IMG/VR virus record: IMGVR_UViG_3300037424_000314
Location: 1-51,507 of that record
Direction: 5' to 3' (one strand)
From: a virus
Length of the DNA: 51,507 nucleotides
Shown: one piece after another, positions 1 to 51,507 of the stretch
Numbering within the stretch: the first letter of the stretch is position 1
Layout of the letters: every line of letters begins with the position of its first letter
The notes under the pieces: generated by a model
The model's input: the letters and a program-made list of their open reading frames with translations, nothing else
Databases searched by the model: none
What the model was told of the DNA's origin: nothing
Position numbers and translations under genes: made by a program

Positions 1-127
1 CGGGGCGTTGGATGGTCTTCGCCCCGTGCTGATCACTCCAGATTCCGTATGCCGACGCCCGACCGGTGAACAGCTCACTAAATCTCACCAGTTGGTTCGG
101 GGTCGTCATCAGCGTGTACCTTGAGTG
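1..127. repeat. Left copy of an exact 127-bp terminal direct repeat (identical to 51381..51507); the contig closes on itself
   Basis: Read directly: bases 1-127 (cggggcgttggatgg...gtgtaccttgagtg) recur verbatim at 51381-51507. The repeat lies inside coding sequence: the 5' end of the primase-like gene (ATG equivalent at position 109) and the 3' end of gene 78..866. It therefore behaves like an assembly overlap of a circular or permuted genome, not a non-coding physical end. Confidence 0.9.
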
Positions 128-866
128 CCTCGCGGTTCATGGATTCATAAAATGAGGTAACCTGCTTAAACATCTGGTCGTCCAACCAGCCCTTCGATTC
201 CAACTTGTAGTTGAAGAACTGCTGACCAGCACCGACGTCATCAATCGGGGTTACGTGAACCATCGCGGCATACAAGGGTGCATTGCGCATCCTCACCATG
301 GTGTTGAAGTTTCGAGCCACCTTTGTGCTGGCGCTCTTAAAGCTCATGGCAATCAGCTCCGAGGTCAGCTTACCGTCTCGAACAATCAAGGACGGGTAGC
401 TGTAGATAAGGTAGCAGGCGGGAGGTTCATCTTCCTGAAACTGTGAGTGTGGGCAAGCGGCGCAGGTCTCACACAACCTGCCACCGTCAATCGCGTTGAA
501 CGACTGACACTCGATGCCGCCGCCCTCTGCGATTGGTTTGAATTTGATGCGGGTCTTAATCATGTACAACGGGATGAGATCAATCTCATCGTCATAGATC
601 TCACCTGAAAGCGTGTTGAACAACTGACCCTCAAGCAGGTCTTGGATATACTTGGGATCCTGACGCTTTCGTTGTGGGCTGTTGGATTGGCAGATGGACA
701 GACGTGGTACTGTAAAGTCCTGATTGTCTGCCTCCTCTAATCCTGTTGAACCTGCCGGAATGTAGGATGGTCTCGATACTAACGCCCCACTCTTCTGGTC
801 CACCAAAGCCTTAGACGGCTTAGGTGCTTCTTTCTTCTTGGGATCTTCCTTTACTGCCTTTGCCAT
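78..866 (-). CDS. Hypothetical early protein with a Lys-rich N-terminus, a central Cys cluster and an acidic C-terminal tail; possible DNA-binding or recombination accessory protein, family not recognised
   Basis: 262-aa ORF. The ATG at 866 is preceded by AAGGAGAG. Internal cluster CQSF-x9-CETCAACPH. The C-terminus (HADDDPEPTGEI) is acidic, as in many phage SSB-type proteins. The stop lies 32 nt inside the primase-like gene across the circular junction. Confidence 0.6.
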   Translation of the reverse strand: MAKAVKEDPKKKEAPKPSKALVDQKSGALVSRPSYIPAGSTGLEEADNQDFTVPRLSICQSNSPQRKRQDPKYIQDLLEGQLFNTLSGEIYDDEIDLIPLYMIKTRIKFKPIAEGGGIECQSFNAIDGGRLCETCAACPHSQFQEDEPPACYLIYSYPSLIVRDGKLTSELIAMSFKSASTKVARNFNTMVRMRNAPLYAAMVHVTPIDDVGAGQQFFNYKLESKGWLDDQMFKQVTSFYESMNREALKVHADDDPEPTGEI

Positions 867-875
867 GGTCTCTCC

Positions 876-1028
876 TTATCTCATAGGACTTTCGCCTTCA
901 CGTAGAACCCACTTCAATGCGTCTACCACCCCCTTTACATAGTTCGCATCACGCTGCATTTCTTTATGATGAGCATAGACCTTCTCCCCAGCGTCACACA
1001 TCTTGACGATCTCCTCCTGCCGCCGCAT
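876..1028 (-). CDS. Small hypothetical protein (about 50 aa; the ORF could extend to the ATG at 1085)
   Basis: ORF-track entry 876..1085. The internal ATG at 1028 avoids overlap with the upstream Zn-ribbon micro-gene. Neither start has a clear SD. The sequence looks protein-like (MRRQEEIVKMCDAGEKVYAHHKEMQRDANYVKGVVDALKWVL). Confidence 0.4.
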   Translation of the reverse strand: MRRQEEIVKMCDAGEKVYAHHKEMQRDANYVKGVVDALKWVLREGESPMR

Positions 1029-1047
1029 GGGAGGCACTGCATTCTTG

Positions 1048-1200
1048 TCAATCCTTTTCGATGAGGGTCCCTTTCTTGCGAGCATTGTTTACACACGTGT
1101 CACAGAGTGCAAACCCCATGACTTCTCCTTTCAGGAGTACCGACTTAAGGATCTCCTGATCTTTGGTCTTGCACTTTTGACATCCACCATGTTTTGGCAT
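1048..1200 (-). CDS. 50-aa zinc-ribbon-like micro-protein (below the ORF-track size cut-off)
   Basis: Hand translation of the minus strand from the ATG at 1200 gives MPKHGGCQKCKTKDQEILKSVLLKGEVMGFALCDTCVNNARKKGTLIEKD, stop at 1048-1050. It has two CxxC pairs. A strong SD (GGGAGGT) lies 4 nt upstream. It starts 1 nt after the stop of gene 1202..1693. Confidence 0.6.
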   Translation of the reverse strand: MPKHGGCQKCKTKDQEILKSVLLKGEVMGFALCDTCVNNARKKGTLIEKD

Positions 1201-1201
1201 G

Positions 1202-1693
1202 TTACCTCCCGCCACGTCTGAAAGTGATCCGTGACTTCATGTATGCCTCCACCCCATCAGGCAAAGGCCTCGCCTCTTCAAGAAGTTCTTTGCACATGGC
1301 CTTAAGGGTGGAATGATGCATGGTCAATGCGTCGTGGAATCCATTGGCCTCAATCCATTCCATGAACGCCGGCTTGTTTGCCACGGTGGGATAACACGAA
1401 CCTCGTAAGGAGAGGTGGTGCCCTGCGGCGGTCTTAAGGGCGGTCAGGTCAGAGGACTCCATGAGATCAACTAGGTTATCCTCAATGGAACCCAGGCGTT
1501 CGTTGACATCCTTTAACTGCTTTTCAAGATCTTCCTTCTTGATACGTTCTACTGAAAACCTCTCGGCGAGTTGGGCAATGGTGACTGGTTTAGGTCCCGT
1601 CATGATTTTTGACGAGGTCAAAGAACTCGGCTGCTGGGTCTCTGTACCCTTGCCGCCTTGAGGCGCTTTTTGTTTCGCGCTGTTCATAGGCAT
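1202..1693 (-). CDS. Hypothetical coiled-coil protein; alternative start at 1603 gives 133 aa
   Basis: 163-aa ORF with a predicted coiled-coil segment (IKKEDLEKQLKDVNERLGSIEDNLVDLM). The first ~30 codons overlap the 3' end of ORF 1590..1910 in another frame, so the ATG at 1603 (MTGPKPV...) is an equally plausible start. Confidence 0.55.
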   Translation of the reverse strand: MPMNSAKQKAPQGGKGTETQQPSSLTSSKIMTGPKPVTIAQLAERFSVERIKKEDLEKQLKDVNERLGSIEDNLVDLMESSDLTALKTAAGHHLSLRGSCYPTVANKPAFMEWIEANGFHDALTMHHSTLKAMCKELLEEARPLPDGVEAYMKSRITFRRGGR

Positions 1694-1910
1694 CTTTCTG
1701 TTTCCTTTCCCTTATTAGATGGAACACGTCATACATCCATGGCTTTTTACTTGCCATCATGAAGAACTTTTGCAAATTCGAGCTCAGTTCAAGCTCTGTA
1801 AGCTCAGACATCGTTTCCATGGCTGCCGCCAGTTGGCCTTCTTTATCTTTACCAGGAGCAAGCGCTCTCCCTAGCGCCTTATAGAAATTGTGCCTCATGA
1901 CGACCTTCAT
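1590..1910 (-). CDS. Hypothetical protein (106 aa)
   Basis: The ATG at 1910 is preceded by a strong SD (AAGGAGGT). It is the first ORF downstream of the predicted promoter at 2115-2143. Its 3' end overlaps the next ORF. Confidence 0.55.
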   Translation of the reverse strand: MKVVMRHNFYKALGRALAPGKDKEGQLAAAMETMSELTELELSSNLQKFFMMASKKPWMYDVFHLIRERKQKDAYEQRETKSASRRQGYRDPAAEFFDLVKNHDGT

Positions 1911-2114
1911 GCTACCTCCTTATGACGACCCGCCACCCTGCTGAACGCGATGACGGGCCGAGTTCGTGCATCCTTGCAATTGTACCCCTACATAGTTCCC
2001 AGCCTCACACCTCCTTTCATTAAGATCTCCACAGTATTGTGGCATAGTGTTAAGCTGAAACTAGGCAGGGGTCTAGCCACCCGCATCTCCATTACTTGGC
2101 CGTGGAGTAAACAG

Positions 2115-2143
2115 ATCATATCACGGTGAAACGTTACTGTAAA
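2115..2143 (-). promoter_or_regulatory. Sigma70-like promoter, TTTACA-N17-TATGAT (minus strand)
   Basis: The reverse complement of 2138-2143 is TTTACA and of 2115-2120 is TATGAT, with an exact 17-nt spacer. It overlaps the stop of the SNF2 gene and precedes a ~200-nt untranslated stretch before the ATG at 1910. Confidence 0.55.
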
Positions 2144-3648
2144 TCAGAGGCGTCAAATAAATCCTTACTTCGTAACGCTGCTGTCTTTTCCTCTTGTAAG
2201 ACCTTCAACCATTCTCCCCTGGTCCAGTTGGCAAGCTCGGTCTTTCTTTTCAAGGCTTTTAGTACCGCGCGGTCCACGGTTGGTTCACCCTTTGGCCCCG
2301 TCGCGATCGAGTCTACCACTGAGATGCTCTCGGCGGTCTGGCCCATGCGGTCAATCCGACCAATGGCCTGTATCCTCATCAACAGAGAATACGCACGGGA
2401 GAGAAACAACATGTTCGAGGCACGCTGCATGTTGAGGCCCATCCCACCAGCCGCAAGCTGCGAGACGAGGATGGCGTTCTCGTCATTGTTAAAGGCATGA
2501 AGAACCTTTTCTCTATTCGGTTGTGACATCCCACCGATCAACATGCCGACTGAGCGATACCCCCATACCTTTTGATTTGACCTCTTGACAATCTCATCTC
2601 TAATGGCTGTCGCCACCCGAGCGGTCTCAACCCTAAACCAGGTCCAGATGATGAGCCGGCCCTCTTGTCGCTCCGCAATATAGTTGAGCGCATCGTTGAT
2701 TTTCTCACTACCTACTACATTCTCCTCAACCTGACCGGCCGTGATCTCCATCAATCGAACAAGCTTAACACCAGCATTAGAGGCGGTGAGAATCTTCTGG
2801 TCTCCAGGCCCCTCACTGAGGATTGCGATGAGCTCGTCACGCATGTCTACATATACATTCCACGTCGTTTTCTCCAGGGGGACGAATCGTGGCGTTAAGG
2901 TGACAGGCGGGAGATCTAAGGCCTCTTTTTTTCTGCGTTGGAAATAGAACGGTCTGATCTTTTTGTATAGCTCAACCTGTGTCTCTTTCGCAAGTCCCAC
3001 CACCTGCTTACCCATGTACCCACCCATCTTACAATAACGTAGGCGAAAGACCCAACGACTGCAATCAATGATGTTGTAGTCAAGCACCAGAAATTGGGAG
3101 TACAGATCTTCAGGCGTGTTAGCGATCGGGGTCCCATTGAGGATGTACCTCCGCTTAAAGTATCGGGCCAGCTTGATGCAGGCCTTTGTGCGGGCGGCGC
3201 GCATCGCCTTGATGTATGAGCTCTCATCCATGACGATCATGGCATGCTCTTCCCTCGCCCATCTAATCAAACTAGCATGATGCCCTTCACTCCGAAGAAT
3301 GTCGTACGAGACGATGACCCATTGCCAATTCTTGTGCCACAGCTTGTGGTAAGAGTATGAGTCAAAGATGAACACTTGCTTCGGGTCAATGCCCCACGTG
3401 GCCAGCTCTCCAAACTCAGGGTCTGCCCACGCAAAACGGACGGGGGCCGGGCAAACCACCATAATGCGGGTTATCTCACCCATCTTCAAAAACTCTTTAG
3501 CCGCCTCAATGCAGACCCTAGTCTTACCCATCCCAGGCTCATCAAAAAGCGCAAAGTACTCATGAGCAAGAAATGCCTTGAGACCGGTCCGTTGGGTGGC
3601 GATGAGGGGCCTTACCTTTCCTGGTCGTGACATAAGATCGGTCGCCAA
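2134..3648 (-). CDS. SNF2/Rad54-family (SF2) DNA-dependent ATPase/helicase
   Basis: 504 aa. Motif I FDEPGMGKT, motif II VMDESSYIK, motif III LNGTPIAN, motif V LVSQLAAGGMGLNMQ, motif VI QAIGRIDRMGQT. Confidence 0.9.
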   Translation of the reverse strand: MATDLMSRPGKVRPLIATQRTGLKAFLAHEYFALFDEPGMGKTRVCIEAAKEFLKMGEITRIMVVCPAPVRFAWADPEFGELATWGIDPKQVFIFDSYSYHKLWHKNWQWVIVSYDILRSEGHHASLIRWAREEHAMIVMDESSYIKAMRAARTKACIKLARYFKRRYILNGTPIANTPEDLYSQFLVLDYNIIDCSRWVFRLRYCKMGGYMGKQVVGLAKETQVELYKKIRPFYFQRRKKEALDLPPVTLTPRFVPLEKTTWNVYVDMRDELIAILSEGPGDQKILTASNAGVKLVRLMEITAGQVEENVVGSEKINDALNYIAERQEGRLIIWTWFRVETARVATAIRDEIVKRSNQKVWGYRSVGMLIGGMSQPNREKVLHAFNNDENAILVSQLAAGGMGLNMQRASNMLFLSRAYSLLMRIQAIGRIDRMGQTAESISVVDSIATGPKGEPTVDRAVLKALKRKTELANWTRGEWLKVLQEEKTAALRSKDLFDASDLQ

Positions 3649-3983
3649 TTTCGGTCTCCTTTCAAGATTTGTTGAACCGCGGTCGTAAAGACCTTAGCAG
3701 GGGTCAGCTCCCCGCATAGGTCATCAACAAAGGTAGTGCCACTGACGAGGGTCTTGTTGAATGGCCCACCAAAGATCTGGCTGGTCAGTTGAATCTGGAT
3801 CTCCCATCGTTGGGAGTCCTTGTAGACGGCAGAGATCAACTTAAACCCTACCTTCACATCTTGGTACATGGTCAAGCCTCCTTTACTCACAGAACACCTC
3901 GATCTGGCCGTAGTTTTCACCACGGCAGAGTCCGCCTGGTCGTCGAGGACGAACCCACCCTTGTCCGTTGCCGGGACGCTCAT
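3612..3983 (-). CDS. Hypothetical protein (123 aa; the internal ATG at 3869 also has a strong SD)
   Basis: The ATG at 3983 is preceded by AAAGGAGAGG. The internal ATG at 3869 is preceded by AAGGAGG. The 3' end overlaps the SNF2 gene start by 37 nt. Confidence 0.55.
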   Translation of the reverse strand: MSVPATDKGGFVLDDQADSAVVKTTARSRCSVSKGGLTMYQDVKVGFKLISAVYKDSQRWEIQIQLTSQIFGGPFNKTLVSGTTFVDDLCGELTPAKVFTTAVQQILKGDRNWRPILCHDQER

Positions 3984-4002
3984 GTTCCTCTCCTTTAAGT
4001 TC

Positions 4003-4036
4003 GAGGGGCGGTAACCATGGCAGGAAGCCGCCCCTC
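4003..4036 (-). terminator. GC-rich hairpin between the DUF932 gene and the next gene (no U-tract)
   Basis: GAGGGGCGG (4003-4011) pairs with CCGCCCCTC (4028-4036), giving a 9-bp perfect stem and a 16-nt loop. No T-run follows on either strand, so it may act as an attenuator or RNA-stability element rather than a canonical intrinsic terminator. Confidence 0.35.
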
Positions 4037-4061
4037 AGGTCGGTGATGCGTTATGTTTGGT

Positions 4062-5243
4062 CTAGAAATTGACCATCATCAGCCGACCAACCGCGGTCTC
4101 AAGCTTCGTGCGCTCATCAGCGTACGGCGACTCCTGACTCAGTCGCGTGAGACCATTAACCATCCCCCACGGGGTATTGGGGGCACCGTCCACATCCTGA
4201 TGCTGCGTCTGCGTTAGCAGGTAAGCGTTCTCCAACTGCTTGCGGGTGATACCGAACCTGAACGAATAGACCTTGTCGCACACCTCTTCAAGGTCATCTC
4301 CGAGCTTGTAGGTCTGTAATCGCTTGATCTTGTCAGTGTCCTCCTTCGAGGAACGATCAAGCCAACCCTGTAACTCCCTGGACATCGCCTCCCACGCAAG
4401 TTGAAAGGACACGTTCACGTGGATGATCCGAAAGGTGGCCACGTTCTCCGCGCCCCAGACGATGTGGTTGCCGCACACGTACCGGTAGAGGAACCGCCAC
4501 ACCTTGAAGGCGTACCCAGGCACTTCGTAGTTGGAGATGAAGATCCCCCGCGCGAGTCCAGCGTCCGTCCCGTCCGAGATGCGATGTTCCTCATTCACGA
4601 GGAACGCGAACATGTCATGGTCCGAGGCGTAGAGACCCGCCGGGGAAATGTGGTCCCCCACCTTGATGGACAACATGCTGTCCTTCAACTTCAAGACGTC
4701 TTGTTTGGTGGCCACACGTGTTGGCCCACCGTGCATCGACGGACGCGCCGGCGGCACCCGCCAACCGCTGTCGTGTCGACAGACCTGCATGAGCTGCTCA
4801 ACGATCTGATAGTTCCAGATCCTGGTATAGGTCGGGGTGTTGAAGAACCGGAATTTCTCATGCCCGTTGTTCTTCAGGCCGATGACGGTCACCGGGTTGC
4901 TGGACCGATGCTCAGAGAGGTGATGGTTGAGCACGTCGCTGGTCAACGTGGGCGGCAGACCGCCAAGGTATTGGGCAGGCGCCCCGAGCTCTCCGCACAG
5001 CTGCCTGAACCCCCAATTCGTCATGCTCTGTACCCTATCATGGGTCTTCACAAACAGCTCACCGCTGGTGTCCGCCGTCAGATGCAGGTCCCTCAACGGC
5101 ATCGTCTGCTCAGTGCGGTTCTTGTAGTACTCAAAACATTGGTCGTACATCTCCTGCAGTGTCCAGAACCGCTCATCCGCCGGTCGTGTCGCCCACTGGT
5201 TTGACGCGGCGTACAGGTTTCTGCTCTTCGTGATCGTTGCCAT
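4062..5243 (-). CDS. DUF932-family protein (phage/plasmid-associated, function unknown)
   Basis: 393 aa from the ATG at 5243 (SD AAGGAGAT). The N-terminal signature NQWATRPADERFWTLQEM...NWGFRQLCGELGAPAQYLGGLP is typical of the DUF932 / TIGR03299-type family as I recall it. Confidence 0.75.
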   Translation of the reverse strand: MATITKSRNLYAASNQWATRPADERFWTLQEMYDQCFEYYKNRTEQTMPLRDLHLTADTSGELFVKTHDRVQSMTNWGFRQLCGELGAPAQYLGGLPPTLTSDVLNHHLSEHRSSNPVTVIGLKNNGHEKFRFFNTPTYTRIWNYQIVEQLMQVCRHDSGWRVPPARPSMHGGPTRVATKQDVLKLKDSMLSIKVGDHISPAGLYASDHDMFAFLVNEEHRISDGTDAGLARGIFISNYEVPGYAFKVWRFLYRYVCGNHIVWGAENVATFRIIHVNVSFQLAWEAMSRELQGWLDRSSKEDTDKIKRLQTYKLGDDLEEVCDKVYSFRFGITRKQLENAYLLTQTQHQDVDGAPNTPWGMVNGLTRLSQESPYADERTKLETAVGRLMMVNF

Positions 5244-5370
5244 GGTTCTTATCTCCTTTGATTGAACACTCACCACACCGATATTGGTCTGGTGCCACAC
5301 GATACAACGTCTTGAACTGTTGACAGCCGCAGCAGTAGCCGCTCAAACAGACAGGTTGCTGGACTCTCAT
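5173..5370 (-). CDS. Small Cys-rich protein (65 aa)
   Basis: The ATG at 5370 is preceded by AAAGGAGATAAC. Cys pattern CLSGYCCGCQQ...CGEC. The 3' part overlaps the DUF932 gene start by ~70 nt. Confidence 0.5.
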   Translation of the reverse strand: MRVQQPVCLSGYCCGCQQFKTLYRVAPDQYRCGECSIKGDKNHGNDHEEQKPVRRVKPVGDTTGG

Positions 5371-5393
5371 GTTATCTCCTTTATAGTTGTGTA

Positions 5394-5585
5394 CTACATC
5401 TTCTTCGCGATTGCCTTGTAACTTGCAAAGTTACTTGCGATCTCTTTGGCTTTTTCTTCAGACACCTTATCAATCTGAATCACCCTGGTCGTCTCTCCGT
5501 ACCGGTGTCCTTGTACGGACATGCACTTAATGCAATTGCCCGAATTGCAGCAGTTGCGTTCAACATACCAATTCTTAGTAGCCAT
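5394..5585 (-). CDS. Small Cys-rich protein (63 aa)
   Basis: The ATG at 5585 is preceded by AAGGAGG. Sequence MATKNWYVERNCCNSGNCIKCMSVQGH... Confidence 0.6.
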   Translation of the reverse strand: MATKNWYVERNCCNSGNCIKCMSVQGHRYGETTRVIQIDKVSEEKAKEIASNFASYKAIAKKM

Positions 5586-5692
5586 GGTTGGCCTCCTTGT
5601 AATTTAGGTATCCAAGGTTTGATGCAGGTGCAAAGTGCTAGCAATTTACCACAAAGCATGCATCTCATTTTTGGGTACCGTTTCATGAGGTA

Positions 5693-5722
5693 ATAGTATC
5701 AAAACCTGACGTTTGATGTACA
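5693..5722 (-). promoter_or_regulatory. Candidate promoter TGTACA-N18-TACTAT (minus strand)
   Basis: TGTACA at 5717-5722 and the reverse complement of 5693-5698 (TACTAT), with an 18-nt spacer. This is the same TGTACA-N18 architecture as the promoter at 9602-9631. It lies in the 157-nt gap between genes 5743..6018 and 5394..5585. Confidence 0.4.
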
Positions 5723-5742
5723 CCCGCGAGGACAACATTGTC

Positions 5743-6018
5743 CTACCGCGGCAACCACTGGTCGTCACCCTGCTTCTTGGGTTCTCCTCCTTTTGCCAGT
5801 CTATAGCACTCAGCACATACCTCCTCCGTTAAGAGGCGCCAGCCGGCGTTCTTATCAGTCCATTGGCCGCACACTGGACAGCGCCATCTACCCTCCTTAG
5901 GCTCAAAGGCAGTCACGACCTCCTTATTCATCTCGTCAGCAGTAAGATGCTGAACATGTACTGGGCAGTCTGCGTGTCGTTCGACTATTCGTATCTCAAG
6001 CTTGCATAAGCACTTCAT
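5743..6018 (-). CDS. Zinc-ribbon protein (91 aa)
   Basis: The ATG at 6018 has SD GAGGAGG upstream and an ATGA overlap with the preceding gene. Motifs CPVH...CPVCGQW...CAEC. Confidence 0.6.
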   Translation of the reverse strand: MKCLCKLEIRIVERHADCPVHVQHLTADEMNKEVVTAFEPKEGRWRCPVCGQWTDKNAGWRLLTEEVCAECYRLAKGGEPKKQGDDQWLPR

Positions 6019-6260
6019 AGTGGTTTGATGCCTCCTCGACAAAGACGGACTGACCGAGTGATCAGCGTCAGCGGCGTCGTGCATGGCTTAACCGGATAAT
6101 TAAGCCAGATATGTTGAAAGTCCTCGGTCCTACAGATCAGATGACGAAGGGTCTGAAGGTCACTCATAAGTTGTCGCTTCTCCTGTTTCGTCACGGTCTC
6201 TCCTTTAACAGTTAAACCACCTTGGCACGCGGTGGAAGTCTTGTTCGGTAGCGAGCTCAT
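6015..6260 (-). CDS. Hypothetical protein (81 aa)
   Basis: The ATG at 6260 is preceded by GAGGTGG. The stop overlaps the next start (ATGA at 6015-6018). The 5' end overlaps the previous ORF by 56 nt, so the true start may be the internal ATG at 6167. Confidence 0.45.
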   Translation of the reverse strand: MSSLPNKTSTACQGGLTVKGETVTKQEKRQLMSDLQTLRHLICRTEDFQHIWLNYPVKPCTTPLTLITRSVRLCRGGIKPL

Positions 6261-6435
6261 CCAACCACCTCAACAAGCTAAAGAACCGAATGATGCGTCC
6301 TTCTTGGAGGGCGCGCTGACCCTCCTCAAATGTGATCGCCCTGATGGACTCATCAAGTATCTGAACCTTGGTGGCCAACTGAGCGCTTAACTCCTGATGG
6401 TCCACCAGACCTAGCAAGTAAACCTGCACTGACAT
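6205..6435 (-). CDS. Hypothetical protein (76 aa)
   Basis: The ATG at 6435 is preceded by GGGAGG with 5-nt spacing (MSVQVYLLGLVDHQELSAQL...). Confidence 0.5.
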   Translation of the reverse strand: MSVQVYLLGLVDHQELSAQLATKVQILDESIRAITFEEGQRALQEGRIIRFFSLLRWLDELATEQDFHRVPRWFNC

Positions 6436-6763
6436 GTAGCCTCCCTGCGTAGTAGCGCGACAGGACCTCCCTGACAATGACGTACAGCTCAATCACGTGG
6501 TTTCTTACCTCCTCCTTTGTTGACCTCATCACATGGTTCTTATTTTTCTCTCGTAGCTTTCGATCCTCGATGTCCTCCATCATTACCTCATACCACTTAT
6601 CGAAGTGCATATCAAGTTCTTCACCGGACATGAGCTCAGCCGCGAGTCGCAGGTTAAGAAGATTCTTGGTTGGTTTCTCCCATAGCTCCTTCCATGCCTT
6701 CATCGCCCTTGGCGAGATGCTGTCCAAGAGATTCTGGCATCTGATGATATTGATCGGTTTCAT
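6353..6763 (-). CDS. Hypothetical protein (136 aa)
   Basis: The ATG at 6763 is preceded by a strong SD (TAGGAGGTG). The N-terminal 100 aa look protein-like. The C-terminal ~27 codons overlap the next gene. Confidence 0.6.
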   Translation of the reverse strand: MKPINIIRCQNLLDSISPRAMKAWKELWEKPTKNLLNLRLAAELMSGEELDMHFDKWYEVMMEDIEDRKLREKNKNHVMRSTKEEVRNHVIELYVIVREVLSRYYAGRLHVSAGLLARSGGPSGVKRSVGHQGSDT

Positions 6764-6773
6764 GGGTCACCTC

Positions 6774-7541
6774 CTATTTCTCCTTGACTTGCAAGCGTAG
6801 GGTCTCCATCGCCGTGTTGATCACGCACACACCACACTCAGCGCCAGCCGCCGCTGAGTTCATCTGAGGTACCTGATGGTGTTGAGTGCATCGAATGCGC
6901 AGGATGTCTTCCTCAGCTGGATGCACCTCATTCCATGCCTTGATCAGCCGCCTGCTGGCCTCCTGCACTTGAGGATCTAAGAAGATCCTTAGGTCCAACT
7001 CACGATAGATCTGATATGAGAGGTCATACACCTCATCCTTGAACTCTTTAGTTACTGGAGCCTGCCCCAGGCCGTAGGCAGGCTTGTCGAACTTCTGCTC
7101 AACATGCTCGAGGGCCTCCTCATACTCCTTAATGATCGTGGGTCCATTGTACTTACCAACGTAGTAATCGTACAGGTCCCAGACACCTTGGTATATGGGA
7201 TGTCGGTTCATCATCTTGATGGCGGCGACCAAGCGAATGAGTAGTATCACACACTTGTCGCTGAATGCCTTGTCTCGATCTGCAGGTTGTTTCTCCCTCA
7301 TCTGACCCTCCTTGTCCAGTACTTGTACAGCCTCATCACGACATCCGCGACCAGCAACCACAGCAGTATCTCTAAGATGAACATCGGCTTTCTCCTTATG
7401 GTACTTCTGAGCAGTGATTAGATAGGCCCTACTCCAGGCCCCATCCTCTGAGGATGGTGAGCGATCGGCCCACTGGCCGTAGGCTATCAAATTTGCATAG
7501 CACTTGATCACCTCCTCGATAAAGTCATCAATGGTCTTCAC
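6774..7541 (-). CDS. Hypothetical protein (255 aa)
   Basis: Long ORF with a GTG start at 7541 overlapping the upstream stop (GTGA), preceded by GGGGGGTG. No family recognised. Confidence 0.65.
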   Translation of the reverse strand: MKTIDDFIEEVIKCYANLIAYGQWADRSPSSEDGAWSRAYLITAQKYHKEKADVHLRDTAVVAGRGCRDEAVQVLDKEGQMREKQPADRDKAFSDKCVILLIRLVAAIKMMNRHPIYQGVWDLYDYYVGKYNGPTIIKEYEEALEHVEQKFDKPAYGLGQAPVTKEFKDEVYDLSYQIYRELDLRIFLDPQVQEASRRLIKAWNEVHPAEEDILRIRCTQHHQVPQMNSAAAGAECGVCVINTAMETLRLQVKEK

Positions 7542-7981
7542 GATGCACCCCCCATGTCCATCACTGATGGGCCAGTCAGACCGATCGTCTTGATCTTCTT
7601 ATTTAGAAGCGCCCTTGGCTTAGGCGGTACGCGTACGATGTTGTCAGACGCCCGCAGGTGCACATCCATGCAGTACTTCTCTACCTCATAACGAGTCTCC
7701 TTACCCCAATTGGCGACCACGCTTGGTGGGACCTTTAATGAGATCATCGCCAACAGGTCCACCAGCACATTCACGCTGATGGGCCTAGCTGAGCAGATAC
7801 AATCCCACAGCTGCATCGCACGTTTCTGCGTGACCCATTGCTTGGCGCAGATGACCCAGTCATCGTTGATCGGGTACAGTCTGGTGAACCCACGGGTGAT
7901 CAAGCAATTGATCTTTACCCAGTCTGGTCTTGTGGAGTCATGCACACCGACGGGTTCTACCACGATTATCTCGCGTTTCAT
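7538..7981 (-). CDS. Hypothetical protein (147 aa)
   Basis: The ATG at 7981 overlaps the upstream stop (ATGA). No family recognised. Confidence 0.65.
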   Translation of the reverse strand: MKREIIVVEPVGVHDSTRPDWVKINCLITRGFTRLYPINDDWVICAKQWVTQKRAMQLWDCICSARPISVNVLVDLLAMISLKVPPSVVANWGKETRYEVEKYCMDVHLRASDNIVRVPPKPRALLNKKIKTIGLTGPSVMDMGGAS

Positions 7982-8277
7982 ATGCCGTCCCTCCTACAGG
8001 TCAATTTGTCCAGCAGGAGATTCGCCACCTGCGCGACGCAGATGCAGACCGTCTTCTCCTGAACGGTGTACACCCGATCATAGTTCGTCACGTTGCCGAT
8101 GAACGTGCTTGCACAGATCTCACACAGCTCCTTCGCGACCTGCCTCATGGTGGCATCCGACGCGTTTATCTTAAAGTCGGCGAGCGGCGCCACGCTCCCA
8201 CAGGACTGACACTCGTGCGGGACAGGGATGCTGTCTCCCATGTGCTTCTCCTCGATGAATCGATAGGTGTAGTTCAT
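7978..8277 (-). CDS. Hypothetical Cys-containing protein (99 aa)
   Basis: The ATG at 8277 overlaps the upstream stop (ATGA). Contains HECQSCGS and CEIC motifs. Confidence 0.6.
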   Translation of the reverse strand: MNYTYRFIEEKHMGDSIPVPHECQSCGSVAPLADFKINASDATMRQVAKELCEICASTFIGNVTNYDRVYTVQEKTVCICVAQVANLLLDKLTCRRDGI

Positions 8278-8741
8278 CGGGTCAACCTCCTGTCCCCGGC
8301 GAGCAGGCGCCCACCACGGTTACGGAGGTTGTGCCAGGCGCATGCCTTGCACATCGGGTACACACGCTTATCTTTCTCGTGCCACACGAGCGCCTCCGCC
8401 GGCGCACCGCACATGATGTATGTAGAGACGGAGCGTGGGCTGGCCTCCTGGCAGTCAATTCCCTCCAGGTTTAGGCTGATCGGTTCATAGGTCATTGGGT
8501 CCACCTCGTTCGTCCGCTGCAGCCGCTCACGTAACAGCTTGGTTGTGATGCCCCTCATGGTTTCTCTCCTTTGTTTGTTGTCATGCCCCACTCCTCCCCC
8601 ATCAATCAGGGTGTCTTCTGACCCACACCTAGGGCAATCGATCAGGTCCTCAAACACGTGACCATTGGTCTCCTTGACGTACCGCCCCCTTACCTCCCAC
8701 CGATGTTTACAGTTCATGCACTCTAGCATGTACCACATCAT
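8274..8741 (-). CDS. Zinc-ribbon protein (155 aa)
   Basis: The ATG at 8741 follows AAGGAGG and overlaps the upstream stop by 1 nt (TGATG). Motifs CMNCKHRW...CPRCGS and CKACAWH. Confidence 0.65.
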   Translation of the reverse strand: MMWYMLECMNCKHRWEVRGRYVKETNGHVFEDLIDCPRCGSEDTLIDGGGVGHDNKQRRETMRGITTKLLRERLQRTNEVDPMTYEPISLNLEGIDCQEASPRSVSTYIMCGAPAEALVWHEKDKRVYPMCKACAWHNLRNRGGRLLAGDRRLTR

Positions 8742-8953
8742 CAGTCCTCCTTTGGCCGTATGGGCTCCTGGCACCATGTTTCGCACTCCTCCACATCTAA
8801 CCGCCCACAGGTATTACAGATCCCGTACTGATGCCCATGCCTACATACGGCACCCACCACGTACCGCTGCACTCCCACACCGATGTCTACCTCCTCATAG
8901 ATCAGCTCCAACTCACCCTGACACAGTGGGCAATGTTTAAGGATGTCAGTCAT
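8741..8953 (-). CDS. Zinc-ribbon protein (70 aa)
   Basis: The ATG at 8953 lies 6 nt after GGGGAGG. Motifs CPLCQGE...CRHGH...CNTCG. Confidence 0.6.
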   Translation of the reverse strand: MTDILKHCPLCQGELELIYEEVDIGVGVQRYVVGAVCRHGHQYGICNTCGRLDVEECETWCQEPIRPKED

Positions 8954-9057
8954 CAGCACCTCCCCTCGCGTCTGATAAACCAGGCGCCTACCACCGGTCC
9001 AACGTGATAGTCCGCCTCATCCGGATACCAGCAGTAGCACAGCCACCAGGTGCTCAT
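8953..9057 (-). CDS. 34-aa Trp/Cys-rich micro-ORF coupled to both neighbours
   Basis: Hand translation gives MSTWWLCYCWYPDEADYHVGPVVGAWFIRREGRC. Its ATG overlaps the upstream stop (ATGA at 9054-9057) and its TGA overlaps the downstream ATG (TGATG at 8951-8955). Confidence 0.45.
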   Translation of the reverse strand: MSTWWLCYCWYPDEADYHVGPVVGAWFIRREGRC

Positions 9058-9335
9058 GACGTGTACCCACAGTAGTAGCACCACCGCTCCTGGTCAGGTG
9101 TCGGCGCGTGCAGGTAATACATCCCGCCCCGCTGGCGGCATGCCGGGCATCTCATAAACGTGTTTAGCTTGGCGTGCCGCCTGAGCATCTTCTGGTGCGC
9201 GGCCTTCTTGGGCGGCACCTCCGTCGTCACCAGCTGCAGGCGATCTCGCTGATTCTTCCAAGCCACAGGCGACGCACACTGACAAGCGAATCCGCCACAG
9301 GTACAAGCTAATGCTTGCCGCCATGAGCTAGACAT
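9054..9335 (-). CDS. Cys-rich zinc-finger-like protein (93 aa)
   Basis: The ATG at 9335 is preceded by AAGGGGGTGG. Motifs CTCGGFACQC, CPACRQ, CYYCG. Confidence 0.6.
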   Translation of the reverse strand: MSSSWRQALACTCGGFACQCASPVAWKNQRDRLQLVTTEVPPKKAAHQKMLRRHAKLNTFMRCPACRQRGGMYYLHAPTPDQERWCYYCGYTS

Positions 9336-9570
9336 GGTCCACCCCCTTCATCGGGCCGTAGTAAAGGACCTCGCCAGCATTGTTGGGGAGCCTGATGAGC
9401 AGCTCCTCAGAGTTACTGAACATGATACGGGTGGCGCGACCACGCTGTCTAAAGTAGACCTTAAGACGATTCAACTCAGCCAAGCATACATGGATCTCTA
9501 CCCGGCCACACACCGCCTGGAGACCAGGGTGTTTCAGCTCCTCTTGCCGTACAACTCGTGGCTCTGCCAT
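9328..9570 (-). CDS. First gene of the leftward arm, hypothetical (80 aa)
   Basis: The ATG at 9570 is preceded by TAAGGAGATAACC. It lies ~25 nt downstream of the predicted transcription start of the promoter at 9602-9631. The longer ORF-track start (9657) would lie upstream of that promoter. Confidence 0.6.
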   Translation of the reverse strand: MAEPRVVRQEELKHPGLQAVCGRVEIHVCLAELNRLKVYFRQRGRATRIMFSNSEELLIRLPNNAGEVLYYGPMKGVDHV

Positions 9571-9601
9571 GGTTATCTCCTTATCCTGATTTACTGTAGA
9601 C

Positions 9602-9631
9602 ATTATATTAAATGCAGACGTCTGGTGTACA
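9602..9631 (-). promoter_or_regulatory. Leftward early promoter TGTACA-N18-TATAAT containing a 10-bp palindrome
   Basis: The reverse complement of 9602-9607 is TATAAT, TGTACA is at 9626-9631, and the spacer is 18 nt. The spacer contains the perfect palindrome CAGACGTCTG (9615-9624). The extended -10 context TTAATATAATGT is shared with the promoter at 48758-48786. Confidence 0.55.
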
Positions 9632-10191
9632 TACGGCAGGACAAATATATTTCTCACCCTCTACGCTGATGCCCCGCAACCAAACTTAACTCTCAGGCAG
9701 TTGAGTGACCCTGTCACCCCTCACTGCCTAAGCGAGGGGTCTCTTGATGATGAAGACATGATCAGAGGTGTGCCCTCCTTACCATGTGGCGGAGGCTACT
9801 ACAAGAGTAGTGTGTTGTCGTATAGAAAAAAATACGTTTTTTTCGAAAACATTTGTTTGCCAAAAACGTTTTTACGACGGACTGCAGCTCTATCCGCTTC
9901 TTACTAAACTATGCTTACGTTGATTACATTTGATCTCTAGCGTCGAAGTGTTGTTCAAGGTGCAAGTGAGTGAGGCAAGCCGATTTTAACAGGAAGGTTA
10001 CGACGAAAGGAGTAAATCGCTGCCATTGGAACGTTTTTCGTTCTTTTTGACACAGGAATGTTACGATCGTTCAATTAACGTACACCACCGGCATCTAGAC
10101 AACTGCGATGGGTAATAGACGTAACATAGCTAGGCCGTCGAGCGTGCCGCTTTTGCACAAAAACGGTTGCAGGATGAAAAGTCATGGGTTT

Positions 10192-10208
10192 TGTAACGAA
10201 TCGTTACA
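10192..10208. repeat. Perfect 17-bp palindrome TGTAACGA-A-TCGTTACA
   Basis: Read directly. Each half-site (GTAACGA) is the same motif found as single copies (GTTACGA) at 9997, 10060 and 10441. Confidence 0.8.
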
Positions 10209-10355
10209 TCCGATAGCTGACGCGATACGATCATAGACTTAAATGACTGTTCTGCAGCTGTGCCCCGAAAGCGACCGCTTAAAAGTCTTTAATCGTAAAG
10301 GTTAAGGGGGAGGCACTGCAGTTCAGTGTTGACATAAATTTACGCATCTATAAGC

Positions 10356-10364
10356 TGCTATGAT
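10356..10364 (+). promoter_or_regulatory. Candidate extended -10 element TGCTATGAT
   Basis: TGnTATGAT motif. A TTGACA hexamer at 10329-10334 is badly spaced (24 nt), so only the extended -10 is supported. Confidence 0.3.
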
Positions 10365-10638
10365 ACGATGATTACGTCAGAGCATTGCGCGGGAGTTTAT
10401 GACCTATGTATTGAACGACGCATCATTACATACAGGCTACGTTACGATGATTAGGTTATATTCATAGCGCCTATAGACCATAATTCATTATAAATTTGCG
10501 GCAGGCGACCGTTGCAATTGGTATCCAAAAGGGCCGTAGGTTACCATTAGCTTGGTTAACGCCTTTTATTTGCTATGTGAGGCTGATGATCCTAGACCCG
10601 AGATCGTGAAAAAATATGTGTACTTGCACAAAATTTCA

Positions 10639-10647
10639 TGGTATGAT
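10639..10647 (+). promoter_or_regulatory. Candidate extended -10 element TGGTATGAT upstream of the first rightward gene
   Basis: TGnTATGAT lies 47 nt upstream of the ATG at 10694. It has the same 9-mer form as the element at 10356. Confidence 0.35.
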
Positions 10648-10693
10648 TATCCCAACATGCGGCAATCCAGCCCCATGAACAAGGAGAATAACC

Positions 10694-11095
10694 ATGGCAC
10701 GCATCTACACACCAACACAGGTCCTCACCACGTCACCAGTGGGACAGCTTCGTCTGATCCAGAACGCATTCACGGATCTGAAGGGTGGGACCGTGAAGGA
10801 GATCACTGAGCATGTGGTCAAGGGCGGTCTCGTCACCAAGCAGGATCCTACCCGAGTGGTCATGTTCTACATGATCCACCTCAGCAAGTTAGGTAAGGTC
10901 AAGGAGATCACGGAGACGGAGCTCGTCACACTGAGGGGTAATGGTAAGGATAAACTGACAGAGATTGTCACTGACCGCAAGGGAAAGAAATGGGCCAAGT
11001 TCTCTACCGATCCTGTTCGCGGTGGGGAGTATACAGGACCCATGACCAAGAAGACCGCTACGAAGAAGACCACTTCCAAAACCACCAGCCGCTAA
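10694..11095 (+). CDS. Small DNA-binding-like protein: winged-helix-like module (paralogue A) plus a Lys/Thr-rich basic tail
   Basis: The ATG is preceded by AAGGAGAATAACC. Residues 17-72 (GQLRLIQNAFTDLKGGTVKEITEHVVKGGLVTKQDPTRVVMFYMIHLSKLGKVKEI) align with segments of genes 47741..48343 and 48365..48715. The C-terminus is TKKTATKKTTSKTTSR. Confidence 0.65.
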   Translation: MARIYTPTQVLTTSPVGQLRLIQNAFTDLKGGTVKEITEHVVKGGLVTKQDPTRVVMFYMIHLSKLGKVKEITETELVTLRGNGKDKLTEIVTDRKGKKWAKFSTDPVRGGEYTGPMTKKTATKKTTSKTTSR

Positions 11096-11106
11096 TCCTA
11101 CCTAAA

Positions 11107-11128
11107 GGGGAGACCATCAGGTCTCCCC
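11107..11128 (+). terminator. Perfect 9-bp GC-rich hairpin after gene 10694..11095
   Basis: GGGGAGACC-atca-GGTCTCCCC, 12 nt after the stop. It is followed by tctccctt, a weak pyrimidine tract and not a clean U-run. Confidence 0.45.
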
Positions 11129-11501
11129 TCTCCCTTGCCAGATAATCCGTTACAATCCTGTACTGCCACCGTTTGCCAGTCAACTCACGCACTGCCCTAT
11201 TCTGTCAGTTTGTGGGTGATCCTGGAAGGGCCCGGCTCCCAAAACCGGCGATCGGCCCACCTCACGCAAGCCGTCCCCGTAATTTTGCCGATGTTTCCAG
11301 GAATGGTTCGGGGTAGTTAAACCCACAGCCATCGATTCGTATCTCTCTCCAGCTGTTATGGGGCCCAACCTCACTCACTCACTATCTTCTCCGGTAAGGT
11401 TTATCCAAGGATCACCGCTTGCGGTGCCTGAGTCTTGGATCGGGCCTACAGTTCCTGCGGAACAGTAAGGTTAAATAAATTTAACCTAGCAAAAATTGTT
11501 G

Positions 11502-11531
11502 TTTACAGAAGACTCTACCTACGCCTACAAT
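11502..11531 (+). promoter_or_regulatory. Sigma70-like promoter TTTACA-N18-TACAAT for the structural/packaging arm
   Basis: TTTACA at 11502-11507, TACAAT at 11526-11531, 18-nt spacer. The -35 context TTGTTTACA matches the promoter at 48758-48786. An 8-bp hairpin (AGGTTAAA-taaa-TTTAACCT, 11468-11487) lies upstream. Confidence 0.5.
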
Positions 11532-11613
11532 CTTCAGCCATAGGTGACGTTGTCATCAGTAGGGCTGAAGACCGAGTCGGAGACACGGTTAACGGAGAGA
11601 TAGGAAGGGGGAG

Positions 11614-12315
11614 GTGGTCCCTGTGTTACGCGCCCGTGCGTTTCCAGACCAGGAGAGAAAGACGCGCAAATCAAAGTTCTTACGCGAGGCACGCAAGTCT
11701 GAGAAGCAGAAGATGATCGACTCATTGCCGGCAGATCAACGACCTCACCAGGTTGCACCTGAGAAGATCGTGGCATTTCGGTTCGATCAGGAGCTGATCA
11801 GACGGTTGGTGCTCAGACAACCGCTGCCAAAGATCATCGCGGCGATGGGTGGGAAGGAGATCGAGCCACTCGTTCATGCAAGGCTTGGTGACCACGACTT
11901 CAGGGAGAGCCTAAACGAGTACACCCTCGGTGGGGTGCAGCGGCTGGAGGCGGAGATTCAGGACTCCCTCAAGGAGCTGCAGATGATCCTCCGCCTCTCA
12001 GCTGATGAGATGATGCACATCACCTTGGAGATCGCCCGTCGTAAGAACGCCAAGGATAGTGATCGGCTGGCCGCGGTGAATATGGTTATGGATCGCGCCC
12101 ACGCCCTCGTGCCCGCGCGCGTAAACGCTGGGGACAATGGCAAGGGTGGCAATGTGTTTAACTTCGGTGCCGATGTCGTGAATAAGGTGATGGACGCCTT
12201 CAAGGAGATGGCCGGGCCGCAGACGCGCTTGGTGCCCGCTGAGAGGACGGTGGGTTCGATGTCGGTGGAGGAGCGTGATGAGTTACGCCAGCTGGCGACG
12301 GATGATCAGGGGTAG
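11614..12315 (+). CDS. terS: Putative terminase small subunit
   Basis: 233-aa ORF ending 2 nt before the large terminase gene. It has a basic N-terminus and a helical body. The call rests on position and size only. The start is uncertain (GTG 11614, GTG 11623 or ATG 11713). Confidence 0.5.
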   Translation: MVPVLRARAFPDQERKTRKSKFLREARKSEKQKMIDSLPADQRPHQVAPEKIVAFRFDQELIRRLVLRQPLPKIIAAMGGKEIEPLVHARLGDHDFRESLNEYTLGGVQRLEAEIQDSLKELQMILRLSADEMMHITLEIARRKNAKDSDRLAAVNMVMDRAHALVPARVNAGDNGKGGNVFNFGADVVNKVMDAFKEMAGPQTRLVPAERTVGSMSVEERDELRQLATDDQG

Positions 12316-12317
12316 GC

Positions 12318-13907
12318 ATGACCACGGCCCCGAATATCCACGATCCGTATGAATTTGCGATGCGGATGAAGTGGATGGGGCTTGCCTCACTTTACTTCTT
12401 TGCGAAGGTGATATTCAAGTATGATAAGCTGGTGCCTCACCTACACCAGCCGTTGTGCAACACCTTACAGCGGTCCCTGGGAAAGACCGTGGTTGAGATC
12501 CCTAGGGGCCACTTTAAGACGACGGTGGCCTCGAAGTCGCTACCAACGTGGCGAGCCCTCCCGATGGAGGACGAGGTCATCGAGTATGCGCTTAAAAGAG
12601 GGTGGACAACCCCTGAAGAGGTTGAGCAGCTTCGAGCGGTGCATAACCCTAATGTCCGCGTCCTCGTTATTAGCAGCACTGAGACGAATGCAAAAAAGAT
12701 CCTTAGATCAACGAGGCAGCAGTTTGAGTCGAATGCACTGTTCCGCAGCCTCTGGCCAGACCTGCTGCCGAATGAGAAATGCCGGTGGACGGACACCGAG
12801 CTAGAGTTTAACCGGACTGAGAAGTTTAGTGAGTCGACGGTTGAGGCGATCGGCGTGGGGTCGGCGCTCCAGTCAAGACACTATGATATCATGATTGAGG
12901 ATGATCTCGTGGGCATCGATGCCATGGGGTCTGAGACGGTCATGAAGAAGGTCATAGACTATCACGTGCTGCTTGAGGGCGCGTTTGACGACCCAGACCG
13001 TAGTGAGTCACTGGTTATTGGGAACCGGTGGGCATTTAATGACCTGAACTCCTGGATACGTGAGAATGAGCTCGACTATGAGTTTATCACACGATCGGCG
13101 ATTGAGGACGGGAAGGTCATCTTTCCGGAGAGGTTCAGCCTCAAGGGCCTCGCGAGGATCAGAAGGAAGCAGGGGGATTACTTTTACTCCTGTCAGTACC
13201 TCAATAATCCGATCGCGCCGGGCGCCCATGACTTCGAGCCCGAGTGGCTACGATCCTTTACCGTTGAGTTAGAGGCCAAGCCAAATGCTGCCGCAAATGC
13301 CCAAAAGGTGGAGGTTTACGTCCGGGATGATGGGAAGCGTACTTACCTTGGTAAGCTTAATCGCTTTGTGCTGGTTGACCCAGCTCGTGAGGGTAAGCGC
13401 GGTAAGGCGCGCCATGCCGTGGTCGTGGTTGGGGTGGATACAGCTGAAGACCATTGGATTCTGTACGCGTGGGCGGAGCGTGGCTCGACCGATGCGATGA
13501 TGGAGAAGGCGTTCTATGCCTATGAGAGGTTCAAGTGTCAGCGATGCGGGATTGAGGGTTATGGGGGAGACCAGCATCTGCAGAACTACATGAACTACAA
13601 GGCCCGCGTTGAGAAGAAGAAGATGAAGGTGGTGGTATTTAAGAAGTCGACGGACAAGAGCAAGGAGGAGAGGATCAGGGCAACACAACCACGGTTTGAG
13701 CGCAAGTCAGTCGCGATCGTGGACTCTGACACTGAGTTCAGAAAAGAATACCTGCAGTTCCCCTCGGGGGTCACGGTTGACCTCCTCGACGCCTACTCTC
13801 ACGCTGATGAGATCTGTAGGCGTCCAGTTGGGGAAGATGAATATGAGATTGTGAGGAAACGGATCAATGCACTACAAAACTCAGTCAGCAAGACATCGGG
13901 GTATTGA
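12318..13907 (+). CDS. terL: Terminase large subunit
   Basis: 529 aa. ATPase-type motifs HFKTTVASK, VLVISSTETNAKK and DIMIEDDLVG. Also NRWAFNDL and a C-terminal nuclease-type acidic motif (VDLLDAYSHADE). The pattern is typical of Terminase_6-like large subunits. Confidence 0.85.
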   Translation: MTTAPNIHDPYEFAMRMKWMGLASLYFFAKVIFKYDKLVPHLHQPLCNTLQRSLGKTVVEIPRGHFKTTVASKSLPTWRALPMEDEVIEYALKRGWTTPEEVEQLRAVHNPNVRVLVISSTETNAKKILRSTRQQFESNALFRSLWPDLLPNEKCRWTDTELEFNRTEKFSESTVEAIGVGSALQSRHYDIMIEDDLVGIDAMGSETVMKKVIDYHVLLEGAFDDPDRSESLVIGNRWAFNDLNSWIRENELDYEFITRSAIEDGKVIFPERFSLKGLARIRRKQGDYFYSCQYLNNPIAPGAHDFEPEWLRSFTVELEAKPNAAANAQKVEVYVRDDGKRTYLGKLNRFVLVDPAREGKRGKARHAVVVVGVDTAEDHWILYAWAERGSTDAMMEKAFYAYERFKCQRCGIEGYGGDQHLQNYMNYKARVEKKKMKVVVFKKSTDKSKEERIRATQPRFERKSVAIVDSDTEFRKEYLQFPSGVTVDLLDAYSHADEICRRPVGEDEYEIVRKRINALQNSVSKTSGY

Positions 13908-13908
13908 T

Positions 13909-14334
13909 ATGACCTACATCAAGACCTGCAGGTTGACCATCGTGATTGCCAGCATCATCATGCTGCTTCTACTGTTATCCGCGCGCGCCCACGCGCAGAC
14001 GAGCGCGCCTACGATGAGCGTGAAGAGGGGCGTCGGGGACACCACAATATTTCTCTGGGACTTTGCCGTTGAGGATGAGGTCTCAGTCACTGAATTTATT
14101 CTTCGTTGGACAGATGACCTGACCAAGACGACGATCGCGCTGAAGTCGGTTGCCAAGAATCTCAGGACCACGACCATCAGTGCCTCGTTCACCCCTGGGT
14201 TCAAATTCACCTACTACAACATTGTTGCCGTCGTCAAGGATGCCACTGGCGTCATTACATGGACCTCAGCAACTAGTAATACCGTGTCCACCGAGCGGGT
14301 GGGGCGGCCACCTACAAATCTACGTTATCAATAA
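13909..14334 (+). CDS. Exported FN3/Ig-like protein with a cleavable Sec-type signal peptide
   Basis: MTYIKTCRLTIVIASIIMLLLLLSARAHA/QTS shows an n-h-c signal-peptide architecture with an AHA-Q cleavage motif. The mature part is a ~110-aa all-beta-looking domain ending in a PPTNLRY motif typical of FN3 boundaries. Confidence 0.6.
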   Translation: MTYIKTCRLTIVIASIIMLLLLLSARAHAQTSAPTMSVKRGVGDTTIFLWDFAVEDEVSVTEFILRWTDDLTKTTIALKSVAKNLRTTTISASFTPGFKFTYYNIVAVVKDATGVITWTSATSNTVSTERVGRPPTNLRYQ

Positions 14335-14345
14335 GGAGGAAGGAC

Positions 14346-15200
14346 ATGGATCTGACGTTTCCTAGTTTGGTCCCCAACCCTCTCACTGGTGTGCTCGAGG
14401 TTAAGAGCGTGCCGGTGCAGGTTGGGTTCCCGTTTGCCAGAACAGCTTGGTATGTTGGCACCGGCCAGCAAATCGAGACCATTGAAGAGCTGTTCAACGT
14501 CATTCAGCCAAATGACGTGGCATTCTTGGCACCGCAGCGGTTTGAGGAAACTGGCCTGGTGCTTGACAAGTCAGGTGTCTCACTGATCGGTTACGGCTTT
14601 GACCTCGGTGGTCGAGGTTCGGCCTTTATTGAGCCGGGTGGGGTAAATGATCCAGGTCTCTCAATCGAGGCCGATGACGTGACCCTGATCAATGTGGGGG
14701 TCGCGGGCAAGGGCACCGCGGCCTACGCCCTACAGGTTGCGGATGACATCGCCCGCTTTAGGGCGTATCGCTGCAAGCTTGAGGGCCCGGATGGTGTGGC
14801 CGTTCGCCTGGTTGGGACGGGCGATGCCATGTTTGATGATTGTGAATTTTGCTGGTGCGGTATTGGGGTGGACTTTGTTGGTGGTCTTACTGACTTCCCA
14901 ACCCAGACACTCATCCGCCGGTCACGTTTCCACAACATTGTCACCGCCCACCTCCGCGGGACAGGTGGGACTGGAGTGAACGTGAACACCGAGCTCATCG
15001 ACAACTTCCATGATAAGGCAGAGGATGGGACCGCCCCAACCGACTTCTTGTTGCTGGATGCCGCAACCTCATCGGGTCTCGTCAGCGGCTGTCGGTTTGC
15101 TACCCCCACAAATGACGCTGCGCTCTTAACGATCGCGGCGGACATCATGTGGATGGCCAATGCCACAGAGGCTGGCTGGTCTACCGCACGGCCTGCATAG
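14346..15200 (+). CDS. Right-handed parallel beta-helix repeat protein (pectate-lyase-fold, candidate glycan-degrading or binding virion protein)
   Basis: 284 aa, SD AAGGAGGAAGG. Repetitive ~22-aa Gly/Val/Asp-rich turns (VSLIGYGFD, VTLINVGVAG, FRAYRCKLEG, AMFDDCEFCW, TLIRRSRFHN, TELIDNFHD) are typical of beta-helix coils. Confidence 0.55.
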   Translation: MDLTFPSLVPNPLTGVLEVKSVPVQVGFPFARTAWYVGTGQQIETIEELFNVIQPNDVAFLAPQRFEETGLVLDKSGVSLIGYGFDLGGRGSAFIEPGGVNDPGLSIEADDVTLINVGVAGKGTAAYALQVADDIARFRAYRCKLEGPDGVAVRLVGTGDAMFDDCEFCWCGIGVDFVGGLTDFPTQTLIRRSRFHNIVTAHLRGTGGTGVNVNTELIDNFHDKAEDGTAPTDFLLLDAATSSGLVSGCRFATPTNDAALLTIAADIMWMANATEAGWSTARPA

Positions 15201-15229
15201 GTCATTCAGGTCCGTCATGGAGGTGTTGA

Positions 15230-15565
15230 ATGTTAAGGTACACGTTTGATCCCTTCGTGGCGGACTTTGCCGCATCTGCCCTTGCGGCTGACTTTGTCAA
15301 GCAGGTAGGTCTCTGGAATAACGCGGTCCCACTGATCGCCATCAACATTACCCCGATTGTTTTAGAGCCAGATAAGTATCGGTGGAAGACGGACATGGTG
15401 GACGGGCGGAGCTGGATTGTGAACGTCTCAGGGACCCAGCTTAAATTGATCTCATCTGATTATTTCACTGGGGCAGAGGTCTCGCTATTTACCCCGGTGA
15501 GGCAGCTTGTTCAGGCCATGTTGGCCATTGGCATCGGCACTACCAGGATAAAGGTGGAGTTCTGA
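15230..15565 (+). CDS. Hypothetical protein (111 aa)
   Basis: The ATG is preceded by GGAGGTG. No family recognised. Confidence 0.6.
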   Translation: MLRYTFDPFVADFAASALAADFVKQVGLWNNAVPLIAINITPIVLEPDKYRWKTDMVDGRSWIVNVSGTQLKLISSDYFTGAEVSLFTPVRQLVQAMLAIGIGTTRIKVEF

Positions 15566-15900
15566 TGGACTTAATTCCCCTTAACGAGGTAACACCTACA
15601 CCAGGCGTACCTGACCGGATCACCGTCAATTTTCCAGTCTACGCTGACTCGAGGATTAGTGTGCTCTATCTTCAGGTGCTTCCTGGTAACATGCAGGACG
15701 TCTATGTTGGTCGTGAGGGGATGAACGTGGCGGCAAAGACTGGGATCATAACACGTCTTCGGCCGCCCACGGCCAACTATTTGCCAGATATTGCCTGGCA
15801 TTTTTCAATCAATATCTCGAACCCACTCCTGGCTGGTCGGTACGTCATTGACGTTGATAACGCCGGGGATGGGGTGATCCCAAGCATCGGGTTAGCGTGA
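15565..15900 (+). CDS. Hypothetical protein (111 aa)
   Basis: 1-nt TGATG stop/start overlap with the upstream gene (TGA 15563-15565, ATG 15565-15567). No family recognised. Confidence 0.6.
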   Translation: MDLIPLNEVTPTPGVPDRITVNFPVYADSRISVLYLQVLPGNMQDVYVGREGMNVAAKTGIITRLRPPTANYLPDIAWHFSINISNPLLAGRYVIDVDNAGDGVIPSIGLA

Positions 15901-16109
15901 TGCAGGCAGCGTTCACCATCATCATTTTTGGGGCCCTTGGGCTGATTATCTGGTATCTTATTGAGATACGCGCGGCGCTGGTAAAGCGTGGTAAGGTTGC
16001 TTGCTGGTATTGTGGTAACTACTTCCCAGCTAATGAGGTTGAGGTGCACGGGTCTTATACCTATTGTTCACAGCACGGCAGCAATCGTCAGAAAAAGAGA
16101 ATGGCATGA
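15900..16109 (+). CDS. Small membrane protein with an N-terminal TM helix and a Cys/His cluster
   Basis: The ATG at 15900 overlaps the upstream stop (TGATG). TM segment AAFTIIIFGALGLIIWYLI, followed by CWYCGNYF...YCSQH. Confidence 0.55.
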   Translation: MQAAFTIIIFGALGLIIWYLIEIRAALVKRGKVACWYCGNYFPANEVEVHGSYTYCSQHGSNRQKKRMA

Positions 16110-16516
16110 TCCCGCACTGGACACAGGCACTCATCAATAGCTCATTTATCCCACTCCATCACACTACCCATGAGTTTGGTGGAACTGATGAGATTAACGT
16201 TGCTGGTCTCCAGGGTGTGTTGGCCGACCCACAGACCCCATCAGGTCACGCGATATCTCATCAGAATGGTGGCGCGGATGAAATCAGTTTAACTGGTTTG
16301 TCTGGATTGACCGCCGATGCGCAAAAGGTCACGGTTCGCAAGAATACCGGGGCGGACGTTGGCACGCGACAACGGCTTAATTTTATTGAAGGGTCGAACG
16401 TCACGTTAACAGTTGCGGATGACGCAGGTAGTTCGGAGGTTGATATAACGATTGCAGCGTCGGCGCCTGGCACTAGCGTCAATCATGCACGAATCTTTTT
16501 GCTGATGGGCGGATAA
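16106..16516 (+). CDS. Tail-fibre-like protein with a duplicated H-x3-H-x2-GG-x-DEI motif
   Basis: ATGA overlap at 16106-16109. HHTTHEFGGTDEINVAGLQG and HAISHQNGGADEISLTGLSG resemble the HxxxHxxGGxD repeats common in N-terminal parts of phage fibre proteins (from memory). Confidence 0.45.
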   Translation: MIPHWTQALINSSFIPLHHTTHEFGGTDEINVAGLQGVLADPQTPSGHAISHQNGGADEISLTGLSGLTADAQKVTVRKNTGADVGTRQRLNFIEGSNVTLTVADDAGSSEVDITIAASAPGTSVNHARIFLLMGG

Positions 16517-16520
16517 TAAA

Positions 16521-16853
16521 GTGGCAGAAACGTATAAAGTTCTTGGTCAGTCCAATCCGGCGGCTACAACGTTGACGGATTTGTACACTGTTCCTGGCGC
16601 AACATCCGTCGTTAGTTCTTCGATTGTTGTCTGTAATCGTGGTTCTGGCACGATTAAGTTTAGGATTTCCGTAGCTGTGGCGGGTGCCGCCGATGACAAT
16701 AAACAGTACTTGTTCTATGACACGCCTTTACAGAAAAACTCATCAATGACGGTTGTTCTAGGGATCACTTTGGCGGCGACGGACGTAGTCCGTGTACGAA
16801 CAGACGTAGCAACAGCTAGTTTTAACATCTTTGGCGCGGAGGTAACCCCCTAA
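16521..16853 (+). CDS. Hypothetical small beta-rich structural protein (110 aa, GTG start)
   Basis: ORF with a GTG start. The stop overlaps the next ATG (TAATG). The sequence is Val/Thr/Ser-rich and beta-sandwich-like. Confidence 0.5.
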   Translation: MAETYKVLGQSNPAATTLTDLYTVPGATSVVSSSIVVCNRGSGTIKFRISVAVAGAADDNKQYLFYDTPLQKNSSMTVVLGITLAATDVVRVRTDVATASFNIFGAEVTP

Positions 16854-18055
16854 TGGTTACAAGCGTTTTTCCGGACGTAGATGAGTTAACACTTACCGAG
16901 TTTGAAACTAGTTTAGGAATAGGATCGTCTAAACAAACTTGGTTTAGTAGAACACCGGCGGCTGACAATTTTTGGGATTCGGTGGCCTACGGAAATGGCC
17001 TTTTCGTTGCGGTGGCTACTACCGGAACAGGAAATCGAATAATGACTTCCCAAAACGGAGCTGACTGGACTATTCGTATCAGTGCCGCCGATGATCTGTG
17101 GACGGCAGTTACCTATGGAAACGGTGTATTTGTAGTGATCTCCGCTGGTAGTAACGTAATGACTTCCCCGGATGGAATTGTCTGGACGCTTAGAACTGCC
17201 GCAACAGGTAACGACTGGCGTTCTGTGACTTTTGGAAATGGGTTATTTGTTGCGGTATCTGTTACCGGAATCGGTGATCGAGTAATGACTTCTTCAGACG
17301 GCATTACATGGGCTAGTCAAGTCAGTGCCGCTGACAATTTGTGGGACGGGGTAACCTACGGAAATGGCCTTTTCGTTGCGGTAGCGCGAAGCGGAGTAGG
17401 TGACCGAGTAATGACCTCTCCTGATGGCGTCTTATGGACTAGTCAAGTCAGTGCCGCTGACAACTCATGGATTTCTGTAGCCTATGGCAACGGGGTTTTT
17501 GTGGCTGTGTCTTTTACCGGAGTAGGCAACCGGGTAATGACTTCTCCTGATGGCGTTGTCTGGACTATTCAAACTAGTCCGGCAGATAATGACTGGCAGT
17601 CTATAACCTTCGGCGATAAGCTTTTTGTTGCGGTAGCTAATACAGGAACCAGGGATCGGATAATGACTTCTTCAAATGGAGTTGTATGGTCTCTTGTAGC
17701 AAACCCAACAGAAAATGATTGGCGTTCGGTAACTTTTGGTAATGGTCTTTTTGTTTCAGTAGGCCGTAGCGTAAATGGAGATCAGGTAATGTCAACCGGA
17801 TATGCGGCGCAGTACTCCGGCTCATTCGACATTACCGGACTTTCAGGGCTTAATGCAAACCAGCAGGTTCTGATTCAACAGAAGGCCGGGCCATATACAG
17901 GTAAAGGAGATCGACAAGATGAAGCAGAACTAGATCAAGTTAACGCGACGGGCTATGTCGTAAACGAGACCACAATTCGCGCGTATTGGACTGCGCTTCC
18001 GCATAATGGCCCAATGGTTGGAAACGTCAAATTTGGCTACTCAGTTAGCGCATAA
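16853..18055 (+). CDS. Seven-bladed beta-propeller protein (Asp-box/BNR-like repeats) with a ~85-aa C-terminal domain
   Basis: Seven repeats of W-x-[SAG]-[VI]-x-[YF]-G-[ND]-[GK]-x-F-V-x-[VI]-(x6-9)-[VI]-M-[ST]-[ST]-x-[DN]-G-x-x-W at W41, W83, W122, W164, W206, W248 and W290. TSPDGxxW resembles a shortened Asp-box. Confidence 0.75.
   Translation: MVTSVFPDVDELTLTEFETSLGIGSSKQTWFSRTPAADNFWDSVAYGNGLFVAVATTGTGNRIMTSQNGADWTIRISAADDLWTAVTYGNGVFVVISAGSNVMTSPDGIVWTLRTAATGNDWRSVTFGNGLFVAVSVTGIGDRVMTSSDGITWASQVSAADNLWDGVTYGNGLFVAVARSGVGDRVMTSPDGVLWTSQVSAADNSWISVAYGNGVFVAVSFTGVGNRVMTSPDGVVWTIQTSPADNDWQSITFGDKLFVAVANTGTRDRIMTSSNGVVWSLVANPTENDWRSVTFGNGLFVSVGRSVNGDQVMSTGYAAQYSGSFDITGLSGLNANQQVLIQQKAGPYTGKGDRQDEAELDQVNATGYVVNETTIRAYWTALPHNGPMVGNVKFGYSVSA
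16973..17803 (+). repeat. Tandem ~126-bp coding repeats (7 units) with long identical nucleotide stretches
   Basis: CTAGTCAAGTCAGTGCCGCTGACAA occurs at 17313-17337 and 17439-17463, a period of 126. CTACGGAAATGGCCTTTTCGTTGCGGT occurs at ~16989 and ~17357. Confidence 0.85.
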
Positions 18056-18072
18056 AAAAAAGGAGAAAATTT

Positions 18073-18759
18073 ATGGCAGTAATTCAAGACCCAATAAATT
18101 TATCGCTTTTGGTTGTTGATCCAGCGTTCAAGGCCCTACGGGGCAGTAGCCGACCGCTGGAGTATGGCGCGCGGGGACATTACCGGATTGCGATGGCAAC
18201 CGGTACAATCGGTGCAGCTCTCGCGGCAAACGCGGAACTTTTCCAGTTTCGATTTACGGACGCTACGCGGCTCGCGGTAATCCAGAAGATCCTCATCAGC
18301 GCAGGCAACAACGTCGCGGGATCAGCGGCGGCGCTAGTGACTCTAGAAGCGGTCATTGCAAGAGCCTGGACGGCGGATGGAACAGGAGGAGCCACTGCCG
18401 TTTTGACAGGCAATAACCAAAAAGTCAGGACGAATATGGGAACGACGCTTATCACGTCGGCGGCTGGAATCAGAATTGCGACTACCGCCGCGCTGGGAGC
18501 TGGAACAAAAGTATTAGACTCCCAGGGAGTTGGCAACTACACCCTTGGAACCGGAACAGGTGCTATCACGACAGCAAGTAAGTTGTCTTTGATTGATAAG
18601 ATTGATTTGCTAGAAGTTGACGCAGACGGTTCCCAGCATCCGGTAATACTTGCTCAGAACGAGGGCTTCGTAGTGAAGAATGGCGCGGTTGCTTGGCCCG
18701 CTGCTATGACATGGGCACTTGGCGTAACCATAGTTTGGGCAGAAGTTGACGCCTACTAG
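18073..18759 (+). CDS. Hypothetical Ala/Gly/Thr-rich structural protein (228 aa)
   Basis: Strong SD (AAAGGAGAAAA). No family recognised. Confidence 0.6.
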   Translation: MAVIQDPINLSLLVVDPAFKALRGSSRPLEYGARGHYRIAMATGTIGAALAANAELFQFRFTDATRLAVIQKILISAGNNVAGSAAALVTLEAVIARAWTADGTGGATAVLTGNNQKVRTNMGTTLITSAAGIRIATTAALGAGTKVLDSQGVGNYTLGTGTGAITTASKLSLIDKIDLLEVDADGSQHPVILAQNEGFVVKNGAVAWPAAMTWALGVTIVWAEVDAY

Positions 18760-18765
18760 AAAATC

Positions 18766-18861
18766 ATGCAGACAAACGAACGAGACCGAGACGAAGTTCT
18801 AGTTATGGATGCGCTTGGCCCTGTTTACGCTGGATCCTATTTGGAGTATATGACCTCATGA
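18766..18861 (+). CDS. 31-aa micro-ORF coupled to the portal gene
   Basis: Hand translation gives MQTNERDRDEVLVMDALGPVYAGSYLEYMTS. Its stop overlaps the portal ATG (ATGA at 18858-18861). No obvious SD. Confidence 0.3.
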   Translation: MQTNERDRDEVLVMDALGPVYAGSYLEYMTS

Positions 18862-20786
18862 TTCGAGCCATACCCATCAAGGGCCTTAGTGAGGAGCGTG
18901 AGCGCGAGTTAAAGCACTACGTGCGCACGAACCTTGATCGCGCCATCCGTGGGACGCAGCAGCTCTTTACTGAGCACGTCCCACGCTGGCGTAAGATCTA
19001 TAATGGTGAGCCCTTTGAGCAGGTGAAGAGCTTCCCATGGCACCGGGCGAGTAACTTTGTGGTCCAATTGGTGGGCATTCACACCGACACCCTCGTCGCG
19101 AGGATCCTCTCGCTCATCTTTAAGACAGACCCGCTCTTTACCTTCACCGCGTTTGGCGAGCTTCCGGAGCATGTTAAGAAGGACCTAGAAGATTTCATGA
19201 AGCACGCCTCCCTTGACGAGTCAGAACTTGCGTTGTACAACACGATCAAGGACTGGTTATTTGACATTGTGAAGTTGGGCTCCTCGGTGGCAAAGGTCCC
19301 CTATGTGACGGACCACACCATCGTGGTGGAGCCCTCATCAACCCCGAATGAGATCTCAGAGAGGGAGGTGGTGCGTTACGACGGGCCTAAACCGATGAAG
19401 ACGTTGTTCACAGACTTCTTGATGTGGCCGCTTGGGGTGCAGGACTTTAAGGACGCGATCATGAAGGTACACCGGGTTCGCCTCCATAAGGAGACTGCCC
19501 TCCTGCGCGCCTATCAAGGATTCTATGACCTCAACGTGATCAAGGAACTGTACAATCGGCCTGACCTCAGCAATCGGACCAACATTGAGGTCAAGCAGGA
19601 GGAGAATACCGGCATCGTCTCCTTGCCGGCTGACCGGTTGACGTTCTACGAGTGTTGGATTGATAAGTACCCGCTAGGAGACGGTAGGTATTACTCAGTG
19701 ACCTGTACCTATCATATCGAGTCAGACATGTTTGTAAGAAAGATTTATAACCCCTACAACACAGGGGATGATCTTTCGGATGTGTTCATCGGGTGCAGGT
19801 TGTTCCCACGTGATGACATGTGGCATGGTCGAGGGTTTGCGGAATTGCTTGAGCAATCGCAGGAGGAGGCAAGCACCATCCACAATCAACGACGAGATCG
19901 TGCCACCGCGGCCAACACCAACGTCATTGTGGCCCGTAAAGATTCAATGCTGGACCTCAGCTTTCCATTATTCCCTAACAAGCCGCTGTTTGTCGACAGC
20001 CTGGACGACATTCGGGTAGAACAGATGGGGCGTGAATCAACCTTTGAGATTCAAGAGGAACAGATGGCGCTTGACTTTGCGGAGAGAAGGTCAGGTGTCA
20101 GCCCGCCGATGATTGGTTACGGCGCAGGGGCGATGGGTGGAAAGCGCGGGGTTTATTCTGCCTCAGGTACTTTGTCCATGCTTCAAGAGGGTAACATGCG
20201 TACAGATCTGAATATCATGGACCTGCGCGCCGCCATCACCAGGACAGGTCGTCTTGCTCTAAAGTCATACGCGCTCGGGGGTGTGCATGAGCGTCTTCGT
20301 CAGAAGTTTGACCCACCGCGGATGATCAGGATCCTTCGGAGCATCGCGATGTACAATCAACTGCAGATGGACCTAACCTGCAGCAACGCGTCGGTAAATC
20401 GAGAGGTTGAGCGCCAGCATGCCACCATGTTGGCCCAGACGATGACCACATACTACACCCAATCCATCGAATTGGTCAAGATGATCATGATGATGAAGGA
20501 CCCGGTGCTTAAGGACTACCTGATGAGCATCTATAAAGGAAGTAAGGTCCTCTTCCACAACATTTTGAAGAGCTTTGACAATGGAGACACCGACCGTATC
20601 CTCCCCAAACTCTCATTACCAGGAGCTGATCTCCCGGCTGGAGCCCCTAGCCAGGGAGTTCCTGGTCAACAGGGACAGGTTGTCCCTTTTGCTCAACAGC
20701 CAGGAATGGAACCTATTCCTCCGCCTACTGGGGCACCTGGAGAGCAGGTCCCGCCGGACGTTGGAACGCTCCCACCTTCGGCGTGA
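18858..20786 (+). CDS. Portal protein (putative)
   Basis: 642 aa, immediately upstream of the scaffold, decoration and capsid genes. It has a disordered Pro/Gly/Gln-rich C-terminus. The call rests on size, position and general portal-like features, not on a verified family match. Confidence 0.7.
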   Translation: MIRAIPIKGLSEERERELKHYVRTNLDRAIRGTQQLFTEHVPRWRKIYNGEPFEQVKSFPWHRASNFVVQLVGIHTDTLVARILSLIFKTDPLFTFTAFGELPEHVKKDLEDFMKHASLDESELALYNTIKDWLFDIVKLGSSVAKVPYVTDHTIVVEPSSTPNEISEREVVRYDGPKPMKTLFTDFLMWPLGVQDFKDAIMKVHRVRLHKETALLRAYQGFYDLNVIKELYNRPDLSNRTNIEVKQEENTGIVSLPADRLTFYECWIDKYPLGDGRYYSVTCTYHIESDMFVRKIYNPYNTGDDLSDVFIGCRLFPRDDMWHGRGFAELLEQSQEEASTIHNQRRDRATAANTNVIVARKDSMLDLSFPLFPNKPLFVDSLDDIRVEQMGRESTFEIQEEQMALDFAERRSGVSPPMIGYGAGAMGGKRGVYSASGTLSMLQEGNMRTDLNIMDLRAAITRTGRLALKSYALGGVHERLRQKFDPPRMIRILRSIAMYNQLQMDLTCSNASVNREVERQHATMLAQTMTTYYTQSIELVKMIMMMKDPVLKDYLMSIYKGSKVLFHNILKSFDNGDTDRILPKLSLPGADLPAGAPSQGVPGQQGQVVPFAQQPGMEPIPPPTGAPGEQVPPDVGTLPPSA

Positions 20787-20920
20787 GATCTTTAAGGCAC
20801 AGGGAGCCTTACAGGTGATCAGGGAGATCAATGGATTTAAGGAGAACCTCAAACAGCTAGATGAGAATTTCATGCTAGCACTTGAAACACAGAACAATTC
20901 TAAAGGACCGGAGGTCATCT

Positions 20921-21610
20921 ATGATGAGGAACTTGAGACTTTACAACGCGAATCCGCCAAATATGCCGCAGGGCTCCCCACCGCTGGTGACAAATCCCTC
21001 GGCCCCAACACCGGCCGTCCCAGCAACACCGCCGGTGGAGACAGAGGAGCAGAAACGGATTAAGCAGTTAGAGACCCAGAATCGTGAGTATCAGGCCACG
21101 AACAGCGCCTTGCTAAATAAGGTAGCACGGTTGACCCCGTCGCAGCCGGTCAACCAACCGGCCCCAACAAATCAGGCGGATCAGCGCAGCAAGTGGTGGA
21201 CTGACCCTGATGCTGCCTTCCAGGAGCGCGCCGCCCCATTGGTCCAGGCAACCACGACCGCGCAGGTGTACTTAATCAAGGAGCAGATGAAGAACAAGTA
21301 TACCGCAGAGTTCAAGAAGTGGGGTCCAGAGATTGATGAGCTCATCGCCCCGTTGAACCCAATGTTTCTGATGGACCCGGCAACGTGGGAGATCATCATT
21401 GAGCGCGTGCGTGGGCGCCACGTGCAGGAGTATGCAAGGGACCCCTCCATGGTTCCAGGGTATTCTGAATCATCCAGCCCGAGTGATCCGCCCGTGCCAA
21501 AGACGGCGCAACAGCAGCTCTCTGACCGGGAACTTAAGATCGCAAAACAGCTTGGTGTCTCACCAGAGAAGTATTTGGCACAAAAATCTAAAATGGGGGT
21601 GTCGGTCTAA
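20921..21610 (+). CDS. Scaffolding protein (putative)
   Basis: The ATG at 20921 lies 7 nt after GGAGGT. It has a Pro-rich N-terminus followed by Gln/Glu/Lys-rich helical segments (EEQKRIKQLETQNREYQATNSALLNKVARL). It sits between portal and capsid. Confidence 0.55.
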   Translation: MMRNLRLYNANPPNMPQGSPPLVTNPSAPTPAVPATPPVETEEQKRIKQLETQNREYQATNSALLNKVARLTPSQPVNQPAPTNQADQRSKWWTDPDAAFQERAAPLVQATTTAQVYLIKEQMKNKYTAEFKKWGPEIDELIAPLNPMFLMDPATWEIIIERVRGRHVQEYARDPSMVPGYSESSSPSDPPVPKTAQQQLSDRELKIAKQLGVSPEKYLAQKSKMGVSV

Positions 21611-22144
21611 ATGGCGGAAGATAAGAACAAGGTTGATGCATCGGAACCAGAAGTTCCGGCACAAAAGTACTACACACCTCGTTCGGAGCTTGATATCCTC
21701 TCTGATGAGAACATCATCGCAGAGGACCTCATGCCTCCGGACACCTTTGAGGTGAGGTACCTGGTCCCTGGGATCAGGTGTCGTTGGGTCAACTGGAAGT
21801 CACGCGAGGGGCAGATGATGTACGCTGCCCAGGCTGAGGGTTATTCACACGCGAGTAAGAACGATGTTGAGTGCACGGTGAAACCGAACAAGGAAGGTAA
21901 GTTCATCAACGGTGATGTCGTGCTGATGAAGATCTCAGAAGCGCGCTATGCTTCTGCGATGAAGGCCCTAGTCCTCCGTACCAAGATGGCGGCGGGTGCG
22001 ACCGCGGAAGCTGCCATGGAGGAGATGAAGGGGCTGATGAGGCGGTCAGGCGGGCACCTTACCCCCTTTGCGCCCGATCAGGCGCAACTTGATCGGCTAA
22101 TTGATGCCAATCAGGCGGTGACGCACAACGTTACCAGATCTTAG
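21611..22144 (+). CDS. Hypothetical head-module protein (177 aa)
   Basis: The ATG immediately follows the upstream TAA. No family recognised. Confidence 0.6.
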   Translation: MAEDKNKVDASEPEVPAQKYYTPRSELDILSDENIIAEDLMPPDTFEVRYLVPGIRCRWVNWKSREGQMMYAAQAEGYSHASKNDVECTVKPNKEGKFINGDVVLMKISEARYASAMKALVLRTKMAAGATAEAAMEEMKGLMRRSGGHLTPFAPDQAQLDRLIDANQAVTHNVTRS

Positions 22145-22162
22145 TGAAAGGAGACCACTCTC

Positions 22163-22723
22163 ATGGCGGGTAAAGCCGTACCTATCGTGGTGGCAAGAAC
22201 CACCACCGATAGTCAGCCATCCATCCGTCGTTATCAAGAGAAGGCAGCTCAAACCTTCAAGTTTGGGACTCCTGTCTTTCGAGATAATGCCGTTGATGGC
22301 GGGGTTGCAGAATGGTCGGGGGTAGTGGCAACAACCAAAGTTGCTGGGATTGCTGTCGAGCCCGCCTCCAATCTGACCACCGTTGGTGTCCCAAAGACAC
22401 TGACGTTTGGTGAAGTTCAGAACCAACCCTCAGCAGTAAATATCCCTCGCGGGGCGCCCATCAATGATGGGATGATCGGTGTCCAGCTTGCTGACGACAC
22501 CACCGAATTCCAGGCACAGGTACTGGATACGGTCGCTGCCTTGGAGACGGACGTGGGTAAGTCCTACGGCCTGACCAAGGACACCAACGGTTACTGGTTC
22601 ATCGACAAGACGAAAACAGACAGCATCGTAGTGACCGGGGTCTACGCCGGAGATGCTGGTCGCAACGGTGGGCGGGAGTTTTTCCGATTCCTCGATGCGG
22701 CCGCCCAGATGGGAGGTGCATAG
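22163..22723 (+). CDS. Head decoration/cement-like protein (tentative)
   Basis: 186 aa, SD AAAGGAGA, directly upstream of the major capsid gene, beta-rich. The call rests on position and size. Confidence 0.4.
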   Translation: MAGKAVPIVVARTTTDSQPSIRRYQEKAAQTFKFGTPVFRDNAVDGGVAEWSGVVATTKVAGIAVEPASNLTTVGVPKTLTFGEVQNQPSAVNIPRGAPINDGMIGVQLADDTTEFQAQVLDTVAALETDVGKSYGLTKDTNGYWFIDKTKTDSIVVTGVYAGDAGRNGGREFFRFLDAAAQMGGA

Positions 22724-22727
22724 TATT

Positions 22728-23684
22728 ATGATGACACGCGGAAACTATGCCCAGCTGATGGCGCCTGGAATCCATGAGTTGATGGATCAGCAGACTCAGC
22801 TGGAAGTAAGGGACTCGGAGTATGACAAGATCTTTAATACTCCGACGTCTGACAAGGCCTTTGAGGACGATGTTGAGTTCGCAGGCCTTGGCCCAATGAC
22901 CACCAAGCCAGAGGGCCAACCGATCAACTATGACGACGTGATCCAGGGCGGTTCGTACCGCTATACCCACTCGACGTTTGGGCAGGGTGTGCGGTACTCA
23001 TTTGAGCTTTTGGAAGATGATCAGTATGGCATCATCCAGAAGGTTCCGATGAACTTTGCCCGCACGGCGATGCACACCAAGGAGACCAATGCTTGGAACG
23101 TATTGAACCTTGGGTTCACCACGCAGATCACGGTGGACGGTGTCTCTTTGTTTAACTCAGCCCATCCACTTCTGGGTGGTTTGCCCGCGACGGTGGCTGT
23201 TCCAGCATCGATCGTCGGTGTGGGTGTCTATGTTCAGGGCACCTACCCGAACCGTCCTGGGACGGACGTTGATCTGAGCTACTCTGGTTTGCAATTGATG
23301 ATCAACCAGTGCGAGCGCATGATTGACGGCCGTGGGTTGTTGGTGAAGCACACGATCAATACCATCGTGGTTCCTCCAGAGTTGCGGTGGGTGATTGAGG
23401 AGATTCTGGGTTCCGAGTGGAAGCCGTACACCGCGGAGAACACGGTCAACGTCGTCAATAACAAGGGTCTGTCACCCTTCATTGGTCGGTACCTGACGTC
23501 CACAAAGGCCTGGTTTGGTCTTGCGGAGAAATCGCGCCACAAGCTGAACCACTTTGATCGTCACCCGCTCGATGAGGACTTCGCTGATGACTTCGATACC
23601 AGGTCACTGAAGCACGTTGCCTTCTATCGTTCTTCAGATGGCGCGTCCAACTGGCGTGGTACCTGGGGCTCCGCAGGGACCTAA
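22728..23684 (+). CDS. Major capsid protein (HK97-fold type, putative)
   Basis: 318 aa from the ATG at 22728. The N-terminal pattern YDKIFNTPTSDKAFEDDVEFAGLGPMTTKPEGQPINYDDVIQGGSYRYTHSTFGQGVRYSFELLEDDQYG is typical of a widespread capsid family as I recall it. It is followed by a hairpin. Confidence 0.75.
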   Translation: MMTRGNYAQLMAPGIHELMDQQTQLEVRDSEYDKIFNTPTSDKAFEDDVEFAGLGPMTTKPEGQPINYDDVIQGGSYRYTHSTFGQGVRYSFELLEDDQYGIIQKVPMNFARTAMHTKETNAWNVLNLGFTTQITVDGVSLFNSAHPLLGGLPATVAVPASIVGVGVYVQGTYPNRPGTDVDLSYSGLQLMINQCERMIDGRGLLVKHTINTIVVPPELRWVIEEILGSEWKPYTAENTVNVVNNKGLSPFIGRYLTSTKAWFGLAEKSRHKLNHFDRHPLDEDFADDFDTRSLKHVAFYRSSDGASNWRGTWGSAGT

Positions 23685-23690
23685 ACCCTT

Positions 23691-23714
23691 AGGGTGGTAG
23701 GTAACTGCCACCCT
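23691..23714 (+). terminator. Hairpin after the capsid gene
   Basis: AGGGTGG (23691-23697) pairs with CCACCCT (23708-23714) around a 10-nt loop, followed by TACTTT. This is a common position for a partial terminator or mRNA stabiliser. Confidence 0.4.
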
Positions 23715-23733
23715 TACTTTAAGGAGAGTGCTT

Positions 23734-23913
23734 ATGGCAAAACCGACAACGAAGAAGCTCTCATTCAGACCGGGGGAGATCATCAATTATGAGGGTAATC
23801 CTGCCCTCGTACTTTCAAATGACGGGAAATGCGCGAAATTGTACGTCTTTCCCATACATTCAGCTAATGCACAGATCATAGCTGAGGAACCTGAACCGTC
23901 CAAAGAGGAGTAA
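23734..23913 (+). CDS. Small hypothetical protein (59 aa)
   Basis: The ATG at 23734 is preceded by TAAGGAGAG. Confidence 0.55.
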   Translation: MAKPTTKKLSFRPGEIINYEGNPALVLSNDGKCAKLYVFPIHSANAQIIAEEPEPSKEE

Positions 23914-23916
23914 AGC

Positions 23917-24195
23917 ATGGTAAACCAGGTTGCACCAAGACATTTTCTGATTGACACACCGGGGGTTACACCAGTGTGGTTGTCAGGGCTGAGCGTTGCA
24001 AGTATCACTTGGACTGGTGCAACCACGGCAGGTCACCAGGCGGTTGTGCAAAATGCTGCTGGTTCTCGAATTATCTTTGATGCAAAGGCCTCTGAGGCTA
24101 ATGACTTTGAGTCAGCAGTATATGAGTGCGGGTGGGTTGAAGGTTTACTTGTTCCTACGCTCGGAAGCGGTAAATTGTTGATCGTTTGCAATTAG
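23917..24195 (+). CDS. Hypothetical protein (92 aa)
   Basis: The ATG is preceded by GAGGAG. No family recognised. Confidence 0.55.
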   Translation: MVNQVAPRHFLIDTPGVTPVWLSGLSVASITWTGATTAGHQAVVQNAAGSRIIFDAKASEANDFESAVYECGWVEGLLVPTLGSGKLLIVCN

Positions 24196-24205
24196 GGGGT
24201 GATCC

Positions 24206-24310
24206 ATGAATAAGAAGAAGCCCGGGGTAAACAAGGGGCCGAGGGCAGGTGGAAAGAAGGGCTCTGACACGAAGAAGACTACGAAAAAGTCAGAGTACGG
24301 GGGTTACTAA
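24206..24310 (+). CDS. 34-aa extremely basic micro-protein
   Basis: Hand translation gives MNKKKPGVNKGPRAGGKKGSDTKKTTKKSEYGGY. It is preceded by the 14-nt element GGGGGTGATCCATG, which is repeated at 24559-24572. Confidence 0.45.
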   Translation: MNKKKPGVNKGPRAGGKKGSDTKKTTKKSEYGGY

Positions 24311-24311
24311 C

Positions 24312-24566
24312 ATGCCATCCAGGGCTGGGGCGATCGGCGTTCCGTGGCACAATTGTGATCGATGCGGCATCATGACAAGGACCTCTCAGTTGGTCTTCCA
24401 GAATGGGATGTTTTTGTGTACCATTCGTGGTTGTGTGGACAATCCTGAGGGGTTCAATCGTTATGAACGCATTGCCGAGGTTCTGAGCGATGGAAAGACG
24501 GAGCCCCAACACTGGCTGGAGAACCGAGTCCTGGATGATGGTCTCGATGGTGGAGATCGGGGGTGA
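24312..24566 (+). CDS. Hypothetical Cys-containing protein (84 aa)
   Basis: The ATG at 24312 lies 1 nt after the upstream TAA. Motifs CDRCG...CTIRGC. Confidence 0.5.
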   Translation: MPSRAGAIGVPWHNCDRCGIMTRTSQLVFQNGMFLCTIRGCVDNPEGFNRYERIAEVLSDGKTEPQHWLENRVLDDGLDGGDRG

Positions 24567-24569
24567 TCC

Positions 24570-24728
24570 ATGCCGCTTAAAAAGGGTACGTCAAAGAAGG
24601 CATTCTCAGAGAATGTGATGGCCGAGATGCATGCTGGGAAGCCGCAGAAACAGGCCGTGGCCATCGCATATTCAATGCAACGACAGATGCGAAAGCACTC
24701 ACGACCTAACGCACCTAAGAAGGGGTAG
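24570..24728 (+). CDS. 52-aa basic protein with a KPQKQAVAIAYS motif
   Basis: Hand translation gives MPLKKGTSKKAFSENVMAEMHAGKPQKQAVAIAYSMQRQMRKHSRPNAPKKG. It resembles a widespread family of small basic proteins with a GKPxKQA[IV]AIA motif (from memory, not verified). It has the same GGGGGTGATCCATG initiation element. Confidence 0.5.
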   Translation: MPLKKGTSKKAFSENVMAEMHAGKPQKQAVAIAYSMQRQMRKHSRPNAPKKG

Positions 24729-24731
24729 AAC

Positions 24732-25361
24732 ATGGCATTCAGCCAACCGTGGAATGAGAATGACCCAGCCGACACCGATCTGGCGAATCAGCTTGGTGAC
24801 GACATCAGGGACCTTAAGCTCCAGATTCGGGAGCGGATGGCCGTCGAGCATGAGTTTGCGATCACGGACACCGCCGCTACGGGCTACCATAAGATGGGTT
24901 CAGCCCGCCCGTTTTATCAAGGTTCTCCGCCTGCCAATAACTCTGATGCTCCGGGGGCCATTTGGGTCAACTCAACTACCGGGGCTGCCTTCCGGGATAA
25001 TGGGGCTACATGGGATGACTTAGCCTTTGGCGTGCCACAGGGCGGCATCATCATGTGGTCAGGCCTTATTGCCGATATCCCGGCAGGTTATAAGCTCTGT
25101 GATGGGACGGCGGGCACCCCTGATCTTCGTGATCGATTTGTTCGTGGGGCGGCGGCCGGTGTAGATCCTGGAACCATCGCTGGTTCAGATACCCATGCAC
25201 ACGTGATGGGGCCCATGACCGCCGCATCTTCAGTGGTGACGGTGGACGTGTCGGTACCCACGGTGAACGTGGCCACGGCAGGACATAACCATCAGGATTT
25301 TTCTGACAGTCAGCCCAATATCCCTGTCTACTTCGCCGTTGCGTTTATCATGAAGGCGTGA
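24732..25361 (+). CDS. Tail fibre protein with a phage tail-collar domain
   Basis: GGIIMWSGLIADIPAGYKLCDGTAGTPDLRDRFVRGA is the classic tail-collar signature (G-x-I-x-x-W...IP-x-G-[WY]-x-LCDG...PDLR-x-RF). Confidence 0.85.
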   Translation: MAFSQPWNENDPADTDLANQLGDDIRDLKLQIRERMAVEHEFAITDTAATGYHKMGSARPFYQGSPPANNSDAPGAIWVNSTTGAAFRDNGATWDDLAFGVPQGGIIMWSGLIADIPAGYKLCDGTAGTPDLRDRFVRGAAAGVDPGTIAGSDTHAHVMGPMTAASSVVTVDVSVPTVNVATAGHNHQDFSDSQPNIPVYFAVAFIMKA

Positions 25362-25363
25362 TT

Positions 25364-25801
25364 ATGAATTATCGAGGTTGGTTTAAGGTAACCACTAAAC
25401 ACGGTACCTGGATTCTTAAGAATCAGGAGACTGACGTCCTGCGCCGATTGACTGTCACCGCATGGAATGGTACTACGCTTCAACCATTTATATATCTGGC
25501 GATTGGCACCGATGACACGATCCCAGACCGTACACAGACGGCACTCTTTGCTGAGATTTTAAGATTTCTTGCGGTATCCACCATCGAGACAACCGCCGTG
25601 GCGGGGGATACCCTTCATCTGACTGTTCAATTTGTCGCCGGTATCACGTTAAGTTTATTTGAATTAGGCGTGTTTGATGCATTGGCTGGTGGTAACATGG
25701 CTGCGCGGGCAGTTCATATTGATGAGAATGGGGACTCATCTGCCTTTAACATTGGTGTGGGTGAGGGAATCATGTTGGAGTATTATCTTCAGGCCTTATA
25801 G
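25364..25801 (+). CDS. Tail-fibre-associated protein (P2 gpH N-terminal-like pattern, tentative)
   Basis: The ATG at 25364 follows the upstream TGA. YLAIGTDDTIPDRTQTALFAEI...ELGVFDALAGGNMAARA resembles the conserved N-terminal tail-fibre domain pattern (IAxGxG...T-x-L-x-xE...E-x-G-[LV]-[FY]-D). Confidence 0.4.
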   Translation: MNYRGWFKVTTKHGTWILKNQETDVLRRLTVTAWNGTTLQPFIYLAIGTDDTIPDRTQTALFAEILRFLAVSTIETTAVAGDTLHLTVQFVAGITLSLFELGVFDALAGGNMAARAVHIDENGDSSAFNIGVGEGIMLEYYLQAL

Positions 25802-25810
25802 GAGAATGCC

Positions 25811-26668
25811 ATGGCTGCTGGTGACGCTGTTCCAGTTCCTCGTAAGGGCGTGGCCTACCGCGCTTACTTTGAGATTCAAAACACGGCCGGTGCTCTTATC
25901 TCTGGCGCTACCGGCCTGGACTCTGAGGTTGATCTCGACGGCGCTGGCTATGCAGACTGTACTAATGAGGCTACTGAGATCGGTGCATCAGGTACCTACT
26001 TCTTAGACCTGACCGCCGCTGAGATGAATGCGGACCATGTGATGGTGATTGTGAACACCACCTCGGTCAACGCAATCATCCCAGTGCTCAATATCTACCC
26101 AGAGTCCTTGGGTGACTACCGCGTCAACGTGGGCCAGTGGTTCGGTACTGATATTCCAGGCGTTGACACCGCAGGCTATCCAGTGGTCACCGTCAAGGAC
26201 GGTGCAGGCGCTGGTGAGATCAATACACTCGGCGGCGCGGTATTTGTGGACGCCACGCAATTGGCCGCGGCGGTTGCAGCCGTGATTGCGGGGATCTTGA
26301 CCACACCTGGCCAGACCATTGACACGACCGTATTAGGTGAGGTGACGGTGGACCCAGCGCAGTTAACAGCACTGGTAACCTCCATCGCGACTGCCATCCT
26401 GATCACGCCGGCCAATAAGCTATTGACTGATGCCGCCGGTCGCGTCGAGTTGCAGGCCGACGGTATAGACCAGATAGTCGTTGAGACTGGGGTGAATGCT
26501 CGCCAGTGCTTGTCGGCACTTGGGGCTGCCCTCGCGGGTGTCTTGGCGGGTGTTGGTACTGGCTCAATCACCTTTGAGGCAATTGGGAATCCAGGCACGG
26601 TACGCATCACCTGCGTAAATGACCTGCTTGGTAATCGCAACACGGTTGTGCTTAATTTACCGGTGTGA
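25811..26668 (+). CDS. Hypothetical structural protein (285 aa, Ala/Gly/Val/Thr-rich)
   Basis: SD TAGGAGAA. No family recognised. Confidence 0.6.
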   Translation: MAAGDAVPVPRKGVAYRAYFEIQNTAGALISGATGLDSEVDLDGAGYADCTNEATEIGASGTYFLDLTAAEMNADHVMVIVNTTSVNAIIPVLNIYPESLGDYRVNVGQWFGTDIPGVDTAGYPVVTVKDGAGAGEINTLGGAVFVDATQLAAAVAAVIAGILTTPGQTIDTTVLGEVTVDPAQLTALVTSIATAILITPANKLLTDAAGRVELQADGIDQIVVETGVNARQCLSALGAALAGVLAGVGTGSITFEAIGNPGTVRITCVNDLLGNRNTVVLNLPV

Positions 26669-26669
26669 T

Positions 26670-26903
26670 ATGTTTCCTAAACCCTATTTTCCAGATAACT
26701 ACTTCACTCAGGAATACTTCCCGAGTGGATCATCGGTCTCAGTGTTTCAAAACTTTACGGCACGTGACGGGGTCCATGTAGCTGATACGAAGTTTTCAGG
26801 TGAGCGAGAGTCATTTGATTGGACCAGGGAAAAGGACGTCGTTGATATTCAGGAGGTTAATGAGGGATGGGATACCGAAACTGGAAAACTACCACCAAGA
26901 TAA
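26670..26903 (+). CDS. Hypothetical protein (77 aa)
   Basis: The ATG at 26670 lies 1 nt after the upstream TGA (MFPKPYFPDNYFTQEYFPSG...). Confidence 0.5.
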   Translation: MFPKPYFPDNYFTQEYFPSGSSVSVFQNFTARDGVHVADTKFSGERESFDWTREKDVVDIQEVNEGWDTETGKLPPR

Positions 26904-28987
26904 TTACACTGCTTGCGGTCTTCTGTGTTTTGTTGTTTCCAGAGAACCTATGGTCTGCGACATTTGAGCACTTCATTTATCAGGTCAGGAAGACCAACGG
27001 CGACGTGGCCCCTGGGGTAAACGTCAATGTTTATGCTCCTGGTACTAGTACTCGGCAAACGGTCTTTAGCAATATCACTGGTACGACGATCAAGTCCCAA
27101 CCATTGATCACAGATAGCCTTGGTAACGTAGACTTCTACATTGGTGACTCGGTTGTCGACATCCTGTTCACTGGTGGGACCATCCCGACATATAAGTTGT
27201 TGAATGTCACACTCACGGCATTGGCCACGGCGGGCGTGCTAACCGTACCTAACGGTGGAACTGGAGCAGCTACCTTTACGCTGAATACGGTGCTACTGGG
27301 CAATGGCACTCTCCCCATAAAGACTAGCTCCGTTGGGTTGGCTAACCAGGTCTTTCGTGTCCCAGCAGCAGGCGGCCAACCTGATTTTGGTACGGTGAAC
27401 CTGAGCTCGTCAGCCGCGGTGTCAGGCGTACTGCCCACTGCAAACGGCGGTACAGGGTCAAGTTCAGGTTCATCGCTTTCAGTAGAGGAGATAGATGGCT
27501 CACCTGATGTCCCTGGCGTGACCAATATTAAGGTATCTAATGGTACTTTAATTGATAACGGAAGCGGATCTGTCACGGTCACGACGGGTGGCGGTGGCAC
27601 GACTCCACCATTCATCGATACTACAAGTTTAGTTAAGGGGTCTATAGATGACTCAAAGCAGATACGGTTTGAGGTCGATGGCAATACCACTAGCACAATA
27701 CGGGTCATTACACCTCCAAATGCAGATGTCGTACTGGCGGCCACCGACTTCTTGAATTTGTGGGGAGATGGCATCAAGCAGACCTTTAACCCAAACGGTA
27801 CCAATGCTGGTCTTAATGTCGGCACCCATACGGCTGATCCATCAGTGGGTGTGAATGGCGATCAGTACTATGACTCGGTTCTTAATAAGTTTAGATGCCA
27901 TGAAAACGGAGCTTGGGGTGATTGCATCTCGGCTGGTACATCTCCAGGTGGCGCTACGACAAATGTACAGTACAATGATGCTGGTGCTTTTGGCGGTGAT
28001 GCTGATTTCGTTTTTGATGATACTAACAAGTTTGTTGGTATCGGGACAACTGCCGCCCTGACGGATGAGGGTCTGAGCGTCGCGAGCGCCGGAACCCACA
28101 ACGGGGTGATCAGCTCACAACGCTCTGACGATGACGCGCCTCCAGGAAATAGTCCGGGCTTTAGGAGTTATAAATCTCGAGGAACTGTAGCCTTACCGAC
28201 GGCGGTACAGTCAGGTGATTGGTTGCTTGGTCTTTCTGTCAACGCGTATGACGGGTCAGGTTTTTTTGGTCAAGGGCGTATTTACAACGAGGCTACTCAG
28301 AACTGGACAGGATCAGCACGCGGTAATCGATGGGTATTTAGCACCACCGCAAATGGCAGCACGACGATCACTGATCGTGCCACGCTTCGTGATAATGGTT
28401 ATTTTGCGGTAGGAATTCAAGGTACCCATGGTATTGGTCTTGTTGGGGCCACCTCACTTGCGAACGTTAGTTATGGATTCGCATCACAACTTATTGGGTA
28501 CCGTGCTAACACCAGTGAGGCTGCCTCAACCTCTTTAGGCAGTGGCGAGGACATTCATAAGTACTTAATTCAAGGTAAGTGTGGTTCTACCGAGCAGTGT
28601 AACGGCGCTGAGATCAGATTTAGTACGTCTGAGGCCTGGTCAAGTGCTAATAACACTGGAACACACATCAGATTCTTTACCTCTCATACTGATAATCCTG
28701 GGGTTCCTGTGGAACGGGTGGTTATCAGGAATACCGGCCAGATCAGGATTAAGGAGGGCACCGACGCGATGATGGGCACGGCTAATCTGGCTGCAGGCAC
28801 GGCGACAGTGAATAATGCTTTGGTAACGGCCAACTCAAGGATCTTTCTAACTAGTCAGGTTGATGGCGGCACCCCAGGATTTTTACGGGTGTCAGCGCGA
28901 ACTGCGGGTACAAGTTTTACAATCACTAGCTCTGACGCGGCGGACACCAGCACCGTTGCATGGATCATCTTCGACCCGACACCTTGA
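26867..28987 (+). CDS. Large tail fibre/receptor-binding protein with an N-terminal hydrophobic segment
   Basis: 706 aa. AGGAGG lies 10 nt upstream of the ATG. The motifs LTVPNGGTGAATF and GVLPTANGGTGSS are characteristic of phage fibre shafts. The N-terminus KIITLLAVFCVLLF is signal- or anchor-like. Confidence 0.7.
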   Translation: MGYRNWKTTTKIITLLAVFCVLLFPENLWSATFEHFIYQVRKTNGDVAPGVNVNVYAPGTSTRQTVFSNITGTTIKSQPLITDSLGNVDFYIGDSVVDILFTGGTIPTYKLLNVTLTALATAGVLTVPNGGTGAATFTLNTVLLGNGTLPIKTSSVGLANQVFRVPAAGGQPDFGTVNLSSSAAVSGVLPTANGGTGSSSGSSLSVEEIDGSPDVPGVTNIKVSNGTLIDNGSGSVTVTTGGGGTTPPFIDTTSLVKGSIDDSKQIRFEVDGNTTSTIRVITPPNADVVLAATDFLNLWGDGIKQTFNPNGTNAGLNVGTHTADPSVGVNGDQYYDSVLNKFRCHENGAWGDCISAGTSPGGATTNVQYNDAGAFGGDADFVFDDTNKFVGIGTTAALTDEGLSVASAGTHNGVISSQRSDDDAPPGNSPGFRSYKSRGTVALPTAVQSGDWLLGLSVNAYDGSGFFGQGRIYNEATQNWTGSARGNRWVFSTTANGSTTITDRATLRDNGYFAVGIQGTHGIGLVGATSLANVSYGFASQLIGYRANTSEAASTSLGSGEDIHKYLIQGKCGSTEQCNGAEIRFSTSEAWSSANNTGTHIRFFTSHTDNPGVPVERVVIRNTGQIRIKEGTDAMMGTANLAAGTATVNNALVTANSRIFLTSQVDGGTPGFLRVSARTAGTSFTITSSDAADTSTVAWIIFDPTP

Positions 28988-28988
28988 T

Positions 28989-30512
28989 ATGCCACCTAGA
29001 CAGCCGCGGTTACAACAACTTGTGCAGGCCTGCCCGTTCGGTGGGATCAATCTAGAGCTACCACCGTGGCGGATTGAGGATAAGGACTTTCAGAACATCG
29101 CGAACTTCTTCTGTACTGAGAAGGATCTTCGTACCCGTCCTGAACCTTTCTTCACCGCGGTCTCGGATGAGGCGATCAATGGGCAGATTGACGGGTATGA
29201 CATCGACGGTATCCGGCACTTTTTGCTGGCGACCAAGACAAAGGCCTACGGGTACATCGGAACGAACTGGCAACAGTTGACGGGCACGCTGACCGCGACT
29301 GACCTTAACCTGTACACCGGCACGTCGCTGCAGGGGATGATCCTCTTCGCGAATGGCGTTGATAAGATCAAGCTATGGGACGGGGTCTCTGGTGCCTTTA
29401 CCGATGAGAATGTGAACGCGCCAATCGCCAAGTTCATTACGACGTTCGGCAACCGTGTGATTGCTGGCTTCACGGTAGAGGGAGGTAACCCATTCCCACA
29501 GCGCATTCGATACACGGTGGATAGCTTCCCACAGGATTGGGTTGGTGTGGGCTCTGGATTCCAGGACATCATCGAGGGCACGGACCCGCTCACGGGCTTA
29601 GTTGTGCTCACCAACCGTTTGACGATGATGTTCCCTGAACGGATCGTGTTCGCGGACCGGACGTTTGATGCTTTGAATCCGTTTACGTACATCAACTATA
29701 GTAAGGAGGGTGTCGGGAACATCTGCCCTTACTCATTGGCCCAGTGGGGAAACATCAGCTGCTTTGTGGGCCGAGATGACGTGTACATGTTCGATGCACA
29801 AACCCACCAGCGGATTGGGAACAAATCAAGGAAGGCGATCCTCAATGATATCTTTCAGGGGAATTTTGACCTGGTCATGGGTGGGATCACTGATAGCACG
29901 GCGGGTCGGGACTTTCTGACCTACTGGTTGATCATGCCAAACGGTGCGATCTGGACCTATGACTTTGGCACACAGGCCTGGACAAGGCAGTATTTTACTG
30001 GGCGTAAGGCCACCTCAGTTGGGCGGTTCAAGACGATTCATGGGGTTCGTATCATTGACCTAGTAGGCACGATCGCCGCTCAAAATTGGGTCATTAACCT
30101 GGCGGGCGCGCAGATCAGCGCGGATAACCTGACGTTAGGTTTCTCAAACGGTCAGATCGGTGAACTTGATTATAGTGAGGTAATCAATGATACCTGGGTG
30201 ATAGGCCCAAGTAAAGAGTTCGACTATGGCCAATCAGCATGGAACAAAACTCTGAAAAGGATACAGTTCGTTTACCGGGATCTTGGTATCGGCCAAGCCG
30301 AGCTGACATTGTCGAACGAATTCGGAAACACGGTGGTGTTGACTGTATCGTTCGGTGTGCTTGGTACCGGAACTATCAAGAACAAGATCATCGATTTTAC
30401 GCTGTCGGGTACAAGGTTGTCATGGACTCTGACAGGAAATTTTCCAATCGCGATTCAGGAAGTGGTTCACAGCTTTTTTATCAGAGGACCCCTCCTAGCG
30501 AGGCAGGCATGA
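28989..30512 (+). CDS. Tail structural protein (507 aa; possible nozzle/tail-tubular-type protein)
   Basis: The ATG at 28989 lies 1 nt after the upstream TGA. It is a large beta-rich protein between the fibre and adaptor-like genes. The call rests on position only. Confidence 0.4.
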   Translation: MPPRQPRLQQLVQACPFGGINLELPPWRIEDKDFQNIANFFCTEKDLRTRPEPFFTAVSDEAINGQIDGYDIDGIRHFLLATKTKAYGYIGTNWQQLTGTLTATDLNLYTGTSLQGMILFANGVDKIKLWDGVSGAFTDENVNAPIAKFITTFGNRVIAGFTVEGGNPFPQRIRYTVDSFPQDWVGVGSGFQDIIEGTDPLTGLVVLTNRLTMMFPERIVFADRTFDALNPFTYINYSKEGVGNICPYSLAQWGNISCFVGRDDVYMFDAQTHQRIGNKSRKAILNDIFQGNFDLVMGGITDSTAGRDFLTYWLIMPNGAIWTYDFGTQAWTRQYFTGRKATSVGRFKTIHGVRIIDLVGTIAAQNWVINLAGAQISADNLTLGFSNGQIGELDYSEVINDTWVIGPSKEFDYGQSAWNKTLKRIQFVYRDLGIGQAELTLSNEFGNTVVLTVSFGVLGTGTIKNKIIDFTLSGTRLSWTLTGNFPIAIQEVVHSFFIRGPLLARQA

Positions 30513-30883
30513 GAGCACCGGAGCAATTAGATGTTTCAAATTCTGGCAACCCTCAGGATTACACAAGCCTCATTGACCGCTTCCGTCAGGCGACAAAGAG
30601 GTATGTTGAGCGTCTTGCGAACATTCTCAATGGTCAAATTAGTTTTGGGAATGGTACTGCTCTGGATAATATGCAGGGGAGGTGGGTCAATGTTGTCACG
30701 CCCGTTGCTCCCGATACTGATTTTACTGTTGCTCACTCTCTTGGTAGAATTCCTGTGGGTTTTATCACGGTGCAGGTTGATAAGGCTGGAGTTATCTACC
30801 TTGGAACGGTCGCGGCGACAACCACCGACCTCACACTTAAGTGTAGTGCCGCGTCAACGACCATAAGAATCTTCGTGATCTAA
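30509..30883 (+). CDS. Hypothetical tail-module protein (124 aa)
   Basis: ATGA overlap at 30509-30512. No family recognised. Confidence 0.55.
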   Translation: MRAPEQLDVSNSGNPQDYTSLIDRFRQATKRYVERLANILNGQISFGNGTALDNMQGRWVNVVTPVAPDTDFTVAHSLGRIPVGFITVQVDKAGVIYLGTVAATTTDLTLKCSAASTTIRIFVI

Positions 30884-30884
30884 T

Positions 30885-31556
30885 ATGGCAACGATCAATG
30901 ACAGTGTAGACAACGTCGTAAAGCGGATGAACCGTAATGATGTGGATATCAATGCTTCGGCAATTACGTGGCTGTGTCAAGCGTATACTGACATCGCGTC
31001 GAGATACCCGTTTGTCGAGTTTCAACGGTACTTTAACCGGGCCACCGTACAGGGCCAGCGTGAGTACCCGCTTCCTGATGGTGTGCGTGCCGTATTGGCC
31101 GTAACCTTGCAGGATATTAGCATCACGAATTCAAACGGAACGCCGTTAACGAGGCGGTTGAAGAAGACTTCATTTAGGGAGGTGGTCAAGGCGAACTTTA
31201 ATGTGGCATCGGCACCATACCGCTATGCCAGATGGAATGATAAGCTATTCGCAGATCCTATCCCAGACCGTAGCACCTATAACATCGTCATCTATGCATG
31301 GGTCTATCCGGACGTGTCAGCACTAGAAAACACGACTGTGATGATCCCACCTGAATGGGTTGAGGTGATGGAGTGGGAGGCGGTGTGGCGCGGTCATAAT
31401 GAGCAGCTCGACTATGATGCAGCACGCCACGTCATGGAGAAGGTGATCGTGCCCATGACAACCTTAAGGTATCGTAACCTTAAGAGCTACATTGAGCTGC
31501 AGGATTGGGACGTCCCAGTAGCGCAACTTGTCCAACGGAGCACACCTGCCAAGTAA
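30885..31556 (+). CDS. Putative head-tail adaptor / tail-tubular-A-like protein (223 aa)
   Basis: Its size and position directly before the internal-protein genes resemble T7 gp11-type adaptors. No motif-level support. Confidence 0.35.
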   Translation: MATINDSVDNVVKRMNRNDVDINASAITWLCQAYTDIASRYPFVEFQRYFNRATVQGQREYPLPDGVRAVLAVTLQDISITNSNGTPLTRRLKKTSFREVVKANFNVASAPYRYARWNDKLFADPIPDRSTYNIVIYAWVYPDVSALENTTVMIPPEWVEVMEWEAVWRGHNEQLDYDAARHVMEKVIVPMTTLRYRNLKSYIELQDWDVPVAQLVQRSTPAK

Positions 31557-31566
31557 AGGAGAGTTT

Positions 31567-32028
31567 ATGGAAGCAGCCGTGCGTACTATCAGACAGCTCC
31601 AGACAGCTGAATTACCGCTGATCCTGGATATGGCCCACAAATTTTTTGAAGAGGCCAACGTCGGTGGGGAGTTCAATGATGAGATCTTCATCCTGTCTTG
31701 GGCTGGTTTCATGAAGTCAGGAAATGGGGCAATCTTTATCTTGAGCGAGAATGAGCAGATCAAGGGCGCAATTGGTGGCCTCACTTATCGGGAGATCAAC
31801 ACCGGTAAGTCGATGGCCTTGGAGACATTTTTCTACGTTGACCATGAGTATCGGGACAAGGGGGTTGGTGGACAACTGATCCATCAATTAGAGCAATGGG
31901 CCAAGTCAATGTTCTGCGTGAAGTTAATTATGGCCGCACTAATGAATAAGGACTTTCCAAACGTAGAGAAATTCTACGTTTCGAGGGGCTACAAGCATCT
32001 TGAGGTAAACTTTAGCAAGGAGCTCTAA
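31567..32028 (+). CDS. GNAT-family N-acetyltransferase
   Basis: 153 aa, SD AAGGAGAG. Acetyl-CoA motif A YRDKGVGGQLIHQLEQWAK (R/Q-x-x-G-x-G/A), with the preceding beta-strand pattern ALETFFYVDHE. Confidence 0.85.
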   Translation: MEAAVRTIRQLQTAELPLILDMAHKFFEEANVGGEFNDEIFILSWAGFMKSGNGAIFILSENEQIKGAIGGLTYREINTGKSMALETFFYVDHEYRDKGVGGQLIHQLEQWAKSMFCVKLIMAALMNKDFPNVEKFYVSRGYKHLEVNFSKEL

Positions 32029-32029
32029 G

Positions 32030-33304
32030 ATGATCGCAACTGGTACGGCGTTGGCAGCCGCATTGCCGTCAATCATTGGTGCAGGTGGAGCGGTGGCTGG
32101 TGGTTTACTCGCTGGTCGAAACCAGCAGCAACAGCAGCAGGGTCAGCAGCTCCGGCCGGCTAATCAGGAACTCTACAACTCATGGACCAACTATCTTGGA
32201 GGTCAGATTGGACAGGGGGTCCCAGGCTATGGTGGCCAGTTAACGGCACCATTCAACCCGTACTTTCAAACAGCAGGCGGTTCCGCTGCCCCGTTTCAAG
32301 GTTTGGGTGGTGAGCAGGCCGCGTTGGCCCAGCGATACATGCAACAACCCTCAGTGGGCGCCGGTCAGTTTGTTCGTGAGATGCTCCCAGAGGGTGGCTC
32401 TCAGGCGTTTCAGAGCTATCTCAGTAATATCCCACGCGCGGCCGCGGATGCTCGTCTTGAGTTCGGTCGTGGTGGGACAGGTTATCTGGAAGAGATCGCG
32501 CGTACCGGCATCCCGGTCAGTTCAACTGATGCCTGGACTAACATGCTCGGCGCGCAGGAGCGCGGGATCCAACAGCGTGGGGCGCAGTTGGCCGAGCGTA
32601 CCGCAGGTCCAGGCGGGCGGTTTGGGTCAAGCTATAACCAGGCCATGACAGACTTCCAGGCCCAGACCGCCAAGGACCAGAACGCGCTCATCGCACAGAT
32701 GGTCTACGGCGCTGGTGAGAACGCCGCCGGCAGGAGACTTGGGGCGGCCACAGAACTTGGTCGCCAGGGCTTGGAAGGGATGGGCCTTGGTCTCACGGGC
32801 GCGATCAACGCGGCACAGATTCAATCTCAACAAGAGGCGCGGGATCAAGCACGAGCACAGCTGATGATGCAGGGCTGGGGCCTTGACATCTCAAAGGCAA
32901 GGACCGGGGCAGAGATCGCGAACATGGGAATTCCTGGGTTTAATGCAGGCATGCAGTTGGGGGCAGTTGGCCAGCAGTATGATCAAGAAACCCTCAATCG
33001 TGCTTATTCTGAGTTTATCCGTCAACAGCCATACGCCAACCCGTGGAACCAGTACATTGGGGCGGCGGCCACGCAGTTCCCTGGTCAGATGGCACAGTAT
33101 CCACAGGGTCCTTCTCCATGGGCTGGTGTGGCACAGACTGGTTTAAGCACGTTATTTGGGAGCCCATGGTTCCAGGGCGGTGGTAGCGCAAACACAGGTG
33201 GAGGCGGGTGGAGTGTGCCTGGCTGGGGAACACCTGGTGGTAACCCGGCCACCTTACCAACGGGCCAGGTACCGCCGTGGCTGATGGCACAACCGACCTA
33301 TTAG
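32030..33304 (+). CDS. Gly/Gln-rich internal virion (ejection) protein, putative
   Basis: 424 aa. It has an N-terminal hydrophobic Gly/Ala segment (ALAAALPSIIGAGGAVAGGLLAG), poly-Q and low-complexity Gly/Gln/Ala sequence. It precedes two further large internal-type proteins, as in the T7 gp14-16 arrangement. Confidence 0.5.
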   Translation: MIATGTALAAALPSIIGAGGAVAGGLLAGRNQQQQQQGQQLRPANQELYNSWTNYLGGQIGQGVPGYGGQLTAPFNPYFQTAGGSAAPFQGLGGEQAALAQRYMQQPSVGAGQFVREMLPEGGSQAFQSYLSNIPRAAADARLEFGRGGTGYLEEIARTGIPVSSTDAWTNMLGAQERGIQQRGAQLAERTAGPGGRFGSSYNQAMTDFQAQTAKDQNALIAQMVYGAGENAAGRRLGAATELGRQGLEGMGLGLTGAINAAQIQSQQEARDQARAQLMMQGWGLDISKARTGAEIANMGIPGFNAGMQLGAVGQQYDQETLNRAYSEFIRQQPYANPWNQYIGAAATQFPGQMAQYPQGPSPWAGVAQTGLSTLFGSPWFQGGGSANTGGGGWSVPGWGTPGGNPATLPTGQVPPWLMAQPTY

Positions 33305-33316
33305 GAGGACGCACCA

Positions 33317-34921
33317 ATGCCAGATGATCCTTTCACCGCACAGATTAGGGCCGCTCAAGGCATGCAGGCGATGAAGCAGGTGGCAGGTTATCCGTACATG
33401 CCCTACTCATCCCAGGCCACTGGTTATGAGCCTCAGACCGGTGGCCGACAGGCGGCTGACATGATTGGGGGCGTCTTCAATGCCTGGATTGGGAAGAAGG
33501 CCAATGATTACCAGAATGAGGTGAAGGAGGCCGAGAGTGTCTTTACCCTTGCTAAACTTGGTTATGATCTTGGTGACCTGCTTTCTGATTCTAAGAAGCG
33601 TAAGGCGGTGGAGAAGGTCTTGGGCATCTCCCTACCACAAACTGCAGAGGGAGATTACGGCCCGCAGTCTGTCGAGAGAATTCAACAAAACCTCAGGAAG
33701 GCGATTCTCAAGGACCCACAGAACCAGTCGACCCTCGCGCGGGTTGTTCCTCAAGCTCAAGCCGAGATGGCGTCGCAGGGGCAGCCACCAATGCAGCCGC
33801 CAGTAGATCAAGGCATGTACGCCGAGGGTGGTATGCCTGGGCCCGGAGCGCCTGGACCCGGTATGCCTGGGCCAGGTGGAGCGGCCCCTGGCCAACCACC
33901 GATGATGGCACCACCTGGTGAGTCTGCCATGCCTCCTGGGATGGACCCCCGGATGGCGCGCATCTTGGCCGCTGACCCACAACACCAAGGGCGGATGGAG
34001 GAGATCGGGGCGACTGGCGCCGCGCAGCTGGCGACCGCCGGTTTGAAGGGTCAGTATGATCTGGCGCAGGAGTCGATGAAGCAGCGGCTCGCCTTCCAGA
34101 AGTCGGTGGGTGACAACGCCCAGCAGTTGTTCAGGGACTATGGTGGTGCTCTACCTGCGAGTTCAGCACTGGACATGTCACTGTCTTTGATGACGGGCAG
34201 GCAGCCGGATAAGGGTACGGTCGAGTCGTTTCAGAACGCGATGTCACCTGACCAACGCGAGCTGCAGAAGTCAATCTTACCAGTCATCAAGGAGGCATTT
34301 CCGAACCTGTTGCCAGATCAGATGTCCATCATGGCAGGCATGGCCGCACAGGGGAAACAGATTCCGCTTGCTGATCTACCAACTGAAATTATTACGTGGA
34401 CCGATCCAAAGGATGGAGTAACAAGAACTGAACAAGTCCCGTTGAACTATCTTGCGAAGAAGGCGGCGATAAACCTGGAGTTTCAAAAGGTGAATACGCA
34501 GTATGCCAACCTTCAAAAGGGTCAACTGCAACAGCTCTTGACCACACCGAGTAAGGTGATGGTGCCTGATAATAAAGGAAATATGGTGCCGTTACCGATG
34601 GCCCTAGCGCGTGACGCCCAGATGATTGAAGAGAGCATGGAACGGATTAGGACATCCAAGATTGATATTAAGAACATTGATGCCTTGGTCACATTCTTGA
34701 GGAGCACTCAGGTTAGCCCAGGCGACCGGTCAGTGGCCTTAGAGACCTTGGCTAAACAGCTCGGCTTTAAGACCGCTAAAGATGAGGGGTTCATCAACTG
34801 GATTCGAAATTACAATCAGTGGCGTCTATTGCCGCCTGAACCAGGAGAACAATCACCGTTTGGTACACCACCTGCTGGTGTACAGCCTGGCGGGGTCCCA
34901 CAACAACCTAGACAGAGGTAG
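33317..34921 (+). CDS. Pro/Gly/Met-rich internal virion protein, putative
   Basis: 534 aa with a central low-complexity tract GMPGPGAPGPGMPGPGGAAPGQPPMMAPPGESAMPPGMDP. The call rests on position. Confidence 0.5.
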   Translation: MPDDPFTAQIRAAQGMQAMKQVAGYPYMPYSSQATGYEPQTGGRQAADMIGGVFNAWIGKKANDYQNEVKEAESVFTLAKLGYDLGDLLSDSKKRKAVEKVLGISLPQTAEGDYGPQSVERIQQNLRKAILKDPQNQSTLARVVPQAQAEMASQGQPPMQPPVDQGMYAEGGMPGPGAPGPGMPGPGGAAPGQPPMMAPPGESAMPPGMDPRMARILAADPQHQGRMEEIGATGAAQLATAGLKGQYDLAQESMKQRLAFQKSVGDNAQQLFRDYGGALPASSALDMSLSLMTGRQPDKGTVESFQNAMSPDQRELQKSILPVIKEAFPNLLPDQMSIMAGMAAQGKQIPLADLPTEIITWTDPKDGVTRTEQVPLNYLAKKAAINLEFQKVNTQYANLQKGQLQQLLTTPSKVMVPDNKGNMVPLPMALARDAQMIEESMERIRTSKIDIKNIDALVTFLRSTQVSPGDRSVALETLAKQLGFKTAKDEGFINWIRNYNQWRLLPPEPGEQSPFGTPPAGVQPGGVPQQPRQR

Positions 34922-34924
34922 CCT

Positions 34925-37900
34925 ATGGGTACCGTACCACCAATTGGACGGACAGGGATCCCTGAGATTGACGAGATCTATCAATCATGGGAAATCAAGG
35001 CCGCTGAGTCAGCACCAGAATCCCTTAAACCTCCTACCCTCGACATCCCACTCGAGGTTCTTCAGAAGCAGCACGCCGCCAATCAGGCTGAGAGCGCAAA
35101 ATCATGGTGGTCTGGTTTTTACGACGCTCTAAAACCTGAGCGAGATGACATCTCGTTGGCGTCGCACCTTACATCGGAGGTTATCCGTGGTTCCTTTGGC
35201 CAGGCGTTATCAGGCATGGCCTCTGTCTTTGTTGATCTTCCTGGTAAGATCCTATCAGGTGCACAGAACTTACCTGGGGCACTGCAACAGGCGGGCTATG
35301 AGGGCCGGAACGTTGCAGACACGCTCAAGGCTGATAGCCCTGAGCTCGCTAAACAGGTAGAAGAGACGGTCAATGCACTATACCCGGTGAACACCGAGAT
35401 GACCAAGAGCTTTTGGGCGGGGGACTTGCCGCGCGGTGCCGGTTCCCTTGCCTTTAACCTCTTGGCCGGACCATCAGGCGCATTGACCTTAGGCTCTGCA
35501 ATCGCGGCAGGACAAGGATTTAAGGAGGCCGAGGAGGCGGGTGCCCCATTCGGCGCGGCCCTTGGGTCCCTGGTGTCCAACGGCCTCCTGGGCGCGACCG
35601 AGGCTGCACCGATCCTAGGTGCATATGAGCGAATCGCAGGCAAGCTTGGTCCTTTGGGAATGGAGAAGATCCTTAAGAAGTACTCACACACGACGCTGGC
35701 CGCCGGGATCGCGGGCGTCCTTGAGGAGGGCACCCAGGAGGTGTTGCAACAGTTCGGGTCCAATGTAACCGCCAAGATGCTCTATGACACCCAGCGGGAT
35801 CTCATGGAGGGCGTGGCGACCTCTGGTGAGGTTGGTGGCATCCTGGGCTTTGTGATGAATGCGATGGCCAGGAAGATCGGTCACCTGCGTACCTCGAAGT
35901 ATGACAAGCCAAATACCAGGTCACAGCCTCCTGTCGTCACCGACATGGAGAAGGTGCCTGATCCTACTAGTCTAGGGTCTCAGGCCCGTCTGCATGTTGC
36001 ACAGGATGAATTCAAGTATCTAAACGCGGTGCCTGAGTCCTCCACGGTATTTTCAGGTAGGGACCTTGAGACCGCGCAGTTGGTTGGACCCACCGTGACA
36101 TTTGAGGACGGTACCACCGCCGCGATGAATCGCGAGTGGGAGCCTGAGATCAAGGCAAAGTTCATTCAAGAGGTGATAAAGGCAGGTCGATCGGTCACTG
36201 ACGTGATGGGCTCAGCCCTTGACGTGCAGGAGTACTATAATCTCTTGTCGGTCTACGCGACGCCGTCTGAGACCACTGAGACGGTCATGACAACCCCTGA
36301 GGAGGCTACCAGCGCTGCCACTACCCTTGCGGATCTCGGCATTTCCGCCGTGGCTGATGGAAATACTCTCGTCGTGTACCCAGACCAAAAGACCGCGCGA
36401 GAGGGTCGAGAGCTTAAATATCAACAGCCGTCGACTCAAGAAGAGGGACTCACGAACGTGCTTGAGCAGGGTGGGACATTCCGCAAGGAGGAGTTTACGT
36501 TCCCAACCGAAGAGGCATTAACTGGTCCTGTCACATCTCAGTTTACTGAGGGGTTGTTCACTGGTGAGAGAATTGCACAAGATCTAGGAATGACGGCTGA
36601 GGAGGCCGTTACCGCCGGCACAGTCCGTCGGACCCCTGAGGGCATGTATGAGTATACTGAAAGGACGGTTAATCCGCCCAAGGCCCCGTTTCGTGCTGGC
36701 TGGAACCCTGACTATGAGAACTACCTTAAGGGCACGCAGGATCGACCACAGCTTATCCTTGCATACGAGGCCTTAAGGCGTGACGTCGACTCAGGGACCA
36801 TTAAGGACAACATGATGGTCTCCGCTGCGCAGGCGTCACTCATGGAGATGGAGGAGCTGATCAAGCAGCGTCACCCAGACTGGGCGCAGCAGTTTAAGCT
36901 TGGTGAGCCCCGTGATCGGGCCTTTACGCCTGAGCCACAGTATGGTCCGGAAGGTCTTCCTGGTCCACGTCAGTTGCCCCTGCCGATGTACACCCAAGAG
37001 CAACCGACGCAGGGTGCGCCGATGGTGGCGACTGACCTGAACCTGACGCCTGACCAACGGGTTGAGGCGGCCCAGCGCTCAGGCCAGCTTGGTGGGCAGG
37101 CTGACCAGCTCCTTGAACGAATGATCGGTCGTCGTCGATCTGTGAATGACCTATCTCCCAAGGTACAGCTCATGCTGGCCCTTGAGTCTGAGGGCTTTGA
37201 CCCGCGTCTTCTAGACGAGGACGAGGTTCAGGCCCTATCAGACGAGCTGAACGCTGAGGAATTCGCGGTGACACCTGGAGGGGAAGAGCGCGTCACTCGA
37301 CGTGAGCGCATCCTGCGGCGTCTAGCTGAGTTACCAGGTCGTACGGCACAAACACCAACAGGACCGGTCAGGATGGTTAGGTTTGAGGAGGCCAATCTCA
37401 ATGAGGATATTGAGGGCGTCATGCTCATCAATGAGGGCGACACCCTCATTGGAGTTGGCAAGGGGTTTGGTATCTCAGTGATGAATCATGAGATTGGCCA
37501 CCACCTTGTGAAGCGTATTACGTTCCTCAAGAACCGCATCGATATGTGGGATCAATTTGGCGACCTAGGTTTAAGAACTGAAGAGCCAACGGCTGATACC
37601 TTGAATAAGATGGCTAAGGCATTGACATCTGAATATTATGCTTATAAGAATCCGAGCGTCGCTCGTGAAGAGATCTTTGTTCGGTTAATGAGCAGCATCA
37701 AGAATATCTGGGAGCCACAGGCCAAGGAGGAGATGCGACGCCTCGTGCAGATTGATACTTCACTTGAGCATGTCCTTGACTTGGCGCATAACTTTTCTGA
37801 ACACACGCAAGACGTGATCAGGGGTGACAACGATTACTGGGCACGTCGGATGGGCCGGTACATGCGCAGCGTGAATCAACGCCTTAACCCGGCGGCAAGC

Positions 37901-40483
37901 GCAGTGACCTGGGCCGACATCATCCTTGGTGATGGTACCTCAATCTTTATAGATGAGAATGGTCAGTGGTCCATTGATCATGGTGATCGCGTTGAGAGCT
38001 TTGAAAGTTTTCGAGATTTATTGTTCCTCTACGACAAAAAGTCAGACTTCACCCAGGCCCCAGACCTCGTGGGTAATCTTGAACGTGAGGCTAAGGAGCT
38101 CGGTGGTAAGGACTTCTTTAATGGTCTACCTTGGGTCGATGGGCCACCCCGGTATAACCCTGAGGCGGACCAACTTGGTCCTGTCACTGAGGACGACATC
38201 TATGAGGCTGTCAGTAAGTATACTCGACGGGACGTATTGGCTGGCAAGCCCTTTAAGGCGGAGGTAGCCCGTGAGGAGGCCAAGGAGTCCTTTGGCTCAT
38301 CCGGCCTGTCAGCCTTCTGGCGGGCCTCGCGAGACTGGTTCAATCAAGTTGAACGTGACCTGGGTCATCAGATCTTTTCTAACATCTACCTACCATTGGA
38401 CTCGGCGCGTATTCCACATGACCGGTGGTTGGATCAGGCGGCGAAGAAGATCAAGCACCTTTGGAGGATCCCAGTTGAACGACGGGTGGTCTTGCGTGAT
38501 TACCTTGAGGCCAAGGGCGCTGAGGCCAAGGCAGAGGTAGCCTTACGTAATCATATGTCGGATCAGGAACTTAGATGGTCTGCTGAGATCCGCAACTATT
38601 TTGATGAGACCTTCAGGGAGTTCGGGATCGGTGATGCTGCCCCGTACGTTGAGGACTACATGCCGCGCGTGATGCGTGCGGTGTACGCCCAACGCGCCGG
38701 GAAGAAATCAGACTTCTCCCCTTTTAGTGAATCAGGGGTGAATGAGACGGCGGACTACTTTGCCAAGCACGCACGCACCATTGAGGATGCCAAGCGCGCT
38801 GCGACCGAGCCTGACGCGGTCAAGCTCCTATGGGTTCACATGCAGATGGGCGCCCGCGAGCACTTCATGGGCAAGGCCTGGGACCAGGCAGTGCAGGCAT
38901 TCAAGGACCCTAACCTTCCAAGGGGCCTGCGGCTGCCGATCGCCAACTACATGAATACCATGTACGGTGGGCGTGACTACAGCATGGACGCCATCCGGAA
39001 TTGGTGGAGGGCGATCATCAAGCTACCGCTGATGAATCGACTCGGTCTCACGGAGGAGTGGATCGACAAGTTGGTCTTATTCCAGTACTCTAGCTCATTG
39101 GGGATGCGGCCGGCCCTAATGGTCAGGGACATGACGCAGTCCTTCCTGTCGGCGTATCCTCACCTAGGTGCACGTTGGTACGGGCACGGGCTACGGATGA
39201 TTGCAGATGAATCAACCTGGGATCTAGCAGAGAAGTACGGTGCTCTTGTACCTCAAGCGTCAGCACCGATCCCAGAGGGTTCATTCACCCCTGGTAAGCA
39301 AGAGACTGGTGAGATATTTACTGAGGATTTTCTGCGTAGCACACTGTGGTTCACCCAGGCGGGCAATAACTTCGGGCGGGCCGTAACGTTCCGGGCGGTT
39401 TATGATCGAGCACTCCCGGCCATCGCCAGATTTAGACAGGATCATAATGTCGACGTTTTCCACAGAGACTCCGGCGCGGGCAAACTGCAGGAGTCCCTGA
39501 CAAAAGACATCGAAATGAAAGCCGTAAGCGATGACATACCCATCGAAGACGTCGCGGGCACGTTGGCACGTTATTTTGTTGAGCATACACAGTTTCCATT
39601 CCGAAAGGGTAATGCCCCATGGCCTCTGCGATATCAAGCTGGTAGAATCCTAGGGATGTACGGCCAGTGGAGTGAACAGTTTAGCGAGTATATGTGGCGA
39701 TCGTGGCGGCGTGGCACCCCTGGGGAGCGACTCCAGTGGATGTCGAGATGGGCCGTGGCCAACTACTCCACGTATAAGTTCTTTGAGACCATGGGTGCCG
39801 ACGTATCTCGCTGGGTTTGGACATCCCCTGGTGAGTATAGCGGTTCAGTGTTCAGTAGTCTCGCCGCTGACATCATGGGCGCTCCGGCAATCGGTTCAAA
39901 ATATGGGGAGACCGCGCGAAAGGGATTGATTGAAGCGCCTCTAGATTTCATCCCCATGTGGGCACAGATGAAGAACATGGCGAAGGCCATGAATGACCCG
40001 AACCCTTTGGTCAGGATGTTGGGCTTCACACCGGTGAAGCCGAAGCCACCGTTCAGTGAGGAATACGCGGTTAATCTAGATAGAGCTGAACAAGACTTAG
40101 AAGATCTTGCAACTCAGGGCATTCAGGGAGAGCCCGGGGTTCAGGTCCCAGAGATTTTACAAGAGCTTCCAGTAACGCCAGGTGGCCCTGAGACTCTTGG
40201 CCCAACTGAGGATGAGGAGTTTGACGCCATGCGTGAGAGATACCTCGCGCGCCCACAAAAACCCGGCACTACAGAGCAAACGGAGGTGCTCCCTGGAGTC
40301 TTTAGGATCGGAGATATGAGCTGGGCTAACATGCCCGACCACAAGTCCTATGACCTAATCGTCTGGGACAAGGCCACTGGGCAGTATGTTGATACCTTCT
40401 TCAGTACTGCTGCAGATGAAGATCTCGTTGAGAAGGTTCGAGAACGTCGAGCCGCCTTTGGTTGGGATGAAAGGCCTAAATGA
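34925..40483 (+). CDS. Giant (1852 aa) internal virion/ejection-type protein with an HExxH zinc-metallopeptidase-like motif
   Basis: It is the longest ORF and the last large gene of the structural arm (T7 gp16-like position). VMNHEIGHHLVK is at residues ~852-863. No lytic transglycosylase or RNA polymerase motif recognised by eye. Confidence 0.6.
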   Translation: MGTVPPIGRTGIPEIDEIYQSWEIKAAESAPESLKPPTLDIPLEVLQKQHAANQAESAKSWWSGFYDALKPERDDISLASHLTSEVIRGSFGQALSGMASVFVDLPGKILSGAQNLPGALQQAGYEGRNVADTLKADSPELAKQVEETVNALYPVNTEMTKSFWAGDLPRGAGSLAFNLLAGPSGALTLGSAIAAGQGFKEAEEAGAPFGAALGSLVSNGLLGATEAAPILGAYERIAGKLGPLGMEKILKKYSHTTLAAGIAGVLEEGTQEVLQQFGSNVTAKMLYDTQRDLMEGVATSGEVGGILGFVMNAMARKIGHLRTSKYDKPNTRSQPPVVTDMEKVPDPTSLGSQARLHVAQDEFKYLNAVPESSTVFSGRDLETAQLVGPTVTFEDGTTAAMNREWEPEIKAKFIQEVIKAGRSVTDVMGSALDVQEYYNLLSVYATPSETTETVMTTPEEATSAATTLADLGISAVADGNTLVVYPDQKTAREGRELKYQQPSTQEEGLTNVLEQGGTFRKEEFTFPTEEALTGPVTSQFTEGLFTGERIAQDLGMTAEEAVTAGTVRRTPEGMYEYTERTVNPPKAPFRAGWNPDYENYLKGTQDRPQLILAYEALRRDVDSGTIKDNMMVSAAQASLMEMEELIKQRHPDWAQQFKLGEPRDRAFTPEPQYGPEGLPGPRQLPLPMYTQEQPTQGAPMVATDLNLTPDQRVEAAQRSGQLGGQADQLLERMIGRRRSVNDLSPKVQLMLALESEGFDPRLLDEDEVQALSDELNAEEFAVTPGGEERVTRRERILRRLAELPGRTAQTPTGPVRMVRFEEANLNEDIEGVMLINEGDTLIGVGKGFGISVMNHEIGHHLVKRITFLKNRIDMWDQFGDLGLRTEEPTADTLNKMAKALTSEYYAYKNPSVAREEIFVRLMSSIKNIWEPQAKEEMRRLVQIDTSLEHVLDLAHNFSEHTQDVIRGDNDYWARRMGRYMRSVNQRLNPAASAVTWADIILGDGTSIFIDENGQWSIDHGDRVESFESFRDLLFLYDKKSDFTQAPDLVGNLEREAKELGGKDFFNGLPWVDGPPRYNPEADQLGPVTEDDIYEAVSKYTRRDVLAGKPFKAEVAREEAKESFGSSGLSAFWRASRDWFNQVERDLGHQIFSNIYLPLDSARIPHDRWLDQAAKKIKHLWRIPVERRVVLRDYLEAKGAEAKAEVALRNHMSDQELRWSAEIRNYFDETFREFGIGDAAPYVEDYMPRVMRAVYAQRAGKKSDFSPFSESGVNETADYFAKHARTIEDAKRAATEPDAVKLLWVHMQMGAREHFMGKAWDQAVQAFKDPNLPRGLRLPIANYMNTMYGGRDYSMDAIRNWWRAIIKLPLMNRLGLTEEWIDKLVLFQYSSSLGMRPALMVRDMTQSFLSAYPHLGARWYGHGLRMIADESTWDLAEKYGALVPQASAPIPEGSFTPGKQETGEIFTEDFLRSTLWFTQAGNNFGRAVTFRAVYDRALPAIARFRQDHNVDVFHRDSGAGKLQESLTKDIEMKAVSDDIPIEDVAGTLARYFVEHTQFPFRKGNAPWPLRYQAGRILGMYGQWSEQFSEYMWRSWRRGTPGERLQWMSRWAVANYSTYKFFETMGADVSRWVWTSPGEYSGSVFSSLAADIMGAPAIGSKYGETARKGLIEAPLDFIPMWAQMKNMAKAMNDPNPLVRMLGFTPVKPKPPFSEEYAVNLDRAEQDLEDLATQGIQGEPGVQVPEILQELPVTPGGPETLGPTEDEEFDAMRERYLARPQKPGTTEQTEVLPGVFRIGDMSWANMPDHKSYDLIVWDKATGQYVDTFFSTAADEDLVEKVRERRAAFGWDERPK
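37487..37501 (+). other. HEIGH (HExxH) motif codons inside the giant protein
   Basis: cat gag att ggc cac, read directly. Confidence 0.8.
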
Positions 40484-40484
40484 G

Positions 40485-40712
40485 ATGGATGAGAAACATC
40501 TATTTGATGACATTGAGGAGATCAAAGATCGTTTAACGAAAATTGATCAGGTACTACGTGGCGACGAGTCTGGTGAGACGGTGGGTCTGGTATCTCGGGT
40601 TAAGCGCCTTGAAGAGATCCATAATTTTCTTCGGCTTTTTATCGGTGCCTTAGTAGGATCTGCCATCACCCTCTTGGCAGCGTACCTCAGCAGCAAACAA
40701 CCACATCAATAA
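40485..40712 (+). CDS. Small C-terminally membrane-anchored coiled-coil protein (lysis-associated candidate)
   Basis: 75 aa from the ATG at 40485, 1 nt after the upstream TGA. C-terminal TM segment LFIGALVGSAITLLAAYL. Confidence 0.45.
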   Translation: MDEKHLFDDIEEIKDRLTKIDQVLRGDESGETVGLVSRVKRLEEIHNFLRLFIGALVGSAITLLAAYLSSKQPHQ

Positions 40713-40723
40713 GGAGATAAACA

Positions 40724-40930
40724 ATGAAGAGATCATGGAACACGTTGTTTCAGGTGTTGGCAACGAGCACACAGTTGTTGAACCTGTACTCACCGATCAT
40801 CCCACCGAAGTATCTGGGCCTGACCGCGGCCATCCTGTCGGCCATACAAGGAACGGCGGCGGTCATTGCCCATAGCTTCAACCCAGACGGAACGGCGGCG
40901 GTCCTGCCCTATGTCCCTCCCCAAAAGTAG
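40724..40930 (+). CDS. Small two-TM membrane protein (holin-like candidate)
   Basis: 68 aa, SD AAGGAGATAAACA. Hydrophobic segments LFQVLATSTQLLNLYSPII and LGLTAAILSAIQGTAAVIAH. Confidence 0.4.
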   Translation: MKRSWNTLFQVLATSTQLLNLYSPIIPPKYLGLTAAILSAIQGTAAVIAHSFNPDGTAAVLPYVPPQK

Positions 40931-40931
40931 C

Positions 40932-41312
40932 TCAATCGATGATCCGGTCATCATCAGCGGGGTAGGGTCCAGTACCCAGTTTGGAGAACTGGTCAGTTAC
41001 AGTTCCTGGGGCATCCTTGATCTTACTGTAGATCTCAGTTTGGTCAAGGATGATGAACTCGACCTCCCCCGTCGATTTATCTGCCCGTGGGTGGGTCCGG
41101 TCAATCACGGTGAAGACGATCCCTGACAGACGTGTGAACAACACCCTCTCCCCTGGCTCAAACCCTCGCACGTCCGGGCCAACCGCCAGGATCTTACCGA
41201 CGGTTGTCTTGGACTTGGCCACGTCAGGGATGACCAGGCCTGCCTCTGACTTATAGACGAACGCGTCCCTGGCCACGATCATCTTGGTCCATACTGGTTC
41301 TAGTCGTTTCAT
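40932..41312 (-). CDS. GroES/Cpn10-like co-chaperonin
   Basis: 126 aa. LEPVWTKMIVARD...EAGLVIPDVAKSKTTVGKILAVGPDV...FEPGERVLFTRLSG...EFIILDQTEIYSKI follows the Cpn10 pattern (L-x-P-x-x-[DN]-[RK]-[VIL]-[LIV]-V...GI-x-IP...G-x-V-x-AVG...GD-x-V-x-[FY]...IL-x-x-x-DI-x-A). Confidence 0.6.
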   Translation of the reverse strand: MKRLEPVWTKMIVARDAFVYKSEAGLVIPDVAKSKTTVGKILAVGPDVRGFEPGERVLFTRLSGIVFTVIDRTHPRADKSTGEVEFIILDQTEIYSKIKDAPGTVTDQFSKLGTGPYPADDDRIID

Positions 41313-41644
41313 TCGTCAACCACCTCCCTGAATCGCCCGGTGGACGCCGCATCGTCAGCGGCCAGGTAATAGTCCCAGTCGGTTGCCAGCAGGTCCGTTT
41401 GACTTGGCAACCACGGGACAAAGGTCGGGACCGGGTCTGCCGTCTTCATCATGACATACGGTGAGAACACGCACACCGTGCCCTGGGGTATCCCAGTAGC
41501 TTGGGCCGTGTTCGAGTTGATGGGGATCCCCTCAGGATACCCCTTTTGAAGGGTGATGTACATGTCCCTTCCATTCCAGCCGCTACGCTGGACCTTGTGG
41601 CCGTTGCGCAGCTGGATGAGCGTCCACTCAAACCCACGTTTCAT
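41309..41644 (-). CDS. DUF2829-family protein (Tad2-like, candidate Thoeris anti-defence sponge)
   Basis: 111 aa. FEWTLIQLRNGHKVQRSGWNGRDMYITLQ...PWLPSQTDLLATDWDYY matches the DUF2829 hallmarks (G-[KH]-[KR]-V-x-R-x-GWNG...[IL]-x-LQ...W-x-[PA]-SQ-x-D-[LM]-LA-x-DW). ATGA overlaps on both sides. Confidence 0.75.
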   Translation of the reverse strand: MKRGFEWTLIQLRNGHKVQRSGWNGRDMYITLQKGYPEGIPINSNTAQATGIPQGTVCVFSPYVMMKTADPVPTFVPWLPSQTDLLATDWDYYLAADDAASTGRFREVVDE

Positions 41645-42075
41645 AACATTCCCCTTAGTTGATCCATGTCAAATAGTTTACCCGGGCATGACTTGTACGG
41701 TGCGTAGTCCCGGTGAGCTCGCACGTTCCTTGCAGGAATATTGAACCATGACATCCACGGGCGTAGTACCCGATTGATGAGGGCCACCAGCATGTCACGT
41801 TCAGGAGGGTACCAGTCATAGTTACCGACGCAGCAAACATGGAGGGCCTTACCATTCATGTCCTGTTCCTTCACGGCAGCGGCCCGCTGAGATATGTCGC
41901 GCCCTAACAAGGCGTAGTACTCTTTACCGATCAGCTCAACACCGGCATGGTAACCAATGTCAAGCCAACCATTAGAGATCCTATGATAGTTCTCAATTGC
42001 CTTCCAACTTACCGTCTCCCCGTCCTTCGTCAGGCTGTGGTGTATCACAATGTGTGTCCGTGTTAGGTTGCTCAA
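41641..42075 (-). CDS. N-acetylmuramoyl-L-alanine amidase (T7-lysozyme/PGRP-type endolysin)
   Basis: 144 aa. THIVIHHS, DIGYHAGV and YKSCPG motifs of the Amidase_2 fold. The TTG start at 42075 is preceded by AGAGGAGGAAG with 6-nt spacing. Confidence 0.9.
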   Translation of the reverse strand: MSNLTRTHIVIHHSLTKDGETVSWKAIENYHRISNGWLDIGYHAGVELIGKEYYALLGRDISQRAAAVKEQDMNGKALHVCCVGNYDWYPPERDMLVALINRVLRPWMSWFNIPARNVRAHRDYAPYKSCPGKLFDMDQLRGML

Positions 42076-42526
42076 GGTATCTTCCTCCTCTTAATTTTTC
42101 AAGATCTTTGGGATCAAGGATTGGACTGTCTGAGATCACTAGACGGCACCAAGCGAAGTACAGCGAGTAGACCGACATCGTGGTCTCTTGATGGAGCGCC
42201 AGTAGGCTTGCTCCCACCGGTTTTAAGAAATTTTCAACATTGATCGTTGGCCTTTGACGCCAGTAGATCACGCCTGGGTGATTCTCCTTATAATTAAGGA
42301 TGTGACGGAGCATCCAGGTTAGGGCAGTCTCAGGTGAGGTACACCAAATACCGATGGCGGCGCCCTCATGCTTAAGACCACCTGAGACCCACGTTAAGAA
42401 GTAATCTCCCGTGGGGGCGTACGCCACCGTACAGTCAGGCGCATGGACCTGCCGGTCTTTTTCGATTAGTGCCACCGCTGACTTAAGGTTCCTTTTCATT
42501 TGATCTATGTCCATGGATCTCTTCAT
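41993..42526 (-). CDS. Hypothetical protein (177 aa)
   Basis: Long ORF. The 3' 83 nt overlap the amidase gene. No family recognised. Confidence 0.55.
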   Translation of the reverse strand: MKRSMDIDQMKRNLKSAVALIEKDRQVHAPDCTVAYAPTGDYFLTWVSGGLKHEGAAIGIWCTSPETALTWMLRHILNYKENHPGVIYWRQRPTINVENFLKPVGASLLALHQETTMSVYSLYFAWCRLVISDSPILDPKDLEKLRGGRYLEQPNTDTHCDTPQPDEGRGDGKLEGN

Positions 42527-42529
42527 TGT

Positions 42530-42769
42530 TTATTTCCTTTTTCGAGCTCTGTCGAGTAGCTCAAATTCATTGAGTAGGTCATGAACGTCATAGGCAAGGT
42601 GCCTGATGACACGGTGTGCGATGTATATGACCACCGCGAATGGCCAGATCCAGACCGGGTAACAGATGATGTATCTTCTGTCCCAGTCACGATACAACGG
42701 GAATAGCCATCTTGGTATCGGCATCCCGTCCTCAATTGCTTCCCAAGTAATTATGGTTCTAAGTTTCAT
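42530..42769 (-). CDS. Small membrane protein (79 aa, one TM)
   Basis: TM segment YIICYPVWIWPFAVVIYIAH. It lies upstream of the endolysin region, so it is also a possible holin candidate. Confidence 0.5.
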   Translation of the reverse strand: MKLRTIITWEAIEDGMPIPRWLFPLYRDWDRRYIICYPVWIWPFAVVIYIAHRVIRHLAYDVHDLLNEFELLDRARKRK

Positions 42770-42777
42770 GGTTTCTC

Positions 42778-43125
42778 CTATAGTCCGGTGAAGTCTGGTG
42801 GAACCCAGTCTGGTCCTTTTAGGAGCTTACCGTGGCCGGTGTCCTGACCCTTGGTCATGTTCGACGTGTGCACACGATCCATTGCCTCATCCGCATCGAA
42901 CCCGTACAGGCACGCCGCACCGTAGCAGACGTACAACAGGTCCGCCACCGCGTCAATCACCGCCTCACGATCATGCTCCTGCATCCCAATGATCAGCTCG
43001 GTGGCCTCCTCAAGAATCAGACGCGCGCGCACGAAGCGCGTGTCCACGTGGTTATGATCAAGTGACAGGTCATACTTTAACATGAACTCTGCCACCTTTA
43101 CCTGATTCGGTCCTATGCTATACAT
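42778..43125 (-). CDS. MazG-like all-alpha nucleoside triphosphate pyrophosphohydrolase
   Basis: 115 aa. RARLILEEATELIIGM...AVIDAVADLLYVCYGAACLYGFDADEAMDRVHTSNMTK shows the E-x-x-E...D-x-x-D metal-binding helix pattern of MazG/HisE-type NTP-PPases. Confidence 0.7.
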   Translation of the reverse strand: MYSIGPNQVKVAEFMLKYDLSLDHNHVDTRFVRARLILEEATELIIGMQEHDREAVIDAVADLLYVCYGAACLYGFDADEAMDRVHTSNMTKGQDTGHGKLLKGPDWVPPDFTGL

Positions 43126-43128
43126 GTA

Positions 43129-43491
43129 TTACTTCCTCCATTGAACGATCTGATTCAGCACATTGTCTAACGTGCCTGAATGAAGAAGCAGAACTTCCCA
43201 GTCATGCCCACTTCTGACCTGCCACTGAACCGGCTTATGCTGATCAAGCACCCTAATGAAATAGGCCCTACCGCCATTTTCACGGTATAGGTCCGCCATG
43301 GTTTTAAGCTGTAACTTGGTGGGGTCGTTGTACTCACGTTTCACCTCTACCCATGTTGTGCTACCCTTATAGGTGTACGTGGAGTCGGGTAAGGCCGCCA
43401 CATACGGGTTGGATAGCTTAAAGATCACAATACCATCGAACATCTCCTTTGCTCGTGTACGCATCTTGTTAGACCAGAACGATTCATTCAT
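43129..43491 (-). CDS. PD-(D/E)xK-type nuclease (VRR-NUC/resolvase-like, tentative)
   Basis: The ATG at 43491 lies 7 nt after GGAGGT and overlaps the polymerase stop (ATGA). LPDSTYTYKGSTTWVEVKRE fits D-x(n)-E-x-K. Confidence 0.5.
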   Translation of the reverse strand: MNESFWSNKMRTRAKEMFDGIVIFKLSNPYVAALPDSTYTYKGSTTWVEVKREYNDPTKLQLKTMADLYRENGGRAYFIRVLDQHKPVQWQVRSGHDWEVLLLHSGTLDNVLNQIVQWRK

Positions 43492-45239
43492 GCGGCTAAC
43501 CTCCATGAGTCGCCCTTCTTAACCTTCCAAATGATGGGTACCCTTAATTCCATCTCCTGTTCGTTGAACACCTCCTCTATCTTCTTGATGTCGGCATCTG
43601 GGTGCACCGTGCCGTCCACCTCATCATGCACCGTCATCTGCATCTTAAACCCTAGGTTCTTCATCACTGAGTAAATCTTAACGATCTTAAGCTTCATTAG
43701 ATCAGCCGCCGTGCCCTGGATCATAGCATTCAGCGCGCTGTGCAAACGATCCCGAAGTGGGTAACGACGTCTTCGTCCCAATAGTGTCTTAGCAAAACCC
43801 CGTCGTTTTACGATTTTGATGACATCCCACATAAGTCGTGATGCCTCTGGAAACATCGCTTCATACTCTTTGTTGATCTCTTCGCCACGTTCCAGGGTAC
43901 AACCAAGCTGAGCACACACCTTGTCTATGCCCATGCCATAGATCTTCCCGAAGTTCCAATTCTTTGCCGATTTCCTGACCCATCCTATCAGCTTGGCTAC
44001 CTCCTCATGAAAGTCGCAGTCAGGATCATCGACATACGCCTTAATCAAGCGAGCGCTACGGCTGTAATGCGCAAAGATTCTGAATTCTATCTGACTCGCG
44101 TCGGCGGAGAGCCAGTAACCACCATCAGGGATAAAGAGCTCACGGATGATCCACTGTCTGGTGGACTCATCTTGCCGCTCCTCCGAGAAGACCTGCTGAA
44201 TGTTGACGCTCGAGCTCGAGTACCGTCCGGTGATGGTGCCATACTCGTTGCCGCGCAGCTGGTTTAGGTTGTAGTACAACCGGCCGTTGACCTGCTCACG
44301 CCAGTATTTATCGAGATACTTAGAGCACAGGCTGCTGATCTGCCGCGCCGCCAGTGCCATGCCAATGACGCGGGATTGTTTCTCAGTTGAGGCCCCCATC
44401 ATTAACAGGAGCGATTGCTCCGTGTATGAGTCCTCTCCACCGGCGGTAAACATTGGGACTGAAAGTCCCATCACCCTGAATAATTTATTCAGGCTAGTTG
44501 CCTTGTTGGGGCTAACCTGGAATCCTACCGCGTTTGAGATTTGTGTGCATAACCAAGCGTGTTTCTGTTTTGCCTCGACGCGCCAGCGCGCCAGCTTTGG
44601 CATGTCAAGCCGGGCGCCTTGGCGCTCCATGAACAGGGTTGGGTAGGCGCAGGCATCTTCAAGGTTTGCGACCTCAATTAACTCCTCTGCCCGGATAAGT
44701 GGTCGGGCATGCTCGTACAGTTCATAGGTTAGTCGGGCATCGTTAGTACAGTATGGACCTACCTCCCATGCAGGCATCACATTGATCGGCATCCTTGATG
44801 GCATGACCTTCTTGCGTTTCTTCAAGAAGTCAAAGGCCAAGGACTCTAGATCGAACTTACGTCGCTGCTCATTGAGCAGGGCATAGTAGTACTGAACACA
44901 TCTAGGTTTACACCCTAACTGTTCGAGATCAACCCCAACCTTTAACATCATCGAGATGTCAAAGCTCGGATTGACCAATGCGACCTCCTTACCCTTGAGG
45001 TTGTCGTTTGCCCAACGCGAGACAGCACCAGGGTCCATGTTACCACCGCCCTGGTGACCCCACCCAAAGTAATACTCCAAGCCAGGAGCATAGACACCGA
45101 AGCCGACGGGCTTGTCGTGGCCGCGCCAGTTCAAACCCGTGGTCTCAGTATCCAGACCGATGCACTTGACGCCGGCTAGGTTGGGTGGCTCCATCTTCAC
45201 CCTCGGCGTATTTACCGTGAAGTCAAGTTTGGCCTGCAT
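43488..45239 (-). CDS. Family-A DNA polymerase with a 3'-5' exonuclease domain
   Basis: 583 aa. Exo I GLDTETTGL, Pol motif A LSADASQIEFRIFAHYS, motif B RKSAKNWNFGKIYGMG, motif C MTVHDEVDG. Confidence 0.92.
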   Translation of the reverse strand: MQAKLDFTVNTPRVKMEPPNLAGVKCIGLDTETTGLNWRGHDKPVGFGVYAPGLEYYFGWGHQGGGNMDPGAVSRWANDNLKGKEVALVNPSFDISMMLKVGVDLEQLGCKPRCVQYYYALLNEQRRKFDLESLAFDFLKKRKKVMPSRMPINVMPAWEVGPYCTNDARLTYELYEHARPLIRAEELIEVANLEDACAYPTLFMERQGARLDMPKLARWRVEAKQKHAWLCTQISNAVGFQVSPNKATSLNKLFRVMGLSVPMFTAGGEDSYTEQSLLLMMGASTEKQSRVIGMALAARQISSLCSKYLDKYWREQVNGRLYYNLNQLRGNEYGTITGRYSSSSVNIQQVFSEERQDESTRQWIIRELFIPDGGYWLSADASQIEFRIFAHYSRSARLIKAYVDDPDCDFHEEVAKLIGWVRKSAKNWNFGKIYGMGIDKVCAQLGCTLERGEEINKEYEAMFPEASRLMWDVIKIVKRRGFAKTLLGRRRRYPLRDRLHSALNAMIQGTAADLMKLKIVKIYSVMKNLGFKMQMTVHDEVDGTVHPDADIKKIEEVFNEQEMELRVPIIWKVKKGDSWRLAA

Positions 45240-46114
45240 TATTGATCCGTCAGCAGGAGATTAAAGGCTTCCTTACGCGGGTGCGTAAGTACCTTAGCAA
45301 AGGTAAACCATGGCTGTGGGAAATCAACGGTCTTACCTCGATCATTGAGAATGACTTGACCATCATTAATCGGTAACGATGGGGCATTGAAGATGGCAGC
45401 AAGCTCTGGTGGAGGAGGAGAGAACATACGGTCACTGCCATAACATGAGATGTCTTGCAGGCCACTGCACATCTCACCAAGCCTGTCTAGGTCTCTCTCA
45501 TACATGTGGGCTGAGCCGAGGTTGAACTGTAAGAAACCTGGTAAGCAACCAAGATGAAAGCAAAGAAGGTTCATGATTTGGGAGAATACATAAAAGTCAT
45601 AGGGCAAACCAAGGAAGATGTCCGAGCTTCGCATGGTGACGATCGTGTTCAGGAAGTCTTCACGTCGAATGAACTGGACGTTCAGGGTACACATGACGTC
45701 CTTGGTCGGCATCCATGGGGTTTCCCAGATACCGGCCACCGCCTGCCTCGTCTGAGGGTCCTCCTTTAGCTTCCCAAGCACATATGGGAGTGCCACCTGA
45801 AGTCTCGGCCCGTACGCGCCCCACATCTTCATACCGTCATCAGAGAATTCGACGATTCGTTTGTTGTAATTTCCTATGGACGGTGCGTCGTCGTAACCAA
45901 AGAGGATCCACAGAAACTCCGCAACCATAAACCTGTAGTTCAAGTCGCGGGTGGGATGGTACAGGATATTGTGCATAGGTTCATTCACGCGAAAGGATGA
46001 TCCAAGAATCTCTCGCGTTGGGATGCCACGTGGGCCGGCTGGCGTGCCGTCATAAATGATTTGGCTGGCAAGACCACGATATGCCGCGTTAAAGTAACCG
46101 CAATTGAGATGCAT
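45239..46114 (-). CDS. Thymidylate-synthase-fold pyrimidine C5-transferase with the dCMP-specifying Asp (dCMP hydroxymethylase/methylase-like)
   Basis: 291 aa from the ATG at 46114; the ORF extends to 46165. Motifs AEFLWIL, YGPRLQ, TRQAVAGIW, nucleophile VMCTLNVQFIRRE, MRSSDIFLGLPYD (Asp codon GAC at 45596-45598, where TS has Asn) and LGSAHMY. TAATG overlap with the polymerase gene. Confidence 0.8.
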   Translation of the reverse strand: MHLNCGYFNAAYRGLASQIIYDGTPAGPRGIPTREILGSSFRVNEPMHNILYHPTRDLNYRFMVAEFLWILFGYDDAPSIGNYNKRIVEFSDDGMKMWGAYGPRLQVALPYVLGKLKEDPQTRQAVAGIWETPWMPTKDVMCTLNVQFIRREDFLNTIVTMRSSDIFLGLPYDFYVFSQIMNLLCFHLGCLPGFLQFNLGSAHMYERDLDRLGEMCSGLQDISCYGSDRMFSPPPPELAAIFNAPSLPINDGQVILNDRGKTVDFPQPWFTFAKVLTHPRKEAFNLLLTDQ

Positions 46115-47027
46115 GGTTGTGCTCCATAGCCTGTTTGAATAGTTTAAGGTATTCCGTGGCTTCATGATGTTTGAAGCGATGGTAGAACTGCGGGTGTGGC
46201 AAACAAGTACATGGGATATCTTGCTGTACTAGCATCTTAGCGGCCTGCTGCCCAAGTGCAAGGACCCGTTTAAGTTTCTTCAGGTCACCAATGATAGGCT
46301 TCATGATGCGTGGCGAACCATCCTTACGGTATGCGTTGGTCAGGTAGTAGTTGTGCCCGATCCCAAGACGCATCAGGGTATTGATCAGGTACGCACTTGA
46401 CCCAGCCGTGGAGAAGAATGGCAGGTCATACATCCGATGGTTGCTCATCTCCCCAACGATTAGGGTCTCAGACCAACTTGGCCCTATCCCAAGGTCAAAA
46501 GGAATCTGCGAGTCGCGCGCCGCGATGAACTCAATGCGCTTCCTTATTAAGTCCACGACCTCAGGGTCAAACGGGTCGATGACTTCCCATCCACTAAGCT
46601 TAAAGCTACGATCTTGGTACAATTCATAGATATGGACCAGTTCTTCCATCTTCTGGAGATATTCAGTCTCGCGTCGTTTCTTCCAGGTCTTAACAACTGC
46701 CTTAAGTGGCGCCGCGCAGATCAGACCAAAGCCATGGCTAAAGACGATATGGTCGATGATGTGCTGCCCAATCTCACCAAGATTGTCACGGTTACGTTTG
46801 ACTGGGCCATACGTGCGTTCACCCAGGTGAAGGCGGTCATGGATACAAAAGGGGTAGGTCAGGGCCTTCACGGCGTAGTGCTCAAATAATGATGGGGCAT
46901 CTGGTGGTAGGCCCTCATGCATGCGATTAACGTGCTTGGTGTTAAACGCACGCATAATGTACTCTTCGAGTTTATTAGCCAGTGTCGTTTTACCGGTGCA
47001 GTCACAACCTTCAAGAACAATCTGCAA
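46089..47027 (-). CDS. Fusion protein: thymidylate-kinase-like P-loop dNMP kinase (N-terminal) + family-4-like uracil-DNA-glycosylase-fold domain (C-terminal)
   Basis: 312 aa. The TTG start at 47027 follows GGGAGGTG. N-terminal domain: IVLEGCDCTGKTT (P-loop) and IHDRLHLGERTYG (DR motif). C-terminal domain from ~aa 170: TLIVGEMSNH...LPFFSTAGSSAYLINTLMRLGI...YYLTNAYRK...VLALGQQAA...CLPHPQFY, which tracks UDG family-4 motifs (IVGE-x-PG, PF-x-G-x-AG, Y-x-TN, LG, HPS). Confidence 0.75.
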   Translation of the reverse strand: MQIVLEGCDCTGKTTLANKLEEYIMRAFNTKHVNRMHEGLPPDAPSLFEHYAVKALTYPFCIHDRLHLGERTYGPVKRNRDNLGEIGQHIIDHIVFSHGFGLICAAPLKAVVKTWKKRRETEYLQKMEELVHIYELYQDRSFKLSGWEVIDPFDPEVVDLIRKRIEFIAARDSQIPFDLGIGPSWSETLIVGEMSNHRMYDLPFFSTAGSSAYLINTLMRLGIGHNYYLTNAYRKDGSPRIMKPIIGDLKKLKRVLALGQQAAKMLVQQDIPCTCLPHPQFYHRFKHHEATEYLKLFKQAMEHNHASQLRLL

Positions 47028-47757
47028 GGGTCACCTCCCAGAGGTTATTGCGCGAGTAGTCCGGGTACAGCGGGGCGAACATGACTGACATGACCTCCCC
47101 GCCATAATACTGCGCAAGATTTTCAAAGATGATGAGCTCATCAGGATTCATGGCCTTGGTGATCTCAGGCTTGCTGGCAAACGTGCCCCAACGCTTTTTA
47201 ACCTTAAGACCTGCCTCCTCAATAAGGTCATTCAACTCCTCTGCAGTATACTCATGGATGTGGTTGACTGCCGCGGCGCCATTAAATATGGGCGTTGATA
47301 GATAAAGGGTAGAACGCTGGTCCATGAGTGATTTGATGTTGGTCAACAGGGTAAGACCATCCTCAGTCTCCATGTGTTCAATCACCTCAAAGCAGGTGAT
47401 CGTATCATAGGGCCCACGCAGCTCAACGAAGTCTGCGATGAAGTCAAACTCCCACCAGATAGATGCCCATGACGGGCAGATGGATCCCTCAGGTTGTTTG
47501 TTTAAATCAATGCCATTGTACTCGGTAGGGATAAGGCTTTTGTTCCCCATCAGGACACGGAGTAACGGCTGATCTTGCCCGCAACCTACATCAAGGATCC
47601 TCTTCCCATAGGCACGGTTCTTATTAATGAACCCCCATCGGAAGAAGTGGGCCGCATAGTCACGGTGTACGTTGTACCCGTAATGTGCGGCCTTAAGCTG
47701 GGTCTTGTCAAACCGACGCGCTGGACGCGTACGACCTGACCTAGTCGGTTGGGGCAT
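47011..47757 (-). CDS. Class-I SAM-dependent methyltransferase (not a recognisable DNA MTase)
   Basis: 248 aa from the ATG at 47757, 7 nt after AAGGAGG. Motif I RILDVGCGQDQPL, post-I GIDLN, YDTITCFEVIEHM. No DPPY/NPPY or PCQ motifs. Confidence 0.8.
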   Translation of the reverse strand: MPQPTRSGRTRPARRFDKTQLKAAHYGYNVHRDYAAHFFRWGFINKNRAYGKRILDVGCGQDQPLLRVLMGNKSLIPTEYNGIDLNKQPEGSICPSWASIWWEFDFIADFVELRGPYDTITCFEVIEHMETEDGLTLLTNIKSLMDQRSTLYLSTPIFNGAAAVNHIHEYTAEELNDLIEEAGLKVKKRWGTFASKPEITKAMNPDELIIFENLAQYYGGEVMSVMFAPLYPDYSRNNLWEVTLADCS

Positions 47758-48343
47758 CAAGGACCTCCTTATCTCGGTGGAGAACAATGTAGTATCTGAC
47801 GATGCGCTCAGGTTCTTGACGAGTGGTTAACTTCCCACCCTTGACCACATCTGCAGTAAGTTCGGCGATGGTTGCAGGACCCAGGCGTTTCAACGAGTCG
47901 AACACCACACCCCGTTGACCGCCACCGGTCTTGGTACCTTCCTTCAAGATGTATCTCTTCTGCAGAACGTCTGAGGTCTTCTTGTTGGGCTGGATGTAGC
48001 TGTCAGGCATCTCCCCAGTCTTAAGAAAGATCTTGAATCTCTCTACCCGCTTATCGTGTCGGTCCTTGATCTTCTGGTCAACCGCATTGAAGTAGTGTTG
48101 CAGCCATGTAAGCTGTACGAAGCTGGCAACGACAGGCACGTAAATTTCAGATGGGCAGGTGAGTGGCATTTCAAGGTCGTGGTGTATGAGAAACCGTTGG
48201 GCGGATGATGCACTGAGCAGCTTCAATTTCGCAACCGTGACGGAGATCCCACGAGCACTAATGAGAAGCTCGTAGGATCCCTTCACGTAGTAAAGATCCC
48301 CGTCCTTCTCACGAAGGACGGGTTCAATAGGTTGATTTTTCAT
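47741..48343 (-). CDS. Two-domain protein: novel N-terminal domain + winged-helix-like module (paralogue B)
   Basis: 200 aa. Residues 142-196 (GQRGVVFDSLKRLGPATIAELTADVVKGGKLTTRQEPERIVRYYIVLHRDKEVLDA) align with genes 10694..11095 and 48365..48715. Confidence 0.65.
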   Translation of the reverse strand: MKNQPIEPVLREKDGDLYYVKGSYELLISARGISVTVAKLKLLSASSAQRFLIHHDLEMPLTCPSEIYVPVVASFVQLTWLQHYFNAVDQKIKDRHDKRVERFKIFLKTGEMPDSYIQPNKKTSDVLQKRYILKEGTKTGGGQRGVVFDSLKRLGPATIAELTADVVKGGKLTTRQEPERIVRYYIVLHRDKEVLDAPTD

Positions 48344-48364
48344 GTGAGTGACCGATCGTTGTGG

Positions 48365-48715
48365 TTAGGCTGCCTTGACTGCCTCGACGGTGCCGGCCTT
48401 CTTCATGCTGGTCATGTAGAAACTGACCACCGACTTCGCGGATTGTTTCGTCTGCAGCTTTCCCTCGATCTCTTTTGTGATCTCGTCGATCGTGGCCTCT
48501 CCCTTCTTCTTCAGGGCATTGACGATCAGCTCGACCTGGCCACCTGTCTTGAACTTTACCTCCTTGGTGGTGAGTTTGAACTTCGTGGCGACCTTGGGCT
48601 CCTTGGCTTCCTTTGCCCCCTTCTTTCCTGCAGCAGCGTCAACATCGGTCTCAGCTGCCTTCTTGCTGACCTTCTCCGCAGGTGCTGCGGCTGCCTTGCT
48701 TTGTTTCTTTGCCAT
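48365..48715 (-). CDS. Histone-H1-like small basic protein: Lys/Ala-rich tail + winged-helix-like module (paralogue C)
   Basis: 116 aa, SD AAAGGAGAG. N-terminal tail MAKKQSKAAAAPAEKVSKKAAETDVDAAAGKKGAKEAKEPK. Module GQVELIVNALKKKGEATIDEITKEIEGKLQTKQSAKSVVSFYMTSMKKAGTVEAV. Confidence 0.7.
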   Translation of the reverse strand: MAKKQSKAAAAPAEKVSKKAAETDVDAAAGKKGAKEAKEPKVATKFKLTTKEVKFKTGGQVELIVNALKKKGEATIDEITKEIEGKLQTKQSAKSVVSFYMTSMKKAGTVEAVKAA

Positions 48716-48757
48716 GGTGCTCTCCTTTTGTTGTGGACATTAACTACGAACTGAAAA

Positions 48758-48786
48758 CATTATATTAAGAATTTTGTCCCGTGTAA
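48758..48786 (-). promoter_or_regulatory. Near-consensus sigma70-like promoter TTTACA-N17-TATAAT (minus strand)
   Basis: The reverse complement of 48781-48786 is TTTACA and of 48758-48763 is TATAAT, with an exact 17-nt spacer. It lies in the only sizeable gap (48716-48824) of this part of the leftward arm, ~40 nt upstream of the ATG at 48715. Confidence 0.6.
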
Positions 48787-48824
48787 ACAAGATCGACAAA
48801 AATACTTCTGCGGCAGGGGACCGA

Positions 48825-50015
48825 CTATATGTCGTAATTCCGCCATGAGTCAGGCCTGTAGATCACTAGTTTATGCTTAGCCCGCGTGACGGCCACATAC
48901 CATACACGATGCTCTTCTTGATCTGAGACCTGCCACATGTGGTCATGGCTCAGTTTCGGCATCGCAGTATTTAAGACCACCGTATTCGCCTCACGCCCTT
49001 TAGCTTGGTGGATCGTCATCATCCCATCAAGCGGCTTCGCCTTTAGAAACTTAAGTGGTCCAAGCATCTCGTTTAACTGGGTGCGCCCACGCGCGAGGAC
49101 CATCGTGTTAGGATCATGGAACATATCCTCAGTTAGACGGAATGCGATCTCAACATTAGGTCCCATCATCATTCTTGGGATGAAGACCTTTTCCTGTCTT
49201 CTGTCTACACGAGAGATTATCTTATCAGCCACCTCCTTTACCTGAGCAGTCAGCCGATGGCTGTTACCCAGGACCTTAAACTCGTTCACCTTTCTATCTA
49301 AGAAAACCTCGGATGATGCACCTGCCCAGTTGAAAATGGCTTGGTCATCATCTCCTGCCATATACACCATCTCGCATTGTTGCGACATCTTATCAACGAC
49401 CTTCCACTGCAACTTTGATAGGTCCTGCGCCTCATCGATGATCATACGCTTTATGGGAAGTGGATGCCCGAAGTTAAGATACAGGAATAGAAGATCAGTA
49501 AAGTCAGACAACCCTTGTACATTTTTCCACTCCCTAAAGGCATTGATGAAGGCATCAGCCGCCGACTGAGGGATCTCTATTGGCAACACTTCACTAAGAT
49601 CTAACATCTTGTGCCGTGCAAGGTGGTAAGCCTGCAGAATCTTATCCCACTGATTTCTTGATCTGGTAAACGTGAACTCATTCTCCATCAATGGATCGAG
49701 GGTGATCCCCGTGTTCAGGTCTACTCCTGCAGACTTACCAAACTCCTTCATCTCCTTCATGCCCATCACATTTACACCACGCAGCTCAGCATAGCACATG
49801 GCGTGGATCGTCTTCAAGCGTGGGAAGTTGTTATGGTGCTTATACCGTGGATCCTGACGTACCCGGTCCTCTACCTCCTTACGGGCCGCGCGTGTGAAGG
49901 TCACGAACGCGATCTTATCAAGGGGTACCTCCTTTAACCACGATGATAGGGTTGTGATCATCGTAGTTGTCTTACCAGTTCCTGGTGGTCCGAATAACTT
50001 ATAGCTCCAAGGCAT
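48825..50015 (-). CDS. Superfamily-1 (UvrD/Rep-like) DNA helicase
   Basis: 396 aa. LFGPPGTGKTT (Walker A), FVTFTRAARKE, IIDEAQDLS (Walker B), MTIHQAKGREANTVVL, WYVAVTRAKHKLVIY. Confidence 0.88.
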   Translation of the reverse strand: MPWSYKLFGPPGTGKTTTMITTLSSWLKEVPLDKIAFVTFTRAARKEVEDRVRQDPRYKHHNNFPRLKTIHAMCYAELRGVNVMGMKEMKEFGKSAGVDLNTGITLDPLMENEFTFTRSRNQWDKILQAYHLARHKMLDLSEVLPIEIPQSAADAFINAFREWKNVQGLSDFTDLLFLYLNFGHPLPIKRMIIDEAQDLSKLQWKVVDKMSQQCEMVYMAGDDDQAIFNWAGASSEVFLDRKVNEFKVLGNSHRLTAQVKEVADKIISRVDRRQEKVFIPRMMMGPNVEIAFRLTEDMFHDPNTMVLARGRTQLNEMLGPLKFLKAKPLDGMMTIHQAKGREANTVVLNTAMPKLSHDHMWQVSDQEEHRVWYVAVTRAKHKLVIYRPDSWRNYDI

Positions 50016-51489
50016 CGGACTCCTCTTCCTTTCTCAAGCCAAAGAATTCATCATACTTGATTGCCCATAACAGGGTCAACTTGCCGTCAATTGAGACCCG
50101 TTTGTAGTTGCAGCCATGGTTCTTAATCAGCATGAAGAGCTTATTATCCGCGATCCTATCTAACTTATGCATTGCCATGTACTTCTTAAGTGAGTTGCCC
50201 CTGAAGACAATGTACTCTCCTTTCTTTACTGGTAGGTCACGAAAGATGTCCATGTCTTGCTTGGCCTTTTCACATAATTCCAAGAACTCTGTAACACAGT
50301 TAAGGATCTGGCCATTGATTGAGGCGTCCTGAGGTGCCCCAATCTCAGTCCGTTTATCAAGCAAGTCCTTTACCTGCTTCTCCCAGTCAAGTTGCTTCAG
50401 CGGCTTGACCACGAGATTCATGATCTCCATCAGGCGCAGACGGAAGACCCTAAAGGTTAGGAATTCCTCACTTGATAACGAGATGTCCTTGCCATTCACC
50501 TCCAACATAAAGTATGGTGGATCCGTATTAAGTTTCCTACAGTGTGTGATCACTGCCGGATGGTAGATACTATCTGATTCCTTACCAGGGAAATTCGATA
50601 TTCCAAACTTAAGCTTCGCGCATGAGTCATAGTCGCAATGACTACAGATCGGCTCCGTGTCACAGGTATATTGGTACGTAGTCTTATTCAAAGACCGGAC
50701 GACGGTATTAAGCTCTTTGTAGGGGAGTGGTGGACTCACATTCCGAAGATTGTGCTCCATCAACTGAGATTCCCAGTCCTTCGGGTTTGACTTCTTAAAG
50801 AAAACTCCGAAGTTAAACAGCCCAGAGTTACGTGACCCCTCTGGTAGACCAAGCTTGGTCAATGCCTTAAGACAGGGCGGGTACTCCTTTAATGCCTCAT
50901 CATCATCGATGGCTCCAGATTCTTGGATTTGAAACGTTGGCAGCTTGTCTACCGCTTCAAAGAACTCGGCTAATGAGAGTGGTCGCTCTGTGCTGATGGC
51001 ATATCGGACAGTCTGATTAACGTTATGGTACGGAAGATTTATCCAGTTGCCTATAACGTCGGGCGTGATCTTAACCTGCTTTGGAAAGATCTCTGACTTT
51101 GTGTACCCGAGCTTAGTCGCCCATGCCTTCATCTGAGACTTTACGACAGCTGCCTGAGTTGGTTCCTTAAAGAATGCAAATAGGTGTGCACCTCCAGATT
51201 TTGTTTTGCAGACAATGAGCGGTAGTTTGTAGTCTGCAATCCGTTTTGCAAGGGTCAGGTGGTTCAGGTCATAGACGTCAACATCGATGGCCGCGAACAG
51301 ACAAGTCCCATCTTCTTGGATTGGGACGATGCCTAGACCAAGCTTACCATCCAAGTGATCTTGATAATGCTGAGGAGTCACGGGGCGTTGGATGGTCTTC
51401 GCCCCGTGCTGATCACTCCAGATTCCGTATGCCGACGCCCGACCGGTGAACAGCTCACTAAATCTCACCAGTTGGTTCGGGGTCGTCAT
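49999..51489 (-). CDS. Archaeo-eukaryotic-primase (AEP/prim-pol) superfamily primase
   Basis: 496 aa. LFAAIDVDVYD (DxD), KSGGAHLFAFF (sGxxH) and a downstream Cys cluster CDTEPICSHCDYDSC. No Walker A, so the helicase is encoded separately. The first 109 nt lie in the terminal repeat. Confidence 0.75.
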   Translation of the reverse strand: MTTPNQLVRFSELFTGRASAYGIWSDQHGAKTIQRPVTPQHYQDHLDGKLGLGIVPIQEDGTCLFAAIDVDVYDLNHLTLAKRIADYKLPLIVCKTKSGGAHLFAFFKEPTQAAVVKSQMKAWATKLGYTKSEIFPKQVKITPDVIGNWINLPYHNVNQTVRYAISTERPLSLAEFFEAVDKLPTFQIQESGAIDDDEALKEYPPCLKALTKLGLPEGSRNSGLFNFGVFFKKSNPKDWESQLMEHNLRNVSPPLPYKELNTVVRSLNKTTYQYTCDTEPICSHCDYDSCAKLKFGISNFPGKESDSIYHPAVITHCRKLNTDPPYFMLEVNGKDISLSSEEFLTFRVFRLRLMEIMNLVVKPLKQLDWEKQVKDLLDKRTEIGAPQDASINGQILNCVTEFLELCEKAKQDMDIFRDLPVKKGEYIVFRGNSLKKYMAMHKLDRIADNKLFMLIKNHGCNYKRVSIDGKLTLLWAIKYDEFFGLRKEEESDALEL

Positions 51490-51507
51490 CAGCGTGTACC
51501 TTGAGTG
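51381..51507. repeat. Right copy of the exact 127-bp terminal direct repeat
   Basis: Identical to 1-127, read directly. Confidence 0.9.

Follow-up and report, generated by a model that had tools for sequence, protein, structure and literature searches.

Among the described systems closest to the locus reported here, the T-even pathway follows a pre-replicative nucleotide-pool strategy with a dCMP hydroxymethylase (T4 gp42), a dNMP kinase (gp1), a dCTPase (gp56) and the cd deaminase. The 5-methyl-dC pathway of Xanthomonas phage XP12 relies on a dCMP methylase homologous to thymidylate synthase (TS), a 5m-dCTP deaminase and DHFR, and thymidine hypermodification (phages M6, ViI, SP10, PhiW-14 and PaMx11) on a dUMP hydroxymethylase, 5-HMUDK and aGPT-Pplase. 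A few active-site residues inform on synthases of this fold: N177D leads to dCMP specificity, D169N to 5-hydroxy-dCMP and an acidic residue at 143 to a hydroxymethyl product (PMC13326640; PMC8670742), this last rule being a correlation from a handful of characterised enzymes; Ser167 and Arg126 are deoxyribose indicators (PMC5175136).

In silico analyses of a viral stretch of 51,507 nt, the whole of which is called the window below, point to a gene set with MazG, TS-fold and kinase steps by which cytosine is probably replaced by 5-hydroxymethylcytosine (5hmC) in the phage DNA. All pathway steps were deduced from sequence and structure prediction. The features concerned are as follows.

42778..43125, minus strand: MazG/PRA-PH all-alpha NTP pyrophosphohydrolase, predicted dCTPase that would remove dCTP and supply dCMP (Pfam, PHROG)
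43488..45239, minus strand: family-A DNA polymerase (PolA) with 3'-5' exonuclease (Pfam DNA_pol_A, 188.7 bits, and DNA_pol_A_exo1)
45239..46114, minus strand: TS-fold enzyme, 291 aa, predicted dCMP hydroxymethylase (5hm-dCMP synthase; PF00303, MilA match, active-site signature)
45596..45598, minus strand: codon of Asp173, predicted cytosine versus uracil selector (alignments and hmmalign; coordinate by arithmetic from the start at 46114)
45698..45700, minus strand: codon of Asp139, at the position of E. coli ThyA Leu143, where an acidic residue marks hydroxymethyl rather than methyl products (alignment; PMC13326640)
46089..46502, minus strand: C-terminal domain of the fusion (ca. residues 176-312 plus stop), minimal family-4/UdgX-like uracil-DNA-glycosylase (UDG) fold (Foldseek, profile)
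46503..47027, minus strand: N-terminal domain of the fusion (ca. residues 1-175, TTG start), P-loop dNMP kinase of YorR/thymidylate-kinase type, predicted 5hm-dCMP kinase (profile, Foldseek, PHROG)
47011..47757, minus strand: class-I SAM-dependent methyltransferase (MTase), 248 aa, of a phage-specific family, candidate for further methylation of the modified cytosine (Pfam, AF2, Foldseek, linkage)
47741..48343, minus strand: 200-aa hypothetical protein, translationally coupled to the MTase (overlap and ribosome-binding site)

Organisation of the locus and its relatives

The coupled block consists of four minus-strand genes (hypothetical protein, MTase, kinase::UDG fusion and TS homologue) that follow one another with overlapping stops and starts, are each preceded by a ribosome-binding site of their own and lead into the PolA gene. 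The first gene (47741-48343) overlaps the MTase ATG at 47757, which is preceded by AAGGAGG; the MTase stop (47011) overlaps the TTG start of the fusion (47027), with GGAGG upstream; the fusion stop (46089) overlaps the ATG of the TS-like gene (46114), with GGAG 8 nt upstream; and the TS-like stop and PolA start have one base in common within TAATG at 45239. The TS-like start at 46114 was checked against its ribosome-binding site, an alternative in-frame ATG at 46165 being less likely. Inspection of these junctions bears out the overlaps and the run into PolA described in an earlier note made from the letters of this DNA; the three-gene block proposed there stands as well, but is incomplete, one further coupled gene (47741-48343) bringing it to four plus PolA. 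The product of this additional gene is kept in close relatives, has no match in Pfam, PHROG or NCBIfam, and shares a C-terminal domain of ca. 55 aa with two other window proteins (paralogy).

Beyond PolA, the MazG-like gene already noted at 42778..43125 was recovered with Pfam PRA-PH (49.7 bits, cut-off 21.3) and PHROG 671. It is homologous to the NTP-PPase gp30 of phage AXL3 (E = 7e-9), which sits inside the AXL3 module, and has no similarity to the T4 gp56 dCTPase by BLAST. The substrate specificity of such enzymes is not readable from sequence, and the dCTPase role suggested earlier fits published data on experimentally cytosine-modified metavirome contigs, where PRA-PH and PolA rank high among the genes next to Asp177 synthases (bioRxiv 10.1101/2024.12.05.627091; PMC8670742).

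The gene arrangement is far beyond chance and was met with again in five phage records of GenBank and at most of the 80 IMG/VR loci. It is not peculiar to this stretch but belongs to a large environmental phage family. The order MTase-(MazG)-kinase-TS-(deaminase)-PolA is found in AXL3, PW916, two Manatee Spring phages and metagenome contigs, and the MTase/TS adjacency persists over sipho- and podovirus-type genomes with MTase identity down to 30-50%. Searches of the window yielded no glycosyltransferase, carbamoyltransferase, DHFR or deaminase; the dCMP deaminase and the DNMT-like gene that occur in many relatives are missing from it. In AXL3, a cultured relative, the DNA withstands 35 restriction enzymes whose sites contain G/C, and only enzymes recognising AATT or TTAA cut it (PMC7504290), a pattern that guanine modification would also fit.

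The TS-fold enzyme and its predicted product

The TS-fold motifs reported for gene 45239..46114 were confirmed by Pfam (Thymidylat_synt, PF00303; 67.5 bits, cut-off 24.3), with the nucleophile Cys142 located in VMCTLNVQF. The closest solved relative is the CMP hydroxymethylase MilA (E = 4e-21), whereas true thymidylate synthase structures are matched only at about 1e-9. Alignments and hmmalign place Asp173 of LGLPYD, whose codon agrees by arithmetic with that given in the earlier note, opposite E. coli ThyA Asn177 and T4 gp42 Asp179. This is the base-selecting column and, judged from these alignments, the enzyme is dCMP-directed, as had been proposed. Its signature (E58, Y94, D143, C146, T147, R166, D169, D177, H207 and Y209) is that of T4 gp42. 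It differs from XP12 methylase (N143/P147), from SPO1 dUMP hydroxymethylase (N147/N177), from E. coli ThyA (L143/H147/N177) and from the 5-hydroxy-dCMP synthases, and both Ser167 (in MRSSD) and Arg126 (in TRQ) are present. Because of the Asp143, Asp169 and Ser167/Arg126 discriminators, the predicted product can be refined to 5-hydroxymethyl-dCMP over 5-methyl-dCMP or 5-hydroxy-dCMP.

GenBank annotation of AXL3 and PW916 would suggest a thymidine pathway, with an ordinary thymidylate synthase or a dUMP hydroxymethylase acting along with thymidylate kinase. Relatives indeed carry products named "thymidylate synthase", "deoxyuridylate hydroxymethyltransferase" and "thymidylate kinase" as well as a dCMP deaminase, but this reading is hardly credible given that position 177 is Asp here and Asn in E. 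coli ThyA and SPO1 gp29. Moreover, AXL3 has ThyX as a distinct enzyme for dTMP, and in its DNA sites made up of A/T alone are cleaved but none that contains G/C (PMC7504290); modified dCTP is the substrate of deaminases associated with Asp177 synthases (bioRxiv 10.1101/2024.12.05.627091).

A dCMP methylase as in XP12, by which 5-methylcytosine would replace cytosine, had been left as an alternative in the earlier note and now appears quite improbable. It would account for the Asp177 common to both enzymes; five of seven tested deaminase-linked Asp177 metavirome synthases made 5m-dCMP (bioRxiv 10.1101/2024.12.05.627091), and N177D/N229D mutations enable true thymidylate synthases to methylate dCMP, according to work cited in PMC8670742. 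The XP12 enzyme, however, has Asn143/Pro147 in place of the Asp143/Thr147 that is found here and in T4 gp42 and MilA, the latter being itself a hydroxymethylase, and it is adjoined by a DHFR, none of which was found in the window.

The kinase::UDG fusion and the methyltransferase

The fusion of a TMP-kinase-like domain with a UDG fold, previously recognised from sequence, is supported by an AlphaFold model (pLDDT 89.5); in Foldseek, YorR and thymidylate kinases match its N-terminal part, and UdgX together with T. maritima and Sulfolobus family-4 UDGs its C-terminal part. The kinase domain matches YorR in a profile search of the PDB (4e-15) and PHROG 761 "thymidylate kinase", and its P-loop (EGxDxxGKT) and DRxxxGE..Y motifs are invariant; on sequence and model, it bears the features of a free-dNMP kinase. 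The UDG domain matches UdgX (1.2e-4) with GEQPG~GEMSN, LPFVG~LPFF and VTNA~LTNA aligned, and its homologues P0018 and P0019 carry PF03167. It keeps the motif-A Glu, stacking Phe, uracil-reading Asn and HP motif of family-4 UDGs, with none of the conserved Fe-S cysteines.

The fusion could alternatively work at the DNA level as the cytosine counterpart of 5-HMUDK/aGPT-Pplase, the UDG-like domain flipping 5hmC and the kinase phosphorylating its hydroxymethyl before a further group is installed. Such a role has a precedent in 5-HMUDK (PMC8989533, PMC11472151) and would explain why a P-loop kinase stays fused to a DNA base-flipping fold in 35 of the 80 loci and why the extended module includes DNA-level enzymes (DNMT-like), yet it seems very improbable. 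The DR motif and closest relatives of the kinase are those of thymidylate kinases, none of the phages known for 5-HMUDK came up in a tblastn search with the fusion, the UDG domain is missing from 10 of 45 kinase-bearing loci, and ca. 20 TS-positive loci have no kinase at all. In addition, the solved aGPT-Pplase-type enzyme PUGT has a helical-bundle fold, not a UDG fold, and uracil glycosylase activity is established for UDG domains joined to phage PolA (bioRxiv 10.1101/2025.03.26.645540). A novel chemical step need not be assigned to the fusion, the kinase having free-dNMP kinase features and the UDG domain being optional. This optional occurrence, together with the family-4 motifs and the action of PolA-linked UDGs in uracil repair, makes a repair or hygiene function of the UDG domain the simpler and somewhat more probable one, rather than modification chemistry.

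The adjacent MTase, described earlier as a class-I enzyme devoid of DNA-MTase motifs, indeed matched small-molecule class-I families alone and no DNA-MTase family in Pfam and structure searches (Methyltransf_23, 51 bits; AF2 model, pLDDT 89.6). Its best Foldseek matches are small-molecule O-, C- and N-MTases, several of these fold relatives acting on hydroxyls (UbiG, StiD O-MT, Hen1 and CmoM). With 1,137 homologues, the family comprises more than 1,100 metagenomic clusters. Among the 80 viral loci from IMG/VR, 64 have a TS homologue and 53 a MazG homologue no more than 4 kb from the MTase, with the T4 signature in 63 of the 67 detected TS ORFs. In three loci (L018, L028 and L031), a C5-cytosine DNA methylase domain (PF00145) forms one protein with the MTase, and that DNMT-like subfamily adjoins it in ca. 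14 others. The MTase is tightly linked to a T4-type synthase and is covered by no described pathway, in keeping with the further step anticipated earlier.

That the phage simply makes 5hmC DNA, with the MTase acting separately on a host or phage protein, RNA or metabolite and lying in the block merely as an early gene, is nevertheless conceivable, if unlikely. The generic class-I fold has no informative close relative; no TS homologue was found within 7 kb at 14 of the 80 loci (some of them truncated), which have mixed neighbours and no TET/JBP; and phage DSL-LC01 has the fusion, TS and deaminase but no MTase of this family. This reading has to be weighed against the linkage to T4-signature synthases across sipho- and podovirus types, the translational coupling and the repeated association with the C5-cytosine DNA methylase-like enzyme. 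The family-specific invariant residues are also polar or aromatic (Arg, His, Asn, Asp, Tyr and Trp), as would be expected of a nucleotide pocket. Methylation of a cytosine derivative by the MTase is put forward only tentatively; if so, a widespread enzyme linked to this gene set may turn 5hmC into a so far undescribed base.

Predicted pathway and comparison with known systems

The block would constitute a nucleotide-pool pathway swapping dC for a C5-modified cytosine and co-expressed with the replicative polymerase. MazG/PRA-PH would hydrolyse dCTP to dCMP, excluding canonical dCTP and feeding the TS-fold enzyme, which would convert dCMP to 5-hydroxymethyl-dCMP with methylene-tetrahydrofolate. 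In this reaction, the Cys142 thiolate would add to C6, Asp173 would read cytosine N3/N4 and Asp139 would let water attack the exocyclic methylene, resulting in a hydroxymethyl rather than a methyl product. The kinase domain would then yield the diphosphate and host NDP kinase the triphosphate for incorporation by PolA, while the UDG domain probably strips uracil-type bases (dU, or 5hmU from deamination of 5hmC nucleotides). Finally, the MTase would methylate the modified cytosine, most economically by O-methylation of the 5-hydroxymethyl to give 5-methoxymethylcytosine; N4-methylation is equally conceivable, and the substrate may be the free nucleotide or DNA. The reading as a whole, namely pre-replicative replacement of dC by 5-hmdC plus further SAM-dependent methylation, is favoured by a little more than an even chance.

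As in the T-even pathway, the synthase comes together with a dNMP kinase of its own and an NTP pyrophosphohydrolase. It agrees with T4 gp42 at every diagnostic active-site residue that was compared, at an overall TS identity of only ca. 22%. The kinase, however, is of thymidylate-kinase/YorR and not gp1 type, the pyrophosphohydrolase is PRA-PH/MazG and not gp56-like, and a SAM MTase and UDG domain occur instead of glucosyltransferases. XP12 shares an Asp177 TS homologue beside a deaminase, complete C replacement and broad restriction resistance, but has neither the SAM MTase nor the kinase::UDG fusion. Thymidine systems likewise group a TS-fold hydroxymethylase, a P-loop kinase and tailoring enzymes near replication genes, but start from dUMP (Asn177) and use a DNA kinase and helical-bundle transferases where a cytosine-type synthase, a TMPK-like kinase and an attached UDG fold are found here. 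With family-4 UDG/UdgX and the PolA-linked UDGs of SP-15/YerA41 type, the UDG domain has in common its fold, its motifs and a genomic coupling to PolA in a base-modifying phage; it differs by its size (only ca. 135 residues), by the absence of the UdgX KRRIH loop as of the cysteines, and by a partner that is a nucleotide kinase and not the polymerase. The MetaGPA 5hmC carbamoyltransferase clusters (Yang et al. 2021, PMC8670742) also combine an Asp177 TS homologue, PRA-PH, a dCMP-type deaminase and PolA with one extra group-transfer enzyme decorating the 5-hydroxymethyl oxygen, which is a carbamoyltransferase in these clusters and for which the SAM methyltransferase is the candidate here.

Gene order in and around the nucleotide module

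The window, a complete JGI metagenome contig of 51,507 bp, derives from a tailed phage: it encodes a capsid protein, a portal and adaptor of the SU10 type and a tailspike of the K1-lyase type. The genes considered here are all located on the minus strand and occur in the following order:

47741-48343, minus strand: first gene of the block, a 200-aa protein with no function assigned
47011-47757, minus strand: SAM methyltransferase (MTase)
46089-47027, minus strand: two-domain fusion protein of 312 aa
45239-46114, minus strand: thymidylate synthase (TS) homologue
43488-45239, minus strand: family-A DNA polymerase (PolA)
43129-43506, minus strand: VRR-NUC-like nuclease
42778-43125, minus strand: MazG/PRA-PH pyrophosphohydrolase

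Direct reading of the sequence at the module junctions indicates that each stop codon overlaps the following start. All starts are preceded by a Shine-Dalgarno sequence, which is GGAG for the ATG at 46114, GGAGG for the TTG at 47027 and AAGGAGG for the ATG at 47757; the TS homologue is joined to the polymerase gene by TAATG. The coordinates given in an earlier note on this DNA, including those of an Asp codon at 45596-45598, were found to be right. Megablast comparison of the region with GenBank phages returned no match, and the 200-aa protein displays no similarity to gp32 of Stenotrophomonas phage AXL3. A C-terminal domain of ca. 55 aa is common to this protein and to the products of 48365-48715 (minus strand) and 10694-11095 (plus strand), with pairwise E-values of 2e-9 and 2e-8; none of the three matches a Pfam family, nor does the 200-aa protein match PHROGs or NCBIfam, and the N-terminal half of the 48365-48715 product is rich in Lys and Ala and resembles histone H1.

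The MazG gene product scored 49.7 bits against the PRA-PH profile (cut-off 21.3), which places it among the all-alpha NTP pyrophosphohydrolases; no alignment was obtained with T4 gp56. No glycosyltransferase, carbamoyltransferase, deaminase, DHFR or TET/JBP was detected among the window ORFs scanned. In the structural half, the sole candidate of this kind is a GNAT acetyltransferase (PF00583, E = 1.3e-10; 31528-32028, plus strand) located amid tail and structural genes. Acetyltransferases are used by some thymidine hypermodification pathways; this gene lies 13 kb from the nucleotide module and nothing ties it to the latter.

Other features include a Tad2-like (Thoeris anti-defence 2) protein (41309-41644, minus strand; PF11195, E = 1.6e-21), whose gene is flanked by those for an amidase endolysin and a Cpn10/GroES-like protein and is kept in the close relatives L092-L094 (L-numbers designate loci carrying the MTase). 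The minus-strand genes at 78-866, 1202-1693, 2134-3648 and 4062-5300 encode proteins like Pam3 gp34 and gp33, a helicase of the SNF2 family and a DUF932 protein. Were the contig circular, these genes would lie upstream of the primase, and the Pam3-like pair also occurs in the relatives L009 and L092.

The thymidylate synthase homologue and the kinase-UDG fusion

The TS homologue matches the Pfam family Thymidylat_synt (PF00303) with 67.5 bits (cut-off 24.3) and keeps the catalytic residues Cys146, Arg166, Asp169, His207 and Tyr209 (E. coli ThyA numbering), as expected for a member of the superfamily. Among solved structures it is closest to MilA, a cytosine hydroxymethylase (E = 4e-21); true thymidylate synthases are matched at ca. 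1e-9. The window enzyme was aligned with E. coli ThyA, which aligns as expected, and with T4 gp42, SPO1 gp29, the XP12 dCMP methylase and relatives from five phages.

Four published discriminators could be read from the alignments. At position 177, Asn specifies uracil and Asp cytosine (PMC8670742); the window enzyme has an Asp (Asp173), which aligns with T4 Asp179 and MilA Asp186, while SPO1 and E. coli have Asn. The residue singled out in the earlier note does occupy the base-selecting site. At position 143, a Leu keeps water out and leads to a methyl product, whereas Asp or Glu leads to a hydroxymethyl product (PMC13326640); here the window has Asp139 (in TKDVMC), with Asp also found in T4, MilA and SPO1, Asn in XP12 and Leu in E. 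coli. Replacement of Asp169 by Asn is a sign of the flavin-dependent 5-hydroxy-dCMP synthases (PMC13326640), and this Asp is retained (Asp165), so that an enzyme of the RB69 gp48 or DLP3 gp80 type was rejected. Finally, Ser167 and Arg126, which indicate a deoxyribose rather than a ribose substrate (PMC5175136), are both present (in MRSSD and DPQTRQ). Overall, the window enzyme is identical to T4 gp42 at all ten positions of the set E58-Y94-D143-C146-T147-R166-D169-D177-H207-Y209. Based on this ten-residue identity and on the four discriminators, it is predicted to be a dCMP hydroxymethylase of the T4 gp42 type.

The earlier note had proposed a dCMP-directed enzyme in a cytosine-modification module yielding either 5-hydroxymethyl-dC or 5-methyl-dC. 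The diagnostic residues bear out the general proposal and narrow it to the former product. A methylase of the XP12 type, which would yield 5-methyl-dC, is disfavoured because the window has Asp143 and Thr147 where XP12 has Asn143 and Pro147, and this reading also lacks its DHFR partner among the scanned window ORFs.

The AlphaFold model of the fusion protein, obtained from 16 homologues, is confident (pLDDT 89.5, pTM 0.87). In Foldseek searches, its N-terminal part resembles thymidylate kinases and the kinase-like YorR protein of prophage SPbeta, and its C-terminal part resembles UdgX and the family-4 UDGs of T. maritima and Sulfolobus. The family profile matches YorR at 4e-15 and the kinase motifs EGCDCTGKT (P-loop) and DRLHLGERTYG (DR) are invariant, in agreement with a TMPK-like dNMP kinase; the window protein itself falls below the Pfam and NCBIfam TMPK thresholds. 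A P-loop combined with a DR motif is typical of enzymes that bind free dNMPs. No phage known to carry the DNA kinase 5-HMUDK occurs among the tblastn matches of the fusion (E <= 1e-3).

The profile of the C-terminal domain alone matches UdgX at 1.2e-4, with GEQPG, LPFVG and VTNA paired with GE(M/Q)SN, LPFF and LTNA, respectively. In the domain alignment the motif-A Glu, the stacking Phe, the Asn and the motif-B HP are invariant or nearly so, HP(Q) being invariant, and these residues together with the fold are those of family-4 UDGs and UdgX. No invariant Cys that could serve as a [4Fe-4S] ligand is found in this alignment, which makes an Fe-S cluster unlikely, and the segment aligned with the KRRIH loop of UdgX is short and gap-rich. 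The UDG fold also differs from the helical fold of the PUGT enzymes of thymidine systems. Thymidine hypermodification through 5-HMUDK and aGPT-Pplase was rejected in view of this fold, the TMPK-type kinase and Asp177.

The family can do without the UDG domain: the kinase was detected in 45 of 80 related loci, only 35 of these 45 have the UDG domain attached, and in the podovirus MW202510 the kinase occurs alone. In other base-modifying phages, UDG domains fused to or located beside family-A polymerases are active uracil glycosylases (bioRxiv 10.1101/2025.03.26.645540). Taken together, the P-loop/DR kinase, the dispensable UDG domain and these active PolA-linked enzymes point, as the simplest reading, to a predicted 5hm-dCMP kinase to which a putative glycosylase for the repair of uracil-type bases is fused.

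The methyltransferase family and its genomic neighbourhoods

The Pfam matches of the MTase are limited to Methyltransf_23/12. Weak matches were obtained with UbiG and, among solved structures, with UbiG, Hen1, JHAMT and CmoB; the confident model (pLDDT 89.6) resembles small-molecule O-, C- and N-methyltransferases, and the sequence and fold neighbours of the MTase in the PDB are small-molecule and RNA enzymes. Foldseek against the PDB and BFVD returned generic class-I methyltransferases only, with no clue to the substrate, and neither a match to a DNA methyltransferase family or fold (C5 or N6/N4) nor the motifs PC/ENV or (D/N)PP(Y/F) were found, in line with the absence of DNA-MTase character pointed out in the earlier note. 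In a collection of 5.8 billion proteins the family comprises 1,137 clusters at E <= 1e-3, many on contigs of 30-70 kb, and its invariant motifs are QPTR, RRFDKTQL, VHRDYAAHFFRW, NHxHEY and SRNNxW. In L024 (6407-7702) a LAGLIDADG homing-endonuclease domain occurs inside the MTase ORF, at a variable point after HRDY..H..RW where other members have shorter insertions, and may represent an intein-like or free-standing endonuclease insertion.

Among GenBank phages the MTase was found only in AXL3 (two records), PW916 and two Manatee Spring genomes, always followed by genes for an NTP pyrophosphohydrolase, a kinase and a TS homologue. Two arbitrarily picked metagenomic homologues (ca. 50% identity) display the order primase-UvrD-...-MTase-fusion-TS-deaminase-PolA-...-PRA-PH; the close relatives of the window have exactly its own order, likewise with no deaminase. 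Eighty IMG/VR loci carrying the MTase were then scored with profiles built for this analysis. A TS homologue lies no more than 4 kb from the MTase in 64 of them; inside the same distance MazG occurs in 53, a deaminase of the dCMP type in 52 and the kinase in 45, which makes the MTase at least as "core" to the module as the kinase. The residues D143-C146-T147-D169-D177 are present in 63 of the 67 TS ORFs found. In most of the relatives compared (L009, L010, L014, L016, L021, L024, L070 and L080) the deaminase is located between the TS homologue and PolA; it is absent from the window (45239-45243) and from its closest relatives L012, L013 and L092-L094, and in all of these the stop codon of the TS homologue runs into the start of PolA.

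A TS homologue is lacking within 7 kb in 14 of the 80 loci, several of which are truncated. A TET/JBP gene beside the MTase in these loci would have been an independent tie to 5hmC; no such gene was detected among their heterogeneous neighbours. A link of another kind was detected in three IMG/VR loci, in which a single ORF encodes an N-terminal C5-cytosine DNA methylase domain (PF00145, E = 1e-16 to 1e-22) and a C-terminal MTase:

L018, 5207-7735: DNMT::MTase fusion ORF
L028, 5786-7720: DNMT::MTase fusion ORF
L031, 5615-7711: DNMT::MTase fusion ORF

The same DNMT-like subfamily occurs as a separate adjacent gene in ca. 14 more loci (e.g. L030, L077, L079, L083, L089 and L091), and the window lacks such a gene. 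Fusion or adjacency that recurs in this way links the MTase functionally to cytosine C5 chemistry. The earlier note had also envisaged at least one further step outside the described pathways. For the MTase this remains plausible given the linkage and fusion; for the fusion protein the case is weak, the kinase being of the TMPK type and the UDG domain dispensable.

Proposed pathway and relation to known systems

Published data on AXL3 provide an experimental anchor. Only two of 37 restriction enzymes cut its virion DNA, TasI (AATT) and Tru1I (TTAA), and all 35 enzymes with G or C in their site failed; the authors gave no base identity and assigned the genes to a thymidylate pathway (PMC7504290). 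A modified guanine would also fit this pattern. The TS homologues of AXL3 (L001, NC_071036) and PW916 (L002, OL960029) have the D143, T147 and D177 signature of cytosine hydroxymethylation, which suggests that the GenBank names of their module genes (thymidylate synthase, deoxyuridylate hydroxymethyltransferase and thymidylate kinase) are probably wrong and allows these names to be corrected. Moreover, metavirome contigs enriched experimentally for modified cytosine have the neighbourhood described here, with an Asp177 TS, a deaminase, PRA-PH and PolA (bioRxiv 10.1101/2024.12.05.627091; PMC8670742). In one such family the additional enzyme is a carbamoyltransferase that acts on the 5-hydroxymethyl oxygen (PMC8670742); an accessory enzyme of group transfer thus has a direct precedent in such a setting.

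In the proposed pathway, MazG would convert dCTP to dCMP, the TS-fold enzyme would make 5hm-dCMP and the kinase domain would yield 5hm-dCDP, with host NDP kinase and the phage PolA completing incorporation; these steps draw on strong homology and diagnostic residues. The UDG domain would police uracil-type bases, as suggested by its fold, motifs and precedent. Lastly, the MTase may methylate the modified cytosine, as nucleotide or in DNA, either on the hydroxymethyl oxygen, giving 5-methoxymethylcytosine, or at N4, a step proposed from gene linkage, from gene fusion and because no other tailoring enzyme (glycosyltransferase, carbamoyltransferase, DHFR or deaminase) was detected among the window ORFs scanned. 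That this family turns synthase-made 5hmC into a methylated derivative not described in any DNA is a tentative proposal, to which we give somewhat less than an even chance; 5-methoxymethylcytosine and N4-methyl-5-hydroxymethylcytosine are the candidate new bases. In the literature we found neither 5-methoxymethylcytosine nor any other methylated 5hmC in phage DNA, and no mention of the MTase family or of the AXL3 base identity.

If true, a new natural DNA base would occur in a large group of environmental phages with a global distribution (more than 1,000 MTase clusters, with AXL3 and PW916 as cultured members), and the DNMT-like partner of some members would point to an extra DNA-level step. 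Base replacement in phage DNA defeats restriction enzymes and CRISPR nucleases, and phage base modification has provided reagents in wide use, such as T4 beta-glucosyltransferase, 5hmC carbamoyltransferase and 5mC-selective deaminases. An MTase acting on 5hmC would add an enzyme for tagging this base with a methyl or SAM-analogue group and would explain the restriction resistance of AXL3. With both AXL3 and PW916 in culture, this can be tested directly.

Overall, the module is a variant of the known 5hmC-replacement systems that is widespread in nature. It couples a dCMP hydroxymethylase of the T4 type to an uncharacterised family of SAM methyltransferases, frequent in viral metagenomes and with only two cultured hosts.

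Follow-up and report, generated by a model that had tools for sequence, protein, structure and literature searches.

The window analysed here, a 51,507-nt stretch of viral DNA (IMG/VR record IMGVR_UViG_3300037424_000314), contains a gene that appears to join a thymidylate-kinase (TMPK)-like P-loop domain to a UDG-like domain, which raises the question of what such a protein does for a phage. The original prediction proposed a kinase tethered by the UDG fold to modified pyrimidines in polymeric DNA, and, as a second alternative, the coupling of nucleotide-pool phosphorylation with the exclusion of deaminated bases.

Results

The kinase::UDG gene and its neighbors

The gene (46089..47027) lies on the minus strand, which the original prediction had not stated, and encodes 312 aa from a TTG start to a TAA stop (46089-46091). 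A strong Shine-Dalgarno sequence, GGGAGGTGAccc / GGAGGTGA, can be read about 6 nt 5' of the TTG (47031..47038, minus strand). The predicted single uninterrupted ORF of 312 codons was borne out: 11 relatives with 58-66% identity were collinear with it (309-315 aa), and at each of 39 loci one stop-free ORF held both the kinase and the UDG match, so the ORF is not a frameshift artefact.

The adjoining genes are on the same strand. A thymidylate-synthase (TS) homolog with Asp at the Asn177 position, a probable dCMP hydroxymethylase, occupies 45239..46165; its true start is likely the ATG at 46114 with a GGAG ribosome-binding site, which would leave a 26-nt overlap with the 3' end of the kinase::UDG gene. 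On the other side lies a gene for a Hen1-like SAM methyltransferase (47011..47787), whose 3' end and the kinase::UDG start share 17 nt. Translational coupling fits these overlaps. A MazG/PRA-PH-like NTP pyrophosphohydrolase gene (42778..43125, minus strand), the homolog of gp30 of Stenotrophomonas phage AXL3, is a frequent member of the module. A 200-aa ORF at 47741-48343 was considered as a homolog of AXL3 gp32 and rejected, as it showed no homology.

As a single query, the window protein retrieved almost nothing: no more than a sub-threshold AAA_28 match in Pfam, chance matches to myosin in the PDB, and nothing useful in NCBIfam. Hence, family profiles were required. Among the best 150 clusters at 50% identity, every one was a full-length two-domain protein; the residue counts given below refer to 150 diverse relatives. 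The fusion is also present in the cultured phages AXL3 (gp29), Pseudoxanthomonas PW916, DSL-LC01, and Bacillus phage G (gp315), and in AXL3, DSL-LC01, and phage G it is labelled 'thymidylate kinase' in databases. When 50,697 phage records were searched by tblastn, only 10 records matched, none of them T4-like. Two family peptide patterns found zero relatives in 185,579 bacterial and archaeal genomes, and within the limits of these patterns the fusion family looks exclusively viral. The original statement that no kinase::UDG architecture had been described holds for the literature, in which we found no paper describing such a fusion, but not for the sequence databases and cultured phages, in which the architecture is common. 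It is thus a common architecture that has not been characterised.

The AF2 model of the fusion had a pLDDT of 91.1 and a pTM of 0.88, the linker between the domains (residues 169-181; 46485..46523, minus strand) being the block with the lowest pLDDT (about 80). A full-length match was obtained in BFVD (TMq 0.77, TMt 0.84). The confidently predicted packing of the domains would be compatible, too, with a mechanism in which they cooperate.

The kinase domain

The N-terminal domain (residues 1-168; 46524..47027, minus strand) is a TMPK/YorR-like P-loop kinase domain. Its P-loop, E6-G-C-D9-C-T-G12-K13-T14-T15 (46983..47012, minus strand), is of the TMPK type EGxDGxGK[ST]T, is invariant in 148-149 of the 150 relatives, with E6, G7, D9, G12, K13, and T14 as the invariant positions, and is contained in IVLEGCDCTGKTT at residues 3-15. 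The DR motif is D64-R65, in the region D64-R65...E70...Y73-G74...R78 (46794..46838, minus strand), of which D64, R65, Y73, and R78 were conserved in 150/150. The P-loop EGxDGxGKTT aligns with EGIDGSGKTT of the Aquifex TMPK. Furthermore, profile A1 matched SPbeta YorR (PDB 2axp) at 3.8e-15 over residues 2-158, and Foldseek with the AF2 model matched the same protein (E = 3.7e-6, TMt 0.72-0.75); thymidylate kinases were matched by the profile and many of them by Foldseek. Motifs, profile, and structure thus confirmed the predicted TMPK-like domain with its DR motif. The window protein nevertheless scored below the TMPK thresholds of Pfam (PF02223; 11.6 vs 27 bits) and TIGR00041 (16 vs 83.25 bits). 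A literature search on YorR function returned nothing relevant. In TMPK structures, the P-loop Asp contacts the free 3'-OH of the acceptor dNMP, and it is the acceptor phosphate, not C5 of the base, that faces ATP in TMPK-type kinases.

The UDG domain

The C-terminal domain (residues 182-312; 46092..46484, minus strand) is a minimal, family 4-derived domain of the UDG superfamily that lacks the Fe-S cysteines. The motifs occur in the family-4 order that had been predicted: TLIVGE (188-193), GEMSN (192-196), PFFSTAG (203-209), YLTN (228-231), ALG (257-259), and HPQF (278-281). All on the minus strand, motif A TLIVGEMSN (46440..46466) has G192 in 148/150 relatives and E or D at 193 in 147/150; PFFSTAGSSAYL (46386..46421) holds the stacking Phe204 (142 F and 7 W of 150) and a Ser-Ser loop; YLTNA (46332..46346) holds Asn231, found in 149/150 and matching in the alignment the Asn by which Thermus UDG (ITNIVKC) recognises uracil; and motif B HPQFYHRF (46173..46196) has H278 in 148/150, P279 in 150/150, and R284 and F285 in 149/150. 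The C-domain profile A4 aligned motif for motif with the Thermus family-4 UDG 1ui0 (8e-6; GE, PF, N, LG, and HP..R all aligned). Pfam UDG (PF03167) matched 9 of 21 relatives, at best with 2.4e-9, and left the window protein itself unmatched; for UDG, too, this protein lies under all curated thresholds of Pfam and NCBIfam. Foldseek with the AF2 model matched UdgX (6iod, 4.6e-5) and T. maritima UDG (1l9g). The C-terminal half therefore does model as a UDG fold, and the alpha/beta fold, motif A, Phe stack, Asn, and motif B of the superfamily are present in order.

The description of GEMSN as a degenerate catalytic motif proved overstated. The motif-A acid is retained in 147/150 relatives (E in 102, D in 45), and the varying part is only the 'PG': motif A of the family is G(E/D)xx(N/S/G/A) as against GE[AG]PG in family 4, a few members retain GEAPGG, and N196 of GEMSN is present in just 100/150. 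The noted absence of Fe-S cysteines was upheld, since the C-terminal domains of the 150 relatives showed no conserved Cys set that could ligate a 4Fe-4S cluster; partial conservation of Cys was limited to two columns (50 and 65 of 150). The core is also about 30 residues shorter than that of family-4 UDGs (query 10-113 aligned to 1ui0 30-161). With the Fe-S cluster lost, these residues missing, and the 'PG' of motif A variable, glycosylase activity could have been lost or retargeted.

If it was lost, the protein would be a modified-dCMP kinase with a catalytically silent UDG-like domain that binds DNA or the polymerase and keeps nucleotide synthesis at the fork (substrate channelling). Poxvirus D4/E4 and the UDG domains of N4-like polymerases are inactive-UDG parallels for such a tether. 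The loss of the cluster, the shortening, and the variable motif A are all consistent with it, as is the gp32-like gene beside standalone UDGs (see below); phage and viral UDGs serve as replisome components, and N4-like UDG domains have lost catalytic residues (bioRxiv 10.1101/2025.03.26.645540). For a pure tether, however, the near-invariant pocket (E/D193, F204, N231, and H278) would be superfluous, and we regard this explanation as possible but unlikely.

Retargeting would mean that the domain excises, for example, unmodified cytosine or thymine from host or competitor DNA while sparing the phage's own modified DNA, by analogy with T4 EndoII/EndoIV. Enzymes of the UDG superfamily are able to evolve modified-cytosine specificity, and the defence glycosylases of one study reportedly belong to this superfamily. 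GExxN in place of GE[AG]PG, as well as the strict tie to cytosine-replacement modules described below, would agree with such a role. In UNG, an Asn-to-Asp mutation confers cytosine specificity; here the base-reading residue is invariant as Asn, not Asp, and standalone members of the clade occur on phage contigs without a kinase or TS homolog within 6 kb. A retargeted glycosylase is thus highly doubtful. Because the motif-A acid, stacking Phe, base-reading Asn, and motif-B His are all retained, excision of a uracil-type base is the most likely activity of the domain.

Genomic context

A TS homolog was adjacent to the fusion in 39/39 fusion loci. At the TS Asn177 position, Asp was present in 43/43 kinase-linked loci, in contrast to the Asn of the M6 dUMP hydroxymethylase (gp58) used as the control. 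Asp at this position is the cytosine-specific signature, and by this residue the pathway is read as cytosine-type, not 5-hmU. The best PDB match of the window TS homolog was the CMP hydroxymethylase MilA (4e-21), as against about 1e-9 for true TS. Of the 39 fused loci, 25 had dCMP deaminase within 6 kb on either side and 16 had a MazG-like gene in that range. Since a probable dCMP-hydroxymethylating (or methylating) enzyme adjoins every fusion, cytosine-replacement machinery is the most likely setting.

The Hen1-like methyltransferase was a conserved partner in 16/39 fusion loci. In two other loci, the ORFs upstream of the fusion (308 aa in L006 and 317 aa in L007) were considered as methyltransferases and rejected, and they were also unrelated to each other; accordingly, the methyltransferase is a frequent but not an obligate partner.

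Among cultured phages, gp315 of Bacillus phage G matched the fusion family over its full length (hhalign, 2e-20). It lies one gene (gp314) from the alpha-glucosyltransferase gp313 and near an Asp177 TS homolog, gp319. Alpha-glucosyltransferase is a hallmark of 5-hmC DNA. AXL3 DNA was left uncut by all 35 tested restriction enzymes with G/C in the site, only enzymes for AATT and TTAA sites cutting it, and AXL3 also encodes ThyX for dTMP synthesis (PMC7504290). In MetaGPA, Asp177 TS homologs and the PRA-PH, dCMP-deaminase, AAA_28, and Thymidylate_kin domains were tied to modified-cytosine contigs (PMC8670742).

These data also bear on the database annotation, which treats the protein as a plain thymidylate (dTMP) kinase whose C-terminal extension is uninformative. 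The TMPK-like P-loop and the label in three cultured phages accord with it. On the other hand, the scores lie far under the TMPK thresholds, the partner is of the Asp177 type in every kinase-linked locus, AXL3 has ThyX as well, and the supposed extension folds well and is a conserved UDG domain. We consider this annotation hardly credible, and the label 'thymidylate kinase' on the fusion proteins is probably wrong.

Separate forms of the two domains

Kinase-only homologs were found directly upstream of the same TS homolog in ct3Et533 (187 aa, 2e-13), where a methyltransferase accompanies the kinase-only form, and in L034; gp013 of Pelagibacter phage HTVC200P, also a kinase-only homolog (1.3e-17), likewise lies directly upstream of a TS homolog. 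UDG-only proteins of the fusion's clade also stand alone, as in L050 and L051, and such standalone members occur on other phage contigs that have neither a kinase nor a TS homolog within 6 kb. In L043 a UDG-only protein lies 5 kb from a MazG-kinase-TS cluster, so that the same clade is supplied in trans. A standalone 'G:T/U glycosylase' of ct3Et533 (L011, 16211-16699) was considered as a further same-clade UDG in trans and rejected (hhalign E = 0.16). By eye, the gene adjoining the standalone UDG in L050 and L051 resembles gp32. The best reading of the separate forms is that the kinase and UDG domains are separable modules and not one composite active site.

We then weighed the reading proposed originally, in which a 5-hydroxymethyl-pyrimidine of polymeric DNA, once flipped out by the UDG fold, receives a phosphate from the kinase on its hydroxymethyl group, priming hypermodification, possibly together with the Hen1-like methyltransferase. 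The fusion is conserved with a confidently predicted geometry between the domains, a hydroxyl-directed methyltransferase is often adjacent, AXL3 DNA is extremely resistant to restriction, and a precedent exists in thymidine hypermodification, in 5-HMUDK and the glycosylase-fold aGPT-Pplase (PMC8989533). Nevertheless, the likeness to 5-HMUDK was limited to the P-loop: BLASTP against M6 gp54 aligned residues 3-51 only (E = 0.015) and hhalign 21 P-loop columns, and membership in this family was rejected on the comparison with gp54, the one member used. Nor was the 5-HMUDK context, an Asn177 dUMP hydroxymethylase with aGPT-Pplase, found here: the adjoining TS homolog has Asp177, and aGPT-Pplase was absent from the Pfam matches of 24 other window ORFs in two minus-strand gene blocks. 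The TMPK-type P-loop Asp and DR motif typify dNMP acceptors, the acceptor phosphate rather than C5 would be turned to ATP, and the uracil-type Asn of the UDG pocket does not suit a cytosine-type pathway base. Furthermore, the kinase-only and UDG-only forms occur in equivalent contexts, including the kinase-only form with a methyltransferase in ct3Et533. A DNA-level kinase analogous to 5-HMUDK is therefore unsupported by our results and quite unlikely. The evidence agrees better with the second alternative, in which pool phosphorylation is coupled to keeping out deaminated bases.

Discussion

Our preferred explanation, to which we tentatively give a probability of about 0.45, is that the fusion serves a phage module for cytosine replacement and has two enzyme functions, being a 5-hydroxymethyl-dCMP kinase joined to a uracil-type DNA glycosylase. 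Judging by the context and the sequence signatures, the Asp177-type TS homolog would turn dCMP into 5-hydroxymethyl-dCMP, a 5-methyl product being less likely. The TMPK/YorR-like domain would then convert the free modified dNMP into the diphosphate, feeding the triphosphate pool and polymerisation. The Fe-S-less UDG domain would most likely flip and excise a uracil-type base from the phage DNA, either uracil misincorporated from dUTP or 5-hmU arising from deaminated 5-hmC. In this way the fusion would co-express the synthesis of the modified pyrimidine and the removal of unwanted uracil-type bases, and might co-localise them at the replication fork. A point against this explanation is that a phage that modifies cytosine has no evident need for a UDG of its own.

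As a bolder proposal, the fusion could be one DNA machine, in which the UDG fold flips out 5-hmC, or the product of its deamination, and the hydroxymethyl group is derivatised by the kinase, perhaps jointly with the Hen1-like methyltransferase. This we hold to be improbable; if true, it would be the cytosine-side counterpart of the 5-HMUDK/aGPT-Pplase pathway and would yield an undescribed base, for example phosphomethyl- or methoxymethyl-cytosine. A literature search for methoxymethyl-cytosine in phages returned nothing relevant. The co-conserved Hen1-like methyltransferase is itself a hint that AXL3-like phages may modify cytosine in a further way, possibly a new one. As cultured phages carry the fusion, these predictions are directly testable.

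Several known systems resemble the fusion in part. T4 gp1 phosphorylates 5-hm-dCMP in a pathway of dCTPase, dCMP hydroxymethylase, and kinase. By the proposed role this dNMP kinase is the functional analogue of the fusion, whereas sequence similarity between the two was not detected and gp1 has no UDG domain. To our knowledge, no enzyme outside T4-like phages is known to phosphorylate 5-hydroxymethyl-dCMP; the fusion family, strictly linked to Asp177 TS homologs, is a strong and widespread candidate.

YorR (PDB 2axp, 3kb2) is the closest solved structure to the N-terminal domain and has the EGPDxxxK P-loop and DR...Y motif in common with it, but is a single-domain protein of 173 aa without a UDG domain. 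Thymidylate kinases (PF02223 / TIGR00041) have the P-loop consensus, DR motif, basic LID-like segment, and fold in common with the fusion, which differs from them in its scores far under the curated thresholds, its extra UDG domain, and a genomic partner that would yield 5-substituted dCMP rather than dTMP.

Family-4 UDGs (Thermus 1ui0, Thermotoga 1l9g, UdgX 6iod) agree with the C-terminal domain in fold and motif order and differ in having the 4Fe-4S cysteines, a longer core, and the GE[AG]PG motif A, and in not being fused to a kinase. The domain defines a phage-specific minimal Fe-S-less UDG clade, whose members are standalone or fused, and this clade widens the known tie between uracil surveillance and modified-pyrimidine phages. 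On the A-family polymerases of SPO1-like and SP-15/YerA41-like phages, family-4 UDG domains excise dU (bioRxiv 10.1101/2025.03.26.645540). There too a family-4-type UDG is carried on an enzyme of replication or nucleotide metabolism in modified-pyrimidine phages, but that enzyme is a polymerase and thymidine is modified, whereas the present UDG domain is joined to a dNMP kinase within a module of the cytosine type.

Finally, 5-HMUDK and aGPT-Pplase are likewise a P-loop kinase and a protein of glycosylase fold that work side by side in a phage cluster for pyrimidine modification. However, the fold of aGPT-Pplase is helix-hairpin-helix and not UDG (PMC8989533), and 5-HMUDK clusters contain a dUMP hydroxymethylase with Asn177, as read from M6 gp58, the sole one compared, where the module described here has Asp177.

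Reading frame of the kinase::UDG gene

The window comprises a whole metagenomic contig of 51,507 bp, and an identical copy of the protein is encoded on a JGI contig of the same length. The kinase::UDG gene was confirmed as a single uninterrupted reading frame of 312 codons at 46089..47027, as the original prediction had described it, and lies on the minus strand; every motif quoted in that prediction was found in the translated protein. The gene has a TTG start, and GGGAGGTGAccc ahead of it is a strong ribosome-binding site. At its start, the gene shares 17 nt with the 3' end of the methyltransferase gene that lies upstream. Its stop lies inside the downstream TS homolog (45239-46165, minus strand), with an overlap of 26 nt if the latter starts at ATG 46114. 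This ATG is likely the true start, judging from its own GGAG site and the N-termini of the homologs. Eleven relatives with 58-66% identity were collinear (309-315 aa), and the kinase and UDG matches shared one stop-free frame in 39 independent loci; hence, the gene is not a sequencing fusion, and the concern that a frameshift had joined two ORFs was dispelled.

Folds of the two halves

As a single sequence, the protein gave a below-threshold AAA_28 match and no UDG match in Pfam, nothing useful in NCBIfam, and a PHROGs match to 'thymidylate kinase' (phrog_761, 1.8e-6). When a family profile built from 21 relatives was used, residues 2-158 matched SPbeta prophage YorR (2axp/3kb2, 3.8e-15) and then thymidylate kinases, and residues 173-278 matched family-4 UDGs and UdgX. 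Nine of the 21 relatives individually matched Pfam UDG PF03167 (best 2.4e-9). Furthermore, a profile restricted to the C-terminal domain matched the UDGs of Thermus (1ui0, 8e-6) and Thermotoga (1e-4). In its alignment with 1ui0, VGE, PF, (T)N, LG..A, and HP....R paired with the same motifs, and the matched core was about 30 residues shorter than 1ui0.

The AlphaFold2 model from the family profile was confident, with a mean pLDDT of 91.1 and a pTM of 0.88; the linker block (residues 171-180) scored lowest. Foldseek searches against the PDB matched the N-terminal half to YorR (TMt 0.72-0.75), many TMPKs, and deoxynucleoside kinases, and the C-terminal half to UdgX 6iod and T. maritima UDG 1l9g. 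Together with the profile matches, these results confirm the predicted kinase and UDG folds. An independent BFVD model, A0A5Q2W7A6, superposed on the full-length fusion (TMq 0.77, TMt 0.84). Judging from the pTM and this superposition, the modelled packing between the domains is confident and reproducible, which would favour the proposal of the original prediction that the protein is a DNA-level hydroxymethyl-pyrimidine kinase.

Conserved residues

We aligned 150 representatives, each standing for one 50%-identity cluster. In the kinase domain, the TMPK-type P-loop E6-G7-x-D9-G-x-G12-K13-T14 was retained in 148-149 of the 150 sequences. D64-R65, Y73, and R78 were invariant (150/150), H37, Y51, and E70 were present in 145, 147, and 145 sequences, respectively, and position 118 was basic. 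In TMPK structures, the P-loop Asp binds the acceptor dNMP at its free 3'-OH, and an Arg-rich acceptor site is typical for phosphate acceptors, not hydroxyl acceptors. From this family knowledge, we infer that the acceptor features of the kinase half are of the TMPK type. [quoted passage not shown]

In the UDG domain, motif A retained G192 in 148/150 and an acidic residue 193 in 147/150 (102 E, 45 D). D201 (134/150), F204 (142 F and 7 W), S210 (131), S211 (136), N231 (149), and G259 (149) were also conserved, as were H278 (148), P279 (150), and R284 and F285 (149 each) in motif B. N196 of the window's GEMSN was shared by 100/150 sequences only, and GEAPGG persisted in a few members; accordingly, motif A is a GE[AG]PG variant in which the sole acidic residue is kept, and its earlier description as a degenerate catalytic motif was overstated. 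No conserved cysteine set was found in the 150 relatives, in agreement with the predicted lack of Fe-S cysteines. The C-terminal half is a minimal family-4 offshoot without the Fe-S cluster, for which a new minimal clade is the best description, and it keeps all the residues with which family-4 enzymes grip a flipped uracil and attack it. Loss of the cluster and an N4-like precedent would fit a silent UDG domain serving as a DNA or replisome tether; the near-invariant pocket residues do not fit this reading, which is unlikely. Still less probable is a change of target, with the glycosylase acting on unmodified bases of the host.

Distribution and separable modules

Among 1.84 billion cluster representatives, the family profile matched 961 clusters with E-values of 1e-30 or lower. 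All of the top 150 were 279-356 aa long and matched essentially end-to-end, 145 covering at least 277 of the 306 profile positions. Full-length homologs were found in the deposited genomes of Stenotrophomonas phage AXL3 (gp29), Pseudoxanthomonas phage PW916 (a gene without annotation), Actinomycetia phage DSL-LC01, and a Manatee Spring siphovirus; every annotated homolog among deposited phages was labelled 'thymidylate kinase'. Structure and hhalign (2e-20, full length) also place Bacillus phage G gp315 in the family; its motif A is VAQNPGG (Asn-type), not GE. Family peptide patterns run against 185,579 bacterial and archaeal genomes picked up no relatives, and full-text literature searches found no description of a kinase-UDG fusion. 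Therefore, the architecture is common, viral, and uncharacterised: the earlier remark that none had been described stood, but the fusion is no rarity.

Each half also occurred alone. Phage ct3Et533 has a kinase-only homolog (187 aa, hhalign 2e-13) between an NTP pyrophosphohydrolase and a 'pyrimidine hmase'; upstream of it stands the methyltransferase of the fusion loci (6e-35). Kinase-only homologs also occupied the fusion's slot in Pelagibacter phage HTVC200P (gp013, 157 aa, 1.3e-17) and in locus L034. Standalone UDG genes of the same clade (141-220 aa, motif B HPQYWKRF) were present in L050 and L051 (5881-6384 in each), L043 (5941-6366), L046, L047, and L052; that of L043 lay 5 kb from a MazG, kinase, and TS cluster. 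These genes indicate that each half is an autonomous module and that the fusion is one of several arrangements. By eye, the gene beside the standalone UDG in L050 and L051 (360-kb contig) resembled gp32 (ssDNA-binding protein). A small UDG-superfamily-like protein of ct3Et533 (16211-16699; motifs MQNPW ... HHPNAR), between primase and helicase genes, was rejected as a clade member (hhalign E = 0.16).

Genomic neighbourhood and pathway type

The minus-strand order in the window was AEP primase, UvrD-like helicase, small Lys-rich protein, unknown 200-aa ORF, methyltransferase, kinase::UDG, TS homolog, PolA, 125-aa endonuclease-like ORF, and MazG-like pyrophosphohydrolase. The last (42778-43125) lay 3 kb from the fusion, not adjacent, and our dCMP-deaminase HMM found no match in the window. 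AXL3 and PW916 showed the order methyltransferase, NTP pyrophosphohydrolase, kinase::UDG, TS homolog, and dCMP deaminase, and DSL-LC01 the order kinase::UDG, TS homolog, dCMP deaminase, and PolA. The window methyltransferase and MazG-like protein were homologous to those of AXL3 (9e-53 and 7e-9, respectively).

We surveyed 40 IMG/VR loci and reference loci, scanning all ORFs with our own HMMs for each module protein. The TS homolog directly adjoined the fused gene in 39/39 fused loci, downstream in 26 and upstream in 7 of the 33 from IMG/VR. Within 6 kb, dCMP deaminase was found in 25 of the 39, and the methyltransferase and the MazG-like gene in 16 each. In 43/43 kinase-linked TS homologs, the residue aligned with Asn177 of E. 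coli TS was Asp, whereas the M6 dUMP hydroxymethylase control had Asn. It is established that replacing Asn177 with Asp switches the enzyme's preference from dUMP to dCMP. The window TS homolog, which has this Asp, was nearest to the CMP hydroxymethylase MilA (4e-21; true TS, about 1e-9), so it is probably a dCMP hydroxymethylase. In MetaGPA, Asp177 homologs mark phage contigs bearing modified cytosine, and PRA-PH, dCMP-deaminase, AAA_28, and Thymidylate_kin domains were enriched too (PMC8670742).

In phage G (locus L053, 1278-2660 and 3447-4442), the gp315 fusion is one gene (gp314) from the alpha-glucosyltransferase gp313, with an Asp177 TS homolog (gp319) and dCMP deaminase near. By analogy with T4 biology, this arrangement points to 5-hydroxymethylcytosine, and the proximity of gp315 to gp313 suggests glucosyl-hmC DNA. 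AXL3 DNA was uncut by all 35 tested restriction enzymes with G/C in their sites and cut only by TasI (AATT) and Tru1I (TTAA) (PMC7504290); AXL3 also has ThyX, for dTMP synthesis. Taken together, the Asp177 and MilA results, the phage G glucosyltransferase, and the resistance and ThyX of AXL3 indicate a cytosine-replacement module, not a thymidine one. A plain dTMP kinase is the least probable reading of all. The DNA-level kinase was not borne out and is improbable: likeness to M6 gp54 ends at the P-loop, the acceptor features are TMPK-type, the halves are separable, and the pocket has a uracil-type Asn although the pathway is cytosine-type.

Hen1-like methyltransferase and other window genes

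The family profile of the methyltransferase (47011-47787, minus strand) matched C. thermocellum Hen1 3jwi/3jwg (2e-9) best in the PDB, then HENMT1, plant HEN1, and Anabaena Hen1. E134-x-x-E137-H138 ... H176, which we take to be the Hen1 metal-binding motif, was invariant, and FEVIEH aligned exactly to IEVIEH of 3jwi. Since Hen1 enzymes methylate hydroxyl groups, O-methylation of 5-hydroxymethylcytosine, which this protein may carry out, is a testable lead; such a phage base was not found in our literature search. The enzyme may make a new cytosine derivative.

The 116-aa Lys/Ala-rich protein (48365-48715, minus strand), between the 200-aa ORF and the helicase, had no family match; a role in DNA binding, or as a small histone-like protein, is possible. 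An ORF at 41309-41644 (minus strand) strongly matched Pfam Tad2-like (Thoeris anti-defence 2; 1.6e-21), flanked by Cpn10-like (40932-41312) and Amidase_2 endolysin-like (41641-42075) ORFs. Matches to Pam3 gp34-like (78-866, minus strand, 5.5e-38) and Pam3 gp33-like (DUF7307; 1202-1693, minus strand, 9.6e-21) families, named after phage Pam3, hint at the phage lineage.

Proposed function and comparison with known systems

As the best-supported model, we propose that two activities are joined in one chain, a modified-dCMP kinase and a uracil-type glycosylase, and give this reading a probability of about 45%. The kinase half would convert the neighbour enzyme's product 5-hm-dCMP (less likely 5-methyl-dCMP) to the diphosphate, the step done by gp1 in T4; taken alone, this role is likely. 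The UDG half would remove uracil-type bases from phage DNA, either U or 5-hmU from deaminated 5-hmC, and the chance that it is an active glycosylase is close to even. A direct precedent for uracil surveillance coupled to modified-pyrimidine replication comes from modified-thymidine phages, where family-4 UDG domains joined to A-family polymerases have been shown to excise dU in front of the polymerase (bioRxiv 10.1101/2025.03.26.645540). We nominate the family as the missing 5-hm-dCMP kinase of non-T4 phages, and the predictions are testable since cultured phages carry it.

Neither domain is of a new kind, replication enzymes with a fused UDG have been described before, and the functions are most likely conventional; new to the searched literature are the architecture, the Fe-S-less UDG clade, and the strict coupling to Asp177 TS homologs. 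The N-terminal half resembles TMPK/YorR kinases in fold and probably in working, but it scores under curated TMPK thresholds and is not classed here as a thymidylate kinase. The C-terminal half belongs to the UDG superfamily; it has no family-4 Fe-S cluster, and its motif A is a variant. The aGPT-Pplases, which resemble glycosylases and partner 5-HMUDK, adopt a helix-hairpin-helix fold, not a UDG fold (PMC8989533).

What the first reader, a model, noticed from the sequence alone, without database searches (positions are those of the whole stretch)
47741..48715. Three paralogous copies of a ~55-aa winged-helix-like (linker-histone-like) module, one fused to a Lys/Ala-rich histone-H1-style tail
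Seen: the following segments align by eye over ~55 residues.
- Gene 10694..11095: GQLRLIQNAFTDLKGGTVKEITEHVVKGGLVTKQDPTRVVMFYMIHLSKLGKV
- Gene 47741..48343: GQRGVVFDSLKRLGPATIAELTADVVKGGKLTTRQEPERIVRYYIVLHRDKEV
- Gene 48365..48715: GQVELIVNALKKKGEATIDEITKEIEGKLQTKQSAKSVVSFYMTSMKKAGTV

The shared core is GQ-x3-[IV]-x2-[AS]-[FL]-x4-G-x-[AG]-T-[IV]-x-E-[IL]-T...T-[KR]-Q-x4-[IV]-V-x-[FY]-Y.

Each copy has a different partner: a Lys/Thr-rich C-tail, a novel 140-aa N-domain, or a Lys/Ala-rich N-tail (MAKKQSKAAAAPAEKVSKKAAE...). Two copies sit directly behind predicted promoters, at the head of the rightward arm and at the 48.7-kb promoter.

Inference: the helix-turn-helix-wing pattern and basic tails resemble the H1/H5 globular domain plus tail. 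This suggests phage-encoded nucleoid-remodelling or genome-coating proteins, or sequence-specific regulators of the iteron-rich control region.
Basis: partly seen in the sequence, partly recalled or inferred. Interest (0 to 1): 0.68.

Follow-up and report, generated by a model that had tools for sequence, protein, structure and literature searches.

The report
Phage winged-helix paralogs partnered with a methyltransferase

Summary
ORFs 48365..48715(-) (p116), 47741..48343(-) (p200) and 10694..11095(+) (p133) share a ~70-aa module (pairwise BLASTP E 2e-8 to 1e-10).

AlphaFold models (pLDDT ~87) give a beta-alpha-beta-alpha-alpha-beta winged-helix-like fold. Linker histone H1.0 tops the Foldseek PDB list, but not significantly (E 0.3-0.9). 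Pfam and hhalign (probability 4%) show no specific H1/H5 relationship. The Lys/Ala tail is N-terminal, 44 aa long and only net +5.

- 206 clusters in an exhaustive search.
- No model in Pfam, PHROGs or NCBIfam, and no sequence relative in the PDB.
- No match in cultured phages; a limited peptide-pattern scan of GTDB genomes also found none.
- Several copies per phage genome is common.
- Acidic tails are more common than basic ones.

New finding: the p200-type gene lies directly upstream of an orthologous UbiG-like SAM methyltransferase in five diverged lineages, usually with a p116-type gene before it. In 58 of 80 other viral contigs the same methyltransferase is preceded by proteins ending in a related small helical domain (hhalign 60%), as in Stenotrophomonas phage AXL3 gp32 and gp34. 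That domain is sometimes fused to the enzyme.

Best reading: these are nucleic-acid-anchoring modules. p116 and p200 partner the methyltransferase in a DNA-modification/replication operon, and p133 is a switch-region regulator. None of these functions has been tested.

The parts
48365..48715 (-). p116 gene (116 aa). The Lys/Ala-rich N-tail is residues 1-44 (48584..48715). The module is residues 45-116 (48368..48583).
   Evidence: ORF. Module HMM E 1e-26. Composition: 26 K, 0 R, 21 A, pI 9.8. Orthologues P0014 and P0018-P0028.
48759..48787 (-). Sigma-70-type promoter TTTACA-17-TATAAT in front of p116. An AAGGAG ribosome-binding site follows just upstream of the ATG at 48715.
   Evidence: 11 of 12 consensus matches. 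Sequence read. The -35 and -10 blocks are conserved in L003 and in the more distant L009.
47741..48343 (-). p200 gene (200 aa). N-domain residues 1-112 (48008..48343), flexible linker 113-128 (47960..48007), module residues 129-200 (47744..47959).
   Evidence: ORF. AF2 model pLDDT 86.7 with a low-confidence linker at 118-123. The N-domain family has invariant Q77 and W80. Module HMM E 7e-21.
48299..48322 (-). 10-bp GC-rich hairpin 20-45 nt into the p200 ORF. It may act as an attenuator or translation brake between p116 and p200.
   Evidence: Terminator-like site. RNA fold z -2.7 in the window and -3.8 in L003. L009 has a positionally equivalent 14-bp hairpin of different sequence; L020 has none.
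47011..47757 (-). UbiG-like class I SAM methyltransferase (248 aa from the ATG at 47757). It overlaps the end of p200 by 17 nt, 14 nt before the p200 stop codon, and has its own AAGGAGG ribosome-binding site. It is the conserved partner of p200.
   Evidence: Pfam Methyltransf_23 E 2e-13. Distant UbiG/ChlM matches. Orthologues directly downstream of p200-type genes in L003-5, L008, L009, L017/18 and L020/21.
10694..11095 (+). p133 gene (133 aa). The module is residues 1-78 (10694..10927). The C-terminal part 79-133 ends in a Lys/Thr-rich tail (10928..11092).
   Evidence: ORF. Module HMM E 2e-24. The module is nearly invariant in orthologues P0002-P0017 while the tail varies. Residues 67-129 match PHROG 26283, E 8e-6.
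10639..10647 (+). Extended -10 element TGGTATGAT upstream of p133, inside a block conserved in relatives.
   Evidence: Sequence. The block TGTGTACTTGCAC...TG(G/A)TA(T/A)GAT is conserved in L013 and L015. The strict -35/-10 scan did not call it.
11107..11128 (+). Perfect 9-bp hairpin GGGGAGACC-ATCA-GGTCTCCCC just after the p133 stop codon. It probably terminates or stabilises the transcript and would make p133 a single-gene unit.
   Evidence: Read directly from the sequence. The terminator scan did not call it because no T-run follows.
10364..10453 (+). Pair of identical 11-mers TACGATGATTA (10364..10374 and 10443..10453, 79 nt apart), with a one-mismatch copy at 9916..9926. All lie in the 1-kb non-coding region upstream of p133 and are candidate protein-binding sites.
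   Evidence: These are the only exact copies in the window. A pair is kept in relatives L013/L014 (79 nt apart) and L015/L016 (88 nt apart, one copy inverted).

Best explanation
The family is confined, as far as these searches show, to uncultured tailed phages, and it typically occurs in several differently decorated copies per genome. I take the module to be a nucleic-acid (most likely DNA) anchoring domain, with the tail or extra domain setting what each copy does.

- p116 and p200 are the two small-domain partners of a conserved cassette with a UbiG-like SAM methyltransferase. The cassette heads the DNA-modification/replication operon: methyltransferase, P-loop kinase, thymidylate-synthase-like enzyme, PolA, MazG.
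- p116 is made from a strong host-type promoter. It would bind DNA with little sequence preference, helped by its Lys/Ala tail.
- p200 is tethered by a flexible linker to a helical N-domain and is translationally coupled to the methyltransferase. It would bring or hold the enzyme at its substrate.
- p133 is a single-gene unit between the leftward and rightward arms. It would be the sequence-specific regulator of that switch region.

Shown: homology of the three modules, the predicted fold, the family's distribution, the synteny and the gene fusions. Inferred: DNA binding, the adaptor role and the regulator role.
For: Homology and fold:
- Pairwise homology of the three modules.
- Two independent AF2 models give the same fold at pLDDT ~87-90.
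- All interpretable Foldseek neighbours are winged-helix domains: H1.0, H1x, Fur, FOX, MecI, PadR.
- Weak Pfam matches go to wHTH families only.
- Modules are mostly basic: mean net +3.5, and +3 to +7 in the window.
- Strongly basic tails recur, and P0067 has four copies in tandem.

Several copies per genome in unrelated contigs: L001 has 3, L010 has 3.

p200-type gene directly upstream of the orthologous methyltransferase in five lineages:
- The methyltransferase is 50-85% identical, while p200 is only about 23% identical in the distant lineages.
- The two genes overlap by 4-50 nt in four of the five lineages.
- p116-type genes sit next to p200-type genes in the window clade, L009, L019, L020/21 and L024-26.

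The methyltransferase in other phages:
- Of 80 IMG/VR contigs carrying it, 58 have a small 3-helix domain at the C-terminus of the ORF just upstream. 43 of those have a second such ORF further up.
- This domain aligns in register with the module (hhalign probability 60%, E 8.6e-5).
- It is fused to the methyltransferase itself in P0263, P0264, P0292 and P0290.
- The cultured representative is AXL3, with gp34-gp32-gp31. Its DNA resists 35 of 37 restriction enzymes (PMC7504290).

p133:
- It is isolated between non-coding regions of 1036 and 518 nt. It has a conserved extended -10 and a hairpin after the stop codon.
- A conserved pair of 11-mers lies upstream.
Against: - There is no experimental or sequence-level link to any characterised DNA-binding family.
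- Foldseek E-values are all above 0.1.
- The model lacks the usual C-terminal beta-hairpin wing.
- The commonest family architectures carry acidic tails or linkers. This fits protein-protein or DNA-mimic roles as well as DNA binding.
- The methyltransferase resembles small-molecule O-methyltransferases, and its substrate is unknown.
- Synteny among these phages could partly reflect shared ancestry rather than function.
- 12 of the 75 methyltransferase loci with upstream sequence show neither domain type.
- Module-bearing regions L001 and L010 contain no methyltransferase within the fetched stretch, although the L010 and L012 contigs carry one elsewhere.
- The link between the module and the AXL3-type domain is only 60% probability.
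- The candidate 11-mer sites are not tied to any particular protein.
Confidence: 0.45

Rival explanations
1. All three are ordinary sequence-specific winged-helix transcription factors that time early, middle and late gene expression. Their position next to the methyltransferase is inherited gene order with no functional meaning.
For: - wHTH-like fold.
- No other recognisable regulator among the window ORFs scanned.
- The phage uses host-type promoters.
- p133 sits in the switch region next to conserved repeated 11-mers.
- In L001 and L010 the paralogues cluster in small-gene, strand-switching regions.
- Exposed positions of helix 3 vary between paralogues while the buried ones are conserved.
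Against: - The p200-methyltransferase pair survives in L017, where the rest of the neighbourhood differs.
- The two genes overlap.
- A related small domain is fused to the enzyme in some phages.
- No repeated operator-like motif was found near the p116 promoter.
- Lys/Ala tails and four-module tandem arrays are unusual for specific repressors.
Confidence: 0.25
2. The module is not a nucleic-acid binder. It is a protein-interaction or regulatory domain, or even the substrate (for example, methylation of the Lys-rich tail) of the neighbouring methyltransferase.
For: - The conserved residues (GQ, T-x-Q-x-P, FY) look like helix caps and core rather than base-contacting positions.
- Acidic tails dominate the family.
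- The methyltransferase resembles non-DNA methyltransferases.
- Foldseek also lists peptide-binding RRE domains: TbiB1 (TM 0.60-0.69) and PqqD (TM 0.19).
- The fusions and tight coupling to the enzyme fit a regulatory subunit equally well.
Against: - The secondary-structure order differs from RRE domains.
- The module has a net positive charge and basic tails recur.
- p133-type and L001/L010-type copies occur away from any methyltransferase.
Confidence: 0.15
3. One reading: a phage linker-histone analogue or homologue. p116 would be an abundant H1-like protein that coats or compacts phage or host DNA, and the other copies would be derivatives.
For: - H1.0 globular domains are the top four Foldseek PDB hits.
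- p116 has a strong conserved promoter and ribosome-binding site.
- 22% of its residues are Lys and none is Arg.
- Family members P0118 and P0033 have truly H1-like or very basic tails.
- From general knowledge, there is a functional precedent for a phage histone-like protein tuned to modified DNA: SPO1 TF1.
Against: - Those Foldseek hits are not significant (E 0.3-0.9).
- No Pfam Linker_histone hit and hhalign probability 4%.
- The tail is N-terminal, 44 aa long, net +5, with six acidic residues.
- Most family members have acidic or no tails.
- The gene lies in the early/replication arm, not among the virion genes.
Confidence: 0.1
4. [quoted passage not shown]
For: - No OB-fold SSB was recognised among the left-arm ORFs scanned.
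- p116 and p200 lie between the helicase/primase genes and the polymerase gene.
- Acidic C-tails, as in SSBs, are frequent in the family.
- Winged-helix ssDNA binders are known in archaea (Sul7s, PMC8998557, listed).
Against: - No similarity to Sul7s or to any SSB was detected.
- The window copies have basic, not acidic, tails.
- Several small ORFs remain unannotated and could encode the SSB.
Confidence: 0.05

Closest known systems
Linker histone H1/H5 globular domain with its Lys-rich tail (Pfam PF00538)
   Same: - A small three-helix winged-helix-type domain joined to a Lys/Ala-rich disordered tail.
- H1.0 is the top Foldseek hit (TM 0.58).
- Helices 1 and 2 align in register.
   Different: - No sequence or profile relationship.
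- The predicted sheet uses an N-terminal strand instead of a C-terminal beta-hairpin wing.
- The tail is N-terminal, short and weakly charged.
- Most relatives carry acidic tails.
Stenotrophomonas phage AXL3 gp34 / gp32 / gp31 (two hypothetical proteins plus a methyltransferase), and the equivalent genes in 58 IMG/VR contigs
   Same: - The same orthologous methyltransferase (35% identity).
- It is preceded by a ~200-aa protein whose C-terminus is a small helical domain after a Lys/Ala-rich segment, with a second paralogue further upstream.
- The same downstream genes: NTP pyrophosphatase, P-loop kinase, thymidylate-synthase-like enzyme.
- The domain aligns in register with the module (probability 60%).
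   Different: - The AXL3-type domain is shorter (three helices, no flanking strands by sequence).
- The module HMM does not detect it.
- The N-domains are unrelated.
- Neither set has a tested function.
Winged-helix repressors of the BlaI/MecI, MarR, PadR and Fur type
   Same: - Fold class.
- Weak Pfam and Foldseek matches.
- The helix 3 to KKxG turn pattern resembles the recognition helix and wing start of these repressors (my reading).
   Different: - No significant match to any of them.
- No recognisable dimerisation or sensor domain.
- Charged low-complexity tails and tandem arrays are atypical.
Phage SPO1 TF1, an HU-family histone-like protein that prefers hydroxymethyluracil DNA (general knowledge, not tested here)
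   Same: A possible functional analogue: a small, abundant, phage-encoded DNA-binding protein in a phage that probably modifies its DNA.
   Different: - Unrelated fold (HU). No Bac_DNA_binding hit.
- DNA modification in this phage is inferred only from gene content and from AXL3.

Membership tests
Linker histone H1/H5 (Pfam PF00538) | Sequence or profile match to the globular domain | tested here: not met
   - No Linker_histone hit for the three proteins at E<=10, nor for 148 family members at E<=0.01.
- hhalign of the family against five H1/H5 globular domains gives probability 4%.
- GH5 was verified against 1HST.
Linker histone H1/H5 (Pfam PF00538) | Three-helix winged helix with a C-terminal beta-hairpin wing | tested here: inconclusive
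   - The model has a helix 1 - short strand - helix 2 - helix 3 - strand core, plus an N-terminal strand. No hairpin wing is predicted.
- Foldseek H1.0 hits: TM 0.58, E 0.3-0.9.
Linker histone H1/H5 (Pfam PF00538) | Long, highly basic C-terminal tail (about 100 aa and about 40% Lys, from general knowledge) | tested here: not met
   The p116 tail is N-terminal and 44 aa long, with 25% Lys, six acidic residues and net +5.
Winged helix-turn-helix superfamily (fold level) | Helix 1 - strand - helix 2 - turn - helix 3 core packed against a small sheet | tested here: met
   Two AF2 models agree. The isolated module has pLDDT 87.1, and the module inside p200 has pLDDT about 90. This is a prediction only, not a solved structure.
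Winged helix-turn-helix superfamily (fold level) | Significant structural or profile match to a characterised member | tested here: inconclusive
   - Best Foldseek PDB E-value is 0.34.
- The best BFVD hit is an uncharacterised phage protein, E 0.01.
- Pfam gives only sub-threshold wHTH matches: Csm1_B, HTH_9, HTH_12, Penicillinase_R, MarR_2.
Winged helix-turn-helix superfamily (fold level) | Binds nucleic acid | not testable with these tools
   Indirect evidence only: basic modules and tails.
   No hit. A DUF3489 phage protein appears only at rank 46 in BFVD, E 4.
Methyltransferase-associated small-domain pair (AXL3 gp34-gp32-gp31 type cassette; not a named family) | The gene ending in the small domain lies directly upstream of the orthologous Methyltransf_23 enzyme | tested here: met
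   Seen in the window, L003-5, L008, L009, L017/18, L020/21 and L024-26.
Methyltransferase-associated small-domain pair (AXL3 gp34-gp32-gp31 type cassette; not a named family) | A second paralogue with the same domain lies upstream | tested here: met
   A p116-type gene is adjacent in the window, L009 and L020/21. It is one gene away in L019, and 2.7 kb away in L018.
Methyltransferase-associated small-domain pair (AXL3 gp34-gp32-gp31 type cassette; not a named family) | The domain is homologous to the AXL3 gp32/gp34 C-terminal domain | tested here: inconclusive
   - hhalign probability is 17% with 7 sequences and 60% (E 8.6e-5) with 25 sequences. The alignment is in register over helix 2, helix 3 and the KKxG turn.
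- HMMER finds no cross-hits.
HU/IHF/TF1 type II DNA-binding proteins | Pfam Bac_DNA_binding match | tested here: not met
   No hit.

The most novel reading that the evidence does not exclude
The two paralogous small-domain proteins (p116 and p200 here; gp34 and gp32 in AXL3) are the DNA-targeting subunits of a UbiG-like methyltransferase of small-molecule type. Together they would form a widespread three-gene phage cassette that carries out a so-far undescribed post-replicative step of DNA hypermodification, or that reads and coats the modified DNA. This would explain the near-total restriction resistance of AXL3-type genomes.
Probability: 0.2. Interest if true: 0.75.

Novelty: new variant of a known kind. 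Interest (0 to 1): 0.5.

Why it matters
The domain itself is one more winged-helix-type family, though one that no curated library holds. It is frequent in uncultured phages and occurs in several copies per genome.

The more useful result is the cassette. A methyltransferase family with more than a thousand clusters in phage contigs is almost always preceded by one or two proteins ending in this small helical domain or a related one, and the domain is sometimes fused to the enzyme. A cultured representative, Stenotrophomonas phage AXL3, has DNA that resists 35 of 37 restriction enzymes through an unknown modification.

This gives a concrete experimental handle on which genes make that modification, and on how an enzyme with no DNA-binding domain could be brought to DNA. 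The obvious experiments are AXL3 knock-outs and nucleoside mass spectrometry.

Tried and rejected
Tested and rejected:
- **Linker-histone homology.** No Pfam hit and hhalign 4%.
- **DUF3489.** No hit.

Searches that found nothing:
- Sequence searches of the PDB with module profiles found nothing meaningful.
- Foldseek with the whole p200 model gave no match for the N-domain, so its fold stays unassigned.
- tblastn of four different family members against 50,697 GenBank phages found no match.
- A pattern scan of 185,579 GTDB genomes found no relative. That scan used only TRQDPERVV-type patterns, so the negative is limited.
- The first search for related loci attempt failed because the alignment was too diverse. 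A narrower one gave only three viral loci.
- Three contig look-ups gave contigs under 2 kb. Those (L008, L009) still showed the start of the downstream methyltransferase.
- The N-domain profile search found only full-length p200-type proteins, so there is no evidence that the N-domain occurs alone.
- Rfam has no family match in the window.

Operator hunt:
- The palindrome AAAAACGTTTTT and the TTACGAT-type words are enriched in the window's control region but are not conserved in relatives.
- Only the TACGATGATTA pair is conserved.

Leads left open:
- A UDG-like C-terminal half of the 312-aa kinase protein got only a sub-threshold hit, in one homologue.
Full report
**1. Observation**

The three ORFs are present exactly as reported: 48365..48715(-), 116 aa (p116); 47741..48343(-), 200 aa (p200); 10694..11095(+), 133 aa (p133).

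- The shared segment is significantly similar in all three pairs: BLASTP E 2e-9, 1e-10 and 2e-8 at 33-40% identity.
- A six-frame scan with a family HMM finds only these three copies in the window.
- The partner segments are as described: a 44-aa Lys/Ala-rich N-tail in p116, an N-domain of about 112 aa plus a linker in p200, and a C-terminal part ending in a Lys/Thr-rich tail in p133.
- p116 follows a near-consensus promoter (TTTACA-17-TATAAT, 48787..48759) and an AAGGAG ribosome-binding site. Both promoter hexamers are kept in relatives, including the distant L009.
- p133 has no canonical -35/-10 pair by the scan. It does have a conserved TG-n-TATGAT extended -10 at 10639..10647.

**2. Genome context**

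The window is a complete, circularly assembled phage genome. Its first and last 127 nt are identical.

- A rightward arm (10.7-40.5 kb) carries the terminase and virion genes.
- A leftward arm runs from 9657 through the origin of the contig to about 40.9 kb. It carries an SNF2 helicase, Pam3 gp33/gp34-like proteins, an AEP primase, a UvrD helicase, p116, p200, a SAM methyltransferase, a P-loop kinase protein, a thymidylate-synthase-like enzyme, PolA, MazG, a Tad2-like protein, an amidase and a GroES-like protein.
- p133 sits alone between 1036 nt and 518 nt of non-coding DNA, where the two arms diverge. A perfect 9-bp hairpin follows it.
- The phage is far from anything cultured. Megablast finds nothing, and PolA is at most 30% identical to known phage polymerases.

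**3. The module's fold**

No Pfam, PHROG or NCBIfam model and no PDB sequence matches the module. There are only scattered sub-threshold hits to winged-helix families.

- AlphaFold2 on a 10-sequence alignment gives pLDDT 87, with the order strand, helix 1, short strand, helix 2, helix 3, strand.
- The same elements appear at pLDDT about 90 inside the p200 model.
- Foldseek against the PDB lists linker histone H1.0 in the first four places, then Fur, an RRE domain, H1x, FOX, MecI and PadR. Every E-value is above 0.3 and TM is about 0.58.
- The best BFVD hits are uncharacterised phage proteins.
- A profile-profile comparison with H1/H5 globular domains gives probability 4%.

The fold class (winged-helix-like) is therefore supported. 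Kinship to linker histones is not.

The p116 tail is N-terminal and 44 aa long, with 25% Lys, six acidic residues and net +5. That is quite unlike an H1 C-terminal domain.

**4. The family**

An exhaustive HMM search of 1.84 billion representatives finds 206 proteins at E<=1e-3. The consensus is GQ..L....L......T..EI......L.T[RK]Q.P.RVV.FY....KK.G.V, with Q16, Q47 and Y56 invariant in 47 diverse members.

Architectures among 147 representatives:

| Architecture | Count |
|---|---|
| Module + long, usually acidic C-terminal region of 90 aa or more (a second, probably winged-helix domain in the members inspected) | 40 |
| Module + acidic tail | 32 |
| Module alone, or short neutral ends | 29 |
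| N-domain of 90 aa or more + module (4 of these also have a basic C-tail) | 27 |
| Basic N-tail + module | 16 |
| Module + basic C-tail | 3 |

- Some basic tails are strongly H1-like (P0118: AAKKSAKKAAKKAAPKKAA), and one protein has four tandem modules (P0067).
- No member was found in 50,697 GenBank phages, nor by pattern scan in 185,579 prokaryotic genomes.
- Several copies per genome is common. There are three within 4 kb in L001 and three in L010, both unrelated to the window phage.

**5. The conserved cassette**

Close relatives keep the order UvrD - p116 - p200 - methyltransferase - kinase - ThyA-like - PolA. More telling are the distant lineages.

- In L009, L008, L017/L018 and L020/L021, a p200-type protein is again directly followed by the orthologous methyltransferase. 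The p200-type protein is only 21-24% identical to p200 in three of these lineages and 41% in L009. The enzyme is 50-73% identical, with the N-terminal motif QPTRSG..RP.RRFDKTQL.
- In four of the five lineages the two genes overlap by 4-50 nt. In the window the enzyme's ATG, behind its own AAGGAGG, lies 14 nt before the p200 stop codon.
- In L017 the other neighbours differ, yet the pair persists.
- A p116-type gene (tail + module) lies just upstream in the window clade, L009, L019, L020/21 and L024-26, and 2.7 kb away in L018. The p116/p200 duplication is therefore old, and the pair is maintained.
- The p200 N-domain is a three-strand meander, two short helices and a long helical hairpin. It has invariant Q77 and W80, has no structural match, and was never found without the module.

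**6. The methyltransferase and a second domain type**

The enzyme is a class I SAM methyltransferase (Methyltransf_23), distantly like UbiG and ChlM. Its family is large: at least 1133 clusters, mostly on contigs of 20-100 kb.

Among 80 IMG/VR contigs carrying it:

- 58 have a different small three-helix domain (consensus ..R.LI..GK.N..I...V...F.LDD.KR.Y.AWYR..LK..G) at the C-terminus of the ORF immediately upstream.
- 43 of those 58 have a second ORF with the same domain further up, typically about 1 kb.
- 3 have the window-type pair.
- 2 have a module protein 0.7-1.5 kb upstream.
- 12 of the 75 loci with upstream sequence have neither.

This second domain aligns in register with helix 2, helix 3 and the KKxG turn of the module. 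hhalign probability is 60% (E 8.6e-5) with 25 sequences, and was 17% with 7. HMMER does not connect the two.

In some phages this domain is fused to the methyltransferase itself: at the N-terminus in P0263, P0264 and P0292, and at the C-terminus in P0290.

The cultured example is Stenotrophomonas phage AXL3, with gp34, gp32 and gp31 (the methyltransferase), then an NTP pyrophosphatase, a 'thymidylate kinase', a thymidylate synthase and a dCMP deaminase. AXL3 DNA is cut by only 2 of 37 restriction enzymes, which its authors take as evidence of an unknown base modification (PMC7504290).

**7. Interpretation**

- Shown: the three modules are homologous; the fold is predicted to be winged-helix-like; the family is new to the libraries and specific to uncultured phages; paralogue sets are typical; p116 and p200 belong to a conserved cassette with a methyltransferase.
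- Inferred: the module anchors to nucleic acid. The grounds are the fold class, a net positive charge, recurrent basic tails and tandem arrays.
- Inferred: p200 couples the enzyme to its substrate. The grounds are translational coupling, persistence of the pair, and fusions of the related domain.
- Inferred: p116 is an abundant, low-specificity DNA binder. The grounds are the strong promoter, the Lys/Ala tail, and a hairpin early in the p200 ORF that could keep p116 in excess.
- Inferred: p133 is the switch-region regulator. It is a single-gene unit with a nearly invariant module, and a conserved pair of 11-mers (TACGATGATTA, 79 nt apart) lies upstream.

I give this combined model 0.45. The main rivals:

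| Rival | Confidence |
|---|---|
| Plain transcription factors, with the synteny non-functional | 0.25 |
| A protein-interaction, regulatory or substrate role for the module | 0.15 |
| An H1-like coating protein | 0.10 |
| A winged-helix SSB substitute | 0.05 |

**8. Caveats**

- All structural statements rest on predictions.
- No Foldseek match is significant.
- The five 'lineages' were not tested phylogenetically for independence.
- The link between the two domain types is moderate.
- The methyltransferase's substrate is unknown.
- DNA modification in this phage is inferred from gene content and from AXL3 only.

Noticed in passing
window 1-127 and 51381-51507: The first and last 127 nt are identical. 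The window is therefore a circularly assembled, probably complete phage genome of 51,380 bp, and the leftward arm runs across the contig ends.
   Followed up: yes
window 42778-47757 (-): A gene set typical of DNA base modification: UbiG-like methyltransferase, a 312-aa P-loop kinase protein, a thymidylate-synthase-like enzyme (possibly a pyrimidine hydroxymethylase) and MazG, next to PolA. The C-terminal half of the kinase protein looks UDG-like by eye, but only one homologue gives a sub-threshold Pfam UDG hit. The orthologous set in phage AXL3 goes with restriction-resistant DNA.
   Followed up: partly
window 10364-10374, 10443-10453, 9916-9926: The 11-mer TACGATGATTA occurs exactly twice, 79 nt apart, plus one near-copy, only in the 1-kb non-coding region upstream of p133. 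The pair is conserved in relatives L013/L014 and L015/L016. These are candidate binding sites of an unknown protein, or an origin element.
   Followed up: partly
window 9827-9873: An AT-rich stretch containing the perfect palindrome AAAAACGTTTTT and a near-copy 32 nt upstream. The word AAAAACGT occurs four times in the control region and nowhere else in the window, but it is not conserved in relatives.
   Followed up: partly
window 48299-48322 (-); L003 10403-10426; L009 760-801: A stable hairpin 20-45 nt inside the p200 ORF. It is kept in L003 and replaced by a different 14-bp hairpin at the same place in L009, but is absent in L020. It may be an attenuator or translation control element between p116 and p200.
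   Followed up: partly
window 41309-41644 (-): A 111-aa protein with a Tad2-like (Thoeris anti-defence 2) domain, Pfam E 1.6e-21.
   Followed up: no
window 34925-40483 (+): The 1852-aa protein at the end of the virion arm has a weak local match (E 4e-5, residues 195-331) to the PHROG of N4-type virion RNA polymerase. It may simply be a large ejection or tail protein.
   Followed up: no
window 43488-45239 (-): The best cultured matches of the family A DNA polymerase (about 30% identity) include Acinetobacter phage polymerases, one of which (vB_AbaSI_2) is annotated as DpoZ. No PurZ-type gene was noticed in the window.
   Followed up: no
window 40932-41312 (-); window 78-866 and 1202-1693 (-): A phage GroES-like Cpn10 protein, and homologues of cyanophage Pam3 gp34 and gp33 (PF23977, PF23984).
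   Followed up: no
P0067 (397 aa, metagenomic protein): Four tandem copies of the module in one polypeptide.
   Followed up: no
L020 1980-3395: In one lineage a C5 DNA methylase (PF00145) is inserted between the UbiG-like methyltransferase and the kinase/ThyA-like genes, and a dCMP deaminase follows them. This hints that the cassette acts on cytosine.
   Followed up: no
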